Source of the DNA: a virus
Reading direction: 5' to 3' (one strand)
Length of the DNA: 64,000 nt
IMG/VR virus record: IMGVR_UViG_3300019487_000019
Span: 119,278-183,277 of that record
Shown: positions 1 through 64,000 of the stretch, in pieces
Position numbering within the stretch: position 1 is the stretch's first letter
Layout of the letters: the number at the start of each line of letters is the position of its first letter
Program-made: the position numbers and the translations under genes
The notes under the pieces: model-generated
Database searches by the model: none
What the model was told of the DNA's origin: nothing
What the model saw: the letters and a program-made list of their open reading frames with translations, nothing else

Positions 1-606
1 AAGCTTCTTGCCGCGTTCCATCTTAGCAATTTTCTTCTCTGCGTCTTCGAGAGCCTTCAGAGCGTCATCTAGACGCTGTTCGGTCTCATTGAGCTTGCCT
101 TCAACGGAATCATCTGCAGCATAGTGCTTCTTGAATTCTTCAACGAACGCTTCGAAAACCTTCTTACCGAATTGCTTCTTCTTCTCGGATGCAATGTCTT
201 CGCGTAGTTCTGTAAGTTCTTTTGCAAGACGAATTTCAAGGAATGCATCAAGCTTCTCGATAAGTGTATCGACGTCTTTCTTGAGGTCCTTGGCCATTTC
301 GCCTTTTGCTTCGACGAGCTTTTCTGCGTACTCTGCTTCTAGGTCGCGGAAACGCTCGATGTCTTCTTTAAGTTCAGCAAGTTCTTCCTTTAGAACTTCA
401 CTGACCTTCGCGTCGAGAGCTTCAATCAGAGTATCACGCTCGATAATCCATTTTTCGTTCAGTTCAGCCGTGACGGAAGCCGTTGCTTCTTCACGAGCTT
501 TTTTGGTTTCTGAATCAATCTTTTGCTTGAATGCTGATTCGAGATCTTTACGCGTTTCTGGCGTTAGAACCTCGTTCTCTAGCAATTTCTTGAGCAGCTC
601 TTCCAT
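1..606 (-). CDS. gp22: prohead core scaffolding protein (gp22-like), runs off the left edge
   Basis: Not in the ORF track. Manual translation from ATG 606 (AAGGAG RBS): MEELLKKLLENEVLTPETRKDLESAFKQKIDSE..., Glu/Lys-rich coiled coil, directly downstream of gp21 as in T4. Confidence 0.85.
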   Translation of the reverse strand, partial: MEELLKKLLENEVLTPETRKDLESAFKQKIDSETKKAREEATASVTAELNEKWIIERDTLIEALDAKVSEVLKEELAELKEDIERFRDLEAEYAEKLVEAKGEMAKDLKKDVDTLIEKLDAFLEIRLAKELTELREDIASEKKKQFGKKVFEAFVEEFKKHYAADDSVEGKLNETEQRLDDALKALEDAEKKIAKMERGKKL

Positions 607-669
607 GTAAACTCTCCTTTGATAACAAGTTGTTCCTTGTGGGAAATATTTATTGGTGCCCACAATTAC

Positions 670-702
670 GGCGGGAAAACACGTTTTCCCCGCTTCTTTT
701 TC
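670..702. terminator. hairpin / probable intrinsic terminator
   Basis: GCGGGAAAAC-AC-GTTTTCCCCGC inverted repeat followed by a T-rich run. Confidence 0.5.
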
Positions 703-744
703 CCTTCTAAATCAACTAGTTAGTTCGCGTCTAATTTTCTGAAT

Positions 745-1383
745 TTAGCCTTTACGAAAATTTACCGACGCAAGATACTTCAAAATTTCTTCACGTAGGT
801 ATTTTTGCGCTTTCGGATCGTGACGAGCAGCTTCAGCGAGGGTTTCGATTTGCTTGCCGTTGCGTGCTAGTTGTAGGCTTTCGTAAACACTTTGTGGAAA
901 TGCGTTCGGAGCAGACGGCTGCGCAACAATATCCACAGTAATGAACTGAAAACCACTAACACCACCGCCATCGCTTACATTACCGGCACCTCGGCTGGAA
1001 ACGCCCGGTTTCACACCAGCACGAATAATTTCACGTGCGATGTTGCCCATTGGTGTTTCGAGAATCTTTGCTTTTCCGTAGGCGTTTGAACCTAGCATTT
1101 TCAATTCAACGATTACGTGCGAAACACGGTCTAAATTGATTTGCAAAGATTGTGGGTGATCAAGCTCACCCATGATACCATTTTGCTCGCGAATACGCGT
1201 CTGAGCGCTTTCGACCGCTGCTGAAAGTTCACTAAGAGGATACGTACGACCATTACGGTTTTTAATATCCGCCTGCATGAAGATTCCTGCGAGGCTGAGC
1301 GATTTACCATCGACAGCCTGTTCTTGAATCAGATTACATTCGGACGGCAATAGTTCTTCGATAAGAAAGCTAGACTTAGTCAT
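745..1383 (-). CDS. gp21: prohead protease (gp21-like)
   Basis: GIFMQADIKNRNGRTYP, GELDHP, GVSSRG and DIVAQPS motifs with the catalytic His/Ser/Asp. Confidence 0.95.
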   Translation of the reverse strand: MTKSSFLIEELLPSECNLIQEQAVDGKSLSLAGIFMQADIKNRNGRTYPLSELSAAVESAQTRIREQNGIMGELDHPQSLQINLDRVSHVIVELKMLGSNAYGKAKILETPMGNIAREIIRAGVKPGVSSRGAGNVSDGGGVSGFQFITVDIVAQPSAPNAFPQSVYESLQLARNGKQIETLAEAARHDPKAQKYLREEILKYLASVNFRKG

Positions 1384-1394
1384 TCAAGTACTCC

Positions 1395-1757
1395 TTAGCA
1401 CTTGGCTTTCTTTTTCTTCTTCGCTTTTTCTTCCTCTTCCATAGACATTTCGTCGTCCATGTCTTCGTCTTCACCTTCATCGTCGTCCATGTCTTCGTCT
1501 TCACCTTCATCGTCGTCCATGTCTTCGTCGTCGGAAGATGCTTTCTTTTCTACAGGCTCTTCGTCGTCCATGTCTTCATCGGATACTCGTGCTTTCTTTT
1601 CGACAGGCTCGTCTTCCATTTCGTCTTGCTCACCAACGAGGATCGATTGAGCTTTGCCGCGAAGATACTCATGAAGAGCTTCGCCTGCTGCTTTGGAATC
1701 ATCGTTGATTAATCCCTTGATAACTACTTCAAGGCTTGCCTTTTGTGCTTTATTCAT
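1395..1757 (-). CDS. acidic prohead core protein (gp67-like position)
   Basis: ATG 1757 with AAGGAG RBS; Asp/Glu-rich; lies between portal and protease. Confidence 0.6.
   Translation of the reverse strand: MNKAQKASLEVVIKGLINDDSKAAGEALHEYLRGKAQSILVGEQDEMEDEPVEKKARVSDEDMDDEEPVEKKASSDDEDMDDDEGEDEDMDDDEGEDEDMDDEMSMEEEEKAKKKKKAKC
1451..1529. repeat. exact 30-bp tandem repeat, about 2.6 copies (encodes DEDMDDDEGE)
   Basis: CGTCGTCCATGTCTTCGTCTTCACCTTCAT at 1451, 1481 and partially at 1511. Confidence 0.95.
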
Positions 1758-1849
1758 CGGTCTGCTCCTTTTGGTCGACAAAAGTAAATCTCACCCAATT
1801 AAAGGTGATTCGTGTTTATTTATTTCTACATTGTTGATTTATCTACTTT

Positions 1850-4800
1850 TTATGCGGGTGGCGGCATTCCCCCTGCTAATTCAGGGGTTTGTCCGGCTGG
1901 AGGGGTTCCAATTCCTGCAGGTCCACCAGCTGGTGGAGCGCCTGTTTCACCACCTAAACCACCGGGTTCCGTTCCTGGAGCGCCGCCTGGAGCGCCACCT
2001 AAATCACCAAGACCGCCGCCTGCTGGAAGCGCACCTGGGAACATGCCTCCTCCACCGCCCAAACCACCCATACCGGCTTCTGCACCAGGTTCAGGTTGTG
2101 GGCCATAAACTTTGACCATGCTTGCTGGATCGTCTGGATTGAGCTGCAACTCTTCGCACTTCTTGTAGTAGTTTTCCAATTGCTCTGCATCTGAAAGTTG
2201 CAGATATTTCTTACCAGCAAAGCGTGCCGACAACCACGTAATCGACATAGCGGTCGACATTGTATTGAGCAATTCACTGTCAAGTTTCTGCTGGCGATAG
2301 ATACCAAAGTTCTCTGGATCAGGCAATCGTAGACTAAACATTGATGTTTCTGCATGAATGCCTGCAGCATGCAGATAACGTTTGAATTCTTTATCCATCA
2401 CCTTTTCAACATAGCGTTGGAGACGTCGAATGAACAAGGCGAAGCGCAACTCTTGAATATAAGCAACACCAACAGCACCATCGGTGATGACAGCGTTGTC
2501 CGTGCCTTCACGCATGTACGAAAGAGGAATTCGCAGTCCTCGGAAGACTTTCCACTGGAAGTATTCAAGATCGGCTAGCTCACCAAGACCTTGACCGCCT
2601 GGAAGAACTTCAACCTTCGACCCCTTGCCTTCTGGACGTTGTGCAAAGAAGAAGTCCTCATTCATACTATTAAGTACCCAAATCCCTGCGGAAATTGCAA
2701 AATTATGGTAGTCGTGTAGCTTGTGGTGTCCGTCAATAGTGATTGTTCCTGTATCAACTTTCTCTGGCAACCATTCAATACTGACTATCTTGTGGTTGAA
2801 ATTTGACAATTCACTAACAAGATGTTTGAATGACCTGTAATTGTAGTGATGTGCAACACCCTCAAACATATGTGCGTCAGGAATATTGATTTCCGTGTCA
2901 AATGTCTTATTGTATGCAGAGGCATACTGCTTCCATACATCTGGATTTTGCTTTAAATAGTTGACAATAGCGAAGTTATGCGGGGATACTTTTGTAATTA
3001 AAGATATTGTTTCGTTCATCAAACTACTCGTTTGAATTGTTTGGGCTTCAATGTTATTTTGAATGATTGATGTGCGAAAAACTTTGAAACTCTGATAGCC
3101 ATATTGCTGCATCATTATTCGCAAAGATCGTTTTGAGAACACATCAGTCTTGATTTTTACCATTAGCGATTTCTGCTGTTGTTTCTTATTTGCGTCTGCG
3201 TATGATTGTAAAAATTCACAACCTGGCTGATTAACCGTCTCAATGAGTTGATCAAGAGATATTGTTGGTTTTTGCATAATTACATTCTTCACGATATCAA
3301 ACATTTCATTCGTGAATACGAGCGATTGATTTTTAAGCGGTGTTGGTTTTGAACGAATATTTTTGACGAACTTTTCACGAAGTGCAAGATCAACTTTCAT
3401 TCTTTCAGAAAGTGTCTTTCCATGACTTGCGACAAACTGTCTTTTCAAATCAGGATCAGCATTTAATCTTTCTCTGAATGCTTTGCGGCCTGTTTCCCGA
3501 CTCAATTTTCCTTGTTCATAATGGCTGTTGTGATATCTCCGATGATCAACAAAATTCATAAACACAAGGTTTTCTGGGTTATTGTTGTATCGATTGAAGT
3601 CAACGTGATGAAGTGTTTGCTTTTTCTCTACTGACAGTTGTTCGTCAAACACAAACTCAACGTGTCGCCCTTTAGTTTTTATATAGTTGCCAACCATCTT
3701 ATGAACATATTCCCACTTTTTTGCACCAGGCTGATAAACCTGTGTATACGTCAATTGGTTTCGAATAGCATTCTGTCGCAATGTGAATGGGAACAACGAG
3801 TCTTCCTGTGTCAAGTCTTTTGCAAGCTTGTATCCACCACCTTGAACAGGAATTTTATGATCTGGTGTGCACACCAACGTTTCACCGTTGTCAAATGTCA
3901 ACTTGACAACGGTCGTATTGCGACGTGTAATACCAGCCCATGAAATTTCTCCGGGAACAACTTCTCCTGTTTTCGGATTAATACTGTACGCCCAATTTGT
4001 TTTACCCTGTTCAAATTCACCAATAATCTCCTGCAACGTAAGATGACGGCCGTCCAATAATGGAATTTGTGTGTCAAGAGCCAAACAATGTGGGTTGTAC
4101 ACACTATCGACCTGTTCAACCCCACCACCATATGTTGGGATTTTCTTCTGACGAATTTCGTTCTTGATTTGTTCCAGATATGTCTTTACTCGTTGAGGAG
4201 GCATCTTACCAACATCGATATAGAACACACGACGTTCTGGGGCTCGTTGGATTCGATAGATGATGATGGCATCTTCAAGAAGTTCTTTTTGCTTCTGCGC
4301 TCGATAAATCGCGCGCAACACGCTTTCTCCGAACGGAGCCGATTCACCGATATCGTCGTTCAATGTAAACCAAACAATCTCATCCGCTGTGAATGTGTCG
4401 ACCTGTGTTTCGGCATACTTACCAAAATGACCAACAGGTGAATTATATGGTGAGTTAGGTGTTTTAATTTCTTGCTTGATCTGCCATCCAAGCACTCTTG
4501 TCATGTCATTTTCATCAACAATAGCAGCGACAACGTTTTTTGGATGAAGGTATTCCCATTTTCTTGTGTCGCTCTTTCGAAGAAAGAAACAATCTCCATA
4601 CTTGATAGTTGTTCGAGCAACTTTAAACAATCGTGTTTCCCAGTCATGAAGATCACACCAGTAGCGCAATGCTGATTTCAGTGTCATGACGATTGAAGGT
4701 GGAATGAATTCTTCCTTCTCTTGTTTCACATACAACTCGATTGGCATTTCCACCTGTGGGTTGCTGCCTGTCATCTCTTCAGCGATTGTGTCGAGAGCAC

Positions 4801-4996
4801 GTGCCACTTCAACGTCGTTGTCCATCAAATCATATTCACGATAACGTGTAATACGAGACGCGGAACCTTGAATGAGACGTTGATACCATGTGTAGTTTGC
4901 ATAGACGCCTTGATCACCAAGCGCCTGACTATCGGTCATTGTTGTCGTACCAACTCTTGGTTGGACGACCTTGAAAAAATCGACGAACTTTGCCAT
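1850..4996 (-). CDS. gp20: portal protein (gp20-like) containing an intein
   Basis: LLEDAIIIYRIQRAPERRVFYIDVGKMP and EDFFFAQRPEGKGSKVEVLPGGQGLGEL portal motifs. Confidence 0.96.
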   Translation of the reverse strand: MAKFVDFFKVVQPRVGTTTMTDSQALGDQGVYANYTWYQRLIQGSASRITRYREYDLMDNDVEVARALDTIAEEMTGSNPQVEMPIELYVKQEKEEFIPPSIVMTLKSALRYWCDLHDWETRLFKVARTTIKYGDCFFLRKSDTRKWEYLHPKNVVAAIVDENDMTRVLGWQIKQEIKTPNSPYNSPVGHFGKYAETQVDTFTADEIVWFTLNDDIGESAPFGESVLRAIYRAQKQKELLEDAIIIYRIQRAPERRVFYIDVGKMPPQRVKTYLEQIKNEIRQKKIPTYGGGVEQVDSVYNPHCLALDTQIPLLDGRHLTLQEIIGEFEQGKTNWAYSINPKTGEVVPGEISWAGITRRNTTVVKLTFDNGETLVCTPDHKIPVQGGGYKLAKDLTQEDSLFPFTLRQNAIRNQLTYTQVYQPGAKKWEYVHKMVGNYIKTKGRHVEFVFDEQLSVEKKQTLHHVDFNRYNNNPENLVFMNFVDHRRYHNSHYEQGKLSRETGRKAFRERLNADPDLKRQFVASHGKTLSERMKVDLALREKFVKNIRSKPTPLKNQSLVFTNEMFDIVKNVIMQKPTISLDQLIETVNQPGCEFLQSYADANKKQQQKSLMVKIKTDVFSKRSLRIMMQQYGYQSFKVFRTSIIQNNIEAQTIQTSSLMNETISLITKVSPHNFAIVNYLKQNPDVWKQYASAYNKTFDTEINIPDAHMFEGVAHHYNYRSFKHLVSELSNFNHKIVSIEWLPEKVDTGTITIDGHHKLHDYHNFAISAGIWVLNSMNEDFFFAQRPEGKGSKVEVLPGGQGLGELADLEYFQWKVFRGLRIPLSYMREGTDNAVITDGAVGVAYIQELRFALFIRRLQRYVEKVMDKEFKRYLHAAGIHAETSMFSLRLPDPENFGIYRQQKLDSELLNTMSTAMSITWLSARFAGKKYLQLSDAEQLENYYKKCEELQLNPDDPASMVKVYGPQPEPGAEAGMGGLGGGGGMFPGALPAGGGLGDLGGAPGGAPGTEPGGLGGETGAPPAGGPAGIGTPPAGQTPELAGGMPPPA
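2669..4087 (-). mobile_element. 473-aa intein with HNH endonuclease in the portal
   Basis: VYNPH|CLALDTQIPLLDG...CTPDHKI...HHVDFNRYNNNPENL...HNFAISAGIWVLN|SMNED; excision restores YNPHSMNEDFF. Confidence 0.93.
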
Positions 4997-5053
4997 GTTA
5001 GGTCCTATTTTTATAGTGCAAAGTTATTTATCCGCTGGAAAACAAAGGTACCT

Positions 5054-7384
5054 TTACGCGGTGTTTGTTCCCAAATTTTTATACTGCTTTGTGAGGTTCT
5101 TGATGTTGCTCAAACGTTCACCCACATTCATTGCTTTGCGCTCTTTTTCATCAGTCATTGCGAGCGCCGTTAGCATTTCTTTTGAAAGCTCATTACTTTC
5201 CTTCATTGCTTCAAGCAATTGTGTAAGGGTCATACTGTTCTCTTTCATCTGAACCAATTGTGTCTCAATTGTTGTCGCAGTTGCTTTCTGGGTCTCGTCA
5301 ATCTTCTTTTTCCTCTCTTCTTCTTTTGCTTCTTTCTCTTTTCTTTCTTCGACTGTACCCACTGGAGCAGCTGCTCCTGTTGTTTGTGCTTGTGCTTGAA
5401 CCCCAGGTGCAACTGTTGGCCCACCCGGCTTGAAGCCGAGACTCTCCATACTAACACCATATTCTTTGCTAATCTTTTCGAAATCCGCTCGAGACTTTGC
5501 TGCCATGATGGCGTCATTCATACTTGCCTTGCCCATGATTTTGTCAACCAGGCCGCCGAGACCTACCTCAAATTTGTTCCCAGCCTCGGTATTTTCAAGA
5601 AGTGCTCGTGTACCGAAGTAGGCCGCAGCACCAGCAGCACCAGCAGCACCCGCGACCAAAGCACCCTTGGCTGCTAATGCACCACCTCCCATTGCTGCAG
5701 CTCCTCTCAATAGGCCTCCTGCTCCACCAGCGAGACTCTTCGCAGCTCCTCCCAACAACGAAGCAAATGCCTTGCCCTTCAGTATACCAAAGATACCACC
5801 GATCGCCCCGGTAATAATCATTAAGAGAGGATTTTTAGTTAGAGCATCAATAACACGGTCGAAGAATATTACGATCTTCTTTAGGTCTTTATTGTTTTCC
5901 CCAAGTAGTTTTAGAGAATCCTGCTCGTATTTCGTTCCTTCAACTAAACGTGTGTTAAATGGACTTGTCGGACCAATTAGTTCTTGTAGGCCTAATTTAT
6001 CTGCTAGTGTTGCTGCAAAAATTTCACCACCAATCGAACCCATTTGTGATTCTGACATTGTGTTTGAAAGGTTCGACAAATATTTCTGCAGTTCTTGTTT
6101 TTCGTCTGCTGATGCACGCTGTCCTTTAATTAAGATTCTCGACGCTTCATCACCACCAGCAACGCCCATCGCGCCACCCATCGCTCGAAGTTTTGCAGCT
6201 TGTTTAAATCGTTCAAGCGGACCTTGCCCTGAGAGCTTATTCAAGGCTTTTGTTGCCTCAATAGCTTGTTTTGTTGTCATACCCATTGCACGATTTTCAG
6301 CAAGACGACCAGCGATTCCTTTCATAATCGCGGCGCGCTCTTCCTCAGATGATGCTGCACGTAATTGTGCACTTGTGGCTGCATCATCTGTGATGTCTGC
6401 CATCGCTGAATTGAATTCCGCCGATGTCATGTTAGAAGTTTTCTGCAATTTTGCAAATTCAGGAGCAAGTAATTCCATATTCTTTGCTGTCGGCTTAATG
6501 CCTCGCTCAGCCAACATTTTCATCTGTTCGGCGACAAATTGAGTACGTTCAGCATTATCACCAATCAAATCTTCGTATTGTTTGTTTGCTGCTGTCAGCA
6601 ACTCGAGGTGTTTTGTTGTTCCACCAGCCGCGAGCACAACATCTCGGTGTGCCTTGCTCAACTTTGCATATTCTTGACCTGTTAATCCCAACTGATAACC
6701 AAGTGTCATCAGTTGCTCTGTTGTAGCAGACATACCTGATGAGATTTCTTCCTTAACAATACCAAAAGCTTCTTTCATACCGGACAAGAAAGCAGCACCA
6801 GAGAAGAACGTATTCAATTTACTCGTGATAGCACCACCAATCTGCTTTGCCATCCGTTCGCCAGCCATCGACCAAAAACCACCTAGTTTACGCTCTGCGC
6901 TCTCCCATTCTTGATGCATCTTATCGCCTGCTTGCTGGTATTCAGCTGATAGTTTGCGATTCTGTCTTAGCATTGCATGTCGGTCAGCAAGTTCTTTCCG
7001 ATGTGCGTTCCAAAGCTGCTGTTGATGCAAGAACGTAGCCTTACTTACCCCCGCGAGCTGCGCGTCGTCCCAACGCTGTTTTCGCGCTGCCGTTTCTTTT
7101 TGAAGCTCCAAAAACTTCCGTGCGTCGTCGATGAATTTACTATCAGTTTCTTTTTTCTTCTTGCGGAACTCTCGTTCCGCATTAATCAACGACATCAACG
7201 TCGCTCGGCGTTTCTGGGCTATTTCATCATCGCCTTTGATTGTTTTCTTAAGTTGTTCTTCTTCGGCGTCGCCACGTTGCTTCATGGCATCGATAGTATC
7301 CTTAACGGCCGCCGACATGGAACCGAGGTGAGCTTCGACAGCTGCAAAAGCTTGAGTAATCGCTTGAGTGTTGATATCAGCCAT
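5054..7384 (-). CDS. probable tail tape measure protein
   Basis: 776 aa, helical and Ala/Gly-rich with hydrophobic segments, late promoter, next to the gp26/gp51-like pair. Confidence 0.65.
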   Translation of the reverse strand: MADINTQAITQAFAAVEAHLGSMSAAVKDTIDAMKQRGDAEEEQLKKTIKGDDEIAQKRRATLMSLINAEREFRKKKKETDSKFIDDARKFLELQKETAARKQRWDDAQLAGVSKATFLHQQQLWNAHRKELADRHAMLRQNRKLSAEYQQAGDKMHQEWESAERKLGGFWSMAGERMAKQIGGAITSKLNTFFSGAAFLSGMKEAFGIVKEEISSGMSATTEQLMTLGYQLGLTGQEYAKLSKAHRDVVLAAGGTTKHLELLTAANKQYEDLIGDNAERTQFVAEQMKMLAERGIKPTAKNMELLAPEFAKLQKTSNMTSAEFNSAMADITDDAATSAQLRAASSEEERAAIMKGIAGRLAENRAMGMTTKQAIEATKALNKLSGQGPLERFKQAAKLRAMGGAMGVAGGDEASRILIKGQRASADEKQELQKYLSNLSNTMSESQMGSIGGEIFAATLADKLGLQELIGPTSPFNTRLVEGTKYEQDSLKLLGENNKDLKKIVIFFDRVIDALTKNPLLMIITGAIGGIFGILKGKAFASLLGGAAKSLAGGAGGLLRGAAAMGGGALAAKGALVAGAAGAAGAAAYFGTRALLENTEAGNKFEVGLGGLVDKIMGKASMNDAIMAAKSRADFEKISKEYGVSMESLGFKPGGPTVAPGVQAQAQTTGAAAPVGTVEERKEKEAKEEERKKKIDETQKATATTIETQLVQMKENSMTLTQLLEAMKESNELSKEMLTALAMTDEKERKAMNVGERLSNIKNLTKQYKNLGTNTA

Positions 7385-7488
7385 ATTGACCCTTCAAAAA
7401 TCTTGTTTACCGCTTGTATTTATTGAAGGTTTCCCGGTTTGTAAACCTGTGGGTACTCACGCTAAATATTTCAAGTAAGGAGAAATGT

Positions 7489-8289
7489 ATGACTAATCCA
7501 CTGATTCAAACGCTGAAAGCTCGAATTCCTGGTGAATCGTTCCGGTTGCCTTCACAAGCCTTGTTTTATACAAATGGTGAACTGGATGAATCTGTCAAAG
7601 AAGGCGAAGTGCACGTCTATCCCATGACGGGAATTGATGAAATCGTCCTGAGAACACCCGATAAACTCTTATCTGGTGAAGGTATTGCAGAAGTATTTCA
7701 ACACTGTATTCCACAAATCCTTAAACCGCGCGACCTGCTCGCGAAGGACGTGGACTATTTGCTTATGGCACTACGTCTGTTGTCGTATGGAAACGACCTT
7801 AGTGTCTCTTATCAGCATGGTTGTGAAAACTCAAAGAGTCATTCATATACAATTCCAATTCGCCCATTGTTGCGAGAGTCTCGTCAAATTGATCCAACGA
7901 CACTAGCACAAGTTTTCGTTTTAACAACATCAGCTGGCCAGGTTGTCCATCTACGACCCGCCCTGTTCAAAAACGTTATTGAGGTGTTCCAGACATCGGT
8001 ACTTGCAAGTGGGCAAGATGAGTTTGCCGATAAAGACTTAAAAAAGATTCATACAGACCTAGTCGAAATCTTTGTCAACATGATTCTTGAAGTTGATGGT
8101 ATTTCTGATAGAGATCAAATACGAGAGTGGGTAACACTCCTCACACCGGGAATGCTGCAGGAAATTGGAACGAAATCTCAAGAGATTGCAAATTGGGGGT
8201 TGAATCCCGTTGTATCTATTGAATGTCGTGATTGTCGCCAATCAATTCCACTGGAGGTACCGGTAAATCCGGTAAGTTTTTTTATCTAA
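7489..8289 (+). CDS. gp26: baseplate hub assembly protein (gp26-like)
   Basis: ATG 7489 after AAGGAG; LPS.., YPMT.IDEI, DVDYLLMALRLLSYG, CRDC and C-terminal SFF, typical of gp26-like proteins. Confidence 0.75.
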   Translation: MTNPLIQTLKARIPGESFRLPSQALFYTNGELDESVKEGEVHVYPMTGIDEIVLRTPDKLLSGEGIAEVFQHCIPQILKPRDLLAKDVDYLLMALRLLSYGNDLSVSYQHGCENSKSHSYTIPIRPLLRESRQIDPTTLAQVFVLTTSAGQVVHLRPALFKNVIEVFQTSVLASGQDEFADKDLKKIHTDLVEIFVNMILEVDGISDRDQIREWVTLLTPGMLQEIGTKSQEIANWGLNPVVSIECRDCRQSIPLEVPVNPVSFFI

Positions 8290-8513
8290 CTCTTCGATTT
8301 GGTACACCAGCTGAAAAGCGGCGCTTATTCGAAGAGTTACAAGGTGATGCACGGAACTTGATTAAATCAATTATTCAACTCGTCTATTTCATGCGTGGTG
8401 CCATTCAATATCATGATATGTTAGCAATGACGCCTGCTGAACGCCGACTCGTGCAAGAATTTATTGAAGATCGCCTTGAGCAGGAAAAGGACAAATTACA
8501 CCAGAATTATTGA
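8283..8513 (+). CDS. gp51-like small ORF, probably the -1 frameshift extension of the gp26-like gene
   Basis: Open -1 frame from the T7 run (YLTLRFG...MRGAIQYHDMLAMTPAERRLVQEFIE); internal ATG 8391 lacks an SD sequence. Confidence 0.65.
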   Translation, partial: YLTLRFGTPAEKRRLFEELQGDARNLIKSIIQLVYFMRGAIQYHDMLAMTPAERRLVQEFIEDRLEQEKDKLHQNY

Positions 8514-8773
8514 TTCGCTTCGCGAACTCACTCGCGTCCCTCCTCACTTCGTTCGTCGGTCTGCTCGCTCGTTGTTTTGTTTCTAATCTAATTCCAATCG
8601 GAAGATCAGGTAGCTTCCCCGCATTATCGTAGCTGACTGGAATAAACCTCACGGCATGAGAAGAATACATGCTTACTGTAGATGGAGTTGTAGCCTGCTC
8701 CCAAGGATTTACTGCTAACTCAGTCGCCAGAAGGGTATTTGCGAGGGCGTTTCTATTTTTATCGTTATTTGTT
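8514..8773 (-). ncRNA. candidate structured non-coding element (ncRNA or replication origin)
   Basis: Longest ORF-free gap in the window; several nested hairpins and a GCGAG/CGAA repeat tract. Confidence 0.4.
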
Positions 8774-9343
8774 TTAACGTGTCAGGTCTACTTTTTCCGA
8801 GGATTCGGTTCTAGGAGGGATAACTACTTTAGTTTCTGTCGGTGCTGGTTTTACTTTAGTTTTTTCTAGTACGTATCTAGCAATCCAATATGCGTCTGTT
8901 ATATCATATAGGCCCTTGGTCTTCTTATACCCCTGAGCCTCGAAATATTTTAGCACAGCTTTCGGTAAGCTGTCAACCATTTTTTTCTTATCGGCATTTC
9001 CTTTACCGCTTCCGAACTTTTTCAATTCATTCGGCGTGACGATTACCAGGTGTTGATCATCCACGAAACGAAGTCGATGAACGATTCCAAATTGAAGGCC
9101 AGCCAAATCGCGAGTAGCGTCTCCAAACTTCGCATAAGCTAATCCCTCAAGTCCAATTGTTTCCGGAGCGTAAATTTTAACAAGATTTTGAATCTCATTG
9201 ATTATTGACCATGAGCGTTGAAACGCGTCGCCATCAGCGGGAGCTGTTGAAATGATGCGCGTTGCGATAATTTCTTTATCATGATTTAGAACAACAACAC
9301 CAGTGCTTGTATAAGACTGGTCTATGCCCATGTAAAAAGTCAT
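8774..9343 (-). CDS. RuvC-like Holliday junction resolvase
   Basis: MGIDQSYTSTG, IGLEG, ELKKFGSGKGNADKKKM, DITDAY. Confidence 0.88.
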   Translation of the reverse strand: MTFYMGIDQSYTSTGVVVLNHDKEIIATRIISTAPADGDAFQRSWSIINEIQNLVKIYAPETIGLEGLAYAKFGDATRDLAGLQFGIVHRLRFVDDQHLVIVTPNELKKFGSGKGNADKKKMVDSLPKAVLKYFEAQGYKKTKGLYDITDAYWIARYVLEKTKVKPAPTETKVVIPPRTESSEKVDLTR

Positions 9344-9375
9344 ATGGGTCTCCGTTTGATGGAGACTATTTACGC

Positions 9376-9699
9376 TTAAACGAGGCCCTGATGCGATTCG
9401 TGATAAGAAGGCATCGCTTTGTGGAGGTGTTCAACAGCTCGTTTTAGGGTGGAAGCATCTGGGTTTGGAAAACATGAACGAACCATATTGACACCAAGCT
9501 GGAAATCGTCTGGATATTCAACTTCTGCTGGATGTTGGTGTGCATAACTAAGCATAGGGGCAACGTAGTTTCGAAACAATTTTCCTGCTTCACTCATTGG
9601 GTTCTTGACGTGATAGTCAATGGCATCGTGGACAAGTGTTGCAAGTTGCAGGTCCCATACAGGGTTGGATCGTTCCGTGAGAAAGCTGTTTAGACGCAT
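9376..9699 (-). CDS. hypothetical late protein with capsid-targeting-like N-terminus
   Basis: MRLNSFLTE start, GGAGG RBS, TAAATA promoter at 9718. Confidence 0.6.
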   Translation of the reverse strand: MRLNSFLTERSNPVWDLQLATLVHDAIDYHVKNPMSEAGKLFRNYVAPMLSYAHQHPAEVEYPDDFQLGVNMVRSCFPNPDASTLKRAVEHLHKAMPSYHESHQGLV

Positions 9700-9720
9700 G
9701 AATACATCCTCCAGACGTAT

Positions 9721-10020
9721 TTATGGCTTGAAAATCATAACCCCATTGCTTTCAACGATTATGTTAGATGAAGGAACAGGAAGCACTTCTGACCGTGTAA
9801 TTCCGTGATATGTAAACGTCATGTCCCAGTTGATACACTCTCGATATTCGGTTAGGAATGTTAGTGAACTAATATGGAGGGCAAAAAATGGGTCGCTAAT
9901 TCGTTTCGCAGTGTTGATCGACGTAGTCTTTGAACGTATTTCAACCTCCGTGACTTTCGGATTACGAAAGACATTTCGGTGGTCTGTACCTTCTGCAGTG
10001 TTCTTTAGTACTACCTTCAT
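9721..10020 (-). CDS. hypothetical protein
   Basis: ATGA overlap with the gp46 stop codon. Confidence 0.6.
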   Translation of the reverse strand: MKVVLKNTAEGTDHRNVFRNPKVTEVEIRSKTTSINTAKRISDPFFALHISSLTFLTEYRECINWDMTFTYHGITRSEVLPVPSSNIIVESNGVMIFKP

Positions 10021-11768
10021 ACTTCCTCCACAATATATGAGAATCCCTTGCTAAACTGGACTGTAAGAGTGTGGTCAAAGGCTCGGTCAATCTCATCTCT
10101 ATGTGATATGATATATAGCGACAATCCTTCGTCTCGTGCCTTTCTTTTTAGCAAACGAGCCGATGCTTGAACGCCAATCGTATCAAGACCATGATCCAAT
10201 ACTTCATCCAACATGCAAACATTGACTTTTTCATGTAGATTTTGAAGGACATCTTTGAAAGCTAATGCCAAACCAAAGTTGACACGTGCTTGTTGCCCGT
10301 TTGAGAGACCTCCAAAGGTCAGATCGCGACCAAATTGTGTGATTTTCGCCGACATTTCATGCGTAAATTCGACCTTATGTGGTAGGCCTAAAGTGGTCAG
10401 GTAGTGCTGTAAACGTGCATTTAGGAACGGTATATTCTTATTCAACAGTGTTTTGCGAACAAAGCTATCCTTTTTGGTCAGCAGTTTTAACAGGAATTGC
10501 TGGTGTTCGAGCAGTTTTGTTGCCTCATTTACATCTGCATAGTCGATCCTTTCGAATACAACAGCCTGTAGTTCTTCCAAAGGCTTGTGATGAGGATTCG
10601 GTGTCTGCTCTAGTTGTTCGATTTTGGTACGAATATTGGCGCTCTCTTGGCGTATTAGAAGCAATTCATCGAGATTATCAACAGTGATTTGCTTCTTTAC
10701 ATCCTTTATAGCATGTGTAAAATTCACTACTTGCTCATCAACTAGCTTCTTTTGATCAGCAAATGCTAGCATTTGATCCTCAAGTCCCGTGGCTTTCTTC
10801 TCATAGGTATCAACTTGATCGAGACCAGCAGCAAAATGTTGCTTACATCGGGGGCAAGTTTCACCCCGCAGGTGGATGATTTCATGCTGTGTGTCTTTGA
10901 GGTTGGTTGTTATTGTCCGAATATGTGCTGTCAATTCCCGTTGAGTATTCAACGTAGCATTTAATTGATCGTTCACGTCCTTTAGGTTCTGTTGTAAAGC
11001 ACGTTGCTCATCAAAGTTTACTGACTCAACACGCTTTAGCTTTGCTTTCAATCCCTTAATTGTGTCTTTATTTTGTGTAGCCCATGTGAGTAGGTGGCGG
11101 TGTAAGCCAGCAACTTGCTGAGCATGTCGCGTTTGTTCCTGTTCTTGAGCAGAAATCTTTGCTCGCTGAACGTCGATTCGCTTCTCGGTATCTTTGATCA
11201 GCTCTTTTAAAGTGAGGGCCTTCTGTGAAAGAGCTGTGAGCCCAAACAATTCTTCGATGATTGCTGTCTGTTCGGTTGTTTTCAAGTTCAAAAACGGTAA
11301 GTGAGACGCGGAGAACACAACAATACGAACGAATAGCTCGTAAGGCATTCCAATAATCTTGGCAATCAATGCATTTGCAGCATTGGCACTATCTGGTGTG
11401 ATGTCTTTTCCATCTTCAAAAACGTAGACCGTATTACCAGCCGCACCAGCTTTTGCTTTTCTTGTGCGTTGTATCCTGTACGTCTTCTTTCGAATCACAA
11501 ATTCAACAACAACTTCCATATTCTTTTTATTGATGTTGTTGACTAGATCGTCTTTGGCAAGGTCGGACACAGGCAAGTCATACACAGCATACGTTAGTGC
11601 GTTGATGATTGCACTCTTGCCGACACCATTTGAGCCTTTGCCTTCGGCTGTGTTGTCTAGATTTTCTCCAACAATGAGCGACGTTCCAGGTCGTTGCAAC
11701 TGAAAGAGCGTTGTATTGTTGCCGTACGACAGGAAGTTTCGAAATGTTAGTGTCTTGAACTCAATCAT
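10017..11768 (-). CDS. gp46: recombination ATPase gp46 (SbcC/Rad50-like)
   Basis: Start MIEFKTLTFRNFLSYGN; Walker A GSNGVGKS, hook CPRC, signature LSNGQ, MLDE, ISH. Confidence 0.95.
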   Translation of the reverse strand: MIEFKTLTFRNFLSYGNNTTLFQLQRPGTSLIVGENLDNTAEGKGSNGVGKSAIINALTYAVYDLPVSDLAKDDLVNNINKKNMEVVVEFVIRKKTYRIQRTRKAKAGAAGNTVYVFEDGKDITPDSANAANALIAKIIGMPYELFVRIVVFSASHLPFLNLKTTEQTAIIEELFGLTALSQKALTLKELIKDTEKRIDVQRAKISAQEQEQTRHAQQVAGLHRHLLTWATQNKDTIKGLKAKLKRVESVNFDEQRALQQNLKDVNDQLNATLNTQRELTAHIRTITTNLKDTQHEIIHLRGETCPRCKQHFAAGLDQVDTYEKKATGLEDQMLAFADQKKLVDEQVVNFTHAIKDVKKQITVDNLDELLLIRQESANIRTKIEQLEQTPNPHHKPLEELQAVVFERIDYADVNEATKLLEHQQFLLKLLTKKDSFVRKTLLNKNIPFLNARLQHYLTTLGLPHKVEFTHEMSAKITQFGRDLTFGGLSNGQQARVNFGLALAFKDVLQNLHEKVNVCMLDEVLDHGLDTIGVQASARLLKRKARDEGLSLYIISHRDEIDRAFDHTLTVQFSKGFSYIVEEV

Positions 11769-12219
11769 GCTCAGCTCGAATCTCGGCTCGCACTTCCATC
11801 CAGAGCGTGCCGAGCCTGTTTTGTCCTTTTTGGTCCTTGCCCCACCCCCAAAAATCATCTCGCCAGCTATCCTCAACAAGAATACGATCGCCCGTTTCGA
11901 GTAATTTTCGACGAACATATTCGTGTTGGTGGGCTTTTGCAAGGAGGATCTCACGCATGATGTCAATTTTCACAACATTCCAATCGTGTCGATAGTATGT
12001 TTTGTGTTTTTCGGCAATCTTGAAAGCTTCATGTGCAGAAATAGCTTTCAAAATTAACTCTTGGATGTGTGGATAGTTTGGAAATTTCTCCCAATGATAT
12101 GCAGCTTCGCTTGTATCAAATCTGTGGCCCTTCCACTGAAGTGTAAAGGCAGAAAAGTTTGATAGAACATAAAACTCTTGTTCATAAAAGAAAACGTGGG
12201 TATCTGTGTCGAGTTTCAT
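11761..12219 (-). CDS. NADAR (YbiA/DUF1768) family protein
   Basis: LSNFS, TSEAAYHWEKF, DWNVVKIDIMREILLAK, LLETGDRILVEDSWRDDFWG, GQNRLGTLWMEVR. Confidence 0.92.
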   Translation of the reverse strand: MKLDTDTHVFFYEQEFYVLSNFSAFTLQWKGHRFDTSEAAYHWEKFPNYPHIQELILKAISAHEAFKIAEKHKTYYRHDWNVVKIDIMREILLAKAHQHEYVRRKLLETGDRILVEDSWRDDFWGWGKDQKGQNRLGTLWMEVRAEIRAEHD

Positions 12220-13271
12220 GATTGTAGTTTCCTATATTGTTCCACAAGCATATCATTCTCAATGTGTTCGCTTTTGATCTCTTTTAACATTGCGACGACC
12301 AGTTCATCAACTGTATCAAGTTCGGTGTTTTCATTTACAACAACTGACGTTTCTGTATTAACAACCGCCTCGGCAATGTCCGCGGATTCCTCTGTAATGA
12401 ATTCACGCAGGTGATAATCCTCGATGAATTTGGCTCGAAGGTAAGTGCTTTCCTCGAATGAGATGGGTACGTCCATCACGCATCGTACCCTAGCTTCGGG
12501 TGTGATTACAACTGTCTTGTCAAGGACGTCTGTAAGCCGTGTCTTGATATATCGGGGGCATTCTTTCCAGTTCTTATACGTAATTTTTGCTGTCTCGTGG
12601 TCGTAGATCATCATACCGCGTTCCAAATCGCCAGCATCGCCGAAGTCCATTGGGAAGCAATTGCCCATGTAGACAATATTGTCTTGCGTTTGGCGTTTAT
12701 GGAAGTGTCCAGAAATGATATGTTTTGGCCCTTTGAAGTCCAGAGGATTTGGGCCGGTATTCATTTTGACATTGTACCCCGTGACGACAAATCCCTGGAA
12801 TTCAAAATGGCCAGCCCAGAATGGGACCTTCAAATACTCGGTAAGGGACGGGTATTCATCATGGAACATATACGGGCTGAAAAGAGCACCATCGCCAATC
12901 TCCGGCACGATAAGAGGCTGATCGATGATTTTGAAATTGTTGAATTCTTGAAAAGGAATGACCGAGTGAACCTCTCGAGTGTGGCGATGATATAGGTCGT
13001 GATTGCCAACACAAAAGAAAACCGGGAGACCAAGATTGTTAAGTTTCTTGGCTCCCTGATATGAGTAGTTTAGTGTTGCAATATTAAGGGCACTTCGATT
13101 TTCATTCCAGTCGCCCAGGAAAGCAACGTAGTCAATTGTTGTATCGGCCTTGACTTGTTCACAAAACCAATCAATGAACTTTAAACAGTCTTCATTGTGC
13201 AGTTGTGAGTTCGCTTTTTTCCCGAAGTGAATGTCGGTTGCGAAGCTGCCCTTACGCAGCTTTTTTGTCAT
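12216..13271 (-). CDS. gp47: recombination nuclease gp47 (SbcD/Mre11-like)
   Basis: TDIHFG, LGD, GNHD, GHF, SGHFH metallophosphoesterase motifs. Confidence 0.95.
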   Translation of the reverse strand: MTKKLRKGSFATDIHFGKKANSQLHNEDCLKFIDWFCEQVKADTTIDYVAFLGDWNENRSALNIATLNYSYQGAKKLNNLGLPVFFCVGNHDLYHRHTREVHSVIPFQEFNNFKIIDQPLIVPEIGDGALFSPYMFHDEYPSLTEYLKVPFWAGHFEFQGFVVTGYNVKMNTGPNPLDFKGPKHIISGHFHKRQTQDNIVYMGNCFPMDFGDAGDLERGMMIYDHETAKITYKNWKECPRYIKTRLTDVLDKTVVITPEARVRCVMDVPISFEESTYLRAKFIEDYHLREFITEESADIAEAVVNTETSVVVNENTELDTVDELVVAMLKEIKSEHIENDMLVEQYRKLQS

Positions 13272-13291
13272 TCTTCTTGATCTTCTTTTTC

Positions 13292-15166
13292 TTAGTACTG
13301 CAGTGGTTGATTATCATCTTCCGCAGGAGGGTTGTCAACGGTTGTCGCAGACGCAGGGGCCTTTGGTAATCGCTCGAGGGCATCTGCAATCTGTTTATTG
13401 AGGTGGAAATCATCATCTCCGTCGCGGCCTTCACCTTCACCATAACCATGAGAAGGATTGAGACCTTGATCAATGATGAGCAGATCTCGAATAACACGTT
13501 GTCGTTTCTCTTGGTTTAGATACTGAATGAAAGAGTGTTTGATGCACTGTGTAAAGAAAGCGAAAGCATTGCTACTTTTTGCAGGATCGAAACTGTTCCA
13601 TGTTCGAACAAGCATCATCATTGCATATCCCTGCATATCCTCGTTGTATGTATTCCCTGTGACGTAGATATACTTGCCACGCCGAGCGACAAAAGTACCA
13701 TACTCAGTCCGTGGGCACCATATCTGTCCGGTGTATTGCTCGGTGGGGAGGTTCGGTTTGTTGTTCCTACGACCGCCGGCTGCTTGCTTTCCACCGTGAA
13801 AGTCAATCCACTCCGCACGACATGTAGTTTTTGGTTCACTATAAATGTTCACGCTGAGTACATCACTAACACCACCACAGGGATTTTTTCTGCTAATGGG
13901 TGTTTTGTACGTCATTGGTGTAACAGAAACGGTCTGCCCCGCTAACGTACAGAGCATTAGGAATGCGTCAATATGTTCGGGGGACTTTTGGACGTATGAC
14001 ATCCCTCCTGATGGTCGTATCCACCCATCACCAGCCACCATAGTTTTGATAAGTAATAGTCGTTGTGTTTGAATAAGGTCTAAAAGAAATTCACATGCAG
14101 GTACACGGGACGGAGCAATTGTTTGATGTATTTTTGATATCCAGGTGCCTGTACAGTTAAAGAGAACAATCCCCTGATTGTTCAGATATTCCTTATGGGG
14201 AATAGCGAGTGATTGTAATAGTTGGCGGATTTGGTTAGCTTTGGCTCCCTGTTTTTGGGAAATTTGTATCGAGTGTCGCTTTTTAGAGTTAGTGCTGTAG
14301 TATCCTTCAGTAATGCACCACCCTACAAGCTCCACAACATTGTCGGAATAGATAATCCTACCATCTGCCACCGGTTGTCCCATTAAAACGATGTGTTCAT
14401 TGCAGATGATATCCTCAACGGGAATCAAACCACGTTCCATAGAAACAAACTTATGATTTGGTGTTACGAGAGCGTCAAGTCCTTGTGTTGAGAGTTTGTG
14501 CATTGTGTTTGAATAGTCGCTTCGAAAGACTTCAAGAACTTTTGACCATACGAGCTGTTGTGTTTCCAGACTATACGAAAGAATCTCATCGTCTGTTGTC
14601 ATTTGTTGATGTGTTTTCCAACCACTTTTTGTTAATGCTAGTGTGGCACCATCAACACAGTAATTAACGAAATTGCCCTTCTTTGCATACTTGGCACATA
14701 GCAACTGAAGCATTTGCGCTAGTTTGTTTGTCATCTGTTTATCTTTCTTGCTATGTTTGACTTCAGCAAGAAGGTCTCTATTGTTCAAGTAGATGTTTTT
14801 TGGAACTACTTGCGGTGGTCGTTCAAGAACAAGTTCAGGCGGTGGTGGAAGTGCTTTGACCTTTGGTCGAACCGGACCAGGAACCTTGTAAATGATTTCT
14901 TTGACTTTTTCAGGCTCCGCAGGAGTGTGTCGATTCAAAACTGCTGTCAGTTTTTTCCGTTCTTCGCGTCGCGCTTTACGTACAGCTCGTTTTTGCTCTT
15001 GCTTTTTACGATGGTAGTACGAGAGACCCTCTTGTTTTAGTTTTTGTTTTTTGGTGAGTTTGGGTTTACGTGGAGTAGCTGATTTTACGACACGCTTAAC
15101 GATAGTTTTCTTACTCTTTGCGGCTTTGACTTTCTTGGAACGGACCTTATTCTTCGTTTTTTTCAT
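13292..15166 (-). CDS. gp55: late-transcription sigma factor gp55 with intein and basic N-terminal extension
   Basis: YLNNRDLLAE, NFVNY|TYNEDM, FDPAKSSNAFAFFTQCIKHSFIQYLNQEKRQ; likely start ATG 15166. Confidence 0.9.
   Translation of the reverse strand: MKKTKNKVRSKKVKAAKSKKTIVKRVVKSATPRKPKLTKKQKLKQEGLSYYHRKKQEQKRAVRKARREERKKLTAVLNRHTPAEPEKVKEIIYKVPGPVRPKVKALPPPPELVLERPPQVVPKNIYLNNRDLLAEVKHSKKDKQMTNKLAQMLQLLCAKYAKKGNFVNYCVDGATLALTKSGWKTHQQMTTDDEILSYSLETQQLVWSKVLEVFRSDYSNTMHKLSTQGLDALVTPNHKFVSMERGLIPVEDIICNEHIVLMGQPVADGRIIYSDNVVELVGWCITEGYYSTNSKKRHSIQISQKQGAKANQIRQLLQSLAIPHKEYLNNQGIVLFNCTGTWISKIHQTIAPSRVPACEFLLDLIQTQRLLLIKTMVAGDGWIRPSGGMSYVQKSPEHIDAFLMLCTLAGQTVSVTPMTYKTPISRKNPCGGVSDVLSVNIYSEPKTTCRAEWIDFHGGKQAAGGRRNNKPNLPTEQYTGQIWCPRTEYGTFVARRGKYIYVTGNTYNEDMQGYAMMMLVRTWNSFDPAKSSNAFAFFTQCIKHSFIQYLNQEKRQRVIRDLLIIDQGLNPSHGYGEGEGRDGDDDFHLNKQIADALERLPKAPASATTVDNPPAEDDNQPLQY
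13652..14659 (-). mobile_element. 336-aa LAGLIDADG-type intein in gp55
   Basis: NFVNY|CVDGAT...VTPNHK...VGWCITEG...MVAGDG...IWCPRTEYGTFVARRGKYIYVTGN|TYNED. Confidence 0.92.
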
Positions 15167-15208
15167 CGAGAGCGCCCTTTTATTGTTGTTTTTGGTGGGG
15201 TTCCTTTT

Positions 15209-15236
15209 ATTATAGCAGGTTTTTTCCACCAGTCAA
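15209..15236 (-). promoter_or_regulatory. sigma70-like promoter for gp55-47-NADAR-46
   Basis: TTGACT-N16-TATAAT with extended TG. Confidence 0.75.
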
Positions 15237-15242
15237 CGCTGA

Positions 15243-15249
15243 ATAAATA
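15243..15249 (+). promoter_or_regulatory. late (gp55-type) promoter ATAAATA; representative of about 20 sites
   Basis: [ACG]TAAATA also at + 7462, 20703, 24692, 35779, 35795, 37854, 38106, 49484, 62204 and - 647, 1817, 5025, 7417, 9367, 9718, 40441, 40793, 55210, 57560, 60871, 61469, each shortly upstream of a gene start. Confidence 0.8.
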
Positions 15250-15279
15250 TTCAAGGAACGCTATTTAGGGAAAATAAGA

Positions 15280-16044
15280 ATGGCAAGCAACTTCAAGGTT
15301 CGATTAATCTCAGTACTCAACAACATCGCTTCGAGCGACGGACGCTTTACGCGGCAGGAAGTCGTGTTTGAAAACACGCCCGCTTTCTCTGAAAACGGTT
15401 CGGTTGAGTACACAGCTGTACAGCCTGTTCATATGCCCGGAGCAGTCCAAATCTATAAGAATACAGCTCCTCGAACGTTCTCGATTAACTCGAAGTTGAT
15501 TTCGCGCACTCGTTCCGAAGCAATGACAAACATGGTCAATGTTCAACTGTTGCGATCATGGCGATATCCGTTCTTTGGTCAGCAAAGTCGTACCTTTCAG
15601 GAAGGACAGATTACGCAAAACCAAAAGAAAGCTGTAGATGGCCAACTTCTGACGGCCGAAGACAAAATCAATGCTGCTCAATTAGAGGGGACGGAGATTA
15701 CAGACGTCCAACTCGCAGAAGTCAATACCCTGCGTATCAAAAGCGAATCAGGTGGATTTGAATTGCTTGGTGCACCGCCAGAAGTATTGTATTTGTATGC
15801 TTATTCGAGCCCCGACACCGATCGGGCACAAGTGGGTTGGGTAAACATCAATCGCATTCCGGTTGTTTTGACAAATCTAGATATTACCTTTCCTGAAGAC
15901 GTCGATTATCTTCCGAACGCATTTGGACAACCGTGGCCTGTGCGGATTGATGTGAATATTGCACTCGCGGAAACACACTCACCACGGGAATTTGAACAAT
16001 TCTCATTGATCAAATTCAAGACTGGCCAGCTTGACTTTTTCTAA
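15280..16044 (+). CDS. baseplate tail-tube initiator/cap-like protein
   Basis: First gene of the baseplate operon; GAPPEVLYL and IPVVLTNLDITFPEDVDY tube-initiator-like pattern. Confidence 0.6.
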   Translation: MASNFKVRLISVLNNIASSDGRFTRQEVVFENTPAFSENGSVEYTAVQPVHMPGAVQIYKNTAPRTFSINSKLISRTRSEAMTNMVNVQLLRSWRYPFFGQQSRTFQEGQITQNQKKAVDGQLLTAEDKINAAQLEGTEITDVQLAEVNTLRIKSESGGFELLGAPPEVLYLYAYSSPDTDRAQVGWVNINRIPVVLTNLDITFPEDVDYLPNAFGQPWPVRIDVNIALAETHSPREFEQFSLIKFKTGQLDFF

Positions 16045-16053
16045 GGATTGAAT

Positions 16054-16386
16054 ATGGCAACCAAAGCAAGAAGTGATGAGATTCGAAACGGACGGTATAT
16101 TCAGGGTGGGACGACAGAACAATTTCGTGAGCGATTGGGTTGGTGGGATCGTCGATTATTCTCGCGATCAGCCACCGATGTTCCGTTTAAGATTACTCCC
16201 CGATATGGTAAACGGCCTGACTTACTTGCGTATGATATGTATGGGCAGGTGAGTTTGGGATGGTTAATCCTCCAATATAACTACATTGTTGACATTAATG
16301 AGGAGTTTATTGAAGGAGTTTCGATTATTCTGCCCACCAGAGAGCGTGTCTTGACCGAATTCTTGACACGTCCGTTGGTTGTATGA
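16054..16386 (+). CDS. gp53: baseplate wedge protein gp53-like (LysM-like)
   Basis: RPDLLAYDMYGQVSLGWLILQYN motif. Confidence 0.8.
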   Translation: MATKARSDEIRNGRYIQGGTTEQFRERLGWWDRRLFSRSATDVPFKITPRYGKRPDLLAYDMYGQVSLGWLILQYNYIVDINEEFIEGVSIILPTRERVLTEFLTRPLVV

Positions 16387-16397
16387 TGGAGAGATAA

Positions 16398-19211
16398 ATG
16401 GCAGCAGAACCAAGAAAAGAAACATCTCAGCCGATACATGATCCAAAACAAAAGAGCGAAGCAGAGACGCCACCACCGTCAAAAACGGACCAGCCTCGTC
16501 AATTAACGGGTCGACGATCTGTTGACATCAATCGATTGTCTGATGCTCGCTCGTATAGCTATTATTTTGTGCTAGTGATGTGTAAAGATAGCGACACGGC
16601 CGAGGCCCTAGCGAAAGATAATACTGGTAGTATTTGGCGCCATCCTCTTGGTCCGGACGAAGCCGAAAAGTGGGGAGCGATGGGAAAGTATTCACCCCGA
16701 AAACTTACACTAGAGGGTGTTCCGTGTGAGTTTTGTGTATTGATTGATGGCTCGTCTGATGCAGATTTTGCCATTACCGATGTAAGGTGGCTATCTGCGA
16801 CGGCAGCGGAAGCGGTTCCGGGTGATGCAGGAACATCTGTTGCTGTGGAAGGTTCCGTGAAAGTTTCTGAGCCACGTGGTGTAATTTTTGTTGACCAGAT
16901 TGTCACGTGCACACAGGCTCTTAACGTTGACGCGTCAAGTGTCGTTTGGTTGTTAAAGCCGTTCTTTGTTGGATATGACAATAAAGGCTTGGGTCGAAAC
17001 AATCAAGACAGTGCCCTGTTCATCAACGACATTAAGCCTGTCATGTTTATCCCATACGACATCGCAGGTGTGTTTGCGGAAACAGGAGGCGTGTATGACA
17101 TGCAGTGGGTTGGCATGGCGAACGGTGCCACACGTATGCCACAATATTCTCGTGCGGCTGATGGTTTTACAGCAAAGGTGGGCCCAACCCTGAAGGCCGC
17201 GATGGCCAACATACAAACACAGATTACGAAGCGGTATGAGGAGTATTACCAGTGCTTTATTGGAAGATTGAAAGACGCGGGTCTGGATCAAAGCCGTTTT
17301 TTTACCGACCAAAACCAATATAAGAGGGTTGAGTACATTATCCTGCTTGATCCTGTTTACTGTAGCGATTTGTACCGAGTCAACGATACACCCCAGCAGG
17401 TCAAAGATAAAGGCGAATGCGAAGAAGCAGCAACACTCAAGCAGACAATTGGTGGTAGTCTTGAAAGCGCTATTCGCTCTGTTATGCAAATGTCGCCTCA
17501 AGTTAAGCTTGATATGACGGGTGCTGGACCCGACAAAGTTAAGTGGGAGTATAAGATTCATACATCGCTTCGCTCTATGCCGGACAAAAATCAAGTGATC
17601 TATTCCGTAAAACGTTTTGCCTCCCCAAAGGGGGGATTGATCGAATCTTTGGTGGGGGGAGCATCGAGGGGTGGACTCAGTGATGAAATCATTAGCAGGC
17701 ATTTGGTGATTTTTGATTATATCTACACGGGGTTGAACACGGACATTCTTGAATTTGATTTAAAGATGAATTTAGGCCTAGCATATTTGCAAACGGCAAC
17801 AAGCGCTAATTCATTTAAAGAACAACTGCAAAATATTGGTGCTCGTTCAACTCACATTGATCCGAATGGGTGGACGAATCCACAAACTCCCACTAATCCC
17901 GTTAAGTTTCCAGTCTACTTTGGATCACAAGCACAGGGGCGCGGAAATAATACTGATCACCCGGGAACAAATATTGGTGCAAGTTTTACAATGGCAAAGC
18001 ATGCCAGTTTGGAGGTTGCTGAGGCGACTGTAAAAATTCGTGGGAATACAGCATTCCTCGAAACAGCTAGCAATCTTTCAAATCCTGCTGTTTCGCTACG
18101 ATTTGTAGACGCAGTAGTTTTAAAGCCGGACGGTTCAAACGTTTGTGGTGCAACCAATTCGACAACAGAAACGCAATCAACCATTGGACCAATGTTGATG
18201 GGCGACTTTCCGCTCCTGGCAAAGATAAACATTAAGATGCCTCAGAAAAACGACGACTTGCAGGCATTTCGTGATCGAACAAGCTATGCGGCGAACTTTT
18301 GGTTTGAAGGGCATTACTACATCTATGGAATTGAGCATAACTTCACTGCTGGGGAATTTACGCAGACTCTTCAAATGATCGCGCTACCTGAGGCCAATAC
18401 GTATGACTTTTTGAAAAAGAACAAAGAGAAAGCAGTTGCTTTTACAGCAATGGTGAGCAAGTGTTACGATTTTGTTGAACCGTGCACGGAACCTGCAAAG
18501 GGCCAAGAGCCAACCGCTAAAAGCAACGCTGCGGGTGCGAAACCATGTCCGACCCCAGAAGAGAAAAAGAAACAAGCGAATAATAAGGACTGTCAGGATA
18601 AACCAAAGGTTGATCCACCACCAGCGGTGCAAACGCCCCAACCGCAACCAACACCACCGCCGCCTCCTCCTCAAAAACAACCGGCGACGAATGTGCCTTC
18701 GGACTGTCAAGATATTTTTGCACACGAGGGACCATTCCCACCAACGTTCCAATTGTCGCCAAATTATCAACTGAAGGACTTGACAACGAATACGCGTATT
18801 TCTGCTCCGAATTATGCTCTGAGGGCAGTAAATGGCCTTTCGGAAAAGGAAATCGTGTGCAACTTGCGGGCACTGTGTGTTAACATTGTCGAGCCGCTGC
18901 GCAACACTTACGGGGCCTCGTTGGTGATTAATTCTGCCTTCAGGAGTAATAGCAATTCACAACACGGTCTTGGGGAAGCAGTTGATGTCGCATTTACTAA
19001 CATAGAATCCAATTCAAGTGCAATGTTCGAACGCGCGAAAAAGGTTGTTGGAGAAGTACCATACGATCAATTCCTCTTAGAAAAGGACCGAACGTTTTGG
19101 CTCCACATTTCTTTTACGCGTGGTCAGAGTCGCATAAAGCAGATCAATAAAGTTGGAACAATTAATGTATCAAATAAGGGCGCCTTCCTTGTAGGACTTC
19201 ACCAAATATGA
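16398..19211 (+). CDS. baseplate hub-like protein with C-terminal M15A peptidase
   Basis: Hub-like body (VKIRGN, GHYYIYGIEHNFTAGEFTQTLQM), Pro-rich linker, then LSPNYQLKDL...SAFRS...SQHGLGEAVD...WLHIS. Confidence 0.75.
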   Translation: MAAEPRKETSQPIHDPKQKSEAETPPPSKTDQPRQLTGRRSVDINRLSDARSYSYYFVLVMCKDSDTAEALAKDNTGSIWRHPLGPDEAEKWGAMGKYSPRKLTLEGVPCEFCVLIDGSSDADFAITDVRWLSATAAEAVPGDAGTSVAVEGSVKVSEPRGVIFVDQIVTCTQALNVDASSVVWLLKPFFVGYDNKGLGRNNQDSALFINDIKPVMFIPYDIAGVFAETGGVYDMQWVGMANGATRMPQYSRAADGFTAKVGPTLKAAMANIQTQITKRYEEYYQCFIGRLKDAGLDQSRFFTDQNQYKRVEYIILLDPVYCSDLYRVNDTPQQVKDKGECEEAATLKQTIGGSLESAIRSVMQMSPQVKLDMTGAGPDKVKWEYKIHTSLRSMPDKNQVIYSVKRFASPKGGLIESLVGGASRGGLSDEIISRHLVIFDYIYTGLNTDILEFDLKMNLGLAYLQTATSANSFKEQLQNIGARSTHIDPNGWTNPQTPTNPVKFPVYFGSQAQGRGNNTDHPGTNIGASFTMAKHASLEVAEATVKIRGNTAFLETASNLSNPAVSLRFVDAVVLKPDGSNVCGATNSTTETQSTIGPMLMGDFPLLAKINIKMPQKNDDLQAFRDRTSYAANFWFEGHYYIYGIEHNFTAGEFTQTLQMIALPEANTYDFLKKNKEKAVAFTAMVSKCYDFVEPCTEPAKGQEPTAKSNAAGAKPCPTPEEKKKQANNKDCQDKPKVDPPPAVQTPQPQPTPPPPPPQKQPATNVPSDCQDIFAHEGPFPPTFQLSPNYQLKDLTTNTRISAPNYALRAVNGLSEKEIVCNLRALCVNIVEPLRNTYGASLVINSAFRSNSNSQHGLGEAVDVAFTNIESNSSAMFERAKKVVGEVPYDQFLLEKDRTFWLHISFTRGQSRIKQINKVGTINVSNKGAFLVGLHQI

Positions 19212-20695
19212 GAACCAGACAACTAGAAACATTTTTAGCAGACGCAAACCCTCGCTCAACTTTTGAGGGGATTGTCACGATGGGATTGGTCGTTGATACT
19301 AACGATCCGCAGCAAATGGGCCGTATACGTGTGGTCTGTCCCACACTTGGAGAGACAATTGGTACATCAATCAATGACTTGCCGTGGGCAATTTACGTTT
19401 CCCCCTTTGCAGGACAGACCGAAGTTGGAACTCGCGGTCCGGAAGAAAGTGAGTCTCGGGGAGCAATTGGATATGGATTGTGGTGTGTTCCAAAAGTCGG
19501 AACACAGGTTTTGGTTATGTTTATTGACGGAGATCCTCGTCTCCGTGTATTCCTTGGCGGTATTTGGGATCAATTTCGTCCACACACAATGCCACATGGT
19601 CGTTTTATGTACGACGAGCACCCAGAGTTAGAGAAAGGTAGTACAGATCAGCGTCCTTTTGGTCCATATACCTCTGACGAAAACTTCATTGAACCACTTA
19701 ACAAAAATCTTCGAGAGGCATTTCCAAAGGGAGAACCAAACTTTGAATGGCGAACTCGAGCTGCGGACTATACAGCAAGTGCAGTTGACATCGAACAACT
19801 CCCCTTTGCGACTAGCCTCGTTCAAGACGATAAGGATTTTACGTGGGATGGTTGGGAAAGTCGTCAGGGCTATAATAAGAGCCGGATCGATCCAGATGCA
19901 ACCGGATTGTTTGGTGAAGGCAATCTTGATAGTCAGGCGTTTTCATTAACATCACCCGGTTTCCATGCATTTTCGATGGATGATCGACAACGAAATTGTC
20001 GTGTTCGTACACGAACGACAAGCGGCGCTCAGATTTTGATGGATGACACGAATGAACGTCTATATTTTACCACCGCAAAAGGAAAAATGTGGATGGAATT
20101 CGATGAAAGTGGCAACCTTGATATCTATTGCGATCGTCGAATCACGTTCCACGCTAAGAAAGACATCAATTTCACAAGCGATGAAACGATTCGTATGTAT
20201 GCCAAAAAAGGCATTCATATGTACAGTGAAGATGAAATTCGTGTCGAGGCGCTGAAAGACGTTCACTTCAAATTTCACATGAATTGGCGCGCTCATATCA
20301 ATCAAAGCACATTTATTTTGACGGATTCCGACACCCACATCAAAACAAAAGGCAGTATGTTTCTTGAAGCGGTTGCCAACATTCAAGAAAAAGCTGGCAG
20401 TACATTAAATCTGACGTCTGGTGGAGTGACAAATCACAATGCTGGCGGCAACATCATCGAAACAGCACCAGCAATTCACCATAATGGTCCAACAGCAGCG
20501 ACGGCCGATCCAGCAAATGATCCGAGTGAGCAGCCCGCATTCTGGACTAATAGGGTTCCTGACCATGAACCGTGGGCTCGTGTTATGACGCAAAACGACT
20601 TTACACATGCGCCAGAATTCCCTTACGATAGCAAGCAAGTTGGTAGAGTTGAGCGTGGGGAAACCATTCCACGAGGCACATTCTGGCGACGTTAA
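19208..20695 (+). CDS. gp5: baseplate spike gp5/VgrG-like protein (no lysozyme domain)
   Basis: GLVVDTNDPQQMGRIRVVCP...LPWA...PKVGTQVLVMF OB fold; beta-helix repeats; RVPDHEPW. Confidence 0.85.
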   Translation: MRTRQLETFLADANPRSTFEGIVTMGLVVDTNDPQQMGRIRVVCPTLGETIGTSINDLPWAIYVSPFAGQTEVGTRGPEESESRGAIGYGLWCVPKVGTQVLVMFIDGDPRLRVFLGGIWDQFRPHTMPHGRFMYDEHPELEKGSTDQRPFGPYTSDENFIEPLNKNLREAFPKGEPNFEWRTRAADYTASAVDIEQLPFATSLVQDDKDFTWDGWESRQGYNKSRIDPDATGLFGEGNLDSQAFSLTSPGFHAFSMDDRQRNCRVRTRTTSGAQILMDDTNERLYFTTAKGKMWMEFDESGNLDIYCDRRITFHAKKDINFTSDETIRMYAKKGIHMYSEDEIRVEALKDVHFKFHMNWRAHINQSTFILTDSDTHIKTKGSMFLEAVANIQEKAGSTLNLTSGGVTNHNAGGNIIETAPAIHHNGPTAATADPANDPSEQPAFWTNRVPDHEPWARVMTQNDFTHAPEFPYDSKQVGRVERGETIPRGTFWRR

Positions 20696-20731
20696 CCTTT
20701 CGATAAATATGCCTAAACAAGGAACGGTTTG

Positions 20732-21115
20732 ATGATCAAGGGACTTTACAAAGGCTACTCGTCGTTCGAATACCAGAAAAACAAGAGTTTTTCATTGGTC
20801 GATGTCGAGCTAGTGAAGGTGGACTTGCTACAACACATCTTTACGCGACGTGGTGAGCGCGTTATGATGCCAACATTTGGAACGCGAATTCCCGATATGG
20901 CCTTCGAACCAATGGACGACATTACGCTTGGCATTATTCGAGAAGATCTCGAGACGGTTTTCCGATTCGATCCACGCGTGAAGATGCTCTCGCTTCAAGT
21001 AGTCCCAGTTCCAGATCAGAACTACGTAGTTGCTACAGCTCGTTTGCTCTATGTTGAGTTGGAGTTTATTGATACGTTGAATTTGAACATTACTTTTGAA
21101 GGCGTAACGCAATGA
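20732..21115 (+). CDS. gp25: baseplate wedge gp25-like
   Basis: DLLQHIFTRRGERVMMPTFGT...FEP...DPRV. Confidence 0.9.
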   Translation: MIKGLYKGYSSFEYQKNKSFSLVDVELVKVDLLQHIFTRRGERVMMPTFGTRIPDMAFEPMDDITLGIIREDLETVFRFDPRVKMLSLQVVPVPDQNYVVATARLLYVELEFIDTLNLNITFEGVTQ

Positions 21116-24100
21116 GTCGTCTTGTTTCACGTGCTGAAAGTTGGGATCGTGTCTATACAGCGTTCCAAAACGTTAACTTTGCTGCCTTTGATTATAACAC
21201 AGTCAAACAGAGCTTGATTCATTACATCAAGCTATATTTTCCTGAAACCTTCAACGATTATATTGAAAGTAGTGAATTCATTGCAATTATTGAAACATTT
21301 GCGTATATTTCTGAACTGATCGCATATCGTCTTGATACAAATGCACAAGAGGTTTTCATCTCTACGGCACAGCGCCGTGAAAGTATTCTGCGTTTAGCAA
21401 AGCTGATTTCGTATAAAGCGGACAGAGCGCTCCCTGCACGAGGCTTGGTCAAAATTACATCAGCAATGACCACGGAAACTGTGATTGATGCTAATGGTGT
21501 CAATCTTGCTAATACGGCTGTTCGTTGGAATGATACAAACAATACGGAGTGGAAGCAACAATTCGTTTTGATTATGAATAGAGTGCTTGCACAACCGTTT
21601 GGTACGGTTCGACCAACCGACCGATTTCAAATTCAAGACGTTGTATTTGAACTATATCGGTGGAATTTGATTCCAGTGCCACAAGGTGTGTTTTCATACG
21701 GCACCTCGGTAGGTGGAACATCCGTGAGTATGGAATTGGTTCCGGTTGAGCACGACGATTCGTTGGGTATTATTGAACGTCGCCCACAAAATAATTCTGA
21801 CTTCTCGTTCCTCTACGGAACGGATGGACTAGGCGATTCTTCTGATACGACGGGATTCTTCTGTTTTACCAAACAGGGAACTCTGCAACGTTTCCGCACA
21901 ACATTTGATGGTATTACGCCAAACCAAACGTATGATGTCAATGCAACAAATGTCAACGAGATTGATGTTTGGCTGAACAATGTTAACCCCGATACGGGGG
22001 TCACCTTGGATGAACCGGCTCTACTACCGTATAAACGTGCAAGTGATATTCCGTCGGGTGAATGGCAGCAGGTTGACTTAGCTCATGCGCAAAACGTCAT
22101 CTTTAACACAAATCCTGCTCGCAACAAATATGAAATCGAAACGTTAACAGATGACCGAATTCGTTTGATCTTTGGTGATGGGGAATTTGCAGACATTCCA
22201 TCTGGTACCTTTGATATTTGGACTCGCGCAAGTCTCGATCAGGATCTTAGTATTCCGCGGTCTGCCGTCGCTAATATTCCAGCAACGTTTACATACACAG
22301 ATGCTTTTGGTCGTGTTCAAACATTCACGTTTACTGTATCATTAATTAATAGTTTGCAGAATGCTTCCGCGCGCGAAACAATCGAACACATTCGCGTCAC
22401 AGCACCAGCAGTTTACTTTACGCAAGATCGTATGGTAAATGCAGAAGACTACAATATCTTCCCGCTCCAAGACAGCACAATTCTAAAACTCCGGTCGATC
22501 AATAGAACCTTTGCGGGTGATAGCAAGTACATAGCATGGCACGACCCACGAGAAAATTACGAAAATGTCAAAATCTTTAGTGATGATGGCTACCTATACT
22601 TTGATGATAACCTAACGGGAACACTTACGCCATCAGTCAACATCAATACGTTGATTGAAACGTACATTCAGCCGTTGTTGTCGTCAACCGACATCTTTAT
22701 GCAGCTCGTGTCAAACGGAGTTGATGTTGCCGACATTCGTCGTATTTTCAATCAAGATGAACTCGACCGTATTGCAGCGGCATTAACTGCTCCACCAAGT
22801 CCTGTTTCAGCCGAATTGTATTATAACAAAGTCCTGAATGAATGGTTTGCTGTAAAGGAAAGCGCGGATCCGGCAAACGCTGGTACCCCACCATTGTACG
22901 TGGATGGGTTGGGTGGTGCAGGTTGGAATGCAAGTCCCGCTCTAAATGACTTCATTCCGTATGCTCTTATTTTTGCTGAACAAATCAATATTGTTGACAA
23001 CATCTACCGAGTTTCACGTCTCGGACGTCGAACAATTGTAGAAAGCGTGACAACACGTTTCTGGAACACAAATAATGCCAACACAGTCGTTGACTATGAC
23101 ACATTGAACTCTGTGAATGATGACGTAATCATCCTTAAGGCTAACTTGAACAACAACCGAAACGGTGTTCTAACACAGAATTGGGAGTTTGATGTTCTTG
23201 GGCAAGAGACGATTGAAAGTGGACCTGATCTCGGCTTGACAGACATTCATCGGTTGAGTGTAATTTCAGCAGATCAAAACGGAGATCATGTTCCTGACAA
23301 CCCAAATCTTTTGGAACTAATCAATCCAGTTTTTACATTGACGGCGGGCTACCAAGAAATAACGTTTACGACACCAATTAGCGGTGCGGATCTTCCGTAT
23401 ACGGTTGCAACAACATACACGGCAACCCTTACGATTGATGGTGTCGCAACTCCTGTTTCGATGCCGGTCGTTACACCACTGACATTTACTTTTAGTAGTT
23501 TAGTCGCCGCTGTTAATGCTGCATTGCCCGTTGCGCCTGCACCAGGCGCAGGACATATTCAGCTCTTCCAGGGAGGTTTGCTCGTCACGAGTGCAACTTA
23601 CGACACGACCTCTACGGTTGCAATAACACAGCCGGGCGGTGGTCCATTTATCTTCGGAAGCATTGTTAATCCTGGACCTGGCACAATTGGCACAGCAGTC
23701 GTTGGCTCTTCGACAGCTCCACATACTGGAACAGTTCTGACAGTTCCGAGTGACTACATTACCGGACAGGGAGATGTGTCTGTGTCTGGCGATCTAACGG
23801 GCATGGTCAATACATCCGATTGGAATGAAGGATCGCTAATAGCGAATGAGATTGTCAACACTGTTGATGTGTTTGACATGAACGGCAATATTGAGGTGTC
23901 CGTTTCTGTGAAAGATTACGTGTATTTCTCTCGTCTAACGATAACAGAGCCGTGGGTGCCGACAGAGACAACTCCTCAGTCAATGTCTCTATTCATTGAA
24001 GATATGTTGGCGGGTTCAGACCTGTGGCGCCGAAATAATGGACGAAACAATTTCAACTTTGCATGGTTCCATCGTTCAACTCGGTACCATTTAGTCGATC

Positions 24101-24660
24101 CAGCAGCAAGCAATATTATCGATACGTATGTGATCACGAAAGGCTATTACACATCTCTAAAGCGCGCTCTTGAGAACAATGAAACTCTTCCATCTGTACC
24201 AACACCACAAGACTTGCGCACGTCTTACAATTATTTGCTTGATAATAAGATGATCAGCGATACCGTAATCCTCCACGGTGGTCTTATTCGTCTGCTTTTC
24301 GGGCCTAATGCGGCACCAGAATTGCAAGCTACACTAAAGGTCATTCGGGCGGAAAATGGGGTGCTGACTGATAATCAAGTCAAGACGACAATTGTCACAA
24401 CCATTCGAAACTTCTTTGATATTACGACGTGGGAGTTTGGTGAAACGTTCTTCTTCACGGAAATGGCAGCAGCAATTCATGCCGCTCTTCCAACAGAGAT
24501 TCGATCTGTTGTTCTTGTTCCAACATTTACAACCAACCAATTCGGCGATATGTTTGAGGTGTTGTGTCGTGAGGACGAGATTTTCTACGCTGACATTAGT
24601 GTAAACAACGTCGAGATTGTTCCTGCATATAATGCGGTAAATCTGCGATTGAACGGCTAA
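21112..24660 (+). CDS. gp6: baseplate wedge gp6-like
   Basis: FNDYIESSEF, TAQRRESILRLAKLISY, FGDG, QDRMVNAEDY. Confidence 0.88.
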   Translation: MSRLVSRAESWDRVYTAFQNVNFAAFDYNTVKQSLIHYIKLYFPETFNDYIESSEFIAIIETFAYISELIAYRLDTNAQEVFISTAQRRESILRLAKLISYKADRALPARGLVKITSAMTTETVIDANGVNLANTAVRWNDTNNTEWKQQFVLIMNRVLAQPFGTVRPTDRFQIQDVVFELYRWNLIPVPQGVFSYGTSVGGTSVSMELVPVEHDDSLGIIERRPQNNSDFSFLYGTDGLGDSSDTTGFFCFTKQGTLQRFRTTFDGITPNQTYDVNATNVNEIDVWLNNVNPDTGVTLDEPALLPYKRASDIPSGEWQQVDLAHAQNVIFNTNPARNKYEIETLTDDRIRLIFGDGEFADIPSGTFDIWTRASLDQDLSIPRSAVANIPATFTYTDAFGRVQTFTFTVSLINSLQNASARETIEHIRVTAPAVYFTQDRMVNAEDYNIFPLQDSTILKLRSINRTFAGDSKYIAWHDPRENYENVKIFSDDGYLYFDDNLTGTLTPSVNINTLIETYIQPLLSSTDIFMQLVSNGVDVADIRRIFNQDELDRIAAALTAPPSPVSAELYYNKVLNEWFAVKESADPANAGTPPLYVDGLGGAGWNASPALNDFIPYALIFAEQINIVDNIYRVSRLGRRTIVESVTTRFWNTNNANTVVDYDTLNSVNDDVIILKANLNNNRNGVLTQNWEFDVLGQETIESGPDLGLTDIHRLSVISADQNGDHVPDNPNLLELINPVFTLTAGYQEITFTTPISGADLPYTVATTYTATLTIDGVATPVSMPVVTPLTFTFSSLVAAVNAALPVAPAPGAGHIQLFQGGLLVTSATYDTTSTVAITQPGGGPFIFGSIVNPGPGTIGTAVVGSSTAPHTGTVLTVPSDYITGQGDVSVSGDLTGMVNTSDWNEGSLIANEIVNTVDVFDMNGNIEVSVSVKDYVYFSRLTITEPWVPTETTPQSMSLFIEDMLAGSDLWRRNNGRNNFNFAWFHRSTRYHLVDPAASNIIDTYVITKGYYTSLKRALENNETLPSVPTPQDLRTSYNYLLDNKMISDTVILHGGLIRLLFGPNAAPELQATLKVIRAENGVLTDNQVKTTIVTTIRNFFDITTWEFGETFFFTEMAAAIHAALPTEIRSVVLVPTFTTNQFGDMFEVLCREDEIFYADISVNNVEIVPAYNAVNLRLNG

Positions 24661-24719
24661 AATCGCGGTTTATTTCAGTCGTACCCCAAAACTAAATATC
24701 TAGAAACAGAGGATTTACT

Positions 24720-27700
24720 GTGAGCAACAGCGACGCAGACGACAAACCACGTACAAACATATTCGAAATGTTGCCGAACGTTCTCCGTTCGGACACAAAC
24801 GAAGCTGTCTTTGAGAACGTCTTCAACAAGTTCTTGACAAAAGACGATACCAGCCATATTGCTGGCTATATTGGTCAAAGCAATCCAACTTCACTAACGA
24901 AACGTCAGCTTCCTGAGCCAACACCACAGCTCCAAGCGTTCCAACTTCAACCAACACTATACACAAAGGTCGGAAGCAGTGAATATGTGCTTCCTTTTAA
25001 GTCATTTCAAAAACAATCGGAACTGATGGGCATCGACTTCACTCGCATGCAAGAATGGGGCAATGCTTTGCAGTTCAACTGGGTGCCGCCTGTTAACTTT
25101 GACATGCTGGTCAATTATGCGGACTACTTTTGGTTTTCGGGTGACTTACTCGATCGCCCTCAATATCTAACGATTGAGAGCCGTTGTAATAAGCAACAGG
25201 GCATTTTGGCTGCCTATAACAAACTGGTGGCAGCGTTTGGTGATTTGTTTCCGATTATTGAGATCAATGTAGCAGAGAATAGCGTAACGATTTCTGGTCA
25301 ATACACAACGTTGTTTATTGAGGGCTTCCGAGTATGGATCAAGGGTACGAGTGATATTAACATTCGTAACCAGTTCTTCACAGTTCTCACATCGACATAT
25401 AACCTCTCCACACAAACAACATTAGTGGTGGGCGTGAATGCACCAGCACAGGAATGGACTATTACAGGCAACTTCTTGTCGGTTTTGACGCCCGGAGCGG
25501 TGTTCAATATTACAGGTAATACAGGCGGAGCCGACGGCACATACACGGTGGCGGCAGCAACCTTTGATGGAATGAACACCATTATTATGGTGAATGAAAC
25601 GATTCCTCTATCAGCAACACCTACTGGCACGTGTACAATTCCTTTGAATGTGTGTGCGGGTGAGACACTTCCACCACAGACAACGATTTTCTTTGATCCA
25701 GACGTATCACCAATCGCCATCCGTAGTCCTACCGCACCACCAGCGTCGGTGGTGGGTCGCTATTGGGTCGATACCGACGACAATAGTGTGTATTGTTGGA
25801 GTGGACTTGCTTGGATACCATGTTCGCCAATTGCAAGTGGTACTCTTTCGCTTCAAGAGCTTCATAGCATTCTTCGTCGAGACACAAACTGTGTTTGCTA
25901 TGGTGATTACGGTTGGGATTTGGCTTTGTGGGACGACAGTCCACCGGGTTGGGAAGCGTTCCTAACGCCACTTTCACAACCAACACAGGCAGCTTGGATT
26001 ACGATGAACGGTACACCAGTTCCATTGGACTTGTGGCTCGATACAACCAATGATATTTTGTTTCAGTTGGCACCAGCAGTCTACACGATTACTGATGTTG
26101 TTCCAGGATCTAGTTTGTGGGTAGTCGGTGGAGATCAAACGGCTGCTTTCACAGCTGGCACAAATTTTGCAGTTGTTGGCAACACAGGTATTGGAACGGC
26201 AGGATTCACCGTTGTTTCGTCTGTGTATGTTCCCGTTGACCTCGAAACACAGATCACTGTTAGCGAAGTAATTCCTGGCACGGCCACAAACGATGGCAGT
26301 GCGTATGTTTGGATTCCAATTATTATTGATTGGACGGTTTTTGTTGGTGATATGTTGGTTGGTGATGTGTTGTGGGATCTTGCAACAAGCTGTTTCAACG
26401 CTCTTCAAGAACCAAATCAATGGACACAGCAGAATAAGTGGGTTCACAAATCCCACCTGACTTCATTTGCCGGTGTCCGTCGTGCACAAATTCCAATTAT
26501 TGAATATGATAGTCGTGCAGAATTGAACAGTTGGACAAAAATCAATCACGTGTGGAAATATCGACCAGTAAGTTCTGGTTCATTTGAAACAGTTTCAGCT
26601 CCTCCACAGCGATTTGAATTGGAACCAATCAGGGGTTGGTTGGCAGTTGAAGATCCACCGGCAAGTAGTACGTGGTATCTGTATTTGTTTGATGAAAACA
26701 TGACGCAAGCTCGGGATTATGACTACACACAAGAATTTGTTCCCGACTTTCGTTTCCTTGTTCGCGATAATGCATTCCTTAACCAGCTATTGACAGTCGA
26801 TTATTCGGTCCATCGAGAAGCATTACCGACTGATCCGAGTGCTGTACAGGGTTACATGATCACAGTTGTCAAGCTTCAAGACACAGGACCCGCAATTGAT
26901 GCATTCTTTGCACTGAATCCGAGTGGCGGCACAGCGACAAATAAACGTCTCGAGCCCCAAGCAACAAGTCGGGGGGATACCTGGCGTGGATATCACGTTC
27001 ATTGGGTGTTGAGTCAGGCTGATGAGACGACACAAGCGGCGGCCTCACAAACAGAGAATCCAGTCTTAGCACGAGCTGTCAATGAGGGCGATCCTTGGGC
27101 GTTCGCCACACAAACATCAGTAGGACCAACGATTGTTGGCGATTATTTTCAGGAAATCACACCCACCACAGCAGTATCAACAATTCAATTGGATGCTTCG
27201 TTCCGCTTTGCACCGATTACTGAGTTTGTTGTTGTTGGAGTTATCCCGGGACCGGGCGGTATTTGGACTATCTCTGGCAACTATGCCTCGCTGTTTTCGA
27301 TTAATCAATCATTCGTCATTCCAAACAACACAGGCGGTGGAGATGGCATTTATACCGTAGCGTCGGTTGCAAATGCTGGTCCAAATACTGCAATCACGGT
27401 GAATGAAACTATTCCTCCGCTAGCTGACGCAAGCGGCACAATTGAAACAGGGCGATTGCTATTTGCATTGGCTGGACAGGATCAACTGCGAGTGTTTGTT
27501 GACAATATCCAGCAGTACGGTACCTATACAGAACAAACGGCTACAGGATCACCTGATTACACAGCAATAGGCACAACAACGACAACGCTTGCGAGCTTTA
27601 CATACGTCACAGGTATAGTGTTCGACGCACCGCTAGCTCAGTACGCTGTTGTGCGGATTGAGGTTGGCTCAGCATCCTTGCGGGATATGGGCTTGCAATA

Positions 27701-30700
27701 TGTTCCTGTTCGTACAATTGAAAACGAAGCAACATTCCTTGTTGCTGCCCTCGCAGGTACACAGCCAGTATATCTTGGCATGAATGTTTACGGTGAAACG
27801 AACCAAACGAAACGAGTGCTCAATCAATATCCGTTGTTCAACGTTTATGACACGTGTACAAGCGAGGTCATTAAGGCTTCACCTCTATTTGCCTTCAAAG
27901 AAGATCCTACCCAACCAATTAATGGGGCGGTTCAGCGTCGCATCATTGTAGAAGATGGTGGACGTGAATATACATTTGAACAATTTCTCTTAGAACAGGA
28001 TGATGGAGTAATTTACAGCTACCGACTGTTTGATGGTCGAGTCCAACTGAATGACTATTGGTTCAACACCGCTAATAACACACTGAAGAAATGGAATGGT
28101 CGGACCTGGCAAGAAGTAGTCGTTCTCCAAGATACGAATGACCGACTAACAGTACATCGCCCATTTGTTGGAACAACACCACCAACATATTTGGTATCAG
28201 TTGTCGGTAGTGTATGGTATGACACGAGCGCTAAAGTTGTTCGTGAGTCGAATGGTGTAGCGTGGGCAGATGTAGCGTGGCCGGAATACGACAATCCATT
28301 CAGCAGCACCACACCCGTTGGTCTGTTTATTGAAGGGACGGATCCAACACTGACCACAATTTGGCGAAGTGTGCCACAGTATACACACAATACATCCGGT
28401 CCACCTTCGACATGGACGGGTGGAGTTTACATTCCTGAGTGGGTTGATGGTGACCGAAACGTGTTGCCGGTGGGCGACCCAAATGGAGACTGGGAAATTC
28501 CCGATCAGTGGCGCCTTAACGCAGAACACCACAACAAAGCTGTGGTGAAATATAGTGAAATTGTTACACATTTTCGATCTGTTCTTGCAGCACAGCCAAA
28601 TGTCTTTGGTTTTCTTGGAGGTGGGGCGAATGTTCGAACACAGGCCGAATACGATTATTCGCTTGGCGGAATAATGAAAGAACACAATGACAGTTATGAT
28701 ACATTGCTGTCGGCGGTAAATGAGATTGCTCTCACGCCACTTACTGTAATCGAATTTGCTGAAGACCAATATGCAAATCTGTTGCTCACAATCAAGGAAT
28801 TGTATCAAAAGAATCTGTTGTCATACCTTGCTATCACATCAACAGCATCGATCATTGATCAGGCCAGCTTTATCACAACATCGGTTATTGGCGTTTATGA
28901 AGGAAATGACTTTTATGGTCAGGTTTATGTTGATACCAGTGCGTTTGACGGGGTCAACGGTATTCGACATTGGATCTCAACCATACCAATGTTTGGATTT
29001 GGGTTCAAAACAATTCCATACGTAAACATTGATGCTGATCTTGGAATCTATGAGTTGGTTCATCATGATGGACACCGATCGCACATTGAGTTTACCGTGG
29101 GTGAAGAAGATAGCTACGCACGACTGCTTGTGAATCTTCCCGACCCACGTGTGTTCAATGACACTCTTGGTAAGCTCTCTTCATCTGCACCTCCAGCAAC
29201 CATGACAGCATTCCTAACGGCATTTGGAGTAGAACGAGGTGGTGTTTATTGGTACCGCACATCCGGCCCCCGCGCATTGTATCGCTTCAATATTATTGGG
29301 GCGACTCCTACCGCTCCTTCGCTTATCGGTCTTCCCGACGGAGTCTACTATTGGGATACAGCCCTTACGCAATTGTTTATCACAAGTGGAGGTCTGTGGG
29401 TAGCTGTTGGTCTACCGGGAGTGATTTCACCCGCTTGGCAACAGGTGGATATGCGTGAATTGTTGACAGACGTTCTGTTGGAGGTTGAGAATAGATTGTA
29501 TGCCGTAACACCTGTTTACGACGAACTTGTGTTTGACTTTGATTCGTTGACGCCAACTGTCAGTGAACAAGCATACTTTGATGAGTATACTGAAGAACAG
29601 TTTATGGCTTTTGTTAATGAGCGCCACATTCGAGCACCGTTCGAAAATGTTGGATATACACCAACGAACGCCTTCACGTGGAACTATATTAATAGCACAA
29701 TCACAACGCCACCAACCGGCGCGATTTCGCCCGACCGTGCTGCCTCATGGCAGGAATTGTATACTCGGTGGTATGGAACGCCATATCCACATCTTGAGCC
29801 ATGGAAACTTCAAGGCTATACAGATAAGCCATCGTGGTGGGATGCTGAATACCTAGACCTATCAGGCACACGTCGTTGGATTTACAACCATAGCACCACA
29901 ACCGGTATGTGGGAGAACATTCGTGTTGGTCTGGTCCCACTACCATACGACCTACCTGATGGTACGCCAAGCACAGCAGTGCCAGGTGAAGTGCGTACGT
30001 ACAATTACTTCTCGGTCAACATTGCTGACACAACTATTGCGGGCAATTTCAATCCTGATGATTTGCTACCTCCATATTACAGTACGGTATCAATTGTTGT
30101 TCGTTCGTTGTTTACAAGCCTGGCGGCGGAGATTGTTGCACCTGGTGCAAATTATGTTTACGGCGACGGTGGTCCAGTTGAATGGCTGTGGACTGTTTCT
30201 GGAGAGCATGTTTACGACCCATTGGTAATTGCCTTCCGTATGCAGCCGGTTCGATTCTTGCACTATACGTTCGGTCCACAATTTACTCGCGTGAATAATC
30301 TTCAGGTTGAAACGGCTCTGTGTCAGATCTACAGCCACGAAGACGTGTTATTCCACGGCGACCTCTACACTGGTGATCAGTCGTATTTGGTACGAGGGCT
30401 GAATCAGTGGTATGTCAACTACAATCGCTACGTTGGCTATGATACAAACAAAGAATTCCGTGTACTGTGGGCTCAGTGGGATCCATTGCTCGCCTACCAG
30501 TTTTCGGGCATTATTGACACGAGTACGTTTGAAATTACTAACAAGTATTACGATGTTGTTGCGCAAGATTACAACATCGTTCTGGCAAACATTGGCGTCA
30601 TCAAAGATATGTGGATGGATGCGTTTGAAGTCACGGTGTTGAACATTCCTCCAGCAATCGTACAGTACAACAATGAATCGTCGTGGCGGTTGGAACTAGA

Positions 30701-33700
30701 TAATTTGGCAAGCATTCCGCGAACAATCTCATATTATGACGTCAAGCGTTATCCGTTTGTTGTGGATGTCCAAACAAATACAGCAACGATTTTCCAATAC
30801 AACATTCTAACAGCTCTGCCAATTGCAAAACTGTTTGAAGTTGAGGGTGATCATGTAACACAATTTACGGACGGGACCCAGTTTGATATCATCAACTCAT
30901 CAAGCAATGATGGTACCTATACGGTAAGTGGCTCGGCCGTTTACGATCCATCGACCAACAGGACTCGTATTACTGTCGAAGAGACGATCCCTTCAACAAA
31001 CACAGACGGAATTATCGATTTTCCAAATTCTATTCTACCGTGGGCTACGGGCCAGCTAGTTTTCGTTACCTCTTCACGGATTCTACCCGCCCCACTGGTA
31101 CAAAATCAACCTGTGTATCTAGTTGTTGTGAACGGTCGCCAGTTTCGAGTTTCAGACACACCAGTAGGTGCATCAATATTATCGCCCATTCTTGCTGTAG
31201 CAACAGGGCCGATGGGAGCATTCTCGATCGCAGGGAACCAAACAGCTTATTTCCCGAGCAGCACCGCGTTTGGTGTTGTTGGCTCGACTGGAAATGATGG
31301 AAACTACACCGTTTCAACGACTTTATTCGATGGAACCAATACTGTAATAATGGTGGCACAATCAGTGCCAAACGCAACTGTTGATGGTTCTATTCAGAAT
31401 GCTTCTTTCAAGTGGACAACCACTGGTAGTGGTGATTTGAATGTAGGTGAAGTTGATTCGTCATTCACGGTGTTTGGATCAGCGTCGCTTTCGAATGAGT
31501 TGTGGTATCATTTTGCCCTCGACAACACGAAAGTACGAACCTTTACACCACCTTATACAATCGCTGGTATTCAGCGAATGATTGATATTATCGACGGCTA
31601 TCAAGCTTATGAAAAAGACTTGGGAGTCTTGTATAATCTTGGCCTGGCAGGAGAAGTCGATCCTGAAACAGGTCGAGCAGTAAGTTGGCAACTAGAGATA
31701 GAGCGCTTCATTGATTGGGCATTCCGGTTGCGTCGTTCACGATTGTCGTTGAGTGATCGGTTTGGCTTTGTTGTCAACAGTCTTCCAAACGATGAACTGA
31801 TCTTTACAGGGCAAATTCCACAGTGGACATTGGGAACACAACTACTTGTTTCAACGACAGGAACGCTTCCTGATCCCTTGCAGGCAAATGTGCCTTACTT
31901 TTACGTTCCAACAGCAACACCAGGAATCTTTCAGCTTTCAACCTCGCGTCTGATCTCCCCGACAACGATTGTTGATCTTGTAGGTAATGGTAGTGGAACG
32001 TTGCTCATTGCACCATACAAACGTGCAACGAGTTTCCCGTCCATGGAATTGAATCCAGCACGCAATAATATTTGGATTGATACACCACAAGGTGTTCTAG
32101 CAAACGTCATTCAAGGTCCATATGCTGATATTCGCGTACAGCAGACGATTTTTGACCAGTATAGCCGTCCACTAACGCCAGACAAACTACTTGTCTATCG
32201 TCAAGACAAACAGAATCGTGTTTCGATTCGTGCTGCGATTCCAAACGATGTCGTTCCACCTGCAATTTCCTTGGCGGACCCATACAATTATATCCACATG
32301 GGTGGAGCACACTTCTTCCTTGAGGGATATGAACATATTGTCCTGTTTAACGACTACACGGTCGGTAATCAGATTATCTACGACCAATTCTTTGGTCTGC
32401 AAACACAGCGATTTGGGGTGGATTATTACGAAAAGAATGACTATACGTTGCGTCCGACCTTGGGCGGCTACTACTTGCTGAGCAATAAGTTCTACCGCAA
32501 CATTGAAGGTCAGACCACAGACATGCGGAAGTATTACGATACGTATGACCTAAATGAAAATACAGAAGTTGCGCGCCGTTCACGTAGTCTACTTGGCTAC
32601 CGCGCTGGACAAAGTTCATTCTTGGATCTGTTGAATACGAACTCGAAGACACAATTTGTCTTTTATCGTGGAATGATTCAAGCCAAAGGTTCGATTAATT
32701 CTGTCAAGGCCTATGTTAATTCACGACGCTTCGTGGACGCAAAGATTGATGAGTTTTGGGCGTGGAAACTGGCGGATTTTGGTGACTCGCGACCAAAAAT
32801 TTATCCAGAGATTAAGCTCCTGGCAACAGATGGTTTGCTAGATGATGTCCGGCTAGAATTCTTGACCGATAGTGAAGCAACTGATACCGAGGCTGTTGAG
32901 GCGGACGAAGCAAATGGCTTTCAAGTTGTTACTTTCAGCGACGAAGATCGATGGGTCGATGCTCCTGAACAGCGTGACTTGCTTGAAAATTCAATCTTGT
33001 TCTTGGATAGCGAAGTATCAACACTGACAAAAGTTTATGCATCATCTGTGATGCCACTGACAGCGCAAACAACGGTTGACTATTGGTACAATAAAACAAC
33101 GGAACAGCTTCTTGTGTGGAATGGAACATCGTGGGCGATAGCCGTAAATCCGTCAATCACTATTACCGAGGTGTCTGGTGACTTTTATATCAAAGTCCCA
33201 ACGTTCTGTGATACAGTTCGTGTGACACGACGTGTGCTAACGTCTTCTGGTGATCTGCGGTATTATACACCGGAATTCTTGACGGTTGAAAACATTCCTC
33301 GATCACCAATCAATCCTGATGATGATTTGTTGATGCAGCCATCGCTGCTGACCGAGCCACTTGGTAATGATGAGGTTGAGCGTACAAACTCCGAAATCAT
33401 TCGTATGAGCGGCACCGGTCTTGAAGGTATCTTGTACATCTTTACAATCAATCCGGCAAAGTCGAAGAACAGTCCAGCAAAGATTATCGACTACCAATCG
33501 GAAGTAGTCTTGTCAGATGTTCCGTTCTGGCATCCGGCTCGAGGTCATCATTCACCAATTGCAATTCATAACGTTGATTTGCAACACGCAACCGATCCGG
33601 CCCTGTACACAAATACGTTAAACCCTAATGATCTATCCGAACAGCCTTGGAATCAGGCAGAACAAAATACAGTATGGCTTGAGACAAATTCACTTGGTTA

Positions 33701-35774
33701 TGTGCCGTATTACGACGATATTCTGTTCCCAAACATCAATGACAGGCTTGTTTCTTGGGGCCGTTTGGCAGACTGGAGTGAGGTACGCGTCTACCAATGG
33801 GTTGAGACCGATTTGACCCCTGAAGAATATACAGTAGCGGCCGCCGATCAGGTTGGTGATGACACAATTGCATCCAATACCAAGACAACGGGCACTCCGA
33901 AACTAATGTCTTTCCGTCGTGAGCGTACGCCGCTGAGTGCCACACCGACGGTTGGTACACAGGATCTTGTTGTTGCAAATACATTTGATGTTGGTAATCA
34001 GGTTTTGTTGACGACCAGTGGTTCACTTGTCATTTCTCAAGCAGGTGTTTTTGTAAATACAGAATTGTTTGGTGCACTTCAATCATCGATGACGGCAATT
34101 ATTTCTTTGACTAACGTTGCTGGGACGCTTGATGAGCCAAGTACAGCAACTGCGACAATTTATGACACACCGACTGTTCAGCCAAATACAGCGACGGGCT
34201 TGGTTGCCGGCACGTATGGTTTCAAGGTGAACTTAAACGGCGCAGGTGCAATTGAATACGCCGTCATCATCCCAGGTCCAACAACGACTATTGAAGAGTT
34301 GGCAACCCTGATGAATACAGCTTTGCTGGGTGTGGGTACAGTCGAAGCACAGAACAATGCCATCATCATTACATCTTTGCCACTTGAATTGCCAACAACA
34401 CTAACAACAGTTTTGGCAACGGGAACAAAATATTTCGTCGTGTTTGGCACAACAACTAGCGCTCTTCGCTTGAGTGATACCGCAACTGGAACATCGTTCA
34501 CATACACAACGGCAGGTATTGGTAATCTACAAGTCGTGCCAGTATTTGTTGCTGAAGACTGGGTACGGAAGCCGGTTGTATCACAGAAAATCCTTCCAAC
34601 CATTGAGGGCTATCCCCTATCAAACCCAACCTTTACGCTTGATGGGGCACTGTTTGCGGAGAATGATGTTGTGAATGTATATGTTAATGGTACATTGGCA
34701 GACGAAGGCCTAATTATTGATAGTTCGTTGCAGATCGTAACAGAACTTGGTTTAACGGTCGCTGATATCGTTGTCGTCGCTCGTCCAGTTCCAGTATTAA
34801 CACCAGAGCAACTCGCCTTCGACCCAGACACCGAAGACGATGGAACAATTAACGTCCAATATAAGGAATCGACCGAGTTTACAGTACGTGCTATCACAAT
34901 TGATGGCACAGATCGAACATTGTACTATTTTTGGGTTGAGAATCGATTGAATCGTGAAATCGGTGTGCAGAACAACTTGGCACCAATCCTTGTTGGCCAA
35001 CAACTGACAAGCATTCCAACGCCTTACTTGGTAGTTCAGCGCCCACAAGACGATCCGTACCTTGCAGAGCGCTTTGGTTATGGTATTATCTACGATAGCT
35101 CTTACAGCGTGCCGTGGATCTATGATCAGTTTCCGGCCGTTCCCGTCTTTTATCGTCAGGCTATTTTGCGTCGAGCTGCTGACTATATCACAACCGATGA
35201 TCGTTATGAAGTTCGATTTACACGTGATTTTACGCTTCGAGACACATTGGAGGACCGCGTCAATCTGAAAGATACACACCAGGAATGGTTATTGATTCGT
35301 CGGTCACAGGGATCGAATATTGACCGAACGCTGTGGGATCGTTTGACAGAGGCCCTGATTGGATACAAACTAACTGATCCAAGCATCCTCGTCCCATCAC
35401 TCGAGCGTACTTTGTACGACGAAGTCGCGGGAACGGACACACAATACGGCTTGGATGAGAAGCAAGCAATGACGTCAGGAACACTGTCACTCGACACGGT
35501 TCTCACCTATTTGGAAGACCCGAATAACGATTTCTATCCAATTGACATCAATTCATTCTTTGCAACGTATTCCTTTGATACACCGGCAAATATTGCGACG
35601 GCAATGGATGCGATATATAACACATTTAACTCATTGCACGTCAACAATATCTGGTTTAACTGCCTAGAAGATGGCTTCTCGGTGAAATCTAAATATAAAG
35701 AGTTCTTCAAGACGTCATGGGTAGCACTGCATGGTATTCGTGTGCTTGAAATTGCAGGTATTTTTGATGACTAG
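24720..35774 (+). CDS. giant 3684-aa baseplate wedge/virion structural protein (gp7-like position)
   Basis: Follows gp6; own late promoter; repeated beta modules; YPHLEPW and FYRGMIQAKGS motifs. Confidence 0.7.
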   Translation: MSNSDADDKPRTNIFEMLPNVLRSDTNEAVFENVFNKFLTKDDTSHIAGYIGQSNPTSLTKRQLPEPTPQLQAFQLQPTLYTKVGSSEYVLPFKSFQKQSELMGIDFTRMQEWGNALQFNWVPPVNFDMLVNYADYFWFSGDLLDRPQYLTIESRCNKQQGILAAYNKLVAAFGDLFPIIEINVAENSVTISGQYTTLFIEGFRVWIKGTSDINIRNQFFTVLTSTYNLSTQTTLVVGVNAPAQEWTITGNFLSVLTPGAVFNITGNTGGADGTYTVAAATFDGMNTIIMVNETIPLSATPTGTCTIPLNVCAGETLPPQTTIFFDPDVSPIAIRSPTAPPASVVGRYWVDTDDNSVYCWSGLAWIPCSPIASGTLSLQELHSILRRDTNCVCYGDYGWDLALWDDSPPGWEAFLTPLSQPTQAAWITMNGTPVPLDLWLDTTNDILFQLAPAVYTITDVVPGSSLWVVGGDQTAAFTAGTNFAVVGNTGIGTAGFTVVSSVYVPVDLETQITVSEVIPGTATNDGSAYVWIPIIIDWTVFVGDMLVGDVLWDLATSCFNALQEPNQWTQQNKWVHKSHLTSFAGVRRAQIPIIEYDSRAELNSWTKINHVWKYRPVSSGSFETVSAPPQRFELEPIRGWLAVEDPPASSTWYLYLFDENMTQARDYDYTQEFVPDFRFLVRDNAFLNQLLTVDYSVHREALPTDPSAVQGYMITVVKLQDTGPAIDAFFALNPSGGTATNKRLEPQATSRGDTWRGYHVHWVLSQADETTQAAASQTENPVLARAVNEGDPWAFATQTSVGPTIVGDYFQEITPTTAVSTIQLDASFRFAPITEFVVVGVIPGPGGIWTISGNYASLFSINQSFVIPNNTGGGDGIYTVASVANAGPNTAITVNETIPPLADASGTIETGRLLFALAGQDQLRVFVDNIQQYGTYTEQTATGSPDYTAIGTTTTTLASFTYVTGIVFDAPLAQYAVVRIEVGSASLRDMGLQYVPVRTIENEATFLVAALAGTQPVYLGMNVYGETNQTKRVLNQYPLFNVYDTCTSEVIKASPLFAFKEDPTQPINGAVQRRIIVEDGGREYTFEQFLLEQDDGVIYSYRLFDGRVQLNDYWFNTANNTLKKWNGRTWQEVVVLQDTNDRLTVHRPFVGTTPPTYLVSVVGSVWYDTSAKVVRESNGVAWADVAWPEYDNPFSSTTPVGLFIEGTDPTLTTIWRSVPQYTHNTSGPPSTWTGGVYIPEWVDGDRNVLPVGDPNGDWEIPDQWRLNAEHHNKAVVKYSEIVTHFRSVLAAQPNVFGFLGGGANVRTQAEYDYSLGGIMKEHNDSYDTLLSAVNEIALTPLTVIEFAEDQYANLLLTIKELYQKNLLSYLAITSTASIIDQASFITTSVIGVYEGNDFYGQVYVDTSAFDGVNGIRHWISTIPMFGFGFKTIPYVNIDADLGIYELVHHDGHRSHIEFTVGEEDSYARLLVNLPDPRVFNDTLGKLSSSAPPATMTAFLTAFGVERGGVYWYRTSGPRALYRFNIIGATPTAPSLIGLPDGVYYWDTALTQLFITSGGLWVAVGLPGVISPAWQQVDMRELLTDVLLEVENRLYAVTPVYDELVFDFDSLTPTVSEQAYFDEYTEEQFMAFVNERHIRAPFENVGYTPTNAFTWNYINSTITTPPTGAISPDRAASWQELYTRWYGTPYPHLEPWKLQGYTDKPSWWDAEYLDLSGTRRWIYNHSTTTGMWENIRVGLVPLPYDLPDGTPSTAVPGEVRTYNYFSVNIADTTIAGNFNPDDLLPPYYSTVSIVVRSLFTSLAAEIVAPGANYVYGDGGPVEWLWTVSGEHVYDPLVIAFRMQPVRFLHYTFGPQFTRVNNLQVETALCQIYSHEDVLFHGDLYTGDQSYLVRGLNQWYVNYNRYVGYDTNKEFRVLWAQWDPLLAYQFSGIIDTSTFEITNKYYDVVAQDYNIVLANIGVIKDMWMDAFEVTVLNIPPAIVQYNNESSWRLELDNLASIPRTISYYDVKRYPFVVDVQTNTATIFQYNILTALPIAKLFEVEGDHVTQFTDGTQFDIINSSSNDGTYTVSGSAVYDPSTNRTRITVEETIPSTNTDGIIDFPNSILPWATGQLVFVTSSRILPAPLVQNQPVYLVVVNGRQFRVSDTPVGASILSPILAVATGPMGAFSIAGNQTAYFPSSTAFGVVGSTGNDGNYTVSTTLFDGTNTVIMVAQSVPNATVDGSIQNASFKWTTTGSGDLNVGEVDSSFTVFGSASLSNELWYHFALDNTKVRTFTPPYTIAGIQRMIDIIDGYQAYEKDLGVLYNLGLAGEVDPETGRAVSWQLEIERFIDWAFRLRRSRLSLSDRFGFVVNSLPNDELIFTGQIPQWTLGTQLLVSTTGTLPDPLQANVPYFYVPTATPGIFQLSTSRLISPTTIVDLVGNGSGTLLIAPYKRATSFPSMELNPARNNIWIDTPQGVLANVIQGPYADIRVQQTIFDQYSRPLTPDKLLVYRQDKQNRVSIRAAIPNDVVPPAISLADPYNYIHMGGAHFFLEGYEHIVLFNDYTVGNQIIYDQFFGLQTQRFGVDYYEKNDYTLRPTLGGYYLLSNKFYRNIEGQTTDMRKYYDTYDLNENTEVARRSRSLLGYRAGQSSFLDLLNTNSKTQFVFYRGMIQAKGSINSVKAYVNSRRFVDAKIDEFWAWKLADFGDSRPKIYPEIKLLATDGLLDDVRLEFLTDSEATDTEAVEADEANGFQVVTFSDEDRWVDAPEQRDLLENSILFLDSEVSTLTKVYASSVMPLTAQTTVDYWYNKTTEQLLVWNGTSWAIAVNPSITITEVSGDFYIKVPTFCDTVRVTRRVLTSSGDLRYYTPEFLTVENIPRSPINPDDDLLMQPSLLTEPLGNDEVERTNSEIIRMSGTGLEGILYIFTINPAKSKNSPAKIIDYQSEVVLSDVPFWHPARGHHSPIAIHNVDLQHATDPALYTNTLNPNDLSEQPWNQAEQNTVWLETNSLGYVPYYDDILFPNINDRLVSWGRLADWSEVRVYQWVETDLTPEEYTVAAADQVGDDTIASNTKTTGTPKLMSFRRERTPLSATPTVGTQDLVVANTFDVGNQVLLTTSGSLVISQAGVFVNTELFGALQSSMTAIISLTNVAGTLDEPSTATATIYDTPTVQPNTATGLVAGTYGFKVNLNGAGAIEYAVIIPGPTTTIEELATLMNTALLGVGTVEAQNNAIIITSLPLELPTTLTTVLATGTKYFVVFGTTTSALRLSDTATGTSFTYTTAGIGNLQVVPVFVAEDWVRKPVVSQKILPTIEGYPLSNPTFTLDGALFAENDVVNVYVNGTLADEGLIIDSSLQIVTELGLTVADIVVVARPVPVLTPEQLAFDPDTEDDGTINVQYKESTEFTVRAITIDGTDRTLYYFWVENRLNREIGVQNNLAPILVGQQLTSIPTPYLVVQRPQDDPYLAERFGYGIIYDSSYSVPWIYDQFPAVPVFYRQAILRRAADYITTDDRYEVRFTRDFTLRDTLEDRVNLKDTHQEWLLIRRSQGSNIDRTLWDRLTEALIGYKLTDPSILVPSLERTLYDEVAGTDTQYGLDEKQAMTSGTLSLDTVLTYLEDPNNDFYPIDINSFFATYSFDTPANIATAMDAIYNTFNSLHVNNIWFNCLEDGFSVKSKYKEFFKTSWVALHGIRVLEIAGIFDD

Positions 35775-35819
35775 AGCCATAAATACACACGCAATATAAA
35801 TACACAAACAGGGGAACCT

Positions 35820-36740
35820 ATGGGTAAAAAATTAACAACAGAGCAATTTATCGCTCGAGTTAAACAAAAGCACGGCAACCGCTATAACTATTCTTCAACG
35901 GTGTATACAGGAGCTGATGACAAGGTAACTATTGAATGTCCTACTCACGGTAAATTTTTTCAAAGAGCAATAGATCACACAAGCGGTCGTGGGTGTGCCT
36001 TATGTAATGAAAGGCAACCCTTGACAAAGGAGCTGTTTGCTCACCGTGCGAATGAGAGGCACAATAATAAGTATTTGTATGATCGGGTTGTTTATAAAAA
36101 TGTAACAACAAAGGTTAGGATTATTTGTCCAGAGCATGGTGTTTTCAAACAAACACCAACCGATCACCTACATGGTGGGTATGGTTGTCCTGTCTGCGGC
36201 GGAACCAGGAAACGAACGACAAAAGAGTTTATCAAACAGGCCAAGCAAGTTCATGGCACTTATTATGATTATTCATGCACAGCTCTTTGTGGTATGAACA
36301 GTAAAGTTAGGATTATTTGTAAAGAGCACGGAGACTTTTTTCAGCGAGCGGCTGACCATATCAACGGTGTTGGCTGTTCGGTGTGTGGAATTCGTAAACA
36401 AGGTGGTTATACGGAGGAGTATTTTCGAAATCATCCCCAAGAATGTGAATTATCAGCACAATTATACCTTATTCAGGTAAAAGATCAATTTTGTAAACTG
36501 GGAATTACAAAGAAAAAATATGTCAAACAACGGTTTCCGGGTTTGAATTTTCAAGTTGTTACTTCTACACAAATGACGTTGTATGAAGCCTATCAACATG
36601 AACAAACGTTGCTTCAAAAGTATAAGAAGCAGCGTTACAAGACAAAAACTTTGACCGAAATAGGATATACTGGTTGGACAGAGTGCTTTCCATTGTCGCT
36701 CCTTTCTACACTGAAAACAGAAATTGAAAAGGCCAACTGA
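35820..36740 (+). mobile_element. free-standing homing endonuclease-like gene (3 Zn-ribbon repeats plus GIY-YIG/T5orf172-like C-terminus)
   Basis: Three C-x2-HG-x-F-x-Q-x4-H-x2-G-x(1-2)-GC-x2-C repeats; LYLI..KLGIT..EQ..GWTECF; own TATAAATA promoter. Confidence 0.75.
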
Positions 36741-36741
36741 T

Positions 36742-37854
36742 ATGGCAACTCGTTTAACACAAGCTCTATTCCGCGTCGACCCGACCGAAGGCTTCGTTCA
36801 GTACGTGCAAACGATTAAGCCGTACCACACAAAGATTCTTGAAGCGCTGGTTGAGTTTGTGTGGACAGAGGCCGTCAACGTTTCCGTTTGTGAGGCGTGG
36901 AGGTGGGATATGGTCTTCTCCCGCCCAATGCCGGAAGTTGTTTATGACTGCGGCTATGGCATCATTTGGGATGCTCCAACGGGATTTGCGCATACTGCCT
37001 TTACCATTAAGGGAGTCATTACAGGCGCAGGATCGTGGACAGTTGACGGTGATCGAACAGCTGCGTTTCAGCCGAATACATTGTTTGTTGTTGGACGAAA
37101 CGTTGGAGGGGGTAGTGGTTGGTATCGTGTGAGTGGCCTGGGGTCGACATATAATGCTGGCCCAAACACAACAACAATTCCGATTGATACAACCGTTCCT
37201 GTTCCACCGAATTTCTGGTTGACATCAATTATTGCAACGGCAACACCACATGGTATTGCATACGTATTCGATACAGACAAGGAATTGATTCTCGATAGTA
37301 ATTCAGTCAATAATTCATTTCTTGTTCAAGGAAATCAGCTTGAAAAATTCTTTGAGGGCGTCTTTATCAAAGTTGATAACTCGTATCTTAGTAAGAATAA
37401 TGGTTCCTACATCGTTCATGCGTCGTTTGCAGAGGGACTAAACACACGAGTATACGTCAAGCAAATGGTACCAGCGTCAAAGCCGCTCGCAAATCCATTT
37501 GATGGTCGTATGTATCTGCATATTGAAGGTTATGACGAACCAGCTTACTGCCGCTTATTGCAAGCTCCAGATTTGCATGCAGATACATTTATTCACGAAC
37601 ACATTCGTTTTGAGATTGTTACTTCGCCCCGAGATGAAATTACTGGGATGCAGGTTCTTGAAAACGAACCTCGAGGATATGGTGTTTCACCGTATGGAGA
37701 CAGTTATGGAACGGGCCAAAATGGTCATCCATACACAGCACCAACAACAGGCATCACACTACTTCCAACAGGCTTTGATGGTCAGGCTTTTAATATGGGA
37801 GGTTTTGACGAAACTGTTCAAACTGTCCGCCACTTCTACGGCCTTACGGTGTGA
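36742..37854 (+). CDS. virion structural protein, related to the upstream giant protein
   Basis: YVQTIKPYHTKI motif; two copies of the beta module repeated in the 3684-aa ORF. Confidence 0.7.
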   Translation: MATRLTQALFRVDPTEGFVQYVQTIKPYHTKILEALVEFVWTEAVNVSVCEAWRWDMVFSRPMPEVVYDCGYGIIWDAPTGFAHTAFTIKGVITGAGSWTVDGDRTAAFQPNTLFVVGRNVGGGSGWYRVSGLGSTYNAGPNTTTIPIDTTVPVPPNFWLTSIIATATPHGIAYVFDTDKELILDSNSVNNSFLVQGNQLEKFFEGVFIKVDNSYLSKNNGSYIVHASFAEGLNTRVYVKQMVPASKPLANPFDGRMYLHIEGYDEPAYCRLLQAPDLHADTFIHEHIRFEIVTSPRDEITGMQVLENEPRGYGVSPYGDSYGTGQNGHPYTAPTTGITLLPTGFDGQAFNMGGFDETVQTVRHFYGLTV

Positions 37855-37877
37855 TAAATACACTGGGAGAACCAAAT

Positions 37878-38102
37878 ATGGACCTATACAAAACAACAGA
37901 TATCGTGCTCGCCGCCTTTTTGAAGATCCGTGGCTGTGAGATGACGGGGATTGAAAAACAGGGGCAAAAGGGTACATTCGTTTTTGCTAATGTTGACCCC
38001 GAGTTAGTTCATGAATATGACCTTGGTAAAGCTAGGGTAGAACCTGTCGCGCTCAACAATGCGATCAAACAGCTTACAACGAGCGTCAAGAGGATGGACT
38101 AA
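37878..38102 (+). CDS. small conserved phage protein (DUF5659-like)
   Basis: YKTTDIVLAAFL...FVF pattern; GGGAG RBS; late promoter. Confidence 0.6.
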   Translation: MDLYKTTDIVLAAFLKIRGCEMTGIEKQGQKGTFVFANVDPELVHEYDLGKARVEPVALNNAIKQLTTSVKRMD

Positions 38103-38134
38103 CCGATAAATATGCAAGCCAACAGGAGAATTTG

Positions 38135-39352
38135 ATGCGCGTGTTCCTACCAATTGAAGTCGATGGTCATTTGAAAGCCGTAGATGATCTCGGCAATGTT
38201 CTTGTCGACAAGCACAATGCTGTTCATCCACAAAACCTTGCTCGTGTCTTTGCTCGTTCGCTTGCAAACGAGCACAACTATTTTATCAATCGAGTGGCGT
38301 TTGGTAATGGTGGTACGATCGTTGATGCAGCGTTTACCGTCACGTATAAAACACCTAATGATGGACAACCACCGGATATTTCAACGTGGGATAGTCGAAT
38401 CTACAACGAAACGTATAGTGAAATTGTTGACGAAGGTCAAGTTATTCTAAACCCAGATCTCGGAACTGATCCGGGATCAGCGGATTTAAATACAGGAACA
38501 CGTCCGGGTGGCGGTGCAGTTCCGTCAAGCGATCCACCGTCGATACCACACGTTTCTGGACCCGGCGTTCGAAGTAACGAACTGGGCCTTACATCTGAAG
38601 TCATTATTACGTGCGTTCTGAACGAAGACGAACCACTAGCTCAATTCAGTTCAGACTCAAATCCACCAACGGAGAACACCGAAGAAGAATTTGTTTTTGA
38701 TGAAATTGGTCTTTACACTTCGGGTGGCGCCGCCATTGCAACAAGTGGTTATCAATACATCAATGTTGGCAATCGTGTATCGACGGACGATAGCGGCCTG
38801 GTACCTGGTACAGCATACAGCTTCAATATTGCTGTGGATGGCGGCTTGCCGGTCGTAATTAGTTTTACGACACCAGCCTCGGGTGGATCTGGCACCGGCG
38901 GCGAGATTCTGTATGGGGATTTGTGTGAGGCTATTAACACGGGTGATGTTTTGTGGCTCATGACGGGAGTTTCCCCACTACCAGGTGGAGCTGTAATGAC
39001 AATTACCGACTACACGGGTGGCACGTTTCCATCGATTGCAGGTGTGCAGACGTTTGGTTTCATTCGATTTGAAAGTGCAACAACAGGCACAACGTCATCG
39101 ATCAACTTGGCCGGTGCAAACACAACAGCATTCCTTCCATCGCTAAATCCACCGATTGGCGGTACGTTGGAAACAGCTGTTTCTGGTTCAGCAGCAGGTG
39201 TTCAGAACAATCCAATTGCACCAACATTGGAGCGTGAACGTTTGTTGGCTCACTTGATCTTCTCACCTGTCTTGAAGGCAGCAAATCGAGTTATTACGAT
39301 TACGTATACGCTGACCATCTCTGTCGCACGTACACCACCGATTACATCTTAA
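38135..39352 (+). CDS. baseplate/tail-collar-like structural protein
   Basis: LVDKHNAVH, FDEIGLY, LAHLIFSPVLKAANRVITITYTLTI. Confidence 0.65.
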   Translation: MRVFLPIEVDGHLKAVDDLGNVLVDKHNAVHPQNLARVFARSLANEHNYFINRVAFGNGGTIVDAAFTVTYKTPNDGQPPDISTWDSRIYNETYSEIVDEGQVILNPDLGTDPGSADLNTGTRPGGGAVPSSDPPSIPHVSGPGVRSNELGLTSEVIITCVLNEDEPLAQFSSDSNPPTENTEEEFVFDEIGLYTSGGAAIATSGYQYINVGNRVSTDDSGLVPGTAYSFNIAVDGGLPVVISFTTPASGGSGTGGEILYGDLCEAINTGDVLWLMTGVSPLPGGAVMTITDYTGGTFPSIAGVQTFGFIRFESATTGTTSSINLAGANTTAFLPSLNPPIGGTLETAVSGSAAGVQNNPIAPTLERERLLAHLIFSPVLKAANRVITITYTLTISVARTPPITS

Positions 39353-39424
39353 CTAAGGAAATTAAGCCATGACCAAGTCAGCGATGGGACCTGGGCCGCT
39401 GCCGGATCTCTGAGATTGCAGTTG

Positions 39425-39787
39425 CTAAGCAACTAGCCGGGGGTAAGTATAATCAACTTTACCAACCGTATGCGCATCGACGAGCTCCTTTAGAGGATGT
39501 GTTCTTAGGATAAGATTATCGGTTTCTTCTGCAATGTGTTGATGAGCAAAGTCGTAGGAAAGTCCAGATTCAACATGAAATCGAAAGCATCTTTCCTTCC
39601 AGTCTTCGAGACACTGTTGCGTTTCTTCAGCTGTAAGAAAGACTTCGTCAAGAAAAATTGCACATTCGGTCGACGGAATATATCGACGGATTCCGTTCGG
39701 GAAGTGTGTGTTGTATGTCAGAAAATAGACATTACCAGTGGCTATTAGTCGATCTATCGACCACCAAGCGAGTTCATTCAGTTTCAT
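39425..39787 (-). CDS. hypothetical protein
   Basis: MKLNEL start overlapping the upstream ORF. Confidence 0.5.
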   Translation of the reverse strand: MKLNELAWWSIDRLIATGNVYFLTYNTHFPNGIRRYIPSTECAIFLDEVFLTAEETQQCLEDWKERCFRFHVESGLSYDFAHQHIAEETDNLILRTHPLKELVDAHTVGKVDYTYPRLVA

Positions 39788-39974
39788 TGAGTTTGGTCTC
39801 AACAGCAGAAACCCACTTGGCCTTTTCTGGGTCGTGGCAATCAGGCTGATTCATTTCGATATCAGCCTGATATGCGACTTTGAGGAGGTGTTGGAAGTCA
39901 ACCCAGCGCTGTGGTGTCCAAACGTCTAGCGGTAGACTTCGCCCGAAGTCATAGACAACACTTACTGTACACAT
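39774..39974 (-). CDS. hypothetical protein
   Basis: TAATG coupling to the upstream ORF; MCTVS...QPDC. Confidence 0.6.
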   Translation of the reverse strand: MCTVSVVYDFGRSLPLDVWTPQRWVDFQHLLKVAYQADIEMNQPDCHDPEKAKWVSAVETKLNETE

Positions 39975-40408
39975 TACTTCTTAGGTGTTAGAGCAGCTAG
40001 TGCGGCTTGTTGTGCTTGTTGCGTTTCAGCATCCGCTGCAGCTTTTTTGCCTTCGTCAAATGTGATAGTACCTGTTGCTGGCATACCAACCTGACCTGAC
40101 TTAGGATCGAGCAGCTTGCCGCTTGGTGTTAGCACTTTAACATACTGGTGAAAATACGCAAGAGCGTTCATACCATTGCCGAGTGTTTTCTGAGCCATCA
40201 GATCCCAAAGCTCAAAGTTGCGAGCGTTGCGATCCCGTAGCAGCTGTCCAAGACGTGTACGATCGATTGCGTCAAGGTGGTTTGTTGGAAACATCAGTTT
40301 GTTGCCCTGAGCGTCGGTTCGAAGAACGGCACACTCATGGAGAACGCCATCAGAGTTTAGCTCAATCCACTCCATGTGTGGATGTGTCGGTGATTTAACT
40401 ACTTTCAT
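39974..40408 (-). CDS. hypothetical late protein
   Basis: AAGGAG RBS; TAAATA at 40441. Confidence 0.75.
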   Translation of the reverse strand: MKVVKSPTHPHMEWIELNSDGVLHECAVLRTDAQGNKLMFPTNHLDAIDRTRLGQLLRDRNARNFELWDLMAQKTLGNGMNALAYFHQYVKVLTPSGKLLDPKSGQVGMPATGTITFDEGKKAAADAETQQAQQAALAALTPKK

Positions 40409-40483
40409 GGTAATCTCCTTTGTTAGTTTACCCTTACGGATATTTACAGCAGAAATTACAGGTCATCCCAATCGAAAACAGGG

Positions 40484-40768
40484 TTAGTTTATAAAGACGT
40501 CGGGGGAACCGGCCGTGAAAGCACCATCATGACAGCTAGGAGGACAACAGTGAACGCTGTGAAGGTCGCCTACGCGTGCAAGAGGGAGATTATTGGCAAA
40601 GACATTCGGGGAAGCCGTGACAACAACGGCGGGCGGAAAGCACCCATGCCCGGTTGTTAAGTCGGTAAGACGAGCGTGTGGAATACTATTTGCAAAAACG
40701 TTTGGGCTTCCCGTGGCTTGTGTATCGCCGTCGCTATAAGGGTCGCCAATTCGGGTTGCTGCTGGCAC
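40484..40768 (-). CDS. PAAR spike-tip protein (gp5.4-like)
   Basis: MPAATRIGD, GSPNVFAN.IPHAR, HGCFPP, LARVGD, GSPDVFIN. Confidence 0.93.
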   Translation of the reverse strand: MPAATRIGDPYSDGDTQATGSPNVFANSIPHARLTDLTTGHGCFPPAVVVTASPNVFANNLPLARVGDLHSVHCCPPSCHDGAFTAGSPDVFIN

Positions 40769-40812
40769 GATAAATCTCCTGTTTTGAATAAGTATTTACA
40801 GGAGCGTTCGAT

Positions 40813-41289
40813 ATGTTCGAGAGCATTTTACACGGTATTATAGCGTTTTTCGCTGCCATCCCATTTTCCAAAGCGACCTGGCTCGTACTTGGTATTCTTG
40901 GCTTCTTTGTGTGGCTATTTCGCAAGGCTCAAAGAGACCCCGCAAGCCCAATCGATTGGGAAGATCTGATTGTCGACGACATAACAGGGAAGACATCTCC
41001 CTACAAAGTCGGCTATCTTTTAGGACTGATCGTCGGCACCTGGGTAGTAATCACTTACGCTGACAGTGGCAAGCTGGACTTTGATATTTTTGGTGTGTAC
41101 CTTTCGTACCTGCTTGGTGGTGCTGGCTGGACTGCCTTTATGAAAATGAAAGCAGCCAACGGCAACAACGGTAATGGAGGTGGTTATCGTCCTGGTGGTT
41201 ACGGCGGCGGTTATCGACGACCACCACCAAAACTAGACGATGATGACGAAGAATTAGATGACGCATTGCCGCCACACGAGAAAAAATAA
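40813..41289 (+). CDS. membrane protein, holin-like candidate
   Basis: Three to four hydrophobic segments, DLIVDDITGKTS, charged C-terminal tail. Confidence 0.5.
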   Translation: MFESILHGIIAFFAAIPFSKATWLVLGILGFFVWLFRKAQRDPASPIDWEDLIVDDITGKTSPYKVGYLLGLIVGTWVVITYADSGKLDFDIFGVYLSYLLGGAGWTAFMKMKAANGNNGNGGGYRPGGYGGGYRRPPPKLDDDDEELDDALPPHEKK

Positions 41290-41361
41290 TGGCGGGGTGT
41301 CTTACTTGCGGGCGTCGGTCCAAAGCAACTCAACGTCGATCATTACCAATGAGACGAGCCT

Positions 41362-41838
41362 CTACGCCCATTGGTAATCGTTTGTCGCGGCGCGGAACTC
41401 TTCTGAAACGAAAACGTTAGGGAGTAAAGCACGCACGTCTCGATCGCGGATGCTGACGAATGTAGCATAATGTACGGGATTACCTGTGCTCTTTTCGATA
41501 AAATGCCCCGCTCTGTACGGATTATAACTGATCGGAATTCCAAAGTCGTGAACCGCGTCCCATGACTTTGCAATATTACTGGCAGTATATCCCGCTAACA
41601 AAGTTTTTTCGTCGACGAGGCGCGTCACGTATCCTCGAACGTCGAGAACCTCACCAACGATTCCGGCATGAACGTTTTTTCGTTTGTGGGCTAGAATACG
41701 TTGGCGACCAGCTTCACTGACGCGAAAGTCAGGAGCGGCGATGAGTATGGATGTGGCGTAGCCAACAACCAATCCTTTGTTCCGGAGCGAATACGTCCAG
41801 CCTTTTCGGTTAAGATTACGGTAGATAAACGGTCTCAT
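41362..41838 (-). CDS. conserved phage hypothetical protein
   Basis: MRPFIYRNLN...FRVSEAGRQRILAHKRKNVHAG...YNPY; ATGA coupling. Confidence 0.7.
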   Translation of the reverse strand: MRPFIYRNLNRKGWTYSLRNKGLVVGYATSILIAAPDFRVSEAGRQRILAHKRKNVHAGIVGEVLDVRGYVTRLVDEKTLLAGYTASNIAKSWDAVHDFGIPISYNPYRAGHFIEKSTGNPVHYATFVSIRDRDVRALLPNVFVSEEFRAATNDYQWA

Positions 41839-42023
41839 TGATTGGGCTCGTGAACAGCATCGACCCATCCACGGCCAGTATACATGAACATCTGTCCGAG
41901 GCCGGTGTGGAAGAACGTTGAGCCAATTGGTATGTCTAGCCACACACGAACACCATTCGATAGGTCGCGAAATTGTTTTGGGACTTCTTCACCCGTAATG
42001 TGATGTGCACTAAAGTTGAACAT
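41835..42023 (-). CDS. hypothetical 62-aa protein
   Basis: MFNFSAHH...QMFMYTGRGW; fills the gap between coupled genes. Confidence 0.5.
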   Translation of the reverse strand: MFNFSAHHITGEEVPKQFRDLSNGVRVWLDIPIGSTFFHTGLGQMFMYTGRGWVDAVHEPNQ

Positions 42024-42162
42024 TGGGAATGTACGGACAATAGAAATAGCCAGTGTCGTGGGCTCCGCCAAGCATGAAGACAAGAACACCGTTTTCCAAC
42101 CACACAAAGTCTCCGGTGCCTTTGTAGCCAACGAGAATATTCTCTTCTTTGTTTGTTGTCAT
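42010..42162 (-). CDS. 50-aa mini-protein with a major capsid (gp23) C-terminal motif
   Basis: Below the ORF-track cutoff; ATGA-coupled to the RNase H stop; MTTNKEENILVGYKGTGDFVWLENGVLVFMLGGAHDTGYFYCPYIPNVQL. Confidence 0.7.
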   Translation of the reverse strand: MTTNKEENILVGYKGTGDFVWLENGVLVFMLGGAHDTGYFYCPYIPNVQL

Positions 42163-43070
42163 TTGCTTAGTAGGGGAACAAATTGATCAATTTGCTTTGC
42201 AATATTGTCCAACTTGTATTTACCCAAGAACTTCAACAGATGGAAATGTGAATACTTTCGCTCCAATGCCTCTGCTTCCACAACAGTCTTTTCGATTTTG
42301 ACGCGAATTGGGTCGGGTTGCTGGGCCAAGTCCATAAGGAGAATGTTCTCTTCGTACAGATCTTCAACCATGAATTCAGTCTTGGTTTTGGGGTCAGTCC
42401 ACAATTCCTTCATCATTTGAACCCGTTCAAATGGATCTGTGTAGGCTTTCTCGATTCGTTTTGCACCAACACGTGGAAGTGCAGATTGAATGTTGTCAGT
42501 CTGATGATCGCCACGAACACAATTAAAGAATACGAAGTAATCAGCATCGTTGTTGTATTCTGCCAACGTAAGCGGCTTGTCTGTTGCGGGGGAAATGATT
42601 GTTAGCTGTGGGTGGCGCAAAAGCTGCAAGAAATCCTGGTCGCTACTGATCAGTACGATTTGATCTTGTGGATGCAGTTGTACAAAACCAGCGATCACGT
42701 CGTCTGCTTCGAGTAAATCTGCTGCAAGCGTAATGATTGTTGAGTAGTTTGTAATCAATGTCTCAAAGTCTTTAAGATGTCCACAGAAGCGTTCGTACTT
42801 TGCTTGTTGACCCGGCGACATATCTTTGCGGCGATTGCCTTTGTATGGTCGCTTTGAGATGCAGAGATCGCTAGCTGTATAACTCTTACGCCAGCTTGAC
42901 CGATCAAACGCCATAACGACTCGATCAGGCTTATGCTGTCGAAAGTATTTGTTCAGCGTCATCAGTGCAGAGTGCATTGCGAGGCCTGCGATCGTATCAT
43001 CACTCTCGTCCTTGTGAGCAAAGAACGTGCGGTACAGCATATTGGAGATATCAAAAACTAGATATTTCAT
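42159..43070 (-). CDS. rnh: RNase H / 5'-3' flap exonuclease (T4 Rnh-like)
   Basis: VFDISN, AFD..SWRK, YKGNR, EADDVIA, ISSDQDFLQL, RGD..DNI. Confidence 0.92.
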   Translation of the reverse strand: MKYLVFDISNMLYRTFFAHKDESDDTIAGLAMHSALMTLNKYFRQHKPDRVVMAFDRSSWRKSYTASDLCISKRPYKGNRRKDMSPGQQAKYERFCGHLKDFETLITNYSTIITLAADLLEADDVIAGFVQLHPQDQIVLISSDQDFLQLLRHPQLTIISPATDKPLTLAEYNNDADYFVFFNCVRGDHQTDNIQSALPRVGAKRIEKAYTDPFERVQMMKELWTDPKTKTEFMVEDLYEENILLMDLAQQPDPIRVKIEKTVVEAEALERKYSHFHLLKFLGKYKLDNIAKQIDQFVPLLSK

Positions 43071-43519
43071 TCGAAATCCGCAATCTTGCCCTTTTGAGAT
43101 GCGTGTTCAACGACATTCTCCTCGAGTTTTTCCAGAAGGTCTTCGTATAGAAATGCGACATACTTCCGAACGATGTCTTCGTCGTTGGCACCTTTCAGTC
43201 CATTGTCCTTCAAGTATTGGATGAAGGCCTCATTCCAGTCTAGGCCGATTGCGATTCCTTTGACTTCATCAAATCCTTCGCTCGTAATCTTAATCCAGGG
43301 ATCGGTTGCATCGTACTTGGCTTGTTCTTCGATTTCTTTCTTTTCAAATCCTTCAACCTTTGTACGGAGTTGTGCGTTGTCGTGTCGAAGGATTGCATTT
43401 GCCTCTTCCATTCTAATTAGACGATTGGCAAGCTCATCAAAACGAGTATTGAGACGCTCTTCAAGAGTAGGTCCTTCCGGTGGTCGTTGTGTTGCTTGTA
43501 AAAAACTAAACATTCCCAT
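43067..43519 (-). CDS. conserved phage hypothetical protein
   Basis: Coiled coil followed by PW...LDWNEAFIQYLKDNG..G.NDEDIV. Confidence 0.7.
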   Translation of the reverse strand: MGMFSFLQATQRPPEGPTLEERLNTRFDELANRLIRMEEANAILRHDNAQLRTKVEGFEKKEIEEQAKYDATDPWIKITSEGFDEVKGIAIGLDWNEAFIQYLKDNGLKGANDEDIVRKYVAFLYEDLLEKLEENVVEHASQKGKIADFE

Positions 43520-43521
43520 TG

Positions 43522-44232
43522 TTATGTCCTCGGTGGTATGTACAAATCCAGCTTGTTTACAACGACTTTAATCATGCCTTTTGATGTTAAGAAGAAGTCG
43601 CCGTCAGGGCACTGTTTGAATAGTGTCAACAGGTGTTTGACAGGATATCTATGGGCAAACTTCGACGGCATTCCAGTCGCACCCTCGAGTGTGTAGGAAC
43701 TGGCGAATGTGTGGACGAATGTATCTTTGTTAATGTCTTCCATTTTAAACGACACCCCATCAACTGGGTCACCCACAAACTCGATCTCATCCGCTTTCAT
43801 TGCGGAAGCACCCTTGGACATTAGGAGAACAGCTTCGGGTGTCAGTGTGATACGATATTTCACAGTGTCATTCAGTGTTTTAGGAGCTGCAATCGTAGCA
43901 GGATTTGCACAACGATAATCAATCTTTACACCCTTACCTTTCATCGTTAATGCTCGTGCAAATTCTTTTGCGTCGTCCAGAGTCGCTTCAATTTCAACAT
44001 TGTCGCAACTCTTTGCGATCTGGTAGCGCGACATGAAAATGTCGATTCGATTGAGACCAATCGAGCGAAAGGGAAGAACTGGAACGTCGTGGTCTTGGAA
44101 GATTACAACGAGGCGATCATCGTCAACTGCTCGAATTTTGTCCGGTTCGATGATGACGCTATCGATATGAACGAGAAGGGCCGTCTCAACAACGTTTTGA
44201 ATATATGCGAGGGTAAATGGGTCGAGTTTCAT
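43522..44232 (-). CDS. probable sliding clamp (gp45-like)
   Basis: 236 aa, alternating beta/alpha pattern, in the polymerase operon; motif support is weak. Confidence 0.5.
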   Translation of the reverse strand: MKLDPFTLAYIQNVVETALLVHIDSVIIEPDKIRAVDDDRLVVIFQDHDVPVLPFRSIGLNRIDIFMSRYQIAKSCDNVEIEATLDDAKEFARALTMKGKGVKIDYRCANPATIAAPKTLNDTVKYRITLTPEAVLLMSKGASAMKADEIEFVGDPVDGVSFKMEDINKDTFVHTFASSYTLEGATGMPSKFAHRYPVKHLLTLFKQCPDGDFFLTSKGMIKVVVNKLDLYIPPRT

Positions 44233-44246
44233 TTGTTATCCTTGTT

Positions 44247-44687
44247 CTACTCACCATTTTCCTCCTTTTCGCTGTCTGCGTCAAGAAGTGCAACAAGATC
44301 GTCAACAGACGTTGGTGTAGTGCGCGGTGAGCCATCCTTCTCCAGCTCGAAGACTTCTGCTTCGCCTGAAAGATTCAACCATACAGCAACAATGTGTCGA
44401 TGGCAAAACTTTCCTGGACCTTCATAACATAGCAGGATCGAACCCTCGGGAAGAGCATCAACGACAGCGCCCGGGGTTAGATGACGTTGTTTTAATTCTT
44501 TCCCGTAACGGCGAGTGTATTCCTGCGCATTGATTGTGCCACCTTTGATATCACGAAGTAACTCCCACGACGGAGCCAAAGAACGCATTCGTTTTCCCTT
44601 ATAGAAGAACGGTTCTTTTGCACTAATTGATACAGCTTCTGGTCGTTTCCCTGAACGGGAATAGTATGACGTGTATAGGCGCTTCAT
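44247..44687 (-). CDS. DUF488-family protein
   Basis: LYTSYY, LAPSWELL, LLCYEGPGKFCHRHIVA; ATGA coupling at 44687. Confidence 0.8.
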   Translation of the reverse strand: MKRLYTSYYSRSGKRPEAVSISAKEPFFYKGKRMRSLAPSWELLRDIKGGTINAQEYTRRYGKELKQRHLTPGAVVDALPEGSILLCYEGPGKFCHRHIVAVWLNLSGEAEVFELEKDGSPRTTPTSVDDLVALLDADSEKEENGE

Positions 44688-45610
44688 TTGCGTTTCTTGA
44701 TCGGTTTCTTCGGCGGTGCCGGTTTCTTTGGCGCTTCTCCCGTCTCCACCCAATGCTTGATGTTTGACGCATCAGCAGCCCGAGCTTCATTACTAATGGC
44801 ATTGAGCAACACGACGATAACCTTTTTCACGCCCATTGAAGTCATCATTACAACACAACGGCCGGCATCCTTGATGTAGCCAGTTTTCTGAACTTCGATA
44901 GTCCAATCAGGCTTTCGAACAAGGCCGTTCGTGGTACCAAAGCCAACCTTTTTGGCTCGCTTTTTACTATACGTTGTCATCTCAAATTGAGTCGATGTAC
45001 TGAAGTCCTTAACGAGAACGTAATCACTTGAATGTCGAACGAGAATGGCAAGGTCTGTGGCGGTTGAGACGTTGTCATTACGCAATCCAATCGAATCGAC
45101 GTACTTTGTACTGTACATTCCAATCATTTGTGCTTTGTGGTTCATCGCACCCACAAAAACATCAACCCCACCTGGATAAGTGCGTGCAAGAGCAGCGGCA
45201 GCGCGATTTTGGGAATTCATTAACGCCAGATGGAGTAGCTCCGCTCGAGTGAGCTTTGCACCAACTGGTAATGAACGGCTCGTTCCACTATCCGCTCGTG
45301 TTGCCTCAACATCCTCTTGTGTAATTACGATTTCTTCCTCGAGATCAAGACGAGCATCGAGAATAACAACAGCTGTCATTAGTTTTGTAATCGAGGCGAT
45401 CGAACGGATGTCTTCTGCGTTTTTCTCGATGATTTTTTCACCTGTCTCAGCATCGATGACAAGTACAGATTGAGCATTTAGAGGGAACGGCGGTTGTTCG
45501 TCGGCCTTTGCCTTACCAGCAACAAGCCAAAGAAGCCCTGCCATTGCCGCAGCCAAGAGAACAAATTTGCCAATGGACCAAGCGCAATAAACAATTCGCG
45601 GATACATCAT
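44684..45610 (-). CDS. pbpG: D-alanyl-D-alanine endopeptidase PBP7-like (peptidase S11)
   Basis: N-terminal signal/TM segment; IASITKLMTA (SxxK), SQN (SxN), KTGY (KTG), YPGG, AMNHKA. Confidence 0.88.
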   Translation of the reverse strand: MMYPRIVYCAWSIGKFVLLAAAMAGLLWLVAGKAKADEQPPFPLNAQSVLVIDAETGEKIIEKNAEDIRSIASITKLMTAVVILDARLDLEEEIVITQEDVEATRADSGTSRSLPVGAKLTRAELLHLALMNSQNRAAAALARTYPGGVDVFVGAMNHKAQMIGMYSTKYVDSIGLRNDNVSTATDLAILVRHSSDYVLVKDFSTSTQFEMTTYSKKRAKKVGFGTTNGLVRKPDWTIEVQKTGYIKDAGRCVVMMTSMGVKKVIVVLLNAISNEARAADASNIKHWVETGEAPKKPAPPKKPIKKRK

Positions 45611-45615
45611 TCCTC

Positions 45616-48600
45616 CTAGCCAAAAAGATCATCAAACAACAAATCTTGTTTCGTTGGTGTTCGCTTTCCTATTGCTTTCAAAATGTTTTGGAGTGGATTG
45701 TCAACTAATCGTTCAATGTGAGCATCGTAGTCAATGTCAAAATTTTCTAGGAACCACGGTGGCACAACTTCAATGTCGGTTGGAAGAGCAATACTTTTGA
45801 ATTTCGAACCGCCGAGTTGATGAAGTGCATCGAGGTAAAAGACCTTGATTTTCATGTCATTTGTGATTGGTGGACTGATCTTATCTCCGTACTCCTTCAA
45901 ACATTGATTGTAATGAATTGCTGCTGCCACGTGGCCGGGCAGACGCGTATCTTCACCGAATTGTCGATATTGCCTCTCATAATCTTCAATACCATGAATT
46001 CCCTTGGGAAGTCCAATTTGCATCACATCCTTTACAGCGCGCAGCTCATCTTTGTAATTGACAACCTCTCTAGCCACAGTTTCCCACGAGCTACCCTTCA
46101 GATATCCCGCAACAAACGCATTAAGTCGATCAGCGATAGGACGTGGCAATGTGGTCTTTTTTGTGTCAAGACCCATGACCTTCATACTATCTGACGGTTT
46201 ACCCTCCTTGTCAACAACATGCAATACATAGCGTTTCTTATCAACTAAAATCCCACGGTCCGATATGATCTCTCTACCGACTTTAATCACCTCATCGAAG
46301 CCTTCATTACACAAAAAAGTCTGTTGTAAGAATGCTTTATATGACTCGTTGACCTTTTTCGCAACTGCATCTGCAACTTTGACAGCGTCTTGGACGTTTG
46401 TACAATGTGTTCGGAAATATGTGCTATCAGTGTTGTGAACAAGTATTTCATTCGCATAAAACAGATGAGTATCATTAACTTCAATATCATAGACGTATTG
46501 TTCTCTTGGGGGCAGAGCTTGAACTTTTAAACATTTAGCAAATGAAAGATTGTATCGTGTTTCTGCTTGTTTTTTCCGTCCCTCATTCCACTTCTTTGTT
46601 TTTCGTGGTTGTATAAATCCTACCAAAGAGTAAAAGTCTTTTTGATTTCTAATTGTAAGTCTTGTTGAAAATGTTCCCGTTGGTTGCCCGTTATAGGAAT
46701 TGGGTGTGTTTTCTGTAAACCACGTTGATGATATCCCACACAACAGCAATAATCTATGAATGTCTTTAATGTGTTGCTCGTTGACACTTGCAAGGCCAAC
46801 AACCTTTTGATTATTTGACCAACCATCAGCAGAAAACCAACCACGCAAAAAGGCACAAATATTTTCAGTGGTGTCAGTAAATAACCAACGTGGAATAATC
46901 TTTTGGTTTTCTTCGTAGAGATGTTTTCGCAGCGTTTTGCGAAGCTTTACAGAAGAAATTTGAATATCGTGACCGTTTGGCTTAACATACCACGATGAAA
47001 TCCAACCATCTTCCTTTAGAGGTTGTAAAAGATTCGAACAAACGACATTTAAATCCTGTCTTCCAACTGAAAGTAATGTTCCGCCCGTTTTAGTTTTATC
47101 TACATAACCATCGCCCATAACATAGCCCATTAATGTATAAAGATGTTTTGAATAATCGGTTTGACAAGTTCCTTTAAAGGGAATGTAGGGAAGAGTTAGT
47201 AATGATGAACAAATGTTAGTTGGTTTTGTTTCTTGCAAAAAATCTCCTGACGTTTTTCTCTGTTGGGTGTTTTTGTATGTTATTAAAGAGTGGTCTTCAG
47301 TCAAGTCCACATATTGACGATTTGTAATCCACACGCGATATAATTGTTTGGTTGTTTTATGACGCATCACGTATTTAATTGGTCTAAAACACGTTTGTTT
47401 TGTTTCTTTATCGTAAGTAAGCGCTTGTTGGTCTTGTAAGAAACAATATTCTTTCTTGTCAATTTGTTTATTGGTTGCTGTAAATAAACTTTCAATCGTT
47501 CTTGGACCTTTAACTGTCTCTATCAAAGTATCACCAGCAACACTGTCGCCATATAGAACCGATTCTGCCATAAAGCGACCGTTGAACACTGGTCCACCTA
47601 ATGCAGCCGCATCAGCGACACCAGCTTCACTAGCACTTTTCGGTGTATCATATTGAGGAAACTCAACATTATAATTGCCGTCAAGAATTTCAGCAACTTT
47701 TCGACATTGGTGTCGTAGAATCATGCGGCCAGTCCCAGTTGTACTCTCTCCCATCCGAAGATCGTAGAAGCGGAAATACAAATTGGTGAGCGCCCCGTAC
47801 AGTGAGTTCAATTTGATCTTGAACACATACTGGAGACGATCATAATAGTCAGCCTTATCGTGATCATCTGCAGCTTCAGCTTCCTTCTTCATCGCTTGAT
47901 ATTTCCGTCGCATCGCATACCATTCGGCAAGAATTGTCGGAATGATTCCTTGTTCGTTTTGATCAAATACCGTACCAAATCCACTGACGGCCCACTTTCG
48001 TTTCTTCAACCAGTCTCGAAATTCATCACCGGACATTACTACGACCTCTCCCGTTTCGAGTGTTAAATGAAGCTGAGCAAAAGTCCCCTTGGCAATTGCT
48101 TCGGTTGCTTTTTCCTCTTCACGAAACTGACCACGAAGTGTTTCCGGGGAGATATTGATAGCTCGAATAGCACTTGGATACAGAGAGTTGATATCGATGG
48201 AAGCAATGAATTCATGCAGTCCAACTTGTGGATATAGTACAAGCGCTCCTGCAATTTGTTGATCAACGGCTGGTGGCTTTGCATTTTGTACAACACGTTT
48301 CAACACGTGATGACAATAGTTAATGATAGCAAACTCTGCTAGTTTCAAAGTGCCCGTGACGTGCTCGAATAATCCGGTTGAAATGTGATACATTTGATTT
48401 GCAAGCTCGATGTAGCCAAGCTTTTGTTCGAAACCGTGCAGAATTTCAACATCTCGAATGTTGTATCGTGTGAAGAACCCGTAGTTCTTCCGATACAAAT
48501 CATGTAATGAGCCTTGATATTCCAACTTTGGAAGTCCCAGACCAACCTCTTGTTCGATTGATGCTAGTTTGTATGATGGTTTATCAGCTACTTCGTATTT

Positions 48601-49413
48601 TTTGTATAGTAATTGATAGTCAACACGGATTCGACCTTCAAGATCGATCGTATCACCAAGTTTCTTTCGTTCTCCTGTTTGCACATCAACAATAGCTTTG
48701 GAGAACACTTCGCGCCAGGTTGGCTTGCAACCCCGAAAATCGAGTTTTGAAAGCGGAATCTTGTAGCGCTCCATGCGCTTTGCGATGTATGGCATATCGA
48801 ACAAATCACTGTACCAACCAGAAAGAACGTCAGCATCACTAATCTCATCAATCATCTTGTTGAGAAGTTCGAGTTCATTTTCACAGACGTGTAGTCGAAG
48901 TTTATATGTTGTTGGAATAGGTACGTCCTTGCCGATTTCTTCAAGTAGTCGTTCGGTTGTCCATCCTGCTTCTGGTGGAACGGTGTAGACAACCAATTCA
49001 TTGCTCCATTCGTGAAACATAGCAATTGAACTAATGGGAGCATAGGGATTTTGAACGCCTGCGAAGCCCAGTTCGGGGTTATAATCAACCTCAATGTCTA
49101 GAAACGTGATATGAAGCTTTGGTGCTGGTTTGGCATAGTATGCCATTGAAAGAACGCGTTGTTCTGATGCGATGTCACTTTCGTACAAAGTGTGTCCATT
49201 GCGTTCGTATTCTTGACGTTTGTTGTAAAAATCGCTTTTGCTAATGCATTCAACTCTGGAAACTCGATCTCCATAAATCGTTCGATACTTGCCATTGACG
49301 TTATCAATGTAGAAATAGTGCGGTGCCGGGTAAACGACTTCTGTTCGGCCATTCTCGTCTCGCTCCCAAACGATGACGTCCTCGTTTTTCGTGATTGCAG
49401 AAATATAACTCAT
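45616..49413 (-). CDS. gp43: family B DNA polymerase (gp43) with intein
   Basis: LDIEVD, YNIRDV, DINSLYPS, KIKLNSLYG, YGD|TDS, KKRY. Confidence 0.97.
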   Translation of the reverse strand: MSYISAITKNEDVIVWERDENGRTEVVYPAPHYFYIDNVNGKYRTIYGDRVSRVECISKSDFYNKRQEYERNGHTLYESDIASEQRVLSMAYYAKPAPKLHITFLDIEVDYNPELGFAGVQNPYAPISSIAMFHEWSNELVVYTVPPEAGWTTERLLEEIGKDVPIPTTYKLRLHVCENELELLNKMIDEISDADVLSGWYSDLFDMPYIAKRMERYKIPLSKLDFRGCKPTWREVFSKAIVDVQTGERKKLGDTIDLEGRIRVDYQLLYKKYEVADKPSYKLASIEQEVGLGLPKLEYQGSLHDLYRKNYGFFTRYNIRDVEILHGFEQKLGYIELANQMYHISTGLFEHVTGTLKLAEFAIINYCHHVLKRVVQNAKPPAVDQQIAGALVLYPQVGLHEFIASIDINSLYPSAIRAINISPETLRGQFREEEKATEAIAKGTFAQLHLTLETGEVVVMSGDEFRDWLKKRKWAVSGFGTVFDQNEQGIIPTILAEWYAMRRKYQAMKKEAEAADDHDKADYYDRLQYVFKIKLNSLYGALTNLYFRFYDLRMGESTTGTGRMILRHQCRKVAEILDGNYNVEFPQYDTPKSASEAGVADAAALGGPVFNGRFMAESVLYGDSVAGDTLIETVKGPRTIESLFTATNKQIDKKEYCFLQDQQALTYDKETKQTCFRPIKYVMRHKTTKQLYRVWITNRQYVDLTEDHSLITYKNTQQRKTSGDFLQETKPTNICSSLLTLPYIPFKGTCQTDYSKHLYTLMGYVMGDGYVDKTKTGGTLLSVGRQDLNVVCSNLLQPLKEDGWISSWYVKPNGHDIQISSVKLRKTLRKHLYEENQKIIPRWLFTDTTENICAFLRGWFSADGWSNNQKVVGLASVNEQHIKDIHRLLLLCGISSTWFTENTPNSYNGQPTGTFSTRLTIRNQKDFYSLVGFIQPRKTKKWNEGRKKQAETRYNLSFAKCLKVQALPPREQYVYDIEVNDTHLFYANEILVHNTDSTYFRTHCTNVQDAVKVADAVAKKVNESYKAFLQQTFLCNEGFDEVIKVGREIISDRGILVDKKRYVLHVVDKEGKPSDSMKVMGLDTKKTTLPRPIADRLNAFVAGYLKGSSWETVAREVVNYKDELRAVKDVMQIGLPKGIHGIEDYERQYRQFGEDTRLPGHVAAAIHYNQCLKEYGDKISPPITNDMKIKVFYLDALHQLGGSKFKSIALPTDIEVVPPWFLENFDIDYDAHIERLVDNPLQNILKAIGKRTPTKQDLLFDDLFG
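46432..47544 (-). mobile_element. 371-aa LAGLIDADG intein in polymerase motif C
   Basis: YGD|SVAGDT...LTEDHS...GYVMGDG...FLRGWFSADG...VYDIEV...FYANEILVHN|TDS. Confidence 0.96.
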
Positions 49414-49435
49414 TCATTCTTCTCCTAGATACAAG

Positions 49436-49464
49436 ATTTTACGCCGGCCCACCAGAAACGACAA
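49436..49464 (-). promoter_or_regulatory. sigma70-like promoter for the polymerase operon
   Basis: TTGTCG-N17-TAAAAT. Confidence 0.65.
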
Positions 49465-49531
49465 CGTTTACCCAGCATCTTCAATAAATACCCTTACGCA
49501 TTTTACTCGGCGGTTTTCAAGGAGAAAAATT

Positions 49532-51940
49532 ATGTCGAACGCTGTTCCTATCAAAGGTGAAACAGACAAAGAACTGGGTGCTCAGTTTGCGCCTCTTTCT
49601 GTTTCCGCACAGCTGATTCCAAATCTCACGGTAAGCATTCGTGCAGGTTCATTCTGGAATGCTGATAATGAAGTTGTGGAATTTCCAGGTGGTAATTCAC
49701 CGGCAATTGCAGCTCCAGGTTCCCTAAATCGTTGGACATTGGTCTCATTGAACGCAGCTGGTTCCGTTGTACTAACGCACGGCACATCATCAGCAGCACC
49801 AGCCATCCCAGCTCCACCAACAGGCAACTTGCCATTGGCGGCTGTATATATGACCTCAGCAACTACCCAAATTACTTCTGTGGTAATCATGGATGTACGT
49901 CCTCAGAACCGCGTTGTTGCTGATCCAACAGCAGCACTTGTTGACTACCCAACGTTTACAGATATGAACAACGCTCTTGCGTTGAAAGCAGACGTTGACG
50001 GTACACCAAACTCACAGTTCTACATGAACAAGGGAGCAGCAGGTCCTGCAAACGCACTGTTCTCAATTGATCGTGGCGCTTCAGTCGATGTTTCGATTCG
50101 TTGGAATGAGGCAACAGACAAGTGGCAGTTTACAAACGACGGCACAACGTTCGTTGATATGGCATCGGTTTCTGGCTCATTCATGCCAATTCAAGGTGCA
50201 GCTGTTTCTGGTAATGTTGGCACATTCAACGGTGTTGGTGAAATCATTGACAGTGGTACAGCTCTAACAGCCCTAGCAACTGATGTAGAAATCGCAACAA
50301 AACTTGATGATTTCGTAGGTGTAAACGGCAACGTGGTCGTAGTTGCGGGTCTTGGTACAGCGCTAGCAGATGGTGGTATTGCACTTTCAGCTCTTGCAAC
50401 AGATGCTGAAGTTGCAGCTCTTGATGCCCTCGTTGTTCACCTCGCTGGCACAGAAACAATCACAGGCACCAAAACGTTCTCAGCAGCACCAACATTTGCA
50501 AATGCAGGTAATTCGTTCATCAACTTCACAAAAGGTGCAGCAAGCGATGCGGGTATCCACGTCGATCGTGGCGTAGACCCATTTGCACTACTCGAGTGGG
50601 ATGAAACAACGGACCAGTGGATTGCAGGCGTCAACGGCTCAGCATTCCCAATTCTTACAGCCGAGAACCTGGCACTTGATGATCTAACAGACGTAGTTCT
50701 TACTGCACCAGCAACAAACAATGTCCTACAATACAATGGTACAGACTGGGTCAACACAGCCAAGATAACACTGGCGGCTGGAACAGCAGCACTTCCTGCA
50801 TACACGTTTGCATCAGATGCAACCAAAGGTACGTACGACAGTGGCGCCGGTCGAGTGAGTATCGCAATTGCGGGTGCCGAAAAAGTTCGTTTTGACGCTG
50901 GTGGTGTAACGACATTTTCCGGCTACGCACAAGGCGGTGTTGGTGGCATGGCTCTGTGGCACACAGCAACTCCAGCAGTCGGCGTCACGCTGGCTGCCGG
51001 CAACGTTGCAATGACTAATGGTGCAAACTCAATTACAGTTAGCCCGGTAGGTGTTGCGTTCACAGGCACAGTAACACTGCCAGGTGGTGGTTCACCCGTA
51101 GCAACAACACGTGCTATTAATACGACTGTCGGTGATCTAACAGGTGGTGGTGATCTTTCAGCCGATCGTACATTATCGCTAGCAACAACAGCAGTCATTC
51201 CAGGTGCATTCGGCTCAGCCACAGCAGTTGGTACGTTTACGGTTGATACGAAGGGTCGTTTGACAGCAGCTGGTGCCACACCAATCGCGATCCTCGGTGG
51301 ACAGCTCACGATTGCTGGAACGAGCGGTAACGTTGTATCGTTGAACGGTTCTAACAATCCAGTTGACAGCGGCATTGAAGCTGTTGACGTATTCTTAAGG
51401 GACGGCTCTGTTCTAGCAGTTGATCCGTTCGATATGAATGGAAACGGCTTTTACAATGTCGTCTTTGTAGACGGCAAGAACGATAGCACTATGGCAATTA
51501 CTGCTGGAACAAACGGGGGTGGCACAACGAGCGGTAACAACGTGTTCGTTCGTGGTGGCCCAGCTGTAAACGGCATGGGTGGTGGCGTATTGCTCTTCGG
51601 TCGCGACGGTGCTGGCGTAGATCAGGATGGTGGTAGTGTGCTGGTGTTCACGGGTGCAAAAACTGGTCTTGGTTCTCCTGGCTACTTTGAAGTCGGTACT
51701 CCTGCAGGTCAGTCGTTGAAAGTCACGGGCGTTGGTAACGTTGTCCTAGGTTTGACAACAGATCCAATCGCAGCAACTGATGGTTTCCCATATATTCCGT
51801 TCACAACAACGGCTGGTACACCATCAGGCACACCAACAGCAGTAGCTGGATTTGCACCAATGATCGCTCAGGACGATGGTGGTGTATTCACACTGTGGAT
51901 CTACATGAGTGGTGCTTGGAGGGCTGCAACTCTTGTGTAA
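49532..51940 (+). CDS. virion structural/tail fibre-like protein
   Basis: Late promoter; Gly/Ala/Thr-rich; fibre motifs (VVHLAGTETITGTKTF, LDDLTDV...NVLQYNGTDW, TVDTKGRLTAA). Confidence 0.7.
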   Translation: MSNAVPIKGETDKELGAQFAPLSVSAQLIPNLTVSIRAGSFWNADNEVVEFPGGNSPAIAAPGSLNRWTLVSLNAAGSVVLTHGTSSAAPAIPAPPTGNLPLAAVYMTSATTQITSVVIMDVRPQNRVVADPTAALVDYPTFTDMNNALALKADVDGTPNSQFYMNKGAAGPANALFSIDRGASVDVSIRWNEATDKWQFTNDGTTFVDMASVSGSFMPIQGAAVSGNVGTFNGVGEIIDSGTALTALATDVEIATKLDDFVGVNGNVVVVAGLGTALADGGIALSALATDAEVAALDALVVHLAGTETITGTKTFSAAPTFANAGNSFINFTKGAASDAGIHVDRGVDPFALLEWDETTDQWIAGVNGSAFPILTAENLALDDLTDVVLTAPATNNVLQYNGTDWVNTAKITLAAGTAALPAYTFASDATKGTYDSGAGRVSIAIAGAEKVRFDAGGVTTFSGYAQGGVGGMALWHTATPAVGVTLAAGNVAMTNGANSITVSPVGVAFTGTVTLPGGGSPVATTRAINTTVGDLTGGGDLSADRTLSLATTAVIPGAFGSATAVGTFTVDTKGRLTAAGATPIAILGGQLTIAGTSGNVVSLNGSNNPVDSGIEAVDVFLRDGSVLAVDPFDMNGNGFYNVVFVDGKNDSTMAITAGTNGGGTTSGNNVFVRGGPAVNGMGGGVLLFGRDGAGVDQDGGSVLVFTGAKTGLGSPGYFEVGTPAGQSLKVTGVGNVVLGLTTDPIAATDGFPYIPFTTTAGTPSGTPTAVAGFAPMIAQDDGGVFTLWIYMSGAWRAATLV

Positions 51941-51962
51941 TTTCCTGTTCGGGACGGGAAAG

Positions 51963-51990
51963 AGGCCGGCGAAAGTCGGCCTTTTTATTT
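51963..51990 (+). terminator. intrinsic terminator
   Basis: AGGCCGGC-GAAA-GTCGGCCT followed by TTTTATTT. Confidence 0.85.
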
Positions 51991-51994
51991 GGCA

Positions 51995-52408
51995 TTATCC
52001 GTGAACGGTGATCGTGTCGTATAGCACTTTGACTTTGACCATGCGATACTCAGTCGCATCGAGCCCATCAACTTCAAGAGACGGGACATAACAGTTGTGC
52101 ATGGTGTAGTACAGATCAGGAACTATGCAAATGAATTTTGGAGCAAGTCCTTCACGCTGGCCTTCCATCTGGTCCTCCAATAGACGAAACAGCGTTGATG
52201 TTGGTTCATCAATGGAGCAAGGGTCGTCTTGGACCAGACCAAAGGTAATTTCAACTGGCTCGTACGTGTGTCGTCCCGGAAGCGTAATACGACCATTGTA
52301 TTGCTCAATCTCAACCATTTCTATGGAAACGCGCGGTACGCTAACGCCCAAAACGTTAAATCGACGATAGGTCATAAGCTGACCTAAGTGAAGGAAGTCG
52401 ATAATCAT
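51995..52408 (-). CDS. compact tail-tube (gp19-like) paralogue
   Basis: PRVSIEMVEIEQYNGRITLPGRHTYEPVEITF...HNCY...VKVLYD. Confidence 0.6.
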   Translation of the reverse strand: MIIDFLHLGQLMTYRRFNVLGVSVPRVSIEMVEIEQYNGRITLPGRHTYEPVEITFGLVQDDPCSIDEPTSTLFRLLEDQMEGQREGLAPKFICIVPDLYYTMHNCYVPSLEVDGLDATEYRMVKVKVLYDTITVHG

Positions 52409-52857
52409 TCGTATGGGAGCTCCACTAATTCCACACCCATTTCTTGTGCATAGGTCCTAACACGAACAAACGCATCGCCCCATCGTGTGAGTTGTTCAGG
52501 GGTTGCTTGTGGAGCTACAAAACGAACAATACCTCGCTGTACCATTTGTACAAAGCAGCGATCACACGACATAAACGGCCATGTATACAGCGTATAACCG
52601 TGTAGAGCTTCCCTTGCAAAGTCAGCCGCATTCACTTCGCAGTGAATGATACGGCTGTATTTCTCGTCTCGATTTGAATATAGTTCAGGTAAATCGGGCA
52701 TTTTTTGGGGGAACCCGTTGAAACCAACGGAACAAACGCTACGGTCGGAACGAACGATTACAGCACCAGTTTTTGTGCTTGGATCCTTGGAACGACTAGC
52801 AATATACTTCGCCATTCCAAGGTAGAATTCGTCCCACGATTCGCGTTTTTCTGTCAT
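52405..52857 (-). CDS. cd: dCMP deaminase
   Basis: RSKDPSTKTGAVIV, GFNGFP, HCEVNA, SCDRC. Confidence 0.92.
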   Translation of the reverse strand: MTEKRESWDEFYLGMAKYIASRSKDPSTKTGAVIVRSDRSVCSVGFNGFPQKMPDLPELYSNRDEKYSRIIHCEVNAADFAREALHGYTLYTWPFMSCDRCFVQMVQRGIVRFVAPQATPEQLTRWGDAFVRVRTYAQEMGVELVELPYE

Positions 52858-53198
52858 TATTTGTCCTCGCCCTCCGCATCGAGCGGATCGCGCAATTTCC
52901 CTTCAATCAGCGTTTCGTATAGTGTTTCGAAATGCCGGTTTTCTTCTTGGAGCGATGTGTAATTGTGTTTGTACATCGTTTTTGCGAGCTTACTGATAAC
53001 TTTTCGTTCAATACCAGTTTGTGTCGCCGCGTCACCAATCGCTTCCTTGATCAATTCTTTCTTCCGGTCGATCTCCTGAAGATGTTCTGTAATCGTAACC
53101 AAAACTGTCTTGAATTTCTTCCGCTCGTCCTGATTGTTCACCACTTTGTTGACGGATTGTTCCGTCGAGGGTTTCGCTTGTTTCTTGAATTTTGCCAT
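52857..53198 (-). CDS. dsDNA-binding protein (DsbA/GapR-like)
   Basis: GGAGG RBS; IDRKKELIKEAI...IERKVISKLAKTMYK...FETLYE. Confidence 0.65.
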   Translation of the reverse strand: MAKFKKQAKPSTEQSVNKVVNNQDERKKFKTVLVTITEHLQEIDRKKELIKEAIGDAATQTGIERKVISKLAKTMYKHNYTSLQEENRHFETLYETLIEGKLRDPLDAEGEDK

Positions 53199-53895
53199 TA
53201 TTATTTTCCTCCTGGGCAATGATTGTATCTTCTATATCATTTTGTGGTTTGTCAAGCTCTGCGTTGAGTGCAACAACGACAGGTGTCCACTGACGCACAT
53301 CGGAAACGTATTTTGCGCGTGGGGCTTCCTTACGCTTCAAAGCATTTCCAATACCCATATTATAGGCAGCAACAGCTCGAGCCCATTCACTTTGAACCAT
53401 GTCAAGATACTGAACAAATAGCGTGATCCCTAACCGAATGTTCAACTTCGGATTCGTCAGCAAAAGTTTGATGATTTCTTTATCGTGAATTTGTGAAAGC
53501 GATCGATCACCAAAGAATTGTTGCCGAAGCGAATCATTGTCGCGAAACAGAACACGAGCAGTTGGTACAGTCAACTGCATTAGACCATACGATCGGCGTG
53601 AAGGATGTGCAGTTGGAAGTCCAATACTTCCGCCTGTTCCCGCACGGGTTTCGACCATCATAATCGCTTGGAGTGTTTGTAGGTGTTGAGAAACACCCAT
53701 CTCAACAACGACTTCTCGTAGTAGTTTCAGATTGCTGACCGCAACGCTGGTAAAAGTGTAGTCCGTAGTTTTCTTCTTTGTCTGAACTGACACAATAATC
53801 GAACCATCTTCGAGAGTTTGTGCTGAAACTGTTGGACTAGCCAGCACAACAAAGGTGGCAAGTAGCATCACGGTGAGGTAGTTGGACGTGTTCAT
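53032..53895 (-). CDS. secreted lytic transglycosylase (SLT domain)
   Basis: Signal peptide; AIMMVET, SYGLMQL, AYNMG. Confidence 0.88.
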   Translation of the reverse strand: MNTSNYLTVMLLATFVVLASPTVSAQTLEDGSIIVSVQTKKKTTDYTFTSVAVSNLKLLREVVVEMGVSQHLQTLQAIMMVETRAGTGGSIGLPTAHPSRRSYGLMQLTVPTARVLFRDNDSLRQQFFGDRSLSQIHDKEIIKLLLTNPKLNIRLGITLFVQYLDMVQSEWARAVAAYNMGIGNALKRKEAPRAKYVSDVRQWTPVVVALNAELDKPQNDIEDTIIAQEENNNGKIQETSETLDGTIRQQSGEQSGRAEEIQDSFGYDYRTSSGDRPEERIDQGSDW

Positions 53896-53949
53896 ACGTC
53901 ATCTCCTTTCAGAGTAAACAATTGCCTCACAGTTTTACAACTGAGTGCA

Positions 53950-53979
53950 ATCTTACACTAAAGTCGCCCTAAAGAGCAA
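53950..53979 (-). promoter_or_regulatory. sigma70-like promoter upstream of SLT, followed by a leader hairpin
   Basis: TTGCTC-N18-TAAGAT; hairpin at 53922-53950. Confidence 0.45.
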
Positions 53980-53996
53980 CTGTTTATTACCCTTTA

Positions 53997-54617
53997 CTAC
54001 TTGATATCCCTGAACCAGGTGGTATAATCGCCTGGAAATTGTTGTGGATTGTAAAGGAGCGGAATTTGTGTGGCCGTGTGAAAACGTACTTGGAAAAGAT
54101 CACCGACCAAAATTTCCGTAGTCATGTTGATGAAGTGTGGTGCAGCGGGGAAGACGATTAATGTTCCTCGTTGGGGATTGAAGCCAAACCTATGTTGCGG
54201 AAATTCTAGTTTGCCTCCATACACTTCATAATCTTTCTCGAACGGAACCTTATCTTGATAATCGCACAAAAAAATCACGCATGTTAAATCTCGTTGTGCA
54301 ACACGCAACCATTTATTACGCAAAAACTTACTATTTCCGCACAGGAATTCACCCTTTGCGGTTTCTGGAAACCACTCAAAGTCCATTGCTTCTGTCCCTT
54401 TGTAAAGGTTTTGGTAATGGGCTTGGATTTCTGGAATTGTGTGAAGAAATCGTTCGTAAATGATCGCTTGTCCGCGTTCACAACGCCTTGTAGTCTTTAC
54501 AGGATTTTCGTCTTTATCGGTATCAGGAACATTGAAGTCGGCCATATCAATAATTTCCTCACACAAATATGGTGAGAGGAATTCTTGAACAACATAGAAT
54601 GGCGATTTGATGATCAT
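53997..54617 (-). CDS. 2OG-Fe(II) oxygenase-fold protein (metal ligands appear degenerate)
   Basis: EFLSPYLCEEII, RDLTCVIFL, YGGKLEFP, PQRGTLIVFP. Confidence 0.7.
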   Translation of the reverse strand: MIIKSPFYVVQEFLSPYLCEEIIDMADFNVPDTDKDENPVKTTRRCERGQAIIYERFLHTIPEIQAHYQNLYKGTEAMDFEWFPETAKGEFLCGNSKFLRNKWLRVAQRDLTCVIFLCDYQDKVPFEKDYEVYGGKLEFPQHRFGFNPQRGTLIVFPAAPHFINMTTEILVGDLFQVRFHTATQIPLLYNPQQFPGDYTTWFRDIK

Positions 54618-55180
54618 TTTAACCTACGAACAACCTCGGTGCGGAAAAGCTCTAGAAATTCTTGCAGCGTGAGTTGTGCTTCTGCAAGGACTGCAATCGC
54701 CTTCATTACTTCATCCTCACGCATTTCTGGATTCGGTACCATTTGTTTTTCGGGAGCCGATTGTTCTTGTGATTGTTCTTGTGAGCCGCCCTTACTAACA
54801 TCAACGACGAAGTTGCCGGCTTTAAGCACGTTCTGACCAAGCAGAACAGGTGTGTCCATATTCGACCGATCGTTGAGATTGAATGTGATGCCTTGAAGTG
54901 GTGTACCATCAATTTCAAGGTCGAGCTTGACCATCGGACGATCCTGTGCGCCACCATCAGCGGAGTGAACTTCCTGGTTGCCGACAAGGTCCATAGTGAA
55001 TTGCTTATCACCAAGCGGCTTTGAACGGAACGAAACCTGACCATTATGGGCCTGAATTTGGTCGGCATGAAGCGAAGATGTTGTTGCCCCACTATCGACT
55101 TTTGCGTCAACTTCTGTATCGCCAAGCGACGTGAACCTAATTTTGGCGGTATCGCCAAGAGTACGCTGATTGTCCATCAC
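54614..55180 (-). CDS. retropepsin-like aspartic protease (RimK-associated type)
   Basis: AKVDSGATTSSLHA, RPMV, FNLNDRSNM..PVLLG. Confidence 0.85.
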   Translation of the reverse strand: MMDNQRTLGDTAKIRFTSLGDTEVDAKVDSGATTSSLHADQIQAHNGQVSFRSKPLGDKQFTMDLVGNQEVHSADGGAQDRPMVKLDLEIDGTPLQGITFNLNDRSNMDTPVLLGQNVLKAGNFVVDVSKGGSQEQSQEQSAPEKQMVPNPEMREDEVMKAIAVLAEAQLTLQEFLELFRTEVVRRLK

Positions 55181-55186
55181 AAACTC

Positions 55187-55849
55187 CTATTTTTTGGTGT
55201 TGTGGTAGGTATTTATGCGGAGGATTAGGGGTTGAATCCAGTTCTCTACACGCTCCTTGAACACAAGAGGAACCATTCCCTTCTCGACCGACATGATGAT
55301 AACAATGTTGTCGATTTGGATGTCGTACATCTCGTGAAACATCAGTGCATAGGCGGTAGTTTGAAGGTAATAGTCCTCAATCATTGACTTGTACTTGTCG
55401 TTTGTTGACGTTTTGAAGTCGACAACTGCAATCGTCCCTTCCCAATCTGCAATACAGTCAACTCGACCAGCAAGCTTCAGGGAATCACTGTACAGAGCAG
55501 CTTCTTGTACGTAAATGTTGTTGACGCTCTTTAGTTTTAGGCGAACAGAATTGAACTCACCGACGTGATCGGGAAATTGTTCAAACGTTGGATTGGGGTC
55601 GTTGGCGAGATGTTTCTCGATCATTTTGTGAACGGCTTCACCACGATCAGCTGTTCGTTTTTTCTCGAAATCTGCCCGGAATTCACCTAGACTCTGTCGC
55701 CAATCGTTAAGCCATGGCTTTTCTTTTGCATCTAAAACAGTCGTCACAGACGGATAAACATTTCCGGCAGGAGTTGTATAGAAACGGCCCTTGGATGTTG
55801 TTTCAACGTCGAGATTAACGGGTATAATTTTATTATTATGGATGAACAC
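55187..55849 (-). CDS. PD-(D/E)XK exonuclease (Cas4-like)
   Basis: YPSVTTVL, RGEAVH, LAGRVDCI, VDFKTS, YYLQTTAYA. Confidence 0.9.
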   Translation of the reverse strand: MFIHNNKIIPVNLDVETTSKGRFYTTPAGNVYPSVTTVLDAKEKPWLNDWRQSLGEFRADFEKKRTADRGEAVHKMIEKHLANDPNPTFEQFPDHVGEFNSVRLKLKSVNNIYVQEAALYSDSLKLAGRVDCIADWEGTIAVVDFKTSTNDKYKSMIEDYYLQTTAYALMFHEMYDIQIDNIVIIMSVEKGMVPLVFKERVENWIQPLILRINTYHNTKK

Positions 55850-56472
55850 TAACCTTGCCCTGGTGTTGCCGCTCCGGAACTACCTGGTGTTGATACTGTA
55901 GAGGCTTTGCCCTTAGCGGCGTCTTCTTTCGCCTTAGCATCCTCCTCTGCCTTGAGTTTAGGCAACAGTTGTTTTTTGGCCCGGCCAATGTTTGTTAGTT
56001 CGGCATCTTCGGGACGATTTTTATTCAACTTTCGTGCATTTACGGCTGCTTCACGGGCTGAAAGTTCAGCCATTTGTACACTTGCGGCATCCATTTCTGC
56101 TAGAAATTGTTTGAATGATAACATAGCTTCCTCACTTACCTTTCGAAGTTTATATGCGTCCGGATGTCCCGGCGTATCTCGAACAACATTACGGTACATT
56201 TCTTTATATTCGTCTTGACTGTAGGCCGAATATGGTTTACTTGTTAGAGGATGTTTCATTCGAGACACTTGTCCAGACATCCAACCATGAAACTCATTGA
56301 AATTGAAACCAGAATGCAATTCTTTGAATCGTTTCGTTAGCTTAGTAAGCTCTTCTTTTGGTGGAAATGTTCGAAAGGCCCGTGCGGCACTCGCCCCCCT
56401 TTGGGCGGCACGTGAACGTTTCTTCGTCCACTTTGGTTGGGAAACGGACGGAACGACATGACCACGACGCAT
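55849..56472 (-). CDS. hypothetical, probable internal head protein
   Basis: Internal MLSFKQFLAE capsid-targeting-like motif. Confidence 0.55.
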   Translation of the reverse strand: MRRGHVVPSVSQPKWTKKRSRAAQRGASAARAFRTFPPKEELTKLTKRFKELHSGFNFNEFHGWMSGQVSRMKHPLTSKPYSAYSQDEYKEMYRNVVRDTPGHPDAYKLRKVSEEAMLSFKQFLAEMDAASVQMAELSAREAAVNARKLNKNRPEDAELTNIGRAKKQLLPKLKAEEDAKAKEDAAKGKASTVSTPGSSGAATPGQG

Positions 56473-57528
56473 TTACTTGACCCTCTTGAGCAGGAACGCG
56501 GCAAGATGTGATGGTGGGACTCGACCTTTCATCTTGAGAAGCTTACGACCGACCTCTTCCTCCTCCTCGGTCTTTTTCATTCCAAAATCAATTTCTTTAT
56601 CTTCAACAGCAGCTGGTTGTTCATCTCCAGTTTCCCGTTTCCACTGCGCAAGCTTTGCAAGTTGTTTTGTTTCTTTTTTCATTTCATTCTTGCGTTTGAA
56701 ATGATCTTCCATATCGAGCATTTCTTCTTCCTGCTTCACCTTCGCCCGAGAAGAACGTTGACGTGCCTCTTCCTGACGAGCTTCAGCTTCTTTTTGCTTT
56801 GCCATTGCTTCAGCACGACGAGCATCAGCATCCGCTTTCATCATGTCAATTACCTGAATGAGGAGCGATTTTTCATCACCGCCTTCATCAGGAGCGCCGC
56901 CTTCTGGAGCTCCAAGGTCAAGTTGGCCTTCACCGCCCTCGCCACCAGGTGCACCCATATCTGGAGCGCCTTCGGCCCCCGGAGCACCACCTTCGGGTGG
57001 AGCGCCTTCGGCGCCAGGTTGGCCTGCAATAGCTTGGCCTTCTTCCTGATCTTCTTCTACTTCAGGCCAAGCAACATCGAGAATGTTGAAACGATCACGC
57101 AAACGAAAGAGAACCTCAGGAATTTCAGGTGCTTGACCTTCTTCTTCTTCTTCCTTTGCTAGGTGGGCCGCAAGAGCGTTCTCAAATTCATCAGCTTGAT
57201 CGGCTTGAACCGTGACGCGAACGAGCTTTCCATCTTCGTCTTCAAGACCGAACGTTGTTGCATTCTGGCGATCGATTTTGTCTTTCTTCTCGAGAGCTTT
57301 TAGCTTACTGACGACTTCTGTTTGGTCGAAATGTGGATGAGCAGTATCGGCATCTTCGGTAATACGTGTAAACACCTCACGCAGACCAAGGCGGAATTTT
57401 TTAACCTTGTTTTTCTTAACTTTTTGCTTCGAGCGGCTAGAAAGTAGAGGCATTGCAAAACCGCCAATCGCGCCCCCGCCAACAGCTCCCCCTGCCGCAT
57501 CTTCCTCGAGTTTTTTCAGCAAATCCAT
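56473..57528 (-). CDS. hypothetical acidic late protein with Gly/Pro/Glu tract
   Basis: Late promoter at 57560; MDLLKKLEE start. Confidence 0.7.
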   Translation of the reverse strand: MDLLKKLEEDAAGGAVGGGAIGGFAMPLLSSRSKQKVKKNKVKKFRLGLREVFTRITEDADTAHPHFDQTEVVSKLKALEKKDKIDRQNATTFGLEDEDGKLVRVTVQADQADEFENALAAHLAKEEEEEGQAPEIPEVLFRLRDRFNILDVAWPEVEEDQEEGQAIAGQPGAEGAPPEGGAPGAEGAPDMGAPGGEGGEGQLDLGAPEGGAPDEGGDEKSLLIQVIDMMKADADARRAEAMAKQKEAEARQEEARQRSSRAKVKQEEEMLDMEDHFKRKNEMKKETKQLAKLAQWKRETGDEQPAAVEDKEIDFGMKKTEEEEEVGRKLLKMKGRVPPSHLAAFLLKRVK

Positions 57529-57585
57529 AGTGATTGTCCTTATGGGGTTTCGTTCCCATTATTTATGAACAAGCAGGGAAAAGCG

Positions 57586-57894
57586 TCATTCGTCAAGTAG
57601 TTCGAGATTTTCCGGAACGAATGTACGATATTTGAGGTCCATGACAACGCCAGTGGAATGTTCAACCCAGTCTTGGAAGCTAAACATGCGTTTGGTGAAT
57701 GTTTCGCGATATTCTTGATACTGACGATACAAGTTCTGGATCTCACCTTGATCCTCAACATGGAAGTCGCTAATATCGACTGCTTTGACGTTCTTTGTTG
57801 GAATCTCCACCGGCAAGATCGTACGTTCAGTCGTTTCGCCTTCGAGACTAATATAGCGAACGAAATATCGCCCGCCTTCCTCCAGATTACTCAT
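57586..57894 (-). CDS. hypothetical protein (possible WYL-like fold)
   Basis: FVRYISLEGETTERTILP...YRTF. Confidence 0.5.
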   Translation of the reverse strand: MSNLEEGGRYFVRYISLEGETTERTILPVEIPTKNVKAVDISDFHVEDQGEIQNLYRQYQEYRETFTKRMFSFQDWVEHSTGVVMDLKYRTFVPENLELLDE

Positions 57895-58195
57895 TTGCTG
57901 CCCCACCTTCAACGATGACGGTTTCAACAGGAGCAGGTGCTGGTGGGCGTACCGGGGCAAATGCTTCCATACGCTGGATTGCTTCTTTGCGCTCATTAAC
58001 AACGGTATTGTAAATGTCGTTCTGAAGACCACGAAGAGCGGCTTGAACCATTAGCAGTCGAGATTGGGCGTCAGCTTCTTCTTGACGCCATTCGTCCATG
58101 ATTCCAACCATTGAACGAATGTTTTGACTCATTTTTTCAACAACAAACGCTTGTTCGTCAATTGTGAGTGTTTCGGTTTTTCTAACTTGTGGCAT
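57887..58195 (-). CDS. hypothetical protein
   Basis: AGGAG RBS; coiled coil. Confidence 0.7.
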   Translation of the reverse strand: MPQVRKTETLTIDEQAFVVEKMSQNIRSMVGIMDEWRQEEADAQSRLLMVQAALRGLQNDIYNTVVNERKEAIQRMEAFAPVRPPAPAPVETVIVEGGAANE

Positions 58196-58203
58196 GGTAT
58201 CTC

Positions 58204-59529
58204 CTATGATATATCCATTATATCGATCAATGATTTCCTACTACGTTCCGGCAGTCCTTTAATCGTTTTCTTTTCCTGAATTGCTTGCTGAAGATCTCCG
58301 CCAGCGCTGTTTTCTGTAGCTGGATTCAAGATACGCAGGTGTGCATTGTCCCAAACCATGTACACATGTTTTCCAACTGCATCACTACTACGTGATTTTA
58401 AACAGTGATAGATCATTTCGCCTTTAGCTTTCATCGCTGGATTTTGTATGATCGCCCACTGCCAATCGACAGTGTTCACCTTACTAATACCACCAGCAGT
58501 GTGGCCTTGATGAAGTTCTTCCGCTTCAATTGCTGCTCTATTTAGCTGGGAGGCTGTCGCCAAGAATAACCCATAATCAACACCAATGTCTTTCAATTGT
58601 TCAGATGTTTGTTTATCCTTTTCCCACTTATCTCCGGGCGGAACATACTTGTTTGACCCCATAATGTCGATGTAATCGACAATCAACAAGTCAGGAACAA
58701 ACTTGTGTTGGAGCTCATATTCCTTCAAGTAGCCACGAATCGTGTTTGCGTTTGTTTCACTATGCATCCACTTGATCGTTAGGTGTCCAAGATTTTTGGA
58801 GACCTCATTCAGTTTATATGCAATTGTTTTGAATTCACGATGAACAAAGAATGTTGGAATGCCGGTGAACATCATATCAAATCGTTGTGCAACCAAGTCT
58901 TGTGAAAGTTCAAGTGTGAGATACAAAACGTTCTTACCTTGATGAATAAAGTTGAAAGCTAGATTTGCCAACGTAATCGACTTACCACCACCGGAATTTG
59001 CACAGAATAGTATGATCTCTCCCTTCGCTAGTCCCCCACCCATTAGATCATCGAGTGGTTTGAATCCCATTGGTGTACGAAGTGGTGATGAAGCTAACGT
59101 CTCGAGACGGGCCATTGGATCTTCGAAATAATCGAGACCGAGATCTCGCTGTAGTGAGATCGATAGAGCATCCTGAAACAGTTTTTCAATTTGTCCCTCG
59201 TCGCCATTATTGATATAATCCGGGGCGACTATGACTGCTAGCTCGAGCGCGCGTCGTCTGCAGAATTTTTCAACTTCGGTAGTTGTGTACTTGAGCTGAT
59301 CTCGAGTGATTTGGTGTGGGGTTAGGACAAGATTAGTTTCGACTTGGACTTGTTCAACAGACGGAAGACTATTATAAGAATCATAATAGGATGATAGAAA
59401 CCGGACTGTCTTTCGAAACTCTGGATCAAAATATTCCGCCTTCACAATTGACTTGCAAAGAGCATAGGTGTCAGGTGAGGAAAAGAGGTATTCGAGTAAG
59501 AGTTTTTGTTTTTCGGCTGGTTTACTCAT
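58204..59529 (-). CDS. gp41: replicative helicase gp41 (DnaB-like)
   Basis: LDDLMGGG, ANSGGGKS, LTLELS, IVDYID, ATASQLNR, KSR. Confidence 0.95.
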   Translation of the reverse strand: MSKPAEKQKLLLEYLFSSPDTYALCKSIVKAEYFDPEFRKTVRFLSSYYDSYNSLPSVEQVQVETNLVLTPHQITRDQLKYTTTEVEKFCRRRALELAVIVAPDYINNGDEGQIEKLFQDALSISLQRDLGLDYFEDPMARLETLASSPLRTPMGFKPLDDLMGGGLAKGEIILFCANSGGGKSITLANLAFNFIHQGKNVLYLTLELSQDLVAQRFDMMFTGIPTFFVHREFKTIAYKLNEVSKNLGHLTIKWMHSETNANTIRGYLKEYELQHKFVPDLLIVDYIDIMGSNKYVPPGDKWEKDKQTSEQLKDIGVDYGLFLATASQLNRAAIEAEELHQGHTAGGISKVNTVDWQWAIIQNPAMKAKGEMIYHCLKSRSSDAVGKHVYMVWDNAHLRILNPATENSAGGDLQQAIQEKKTIKGLPERSRKSLIDIMDIS

Positions 59530-59550
59530 GTAAACTCCTTATTGTCCACG

Positions 59551-59579
59551 ATTATAGGAACAAAAGGCCGTTTAGACAA
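59551..59579 (-). promoter_or_regulatory. sigma70-like promoter for gp41
   Basis: TTGTCT-N17-TATAAT. Confidence 0.75.
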
Positions 59580-60549
59580 CGACAATGACTGGCGGGTAAA
59601 TTGATCGAGGTGCATTCGGGGAAGCGTACATCGCGCCCTTATTATAATATGTTGTAGGATTGACAGAACTAATTGTAGCGATGTCGATAACCTGATCGGT
59701 AATTCGATCGACGGCAGCGAACGGACTCTTTCCCAGAAGGATAAAATCTTCATTTGCATTTACGCCCAGTCCGTCGAAGAAAATCGGTGAACCGTCGCGG
59801 ACCAAACCACCACTAAAGTATGCAGGAGCAGGTGATGTCGTCAAGATATTGAAGCTTCGAACGGTGTAATTCTTCCCATTAATGTGAACAACGTTTGCAC
59901 CAACCCATGGTGAATTGATCGATGGGACATCATCAATACCAACATACGAAATCGTTGTATCTGTTGCTGCTTTATAGACGATTGAGACAGAAATCAGAGG
60001 ATTCGAATTTGTTGTAGCAATTGTTAGCTCGCCGCCACTCGTTAGTAGCATGTCTGGAATTGGGGCTGCGGTTGTTGCCTCAGGATTGACAAGGTTTGTT
60101 GATGCCGTTCCAATGCACTGCGCAATGCCACTTTCAAATCGAGAGAAAGAAACAATGATCGTATTCAGATCAACAACAACGACTGTATACTCACTAGGTG
60201 CGAGTTCAATTTGGTATAGATTATTCTCACTGTCAACCCGATCAACCAAAACTTGAACCAGTGGGTTTACACCAAGGTTGTGTTGAATCGTCCACGAAGG
60301 AGCTGCAATGCCTTGTGTGTGATTGAAAAGAATGTTACGTGGAAACCAATCATCTAACCCAACCACTTCAGGCGGGAAGACAGGTGTGGCATTGATCTCT
60401 TCTTGATTTGTAATCTTGAACAGTTTTCCGGGACAGTTAAGTGTAATGATGCAACGTTGTACAACTTCAAAGCTGTACAGACTCGTCGGAAGACGAACAC
60501 GTCGTGTGCATGTATCACATTGATAGACAACTGGACCGATCTTTGCCAT
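59572..60549 (-). CDS. hypothetical virion-associated protein
   Basis: N-terminal four-Cys motif; HTQ..AAPSWTIQHNLG module. Confidence 0.6.
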   Translation of the reverse strand: MAKIGPVVYQCDTCTRRVRLPTSLYSFEVVQRCIITLNCPGKLFKITNQEEINATPVFPPEVVGLDDWFPRNILFNHTQGIAAPSWTIQHNLGVNPLVQVLVDRVDSENNLYQIELAPSEYTVVVVDLNTIIVSFSRFESGIAQCIGTASTNLVNPEATTAAPIPDMLLTSGGELTIATTNSNPLISVSIVYKAATDTTISYVGIDDVPSINSPWVGANVVHINGKNYTVRSFNILTTSPAPAYFSGGLVRDGSPIFFDGLGVNANEDFILLGKSPFAAVDRITDQVIDIATISSVNPTTYYNKGAMYASPNAPRSIYPPVIVVV

Positions 60550-60860
60550 TAAAGTCCCTTTGCAAGGATGAGTCCGGAGACCGCTTGTTTATATTCTTTG
60601 AGCAAGTCCTCAGGAATGTCAGCCGTATAGGCAGCAACTCCCGAACGAAGAATCGTATATGCAACATTTTCAGTATTCATTAGAGCAACAATATATGGTG
60701 CCAATGTCATTACCCATCCTTGTGGTGAGCGAGGATCCTGCTTTGGCATGAACACTCGACTGTGGCTTACGACCCAGCCCTCGCTATGGCCTTCGACGAC
60801 CTTCGCAATCAATTCTTGGCCATTTACTAACTTGAAAATCATGACTTCTTCTTCGTGCAT
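60549..60860 (-). CDS. Sm-like fold phage protein
   Basis: IFKLVNGQELIAKV...LAPY...EYKQAVSGLI. Confidence 0.6.
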   Translation of the reverse strand: MHEEEVMIFKLVNGQELIAKVVEGHSEGWVVSHSRVFMPKQDPRSPQGWVMTLAPYIVALMNTENVAYTILRSGVAAYTADIPEDLLKEYKQAVSGLILAKGL

Positions 60861-60878
60861 ATTATTCTCCTATTTACA

Positions 60879-61448
60879 TTATGGGGTCGCCAGAAGTTTC
60901 CCGTACGGAAAGGCACTCTCACGCACAGCATAATAGAAAGGCACGCCATAAAAGATAATTTCGCTATCTGACATGATGCCTTCGTACAGATTTTCGCGTA
61001 GGTATGTGTACTTCAGAAGGTCTCTGACGATTTCAATCGCTCTAGTATTATCCTCAAATTGTTCAAACAACGTATCAATTACGTGCTGATAATCTGCGCT
61101 TGAGTTCTTCACCTCTTTACTGTAGAGGAACTTGAACCCATTGATAGGGAACACGTAGAAAGGCTCGGTCCCTTCAGAAAGGGAAGGACACTGTCCATAG
61201 GCAAAGATTGCTCTTTGCCTCATGTTGTAGTAGTCGGTAAACGCTTTATTAAACGCTTCTACAACTGCCGTTTGTTTCTTGTGAAAGCGGACCTTGACTT
61301 TGTGGAAGTCATTGTACGTTGTTGGTAGGGGTTTATAAACGGGAAGTTGGCCGGACTGCTGTAAAAATTGTGAGCATTCCGTCCGAATTTTTTGTATTTC
61401 GCGTGTCCCTAACGACGAAGCTTTGCCAAGCAGGTCTTCAATAAGCAT
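60879..61448 (-). CDS. hypothetical late protein
   Basis: Late promoter at 61469; IRTECSQFL, PFYVFPINGFKFLYS. Confidence 0.65.
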   Translation of the reverse strand: MLIEDLLGKASSLGTREIQKIRTECSQFLQQSGQLPVYKPLPTTYNDFHKVKVRFHKKQTAVVEAFNKAFTDYYNMRQRAIFAYGQCPSLSEGTEPFYVFPINGFKFLYSKEVKNSSADYQHVIDTLFEQFEDNTRAIEIVRDLLKYTYLRENLYEGIMSDSEIIFYGVPFYYAVRESAFPYGKLLATP

Positions 61449-61484
61449 GAAATATACCCCTTTGGGTATATTTATGCTGATTTT

Positions 61485-61763
61485 TTAGCTAGTTAAGCGA
61501 AGATATGTATAACCAATGATTCCAAGAAATACAAGGGTATACGCGGTCCAGAAAAGAGGCGACCTCTTGAGCCGCTCATTCAATGAATTCTGTTTAGGGA
61601 CAGGGACATATGCCTTACGAATTTCTGGATTCTTGGTGGCAGCGGCAACGAGATCGGCAACAACGAGAGGGAGCTCGATCTCAATGTGCCATCGCGGGGC
61701 TGTTTTATTCGGGGGCGTCTTTACGAACCGGCCGTTTGAGCCACGAGTGTTATGCTTTGGCAT
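61485..61763 (-). CDS. hypothetical membrane protein
   Basis: C-terminal transmembrane segment. Confidence 0.55.
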   Translation of the reverse strand: MPKHNTRGSNGRFVKTPPNKTAPRWHIEIELPLVVADLVAAATKNPEIRKAYVPVPKQNSLNERLKRSPLFWTAYTLVFLGIIGYTYLRLTS

Positions 61764-62028
61764 CTGTTTCCTTTAACTGTTGAATCACTTCGTCGATGAA
61801 CTCATTGCACTTCGCGATATTGTTTTGCACGAGGGCACGCGGACTCATCATAACCTCGTGTAAACGGTAGGCAAATTCTGTTTGCCATACATACAGTTGG
61901 TTTGCTCCGGCGGTTTTGCCCCGGAATGGTCGCTCCATTTTTGATGTTGCGGTGTTAAACGTCGTTGTGAGATAATGCACGATTTGTCGAATGTCTTTCT
62001 CTTTCGACTGCGACTCTTTTTCGGACAT
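61750..62028 (-). CDS. hypothetical protein
   Basis: MSEKES start downstream of a sigma70-like promoter. Confidence 0.55.
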   Translation of the reverse strand: MSEKESQSKEKDIRQIVHYLTTTFNTATSKMERPFRGKTAGANQLYVWQTEFAYRLHEVMMSPRALVQNNIAKCNEFIDEVIQQLKETDAKA

Positions 62029-62092
62029 ACTCTTAAACCTTTGAAAAGAGTTAATCAAACAATCTTCCTGTGAAGATTGCACCTGATAGCAA

Positions 62093-62121
62093 AGATTATT
62101 GAATTTCCGAGGGAAAGTCAA
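62093..62121 (-). promoter_or_regulatory. sigma70-like promoter
   Basis: TTGACT-N17-TAATCT. Confidence 0.6.
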
Positions 62122-62251
62122 CAGTTGAAAATTCCCTGCTAATATTTGATGCTATCGAACAATATGATTTCACACTAAAAAGTATACTCTGGTAAGGTGG
62201 TAGGTAAATAGAACCACTTACGACAAAAAGAAGAAAAACAAGGAGAAGAAG

Positions 62252-64000
62252 ATGCAAGTTGCCTCAGCTGAGGAGCAACCTGTTGTTCAGCATGTAAGTT
62301 CTGATGAACTCGAAGCCCTGAAGAAAGTCCTGATAACCGAACAACCAACAGTTTTTGAAGATTCATTCGCCGAAGAAGTTTGGCAAAGCACCTATAAAGA
62401 CCACAACGATCAAACGATTGACGACACGATTTTTCGTGTAGCCGCAGCCGCTGCTTCCGTGGAGAAAACGGTTGCTGATCGTTTGATGTGGACAGCCAGT
62501 TTCTATGACCTCCTAGCGAACTTCAAAGGAACTGCTGGTGGACGTATCTACGCTAATGCTGGGACGGAATGGGGCGGTACAACGCTAATGAATTGTATTA
62601 GTGGTGATACGCTTGTTATTACCAGTGTAGGTATGCATCCCGCCCGGGACTTTCAGGTTGGATCCGATGTTTATGTTCTAACAGAGAATGGAAAGTTTGA
62701 ACACGCTGTGTGGAACTCACACGGAAAACAACGTCTCTATGCAGTAACTTTCTCCAACGGTGAGATCGTGTACGCTACACAGGGACACGAGTGGGTTGTC
62801 ACACGTCCACAAGGCGGTGTTGCGAAAGTAACAACACAAACACTATCTGGACAAAGCGTCCCTCTAAACGGACTTCTTGACTACGAATATAAAGATCAGC
62901 AAGATTATACTAATGGTGTAAAGAATGGTCTTGTATTTGGTGACGGATACAAATATACAGACTTCACGAATGGACCAAAACACTCTGCACTACAGCAGTT
63001 TGGTGATAGTAGACACCTGGTGCTTGATGTGTTTGGCTACACAAAGGTTACATATTACAAGGGTGATCCCGAAGGTATTCATTATGTGAGTGGCTTACCG
63101 CCTCATCTAAAAGAACTTCCACCACTAACATCCTCTATTGATTATTTGCGTGGTTTTATTGCGGGGGTCATCGCTGCTGATGGTAGTGTGGACGCGAATG
63201 GCAGTGTTATGATGCACACGGCTGAATATGAATACGCTTGTGCTATTCGCGACATTGCAAATCGTGCCGGTCTTCCGGTTGTGTCTCTACGAATTGAGCG
63301 CTCCGGGGAACATTATAGCAAGTTCGCAACGCCACACAGCAAGCTGTGGAAACTAACATTTGTCAAGAAATACTTTCAGCAGGATCCAAAAATGATCCTC
63401 AAACGTTCACACAAAGAAAAAATGGTAAGCTCTCCCGTATCAACAAATAGATCTACCATCAAGTGTGTGTCAGTTGAACCCACAGATCGTGTTGAAGAAG
63501 TATTTTGTTGTGATCAAAGTACAACTCACACATTCACACTTGGCAATGGTATTCTTACCGGTAATTGCTATGTTGGTCCTCGCGTTCAAGCTGATCCTGA
63601 CAGTCTTGATGGTATCTTTGAACACCTACGAGCACAAGCTCACACACTTAAAAGTGAAGGAGGATGGGGCGAGAATTTTTCCTATCTTCGGCCCAGAGGA
63701 ACTTTTATTCATGGCATAGGGGTTGAGACGCCTGGCGCAGTCAAGTATATGGAACTGTTCGACAAGTGTAGCGATATCATTACTGCTGGATCCGGACGGA
63801 AAAGTGACCACAAGAAAGCAAAAGGAAAGATTCGCAAGGGAGCAATGATGGGAGTGTTGGATTGCCTTGGTGGGAATACACCAATAAACACGTTGTTTGG
63901 AAAAGTTCCCATCAAAGAGTTAGTAGGTCAAACACCCTACTTGTATTGCACTGATGGTCAGGGTAATGTGTATGTTCGTCAGGCATTGATGGTATGGTCA
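62252..64000 (+). CDS. nrdJ: ribonucleotide reductase catalytic subunit (probably class II NrdJ-like), two inteins, runs off the right edge
   Basis: Not in the ORF track; one open frame from ATG 62252: GGRIYANAG, LMN|CYV, GGWGENFSYLRPRG, RKGAMMGVLD; no ATP cone. Confidence 0.85.
   Translation, partial: MQVASAEEQPVVQHVSSDELEALKKVLITEQPTVFEDSFAEEVWQSTYKDHNDQTIDDTIFRVAAAAASVEKTVADRLMWTASFYDLLANFKGTAGGRIYANAGTEWGGTTLMNCISGDTLVITSVGMHPARDFQVGSDVYVLTENGKFEHAVWNSHGKQRLYAVTFSNGEIVYATQGHEWVVTRPQGGVAKVTTQTLSGQSVPLNGLLDYEYKDQQDYTNGVKNGLVFGDGYKYTDFTNGPKHSALQQFGDSRHLVLDVFGYTKVTYYKGDPEGIHYVSGLPPHLKELPPLTSSIDYLRGFIAGVIAADGSVDANGSVMMHTAEYEYACAIRDIANRAGLPVVSLRIERSGEHYSKFATPHSKLWKLTFVKKYFQQDPKMILKRSHKEKMVSSPVSTNRSTIKCVSVEPTDRVEEVFCCDQSTTHTFTLGNGILTGNCYVGPRVQADPDSLDGIFEHLRAQAHTLKSEGGWGENFSYLRPRGTFIHGIGVETPGAVKYMELFDKCSDIITAGSGRKSDHKKAKGKIRKGAMMGVLDCLGGNTPINTLFGKVPIKELVGQTPYLYCTDGQGNVYVRQALMVWS
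62594..63565 (+). mobile_element. 324-aa LAGLIDADG intein 1 in RNR
   Basis: MN|CISGDT...ATQGHEW...GLVFGDG...GFIAGVIAADG...VFCC...FTLGNGILTGN|CYV. Confidence 0.93.
63863..64000 (+). mobile_element. intein 2 in RNR (N-terminal part only)
   Basis: GAMMGVLD|CLGGNTPINTLFGKVPIKELVG is a block A motif. Confidence 0.85.

Follow-up and report, generated by a model that had tools for sequence, protein, structure and literature searches.

What is a piece of the major capsid protein doing in a 50-codon open reading frame among the replication genes of a phage? The window analysed here, a stretch of 64,000 nucleotides, forms the final 64 kb of an IMG/VR virus record 183 kb long, whose completeness CheckV puts at 58%. 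An earlier note on this DNA had pointed to a 50-aa ORF carrying two capsid motifs, and that ORF (P0001, hereafter the mini-ORF) is indeed present at 42010..42162 on the minus strand. Its 50 codons encode, in order, an N-terminal stretch of 8 aa, ILVGYKG (block 1, 42118..42138), an unrelated 20-aa insert TGDFVWLENGVLVFMLGGAH (42058..42117), DTGYFYCPYIP (block 2, 42025..42057), NVQL and the stop, all on the minus strand.

The phage's own gp23 is encoded just outside the window, about 43 kb from the mini-ORF (L001, 1480..2916, minus strand; 478 aa; PF07068, 323.5 bits). It reads ILVGYKG-GNGET-DTGYFYCPYIP where the mini-ORF reads ILVGYKG-(20 aa)-DTGYFYCPYIP. In the alignment to this gene that the earlier note had called for, block 1 is identical at 7/7 positions to gp23 residues 403-409 and block 2 at 11/11 positions to residues 415-425. 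All 18 block residues are therefore shared (18/18), and the spacer consists of 20 unrelated residues versus 5, the insert standing in place of the gp23 loop GNGET. The Pfam Gp23 profile matches the peptide alone at 17.2 bits (E 0.0036, profile positions 310-325 of 376), short of the 24.4 bits that PF07068 sets as its gathering threshold, and phrog_138 ‘major head protein’ matches it with an E value of 7e-4, below the curated cut-off. When 50,697 phage records were searched by tblastn, the meaningful matches of the mini-ORF all fell in major capsid genes. The similarity to gp23 is far beyond chance and, at the level of sequence, the mini-ORF derives from a gp23-type capsid gene.

With 50 aa the product does not hold the full HK97-type fold, which comprises the N-arm, P and A domains and, in T4, the I domain within about 400-520 aa. 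Both halves of the A-domain motif GYKG-x(4-5)-D-x-G-x-[FY]-Y-x-P-Y are present, but they are separated by 20 residues, not 4-5. The peptide is a fragment-derived ORFan and structurally no member of the Gp23 family.

The earlier note had pointed out a similar motif near the C-terminus of T4 gp23, and the structures bear this out: PDB chains 5vf3_A and 6uzc_a (5VF3, 6UZC) align T4 TVGYKGPN-EMDAGIYYAPYV to this stretch of the phage's own gp23, in the region of the blocks. Counted along the alignment, the T4 equivalents of the blocks are approximately residues 435-454. In T4 gp23, residues 381-420 belong to the A-domain and residues 486-502 to the A-P linker (PMC9546572). By residue numbering rather than coordinates, the blocks would thus fall in the A-domain, between residues 381-420 and the A-P linker. 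They are the most conserved part of gp23 in the Pfam profile, in the T4 alignment and in our alignment of gp23 loci (A3), where their invariance is partly circular because the loci were fetched by the motif pattern.

Two AlphaFold models were too poor to use: that of the phage's own gp23 from a 35-sequence alignment (pLDDT 54, below 50 in the motif region) and that of the mini-ORF, which gave three short strands at low confidence (pLDDT 57). By major capsid protein, the closest cultured phages are two Xanthomonas jumbo phages, XacN1 with 60.7% identity and Xoo-sp13, followed by jumbo phages of Stenotrophomonas and Ralstonia. Just downstream of gp23 and outside the window lies a 453-aa ORF (L001, 3-1361, minus strand) with several Cys-rich, zinc-finger-like motifs. 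An HNH-like H..H...N stretch can be seen in it by eye and its Pfam treble-clef matches are sub-threshold. If this ORF were a homing endonuclease beside gp23, recombination would be expected to concentrate at the capsid locus.

The 20-residue insert between the blocks has no source detectable by protein searches, IMG/VR scans or duplication tests. Its origin by internal tandem duplication is unsupported in the half-versus-half alignment (p = 0.09), as is any duplication origin in the comparison with the gp23 unit (p = 0.45) and at the DNA level (p = 0.63). Matches of the insert to P0125-P0129 found by phmmer are noise: these are large, internally repetitive proteins with heterogeneous Pfam matches, and in P0125 the 19-22-residue match recurs in the repeats, inflating the summed score.

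The earlier note had placed the ORF among replication genes, and this location stands: the mini-ORF is part of a replication gene string and lies away from the structural module. The minus-strand run leading to it begins with an intein-containing family-B DNA polymerase, an S11 peptidase and a DUF488 protein, and continues with a candidate sliding clamp (a weak match, phrog_223, E 0.0018), a 150-aa protein and a 303-aa RNase H / 5'-3' exonuclease (FEN; 42159..43070, minus strand; PF02739, 7e-17; phrog_107). The clean coupling to RNase H that had been described is also there. The mini-ORF ATG (42162..42160) overlaps the RNase H TGA (42161..42159) as ATGA, in the same orientation and with no intergenic gap. 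Next comes ORF62, a 62-aa ORFan (41835..42023, minus strand) in the +1 frame relative to the mini-ORF, whose ATG lies 14 nt inside the mini-ORF end and whose TGA overlaps the ATG of an L5-gp82-like gene (41362..41838, minus strand; PF25735, 5e-26). ATGA-type overlaps are found at the 150-aa gene/RNase H and ORF62/gp82-like junctions as well. One gene caller extends ORF62 upstream; the non-overlapped part of this extension has a negative codon score (-0.16), and therefore the start is most likely the ATG at 42023.

The spaced genes of the region have clear Shine-Dalgarno sequences (AGGAG, AGGAGGA, AAGGAGA). None is clear at RNase H, the mini-ORF, ORF62 or the gp82-like gene, all of which overlap the preceding stop; RNase H is a gene beyond doubt, although for the mini-ORF the missing Shine-Dalgarno sequence counts as a point against. 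We propose that the mini-ORF and ORF62 would be made by termination-reinitiation on the replication-gene transcript, in which case translation of the mini-ORF would be needed to hand ribosomes on to ORF62 and gp82. Selection for gp82 expression alone could favour keeping both frames open, but it would not account for the perfect conservation of the blocks.

The same arrangement raises the possibility that the mini-ORF supplies the N-terminus of a fusion protein of about 107 aa. Ribosomes would enter ORF62 through a programmed +1 frameshift, for which there are two candidate sites: CCC-A following CPYIP, and the CTT-TAG at the end, similar to the CUU-U of prfB. ORF62 is in the appropriate frame with its 14-nt overlap and lacks a Shine-Dalgarno sequence, and the mini-ORF ends CAA CTT TAG T (42009-42015, minus strand), CTT being the last sense codon before TAG. 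A slip site of the prfB type is thus present, but no Shine-Dalgarno-like stimulator is found upstream of CTT and ORF62 has its own ATG. The fusion adds no homology to gp23 either: the Pfam score falls to 15.8 bits, compared to 17.2 bits for the mini-ORF alone, and BLASTP shows no further similarity. No sampled relative carries the cassette, and we consider the fusion very improbable.

Similarity between the two small proteins was not found by BLASTP. Their genes share two direct DNA repeats of 12-14 nt (encoding NGV.V and VWL[DE]) in permuted order, which are probably due to chance. ORF62 has Gly/Trp hairpin-like motifs (NGVRVWLD, GQMFMYTGRGWVD), and similar motifs (GQPEVFNGKAWVAL, GELLMYDGGNWIV, DEIIVWSGDEWIT) occur in small, seemingly unrelated ORFs that distant relatives have behind RNase H (L054 at 4870-5052 and, in L221 and L222, the ORF that comes first after RNase H). 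These hairpin-motif ORFs may represent a recurrent type of small protein in this slot, even though phmmer did not link them.

Is the mini-ORF expressed early, together with the polymerase gene? The earlier note had put it downstream of a sigma70-type polymerase promoter. There is a 9/12 sigma-70-like match upstream of the polymerase gene (49464..49436, minus strand), but a match of this quality is no better than background: 16 promoter-like sites were found versus 15.8 expected in shuffled sequence, and the case for this promoter is weak. We found no minus-strand terminator-like site between the polymerase gene and the mini-ORF, and therefore co-transcription of the two is plausible. There is no T4-type late promoter (TATAAATA) near the mini-ORF.

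Several neighbours are of interest in their own right. The family-B DNA polymerase gene (45616-49413, minus strand) is split by an intein with a LAGLIDADG domain in Pfam, and the polymerases of relatives L052-L054 are 895-922 aa long without intein matches. A Peptidase_S11 / beta-lactamase-like D-Ala-D-Ala carboxypeptidase gene (44684-45610, minus strand) directly follows the polymerase gene, a position kept in these same relatives (L052, L053, L054). Just downstream of the gp82-like gene is a 94-aa PAAR-motif protein (40484-40768, minus strand), and a PAAR gene recurs nearby in relatives. Adjoining it on the plus strand is a protein of 158 aa (40813-41289), predicted to be a membrane protein, whose acidic tail is rich in Gly, Tyr and Arg.

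To place the locus in a wider context, we compared it with its relatives. Where RNase H is 59-74% identical, its gene and the gp82-like gene overlap directly, and therefore the 324 nt that hold the mini-ORF and ORF62 (42162 to 41839) are an insertion. It sits exactly between the RNase H stop and the gp82-like start, has an ATGA junction at each end and was seen in none of the relatives sampled. After the identical copies, the best-matching RNase H has only 74% identity to that of this phage; the relative that carries it, the closest sampled, has a gp23 with 92% identity and also lacks the insertion. More distant relatives have other small ORFs, or different genes, in the slot that follows RNase H. 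The 324 nt are a lineage-specific insertion into a variable slot. A partial RNase H on L214 (IMGVR_UViG_3300032401_000251), 85% identical over residues 1-103 up to the contig end, is the closest non-identical relative seen.

The identical 50-aa protein is carried by 8 contigs, some of up to 355 kb, and the DNA of the window is 100% identical over 441 aligned columns to that of three further contigs, which come from at least three samples. Identical copies occur in the samples SRR7811987, SRR7811943 and ERZ27251178. Beyond the protein itself, no homologue was found among about 5.8 billion proteins searched through a word index. Against 1.84 billion cluster representatives, an exhaustive phmmer run gave the protein itself and otherwise repeat-protein noise. 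Scans of IMG/VR and JGI metagenomes gave only gp23-type matches with the short loop, an ESM Atlas search gave no usable match, and a DNA search of phage GenBank records with the region gave none. ORF62 has no homologue in the databases searched, and the insertion ORFs have no paralogues in the phage's own genome. The earlier note had counted a lack of homologues under purifying selection against its own reading, and on this point the result is unfavourable: none turned up in the databases searched. With no orthologue and with 100% identity among the copies compared, the evidence for constraint is indirect and comes from codon profiles rather than from dN/dS.

One explanation for such a distribution is that the mini-ORF arose neutrally, when illegitimate recombination pasted part of the capsid gene of a co-infecting relative, along with unrelated sequence, into the hypervariable slot after RNase H. 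The frame would then be open since it is short and young, and any translation would only relay ribosomes to gp82, the peptide itself being functionless. A cassette confined to a single lineage and without homologues fits this explanation, as does a slot that holds different small ORFs in different relatives. It is less easily reconciled with how neatly the start and stop of the mini-ORF are fitted to both neighbours, or with the 45-nt net insertion between the blocks being in frame.

We addressed the coding potential using codon log-odds, for which the 87 ORFs in this genome with 200 aa or more served as the training set. The mini-ORF scores +0.30 per codon in its own frame, compared to -0.15 and -0.43 in the other two. 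For comparison, 50-codon windows in true genes score 0.27±0.13 and off-frame windows -0.55±0.26 per codon, while spurious ORFs of 40-70 aa nested in long genes score -0.09±0.14, 1% of them reaching +0.30. The signal extends to the parts unrelated to gp23, with +0.40 per codon for the N-terminal 8 codons and +0.26 for the 20-codon insert, a value reached by 0.4% of off-frame 20-codon windows. Such gene-like sequence in frame outside the capsid blocks argues against a neutral scrap. By its codon usage, the mini-ORF is probably translated.

The blocks themselves carry a different kind of information. Although all 18 residues are shared with the phage's own gp23, 12/18 block codons differ (5/7 in block 1 and 7/11 in block 2), every one of them synonymously (12/54 nt). 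The closest relative's gp23 (L073, same contig as L168) matches that of this phage at 52/54 nt, compared to 42/54 nt for the mini-ORF. With 12 synonymous differences versus 2 in the closest relative's gp23, a recent self-duplication of gp23 can be rejected. The near-identical recent duplication that the earlier note had named as an objection is therefore not what we see, the codons being moreover atypical of gp23. Duplication of the resident gene after the split from this relative cannot explain the divergence, and therefore the fragment appears to have come from elsewhere than the resident gp23.

We then looked at every stretch in IMG/VR encoding DTGYFYCPYIP, which gave 110 contigs. In 110/110 the motif lies in a long gp23-type ORF with a 5-residue loop. 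No other mini-ORF with this motif exists among these contigs, nor does any gp23 with a long inter-block loop that could have been the source. No donor gp23 could be identified, the best match being 46/54 nt. These 18 residues are encoded by 54 distinct gp23 segments, which in pairwise comparison share 46.5±2.7 of 54 nt, high even at 60% overall protein identity because the genes share codon preferences common to the family (GGT, TAC, ATC, TGC, CCA). The mini-ORF matches these segments at 41.9±1.6 of 54 nt, with a maximum of 46. It has the minority codon at 11/18 sites, including CCG (0/54) and CCC (1/54). Under the gp23 site profile its codon log-likelihood is -28.1 versus -13.1±4.1 for gp23 segments in a leave-one-out calculation, placing its codon choice about 3.6 SD off the profile, and 1/54 gp23 segments scores as low.

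How do these numbers bear on a neutral origin? The blocks are invariant in all sampled gp23s, and any donor would give 18/18 identity together with synonymous differences. The one gp23 segment of the 54 that is equally atypical makes an unsampled, atypical donor and a recent neutral capture conceivable. Both the distance of about 3.6 SD from the gp23 profile and the ceiling of 46/54 nt among the 110 contigs point the other way, and overall we think a neutral by-product, the main rival explanation, rather unlikely. Relative to every sampled gp23, the synonymous sites of the blocks look saturated, and the gp23 codon bias appears to have been lost with the 18 residues unchanged. This pattern suggests a long history outside the capsid gene, with purifying selection on the two blocks, which would have been held constant by selection. 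Comparing a fragment with the site profile of its parent family in this way provides a reusable check for the independent evolution of orphan fragments.

We therefore return to the explanation that we favour, with somewhat better than even confidence: the mini-ORF is a real, lineage-specific micro-gene built round a gp23-type fragment, probably translated, whose product is a putative capsid-segment competitor. The product would be a small beta-rich peptide showing two segments of the capsid A-domain, the domain that forms the capsomer core, with a new 20-residue connector between them. It would compete for whatever binds the invariant A-domain segment in unassembled capsid protein. Candidate partners are host factors, for instance a chaperone or an immune sensor, and the capsid subunits themselves. 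In its more specific form, a capsid-segment mimic under purifying selection that occupies a host factor or caps the capsid subunits of co-infecting relatives, we regard the hypothesis as unlikely.

A sub-case of the micro-gene explanation, proposed in the earlier note, is that an early peptide would act as an immune decoy, occupying a host capsid sensor without activating it, or would poison the capsid assembly of competing phages. Some defence systems, among them Avs7 and Dsr1, do sense the major capsid protein (PMC13581612). No part of gp23 is more conserved than the copied segment, among loci that were selected by the motif, and the mini-ORF lies among the replication genes with no late promoter of the T4 type near it. 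Against this, no sensor is known for this A-domain segment, and an inhibitor binding the invariant block would also strike the phage's own capsid protein. The mini-ORF has no homologues that could be found and no match to a functional family, anti-defence families included, in PHROGs or NCBIfam. We judge this sub-case to be quite improbable.

If the capsid-segment competitor were confirmed, it would be the first stand-alone phage-encoded capsid fragment to serve as a decoy or competitor. Conserved structural proteins of phages are often what bacterial defence systems recognise, and a harmless fragment occupying the sensor would be an obvious counter-move, of which we know no described case. 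The mini-ORF offers a concrete and cheap test case, with 50 residues, a defined motif pair and a defined parent protein, in the XacN1-like jumbo phage family where the motif is invariant. Even if neutral, it shows the capture of a piece of an essential structural gene into an early-gene slot and a four-gene translational coupling chain preserved across an insertion.

The reviews and papers covered here describe no stand-alone phage gene for a capsid fragment, which is not proof of novelty. Among known systems, capsid-triggered abortive infection invites comparison. Lit senses the Gol peptide of T4 gp23, and CapRel and CmdTAC, like Avs7 and Dsr1, sense the major capsid protein. Their trigger is a short capsid segment or fold, comparable to the blocks of the mini-ORF, but it is the capsid protein itself and not a separate gene as here. 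The Gol region, moreover, is in the N-terminal half of gp23 and is not the segment present in the blocks. Relative to prfB, the mini-ORF is alike in ending CTT-T(AG) with the next ORF in the +1 frame, and unlike in having neither the upstream stimulator, nor conservation, nor homology support for a fusion.

Compared to T4-type gp23 (PF07068; 5VF3, 6UZC), the aligned TVGYKG...DAGIYYAPYV in the A-domain corresponds to the blocks of the mini-ORF. The mini-ORF differs in having 50 aa instead of 478, in lacking the P, I and N-arm parts, in its loop of 20 aa instead of 5, in scoring below the Pfam cut-off and in a codon usage unlike that of gp23 genes. In its genomic behaviour it is like the lineage-specific small early ORFs that T4-like and jumbo phages carry in their hyperplastic regions: it is short, an ORFan, translationally coupled and located in a variable slot. 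Unlike those early ORFs, it visibly comes from an essential structural gene, with two blocks perfectly kept.

Follow-up and report, generated by a model that had tools for sequence, protein, structure and literature searches.

The window, that is, the whole 64,000-nt stretch of DNA that was analysed, belongs to the 183-kb record of a giant, uncultured cave phage, which is a jumbo T4-core phage and kin of XacN1. The sequence was identical in two cave-metagenome DNA runs and displayed no polymorphism. A megablast search with the 10.5-kb region of interest against phage records returned no match. Comparison of 107 large proteins with 465 small ORFs of the 183-kb record, all against all, revealed ORF A (50 aa) and ORF B (137 aa) as the only hits. 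The features of the region are:

41362..41838, minus strand: L5-gp82-like gene (PF25735), last gene of the polymerase operon
41835..42023, minus strand: ORF62, an orphan of 62 aa
41839..42162, minus strand: lineage-specific insert of 324 nt with an ATGA junction at each end, holding ORF A and ORF62
42010..42162, minus strand: ORF A, 50 aa, copy of a capsid protein motif
42159..43070, minus strand: RNase H gene (T4 rnh-like 5'-3' exonuclease), upstream of ORF A
42217..42223, minus strand: GTAAATA, a variant late-promoter motif inside the rnh 3' end
45616..49413, minus strand: gene of an intein-containing DNA polymerase, first gene of its operon
49436..49464, minus strand: sigma-70-like promoter TTGTCG-N17-TAAAAT upstream of the polymerase gene
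49532..51940, plus strand: gene of an 802-aa fibre or receptor-binding-like protein
51960..51990, no strand assigned: bidirectional hairpin terminator read from the sequence (GGCCG-8 nt-CGGCC, T-run on the plus-strand side)
51995..52408, minus strand: ORF B, 137 aa, predicted tail-tube fold, last gene of its operon
52405..52857, minus strand: dCMP deaminase gene
55210..55216, minus strand: ATAAATA late-type motif, 35 nt upstream of a Zn-protease-like gene in the ORF B operon

The operon starting with the polymerase gene ends with rnh, ORF A, ORF62 and the L5-gp82-like gene. The rnh product matched PF02739 (E 7e-17) and the gene is conserved in 17 relatives. In the relatives L082 and L088, whose rnh is 74% identical, the rnh stop codon directly overlaps the ATG of the L5-gp82-like gene; in the cave phage the 324-nt insert separates the two. 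The true start of the L5-gp82-like gene is probably the ATG at 41838, and the PF25735 match (E 5e-26) spans residues 36-171 of the long version of this ORF. ORF62 and the end of ORF A share 14 nt, and the stop codon of ORF62 forms an ATGA with the start of the L5-gp82-like gene. The codon-usage score of ORF62 (0.215) is that of in-frame genes, as against -0.161 for the rival N-terminal extension of a 193-aa ORF. Neither a family nor a homologue of ORF62 was found.

The second site lies about 10 kb away in a different operon. Here, the dCMP deaminase gene and ORF B form an insertion of approximately 860 nt after dsbA, which is absent from relatives; in L082 and L088 dsbA directly adjoins the fibre terminator. 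The deaminase gene is coupled to dsbA by TAATG and to ORF B by ATGA, and the hairpin terminator at 51960..51990 separates ORF B from the fibre gene, which runs towards it. The fibre protein (BppL_N, E 4e-6) is thus a structural protein encoded within a 'replication' region, and its gene has an ATAAATA motif of its own at 49484-49490.

At both sites the ATG of the small gene overlaps the stop codon of its upstream neighbour in an ATGA, with rnh in the case of ORF A and with the dCMP deaminase gene in the case of ORF B. The translational coupling that had been proposed in a preliminary description of this DNA is borne out, the partners being replication or nucleotide-metabolism genes. A Shine-Dalgarno sequence was not visible in front of ORF A. 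From this arrangement we infer that both ORFs would be translated by coupling from replication-operon mRNAs with sigma-70-like promoters.

ORF A reproduces a conserved two-strand motif from the C-terminal part of the major capsid protein of the same phage, which is of the gp23 type (MCP; 478 aa, G000:C1:117460-118896). Its ILVGYKG corresponds to MCP residues 403-409 and its DTGYFYCPYIP to residues 415-425, with 18 of 18 residues identical. BLASTP gave an E value of 8e-9 to the own MCP, and the match to phrog_138 had an E value of 7e-4. Against the Pfam family Gp23 (PF07068) ORF A reached 17.2 bits on positions 310-325 of the model, which is below the cut-off of 24.4. In all, ORF A maps to about 19 of the 376 model positions (310-328); the own MCP scored 323.5 bits over positions 1-376. 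The motif ILVGYKG...D(T/A)GYFYCPYIP is also present in 45 MCP genes of IMG/VR. By alignment, its counterpart in T4 gp23 lies at around residues 450-475, probably within the A domain. Between the two strands, a 20-aa stretch in ORF A stands where the MCP has a 5-aa turn. The net insertion of 15 aa is in frame, and the 20-aa insert was found in none of the 45 sampled MCPs. The ESM Atlas contained neither a model nor neighbours for ORF A.

Two other origins of this short gene were discarded. An exon or a split piece of the MCP gene is not favoured, as the MCP is intact and the flanks of ORF A are devoid of homology (in tblastn with the MCP, homology stopped at the ORF limits). Likewise, a single frameshifted gene made up of ORF A and ORF62 is not favoured, because the ORF62 frame has no MCP-like continuation.

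At the DNA level, 12 of the 18 motif codons differ from those of the own MCP gene, and all 12 differences are synonymous, an outcome that occurred in 0 of 2,000,000 simulated random sets of 12 substitutions. An unsampled donor MCP gene could already have carried this synonymous-only pattern, in which case ORF A would have inherited it and not acquired it by itself. The codon-usage score of ORF A (0.299) resembles that of real in-frame genes and was reached by none of 4000 off-frame windows.

ORF B is related to tail-tube proteins. It matched phrog_4542 ('tail tube') with an E value of 4.5e-10, over residues 7-61 only, and the own 194-aa tube protein with a BLASTP E value of 4e-7. The score against PF06841 was 16.4 bits at a cut-off of 28.2, and neither ORF B nor the own tube yielded anything useful as a query in PDB sequence searches. 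Identity to tube proteins is 20-29%, yet ORF B is predicted to fold. An ESM-Atlas model, with a pLDDT of only 0.60, gave TM scores of 0.75-0.78 to tube clusters. An AF2 model (pLDDT 78) matched AFP, PVC and T4 tube chains of the PDB with a Foldseek probability of 1.0 and TM scores of 0.55-0.65, a result that is partly circular since the model was guided by an alignment of tube proteins. Single-sequence AF2 performed poorly (pLDDT 47) and the Foldseek result from that model is meaningless. Taken together, the models predict a tube fold with a beta-sandwich, a long hairpin and one helix. The long hairpin with its YN...H motif is retained, and the N-arm, the WLIGAEGQWLAAAG loop and the C-arm are missing (alignment A1); all three are nearly invariant in 26 true tube proteins. 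The codon-usage score of ORF B is typical of real genes. The preliminary description was hence right in recognising two shrunken homologues of structural proteins, and their parents are the two most abundant virion proteins of this phage.

It had further placed both genes in sigma70-driven operons without TAAATA promoters. The pattern TTGTCK-N16-18-TAWAAT occurs twice in the window, upstream of the polymerase and of the helicase gene, as compared to 0.17 expected matches, which supports a specific site in front of the polymerase operon. A generic sigma-70 scan, in contrast, yielded 25 sites versus 24.7 in shuffled sequences. The counts of a terminator scan also equalled those of shuffled sequences. 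The late-promoter motif of this phage is (A/G)TAAATA: ATAAATA lies at most 80 nt upstream of a start in 34 of 45 cases and GTAAATA in 6 of 18, at a background of 4%. Such motifs do accompany both genes, contrary to the description. A GTAAATA is located 54 nt upstream of the ORF A start, and 2.8 kb separate ORF B from the ATAAATA at 55210-55216 upstream of it, an interval without a predicted minus-strand terminator. Judged from these motifs, late expression of both ORFs would be allowed, and late-type promoters possibly drive them in addition to the sigma-70-like ones. Expression ahead of the real virion proteins, as originally proposed, is therefore not established.

These motifs raise the question of whether the two genes are ordinary virion or assembly parts that are expressed late and merely lie outside the structural block. 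ORF B would then be a minor tail component, namely a tube initiator, terminator or cap like T4 gp48, gp54 and gp3 or Afp5, and ORF A a cofactor of head assembly. Besides the late-type motifs, baseplate and cap chains with a tube fold (AFP, PVC, T4) are among the closest PDB structures to the ORF B model, and its BFVD matches include proteins annotated as 'baseplate tail tube' and 'head-proximal tip of tail tube'. Moreover, a fibre gene and a PAAR gene are situated within the same 12 kb as ORF A and ORF B, so that the alleged separation from the structural module holds by distance only. However, essential tail parts should be conserved. The own 194-aa tube has 949 homologues with 70-82% identity and ORF B has none, and the tube family is represented in each of eight related genomes, one of them rated 100% complete, by exactly two genes, which lie in the tail module. 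ORF B has neither the two arms nor the loop found invariably in the tube clade, and ORF A covers only 19 of 376 positions of the capsid model. We therefore regard a role as regular structural or assembly components as quite unlikely.

The distribution of the small genes was narrow. ORF A, ORF62, the dCMP deaminase gene and ORF B were found in none of 17 syntenic relatives, and ORF A and ORF B were also absent from four large related records and four cultured relatives. In a word-indexed search of 5.8 billion proteins each of the two matched only itself. With ORF B as query, a full HMMER search over 1.84 billion representatives retrieved ORF B itself and one spurious match, a 3202-aa repeat-rich eukaryote-like protein that was rejected because its score was summed over repeats. 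All 45 matches of an IMG/VR scan with ORF A were located in full-length MCP frames (357-628 aa), with no other mini-gene among them, and none of 52 dCMP-deaminase loci had a tube-like neighbour, even with phmmer --max. Neither ORF A nor ORF B turned up at any of the 17 syntenic or 52 deaminase loci, nor in the related whole records, so that co-occurrence or co-inheritance was not observed. The recurrence in other genomes on which the preliminary description had staked its idea is thus missing, and, as neither ORF has a homologue, there is no comparative sign of selection on the small genes themselves.

The preliminary description had combined both genes into one coordinated system, in which early-expressed capsid and tube mimics blunt host sensors before the late proteins appear. 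Both parent classes are known triggers of defence, the tube in the case of DSR2 (PMC10981675) and the capsid in the case of CapRel or Lit (PMC9712102, PMC3014915). Both ORFs reside in replication-gene operons, one of which is preceded by the sigma-70-like promoter of the polymerase gene, and no further copies of this kind exist in the record. The two genes were, however, acquired in two separate insertions into different operons, they occur neither together nor singly in any other genome examined, and late-type motifs lie upstream. In addition, the MCP region copied in ORF A differs from the known Gol trigger region, and ORF B keeps its long beta-hairpin and so does not correspond to the loop-deleted tube that silenced DSR2. 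A single two-part decoy system is most improbable on these grounds.

The same narrow distribution would be expected of neutral debris. The ORFs would then be young by-products of illegitimate recombination, open by chance and without function, one a piece captured from the MCP and the other a tube duplicate in decay that came along with a horizontally acquired deaminase gene. Both ORFs are confined to one lineage and located exactly at insertion junctions, and the identical motif residues of ORF A are those conserved in every gp23-type MCP, so that they could be inherited from the donor. On the other hand, both ORFs are intact and the ATGA coupling is kept at four of four junctions. Codon-usage scores are gene-like for ORF A, ORF62 and ORF B, and the 15-aa net insertion in ORF A stays in frame. 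A close DNA donor was not found among the sampled MCP genes (best match of the ORF A motif 43 of 54 nt), so the capsid fragment is not visibly recent. Finally, a predicted tube fold at 20-29% identity points to a long survival of ORF B as an open frame. Debris is somewhat unlikely in view of these data; quite probably, ORF A and ORF B are real, independent accessory genes derived from the MCP and the tube protein.

We tentatively favour, with a little less than even confidence, a reading in which they are two unrelated lineage-specific accessory genes, each inserted separately, that most likely encode non-assembling look-alikes and do not constitute a two-part system. Each gene was inserted where two genes meet or an operon ends within a conserved backbone of replication and nucleotide-metabolism genes, ORF B together with the dCMP deaminase gene. 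Elements that are conserved in the parents, presumably for polymerisation, are missing from both products, and because of this loss they are most likely unable to assemble. Such a look-alike would compete for a binder of the unassembled parent, which may be a host sensor or an assembly factor of phage or host. An action by mimicry or competition is possible, if somewhat doubtful, and a host immune sensor as the specific target is unlikely.

Competition could also be directed against other phages. As putative weapons, the two products would poison the capsid and tail assembly of co- or superinfecting related phages or satellites, with the phage's own proteins being tolerant. The copied elements are the most conserved ones of the gp23 and tube families and would fit the proteins of rivals, and a patchy, lineage-specific distribution is typical of conflict genes. 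The strands of ORF A are, however, identical to those of the own MCP, so that self-poisoning is to be expected, which makes this explanation very unlikely.

Examination of relatives uncovered other mini-genes made of capsid pieces in replication or early operons, namely in Xoo-sp13, XacN1 and an IMG/VR relative. The Xoo-sp13_312 family (72-82 aa) is also present in DLP_6, Marzo, Mendera, Atu_ph04 and an IMG/VR relative, and XacN1 ORF451 encodes 74 aa. These genes are ATGA-coupled inside runs of replication, nucleotide-metabolism or small early genes, and they copy other segments of the MCP, an N-terminal ...VxVQPM motif and an RKLxAGWTIE...QD segment. Since mini-genes derived from MCP pieces recur in such operons of relatives, the idea of mimicry stays alive and may be called plausible. 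A wider extrapolation would be that jumbo T4-core phages repeatedly mint small look-alike genes, each from one conserved segment or from the reduced core of a highly abundant virion protein, and place them in replication or early operons, where the products occupy host sensors of unassembled capsid or tube proteins or adjust the assembly process. In that case, the genome would have seen two fresh, independent births of this kind, ORF A and ORF B. We assign this generalisation a low probability.

A natural phage-encoded look-alike of an immune trigger was not described in the literature searched. Should mini-copies indeed bind sensors of the unassembled parent, they would represent a new class of counter-defence that is simple to engineer. 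The locus furthermore illustrates a possible route of gene birth, in which a conserved segment is inserted at an ATGA junction, where coupling ensures its immediate translation. It offers two clean, testable singletons together with conserved cousins in the culturable phages Xoo-sp13, XacN1 and DLP_6.

Compared with gp23 and gp24 proteins (PF07068, phrog_138; PDB 5vf3, 6uzc, 8gmo), ORF A repeats the conserved C-terminal two-strand motif letter for letter. It has 50 aa as against the 478 aa of the MCP and cannot form the HK97 fold, and it also differs from gp24-type vertex paralogues, which are full length. ORF B has, according to the models, the same beta-sandwich-plus-helix fold as the tube family, which comprises T4 gp19, gp48, gp54 and gp3 and the tube and tube-initiator proteins of AFP and PVC (PF06841, phrog_4542; PDB 5w5f, 5iv5, 6rao, 9qgl). 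Unlike these, it is not adjacent to sheath or tube genes but coupled to a dCMP deaminase gene, and it shows neither the conservation nor the location among tail genes of an initiator or terminator of the gp48, gp54 or gp3 type.

Among bacterial defences, CapRel and Lit respond to capsid proteins or peptides (PMC9712102; PMC3014915). The Gol peptide is a stand-alone piece of gp23 with 29 residues that is active and recognised by defence through EF-Tu and the e14 Lit protease, and it derives from the first quarter of gp23 (PMC3014915). ORF A, in contrast, originates from the C-terminal motif (MCP residues 403-425 of 478). A Gol-like N-terminal motif was detected in small proteins of Xoo-sp13, DLP_6 and an IMG/VR relative, but not in ORF A, and the expected effect of a Gol-like piece would be to set off defence instead of dampening it. 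Like ORF A, the Xoo-sp13_312 family and XacN1 ORF451 are short ORFs with one conserved MCP segment. They are not homologous to ORF A, which is a singleton in contrast to the conserved Xoo-sp13_312 family.

For tube proteins, DSR2 and the SPR tube provide the relevant comparison (PMC10981675, PMC11087589). Only the monomeric tube protein activates DSR2, and an engineered SPR tube with a deleted loop (tube-deltaLoop1) binds DSR2 stably without activation (PMC10981675), which serves as a proof of principle for the favoured reading. The SPR tube comes from a siphophage and belongs to a different family, and what ORF B has lost is not the long beta-hairpin but other elements. The natural DSR2 inhibitor DSAD1 is unrelated to tubes. 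Nevertheless, a tube core without the activating contact can still occupy the sensor, a mechanism that would be open to a natural tube look-alike.

When 107 non-overlapping proteins of at least 170 amino acids were compared all-vs-all with the 465 small ORFs lying outside them in the 183-kb record, only two pairs were found at E < 0.01, namely the gp23-type major capsid protein (MCP) with ORF A and the tail tube protein with ORF B. The observation of two shrunken virion-protein copies in the preliminary description was thus largely right. Both are located on the minus strand, and ORF A is followed by an orphan reading frame, ORF62:

42010-42162 (-): ORF A, 50 amino acids; ATG overlaps the stop codon of the RNase H gene (rnh) as ATGA
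41835-42023 (-): ORF62, 62 amino acids; overlaps the end of ORF A
51995-52408 (-): ORF B, 137 amino acids; ATG overlaps the stop codon of the dCMP deaminase gene as ATGA

The two ATGA overlaps bear out the translational coupling that had been proposed. A codon-usage log-odds model trained on the large genes of the record gave scores of 0.299 for ORF A, 0.204 for ORF B and 0.215 for ORF62. In-frame windows of 50 codons had a mean score of 0.237 and off-frame windows a mean of -0.340, and 0 of 4000 off-frame windows reached the score of ORF A. The rival frame at ORF62, an N-terminal extension of the downstream 193-amino-acid ORF, scored -0.161. As the match of this downstream gene to Pfam PF25735 (mycobacteriophage L5 gp82 family) begins only at residue 36, this score suggests that the true start of the L5gp82-like gene is probably ATG 41838. 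This ATG overlaps the ORF62 stop codon as ATGA, and ORF62 is thus chained between ORF A and the L5gp82-like gene. No homologue of ORF62 was found in any library searched.

The record comprises 183,277 bp with a CheckV completeness of 58%, and the window is its final 64 kb. A 355,604-bp contig also carries the same proteins, and the stretch is present unchanged in two cave-metagenome DNA runs. The MCP is 60% identical to that of the Xanthomonas jumbo phage XacN1 and 51-60% identical to the MCPs of Xoo-sp13, Stenotrophomonas phages CM1/RAS14 and Ralstonia phage RsoM2USA, which indicates a jumbo phage whose core is of the T4 type. Encoded in the region are an intein-containing DNA polymerase, a clamp-like protein, RNase H, a DnaB-like helicase, a PD-(D/E)XK exonuclease, a DsbA-like protein and dCMP deaminase, together with two structural proteins (an 802-amino-acid fibre-like protein and a PAAR protein). 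The polymerase (45616-49413, -) contains an intein of about 360 amino acids at roughly residues 625-985; it also occurs in some relatives (L081, L095, L004), while most others lack it and have abutting extein halves. The replication operons also encode two cell-wall enzymes that are kept in the closest relatives. One is an S11 D-Ala-D-Ala carboxypeptidase whose N-terminus has a membrane segment (44684-45610, -), and the other is an SLT transglycosylase carrying a signal peptide (53032-53895, -). A DUF488-N3a ('active subclade') protein (44247-44753, -), flanked by the S11 peptidase and clamp-like genes, is conserved across relatives. The PAAR spike-tip gene (40484-40768, -) adjoins the replication genes outside the baseplate block and has its own TGTAAATA motif 30 nt upstream; its neighbour, a membrane-protein gene (40813-41289, +), is likewise conserved in relatives.

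The ILVGYKG and DTGYFYCPYIP segments of ORF A align with residues 403-425 of the phage's own 478-amino-acid MCP (G000:C1:117460-118896; BLASTP, E 8e-9), with 20 residues in place of a five-residue turn of the MCP. ORF A matches phrog_138 (major head protein) with E 7e-4 and Pfam Gp23 below the cut-off, and its flanks contain no further MCP homology in any frame. Alignment with solved gp23 places the copied segment at about residues 450-475 of T4 gp23, between A-domain residues 381-420 and the A-P linker at 486-502 (PMC9546572); it probably belongs to the A domain. Twelve of the 18 codons common to ORF A and the MCP differ in DNA, all of them synonymously, and none of 2,000,000 simulated random sets of 12 substitutions kept the peptide unchanged. 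This pattern proves purifying selection somewhere between ORF A and the MCP, on a branch that it does not specify. The 18 shared residues are the most conserved of the family, and the MCPs of several relatives are identical there; the nearest sampled MCP matches ORF A at 43 of 54 nt and the phage's own MCP at 42 of 54. ORF A may be old and selected, which fits its intact frame, the in-frame net insertion of 15 amino acids, its coupling and its codon usage. Alternatively, its source may be an equally diverged MCP gene outside the present sample; that no relative has ORF A agrees with such a capture, or else with repeated loss. That the small ORFs are neutral debris appears doubtful.

ORF B matches phrog_4542 'tail tube protein' with E 4.5e-10 and Pfam gp19 below the cut-off. 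The true tube protein of the record (194 amino acids, C1:100184-100768; phrog_4542 E 2e-44), which adjoins a second tube-domain protein of 485 amino acids, shares about 20% identity with ORF B (pairwise E 4e-7). The ESM Atlas model of ORF B superimposed on tail-tube clusters over 121-132 of 137 residues (TM 0.75-0.78). An AF2 model (pLDDT 78, pTM 0.69) matched tube-fold chains of AFP, PVC, the Anabaena and Streptomyces injection systems and T4 (5w5f, 5iv5, 9mkb) with probability 1.0 and TM 0.55-0.65. The AF2 model is partly circular, since its input alignment consisted of 26 true tube proteins; the ESM result is independent of that alignment. The best viral match was a 260-amino-acid protein of Salicola phage SCTP-2. 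This phage has several tube-fold paralogues of 215-408 amino acids clustered near a head-completion gene (L056, genes 445-450), and the 260-residue paralogue is the closest relative of ORF B in both sequence and fold. Alignment with the 26 tube proteins, which are mutually 70-82% identical, revealed that ORF B lacks their nearly invariant N-terminal arm (the first 24 residues), a loop of 14 residues that is likewise almost invariant (WLIGAEGQWLAAAG), a segment of 8 residues and the final ~19 residues forming the conserved C-terminal arm. The long hairpin with invariant Y-N...H residues is retained. Judged from tube structures in general, the absent parts would be the ring-to-ring and subunit contacts.

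An IMG/VR scan with the N-terminal part of the polymerase yielded 16 loci, and one more from another scan brought the total to 17. All 17 share the gene order exonuclease - Zn-protease-like - 2OG oxygenase - SLT - dsbA - (fibre, opposite strand) - polymerase - (S11 peptidase) - DUF488 - clamp - 150-amino-acid gene - rnh - (L5gp82-like) - (membrane protein) - PAAR - 144-amino-acid gene. Each of them lacks ORF A, ORF62, the deaminase and ORF B. In the closest loci (L082, L088), with rnh 74% identical, the rnh stop codon overlaps the L5gp82-like ATG directly; the window has 324 extra bases at this junction with ATGA at either end. In L082 and L095 the convergent fibre gene ends 40-55 bases after the dsbA-like gene, and in the window about 860 bases comprising the deaminase and ORF B lie between them. 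Judged by this synteny, the two loci are two separate insertions. Furthermore, a related deaminase (up to 71% identity) occurs at 52 IMG/VR loci, none of which has a tube-like neighbour. In a word-indexed search of 5.8 billion proteins ORF A and ORF B each matched only itself, and all 45 IMG/VR matches to ORF A lay within full-length MCP frames. Full HMMER against 1.84 billion representatives recovered ORF B itself and one repeat protein, which was rejected as spurious. In contrast, the true tube protein had 949 homologues. With neither gene in the syntenic loci, the deaminase loci or the protein libraries, the claim of a single system did not hold, and a coordinated two-gene system is very improbable. 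Exactly two tube-family genes, all in the tail module, were found in each of four cultured and four large IMG/VR relatives (one 100% complete). A structural role of ORF B, for example as an ordinary minor tail protein, is fairly improbable and was ranked low, because at least some relatives would carry a tail part that assembly depends on.

The motif ATAAATA dominates upstream of genes, with 34 of 45 copies within 80 nt upstream of a same-strand start, mostly at 5-41 nt (background 4%), and several copies fall within the 'replication' region. Examples and the sigma-70-like sites are:

49484-49490 (+): ATAAATA
55210-55216 (-): ATAAATA
57560-57566 (-): ATAAATA
61469-61475 (-): ATAAATA
49436-49464 (-): sigma-70-like site, polymerase operon; GTTGTC(G/T) -35, TAWAAT -10
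59551-59579 (-): sigma-70-like site, DnaB-like helicase; GTTGTC(G/T) -35, TAWAAT -10

A 645-amino-acid protein (13292-15229, -), which matches intein and LAGLIDADG models and, weakly, sigma-70 region 2, adjoins gp47- and gp46-like genes, the place of gene 55 in T4, and fits an intein-split gp55-type late sigma factor. This candidate and the dominance of ATAAATA upstream of starts make the motif very probably a late promoter of the T4 type. The two genes had been described as devoid of TAAATA promoters. This was not correct, as a G-variant of the motif, GTAAATA, occurs within the rnh 3' end at a distance of 54 nt upstream from ORF A, and no minus-strand terminator is predicted between ORF B and its nearest late-type motif, ATAAATA 55210-55216. 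Six of 18 GTAAATA copies are located a short distance upstream of a start, the PAAR and 144-amino-acid genes being among those concerned; the spacing at ORF A falls near the upper limit of the range. The sigma-70-like TTGTCK-N17-TAWAAT occurs exactly twice in the window (0.17 expected), upstream of polymerase and helicase. A hairpin terminator 3' of ORF B is shared with the convergent fibre gene. Given both kinds of site, early/middle-type and late-type transcription can each reach ORF A and ORF B, and the sequence does not give their order relative to the MCP and the tube protein.

A lack of recurrence in other genomes had been named as a refuting outcome. ORF A and ORF B themselves did not recur in the relatives and libraries searched, but other mini-genes made of MCP pieces occur in Xoo-sp13, XacN1 and the large IMG/VR record G004. 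When relatives were scanned with a relaxed cut-off for the Gp23 model, short ORFs emerged that each contain one conserved MCP piece. Xoo-sp13 gene 312 (L080:3205-3423; 72 amino acids), between polymerase and a clamp-like gene, has an N-terminal-type motif with 11 of 24 residues identical to its own MCP (E 3e-6). Homologues exist in Stenotrophomonas phages DLP_6 (AAY80_039, L167:2980-3213, between two clamp-loader genes), Marzo (261, L168:2944-3147, within a run of small ORFs), Mendera and Yut2 and in Agrobacterium phage Atu_ph04. An 82-amino-acid ORF of this type in G004 (L155:1498-1746) is ATGA-coupled to a 207-amino-acid gene that by eye resembles HAM1-type nucleotide pyrophosphatases. Members of this family (65-82 amino acids) resemble at their N-terminus the most conserved N-terminal motif of gp23, ...P..IA.(D/E)(L/I)V.VQP(M/I)..., end in G(Y/F).PVS..L(M/L)W.K, and are ATGA-coupled in polymerase, clamp-loader or nucleotide-metabolism operons or in small-ORF runs. 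The Gol region, the most conserved part of gp23, activates the Lit protease with 29 residues plus EF-Tu (PMC3014915), and the N-terminal motif of these proteins probably corresponds to it. XacN1 ORF451 (L079:3251-3475; 74 amino acids), in a run of small overlapping ORFs, copies the MCP segment RKLxAGWTIE..QD...AEI with 19 of 37 residues identical to its own MCP (E 1e-11); a second copy of RKLxAGWTIE..QD was found only in XacN1 among 952 phage records. In G003 (363 kb, 100% complete), a 435-amino-acid non-capsid protein (L158:1189-2496, -) contains DTGYFYAPYIPQM, the second strand of the ORF A motif, and the gene just upstream looks by eye like a T4 gp44-type clamp loader. The present locus is a clear-cut instance of a wider and apparently undescribed tendency among large phages, which could be tested on the conserved counterparts in culturable phages.

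Our results support ORF A and ORF B as two independent accessory genes, young or fast-evolving, that would be translated by coupling from replication-operon mRNA. Each derives from an abundant virion protein, either from its core or from one piece of that core. Their most likely mode of action would be as look-alikes unable to polymerise, in competition for the binding partners of the parent protein in its unassembled state. Such mimicry is a tentative reading, somewhat short of an even chance. An immune target is unlikely, and interference between phages has only a slim chance. Proof of principle for a tube look-alike comes from DSR2, which is activated only by the monomeric SPR tube protein; an SPR tube protein engineered to lack a loop still binds DSR2 stably but leaves it inactive (PMC10981675). 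CapRel (PMC9712102) and Lit (PMC3014915) are activated by capsid protein or pieces of it. The present case differs from these precedents, since ORF B retains the long hairpin and the region copied by ORF A has no known sensor. Moreover, a stand-alone trigger piece might activate defence instead of blunting it.
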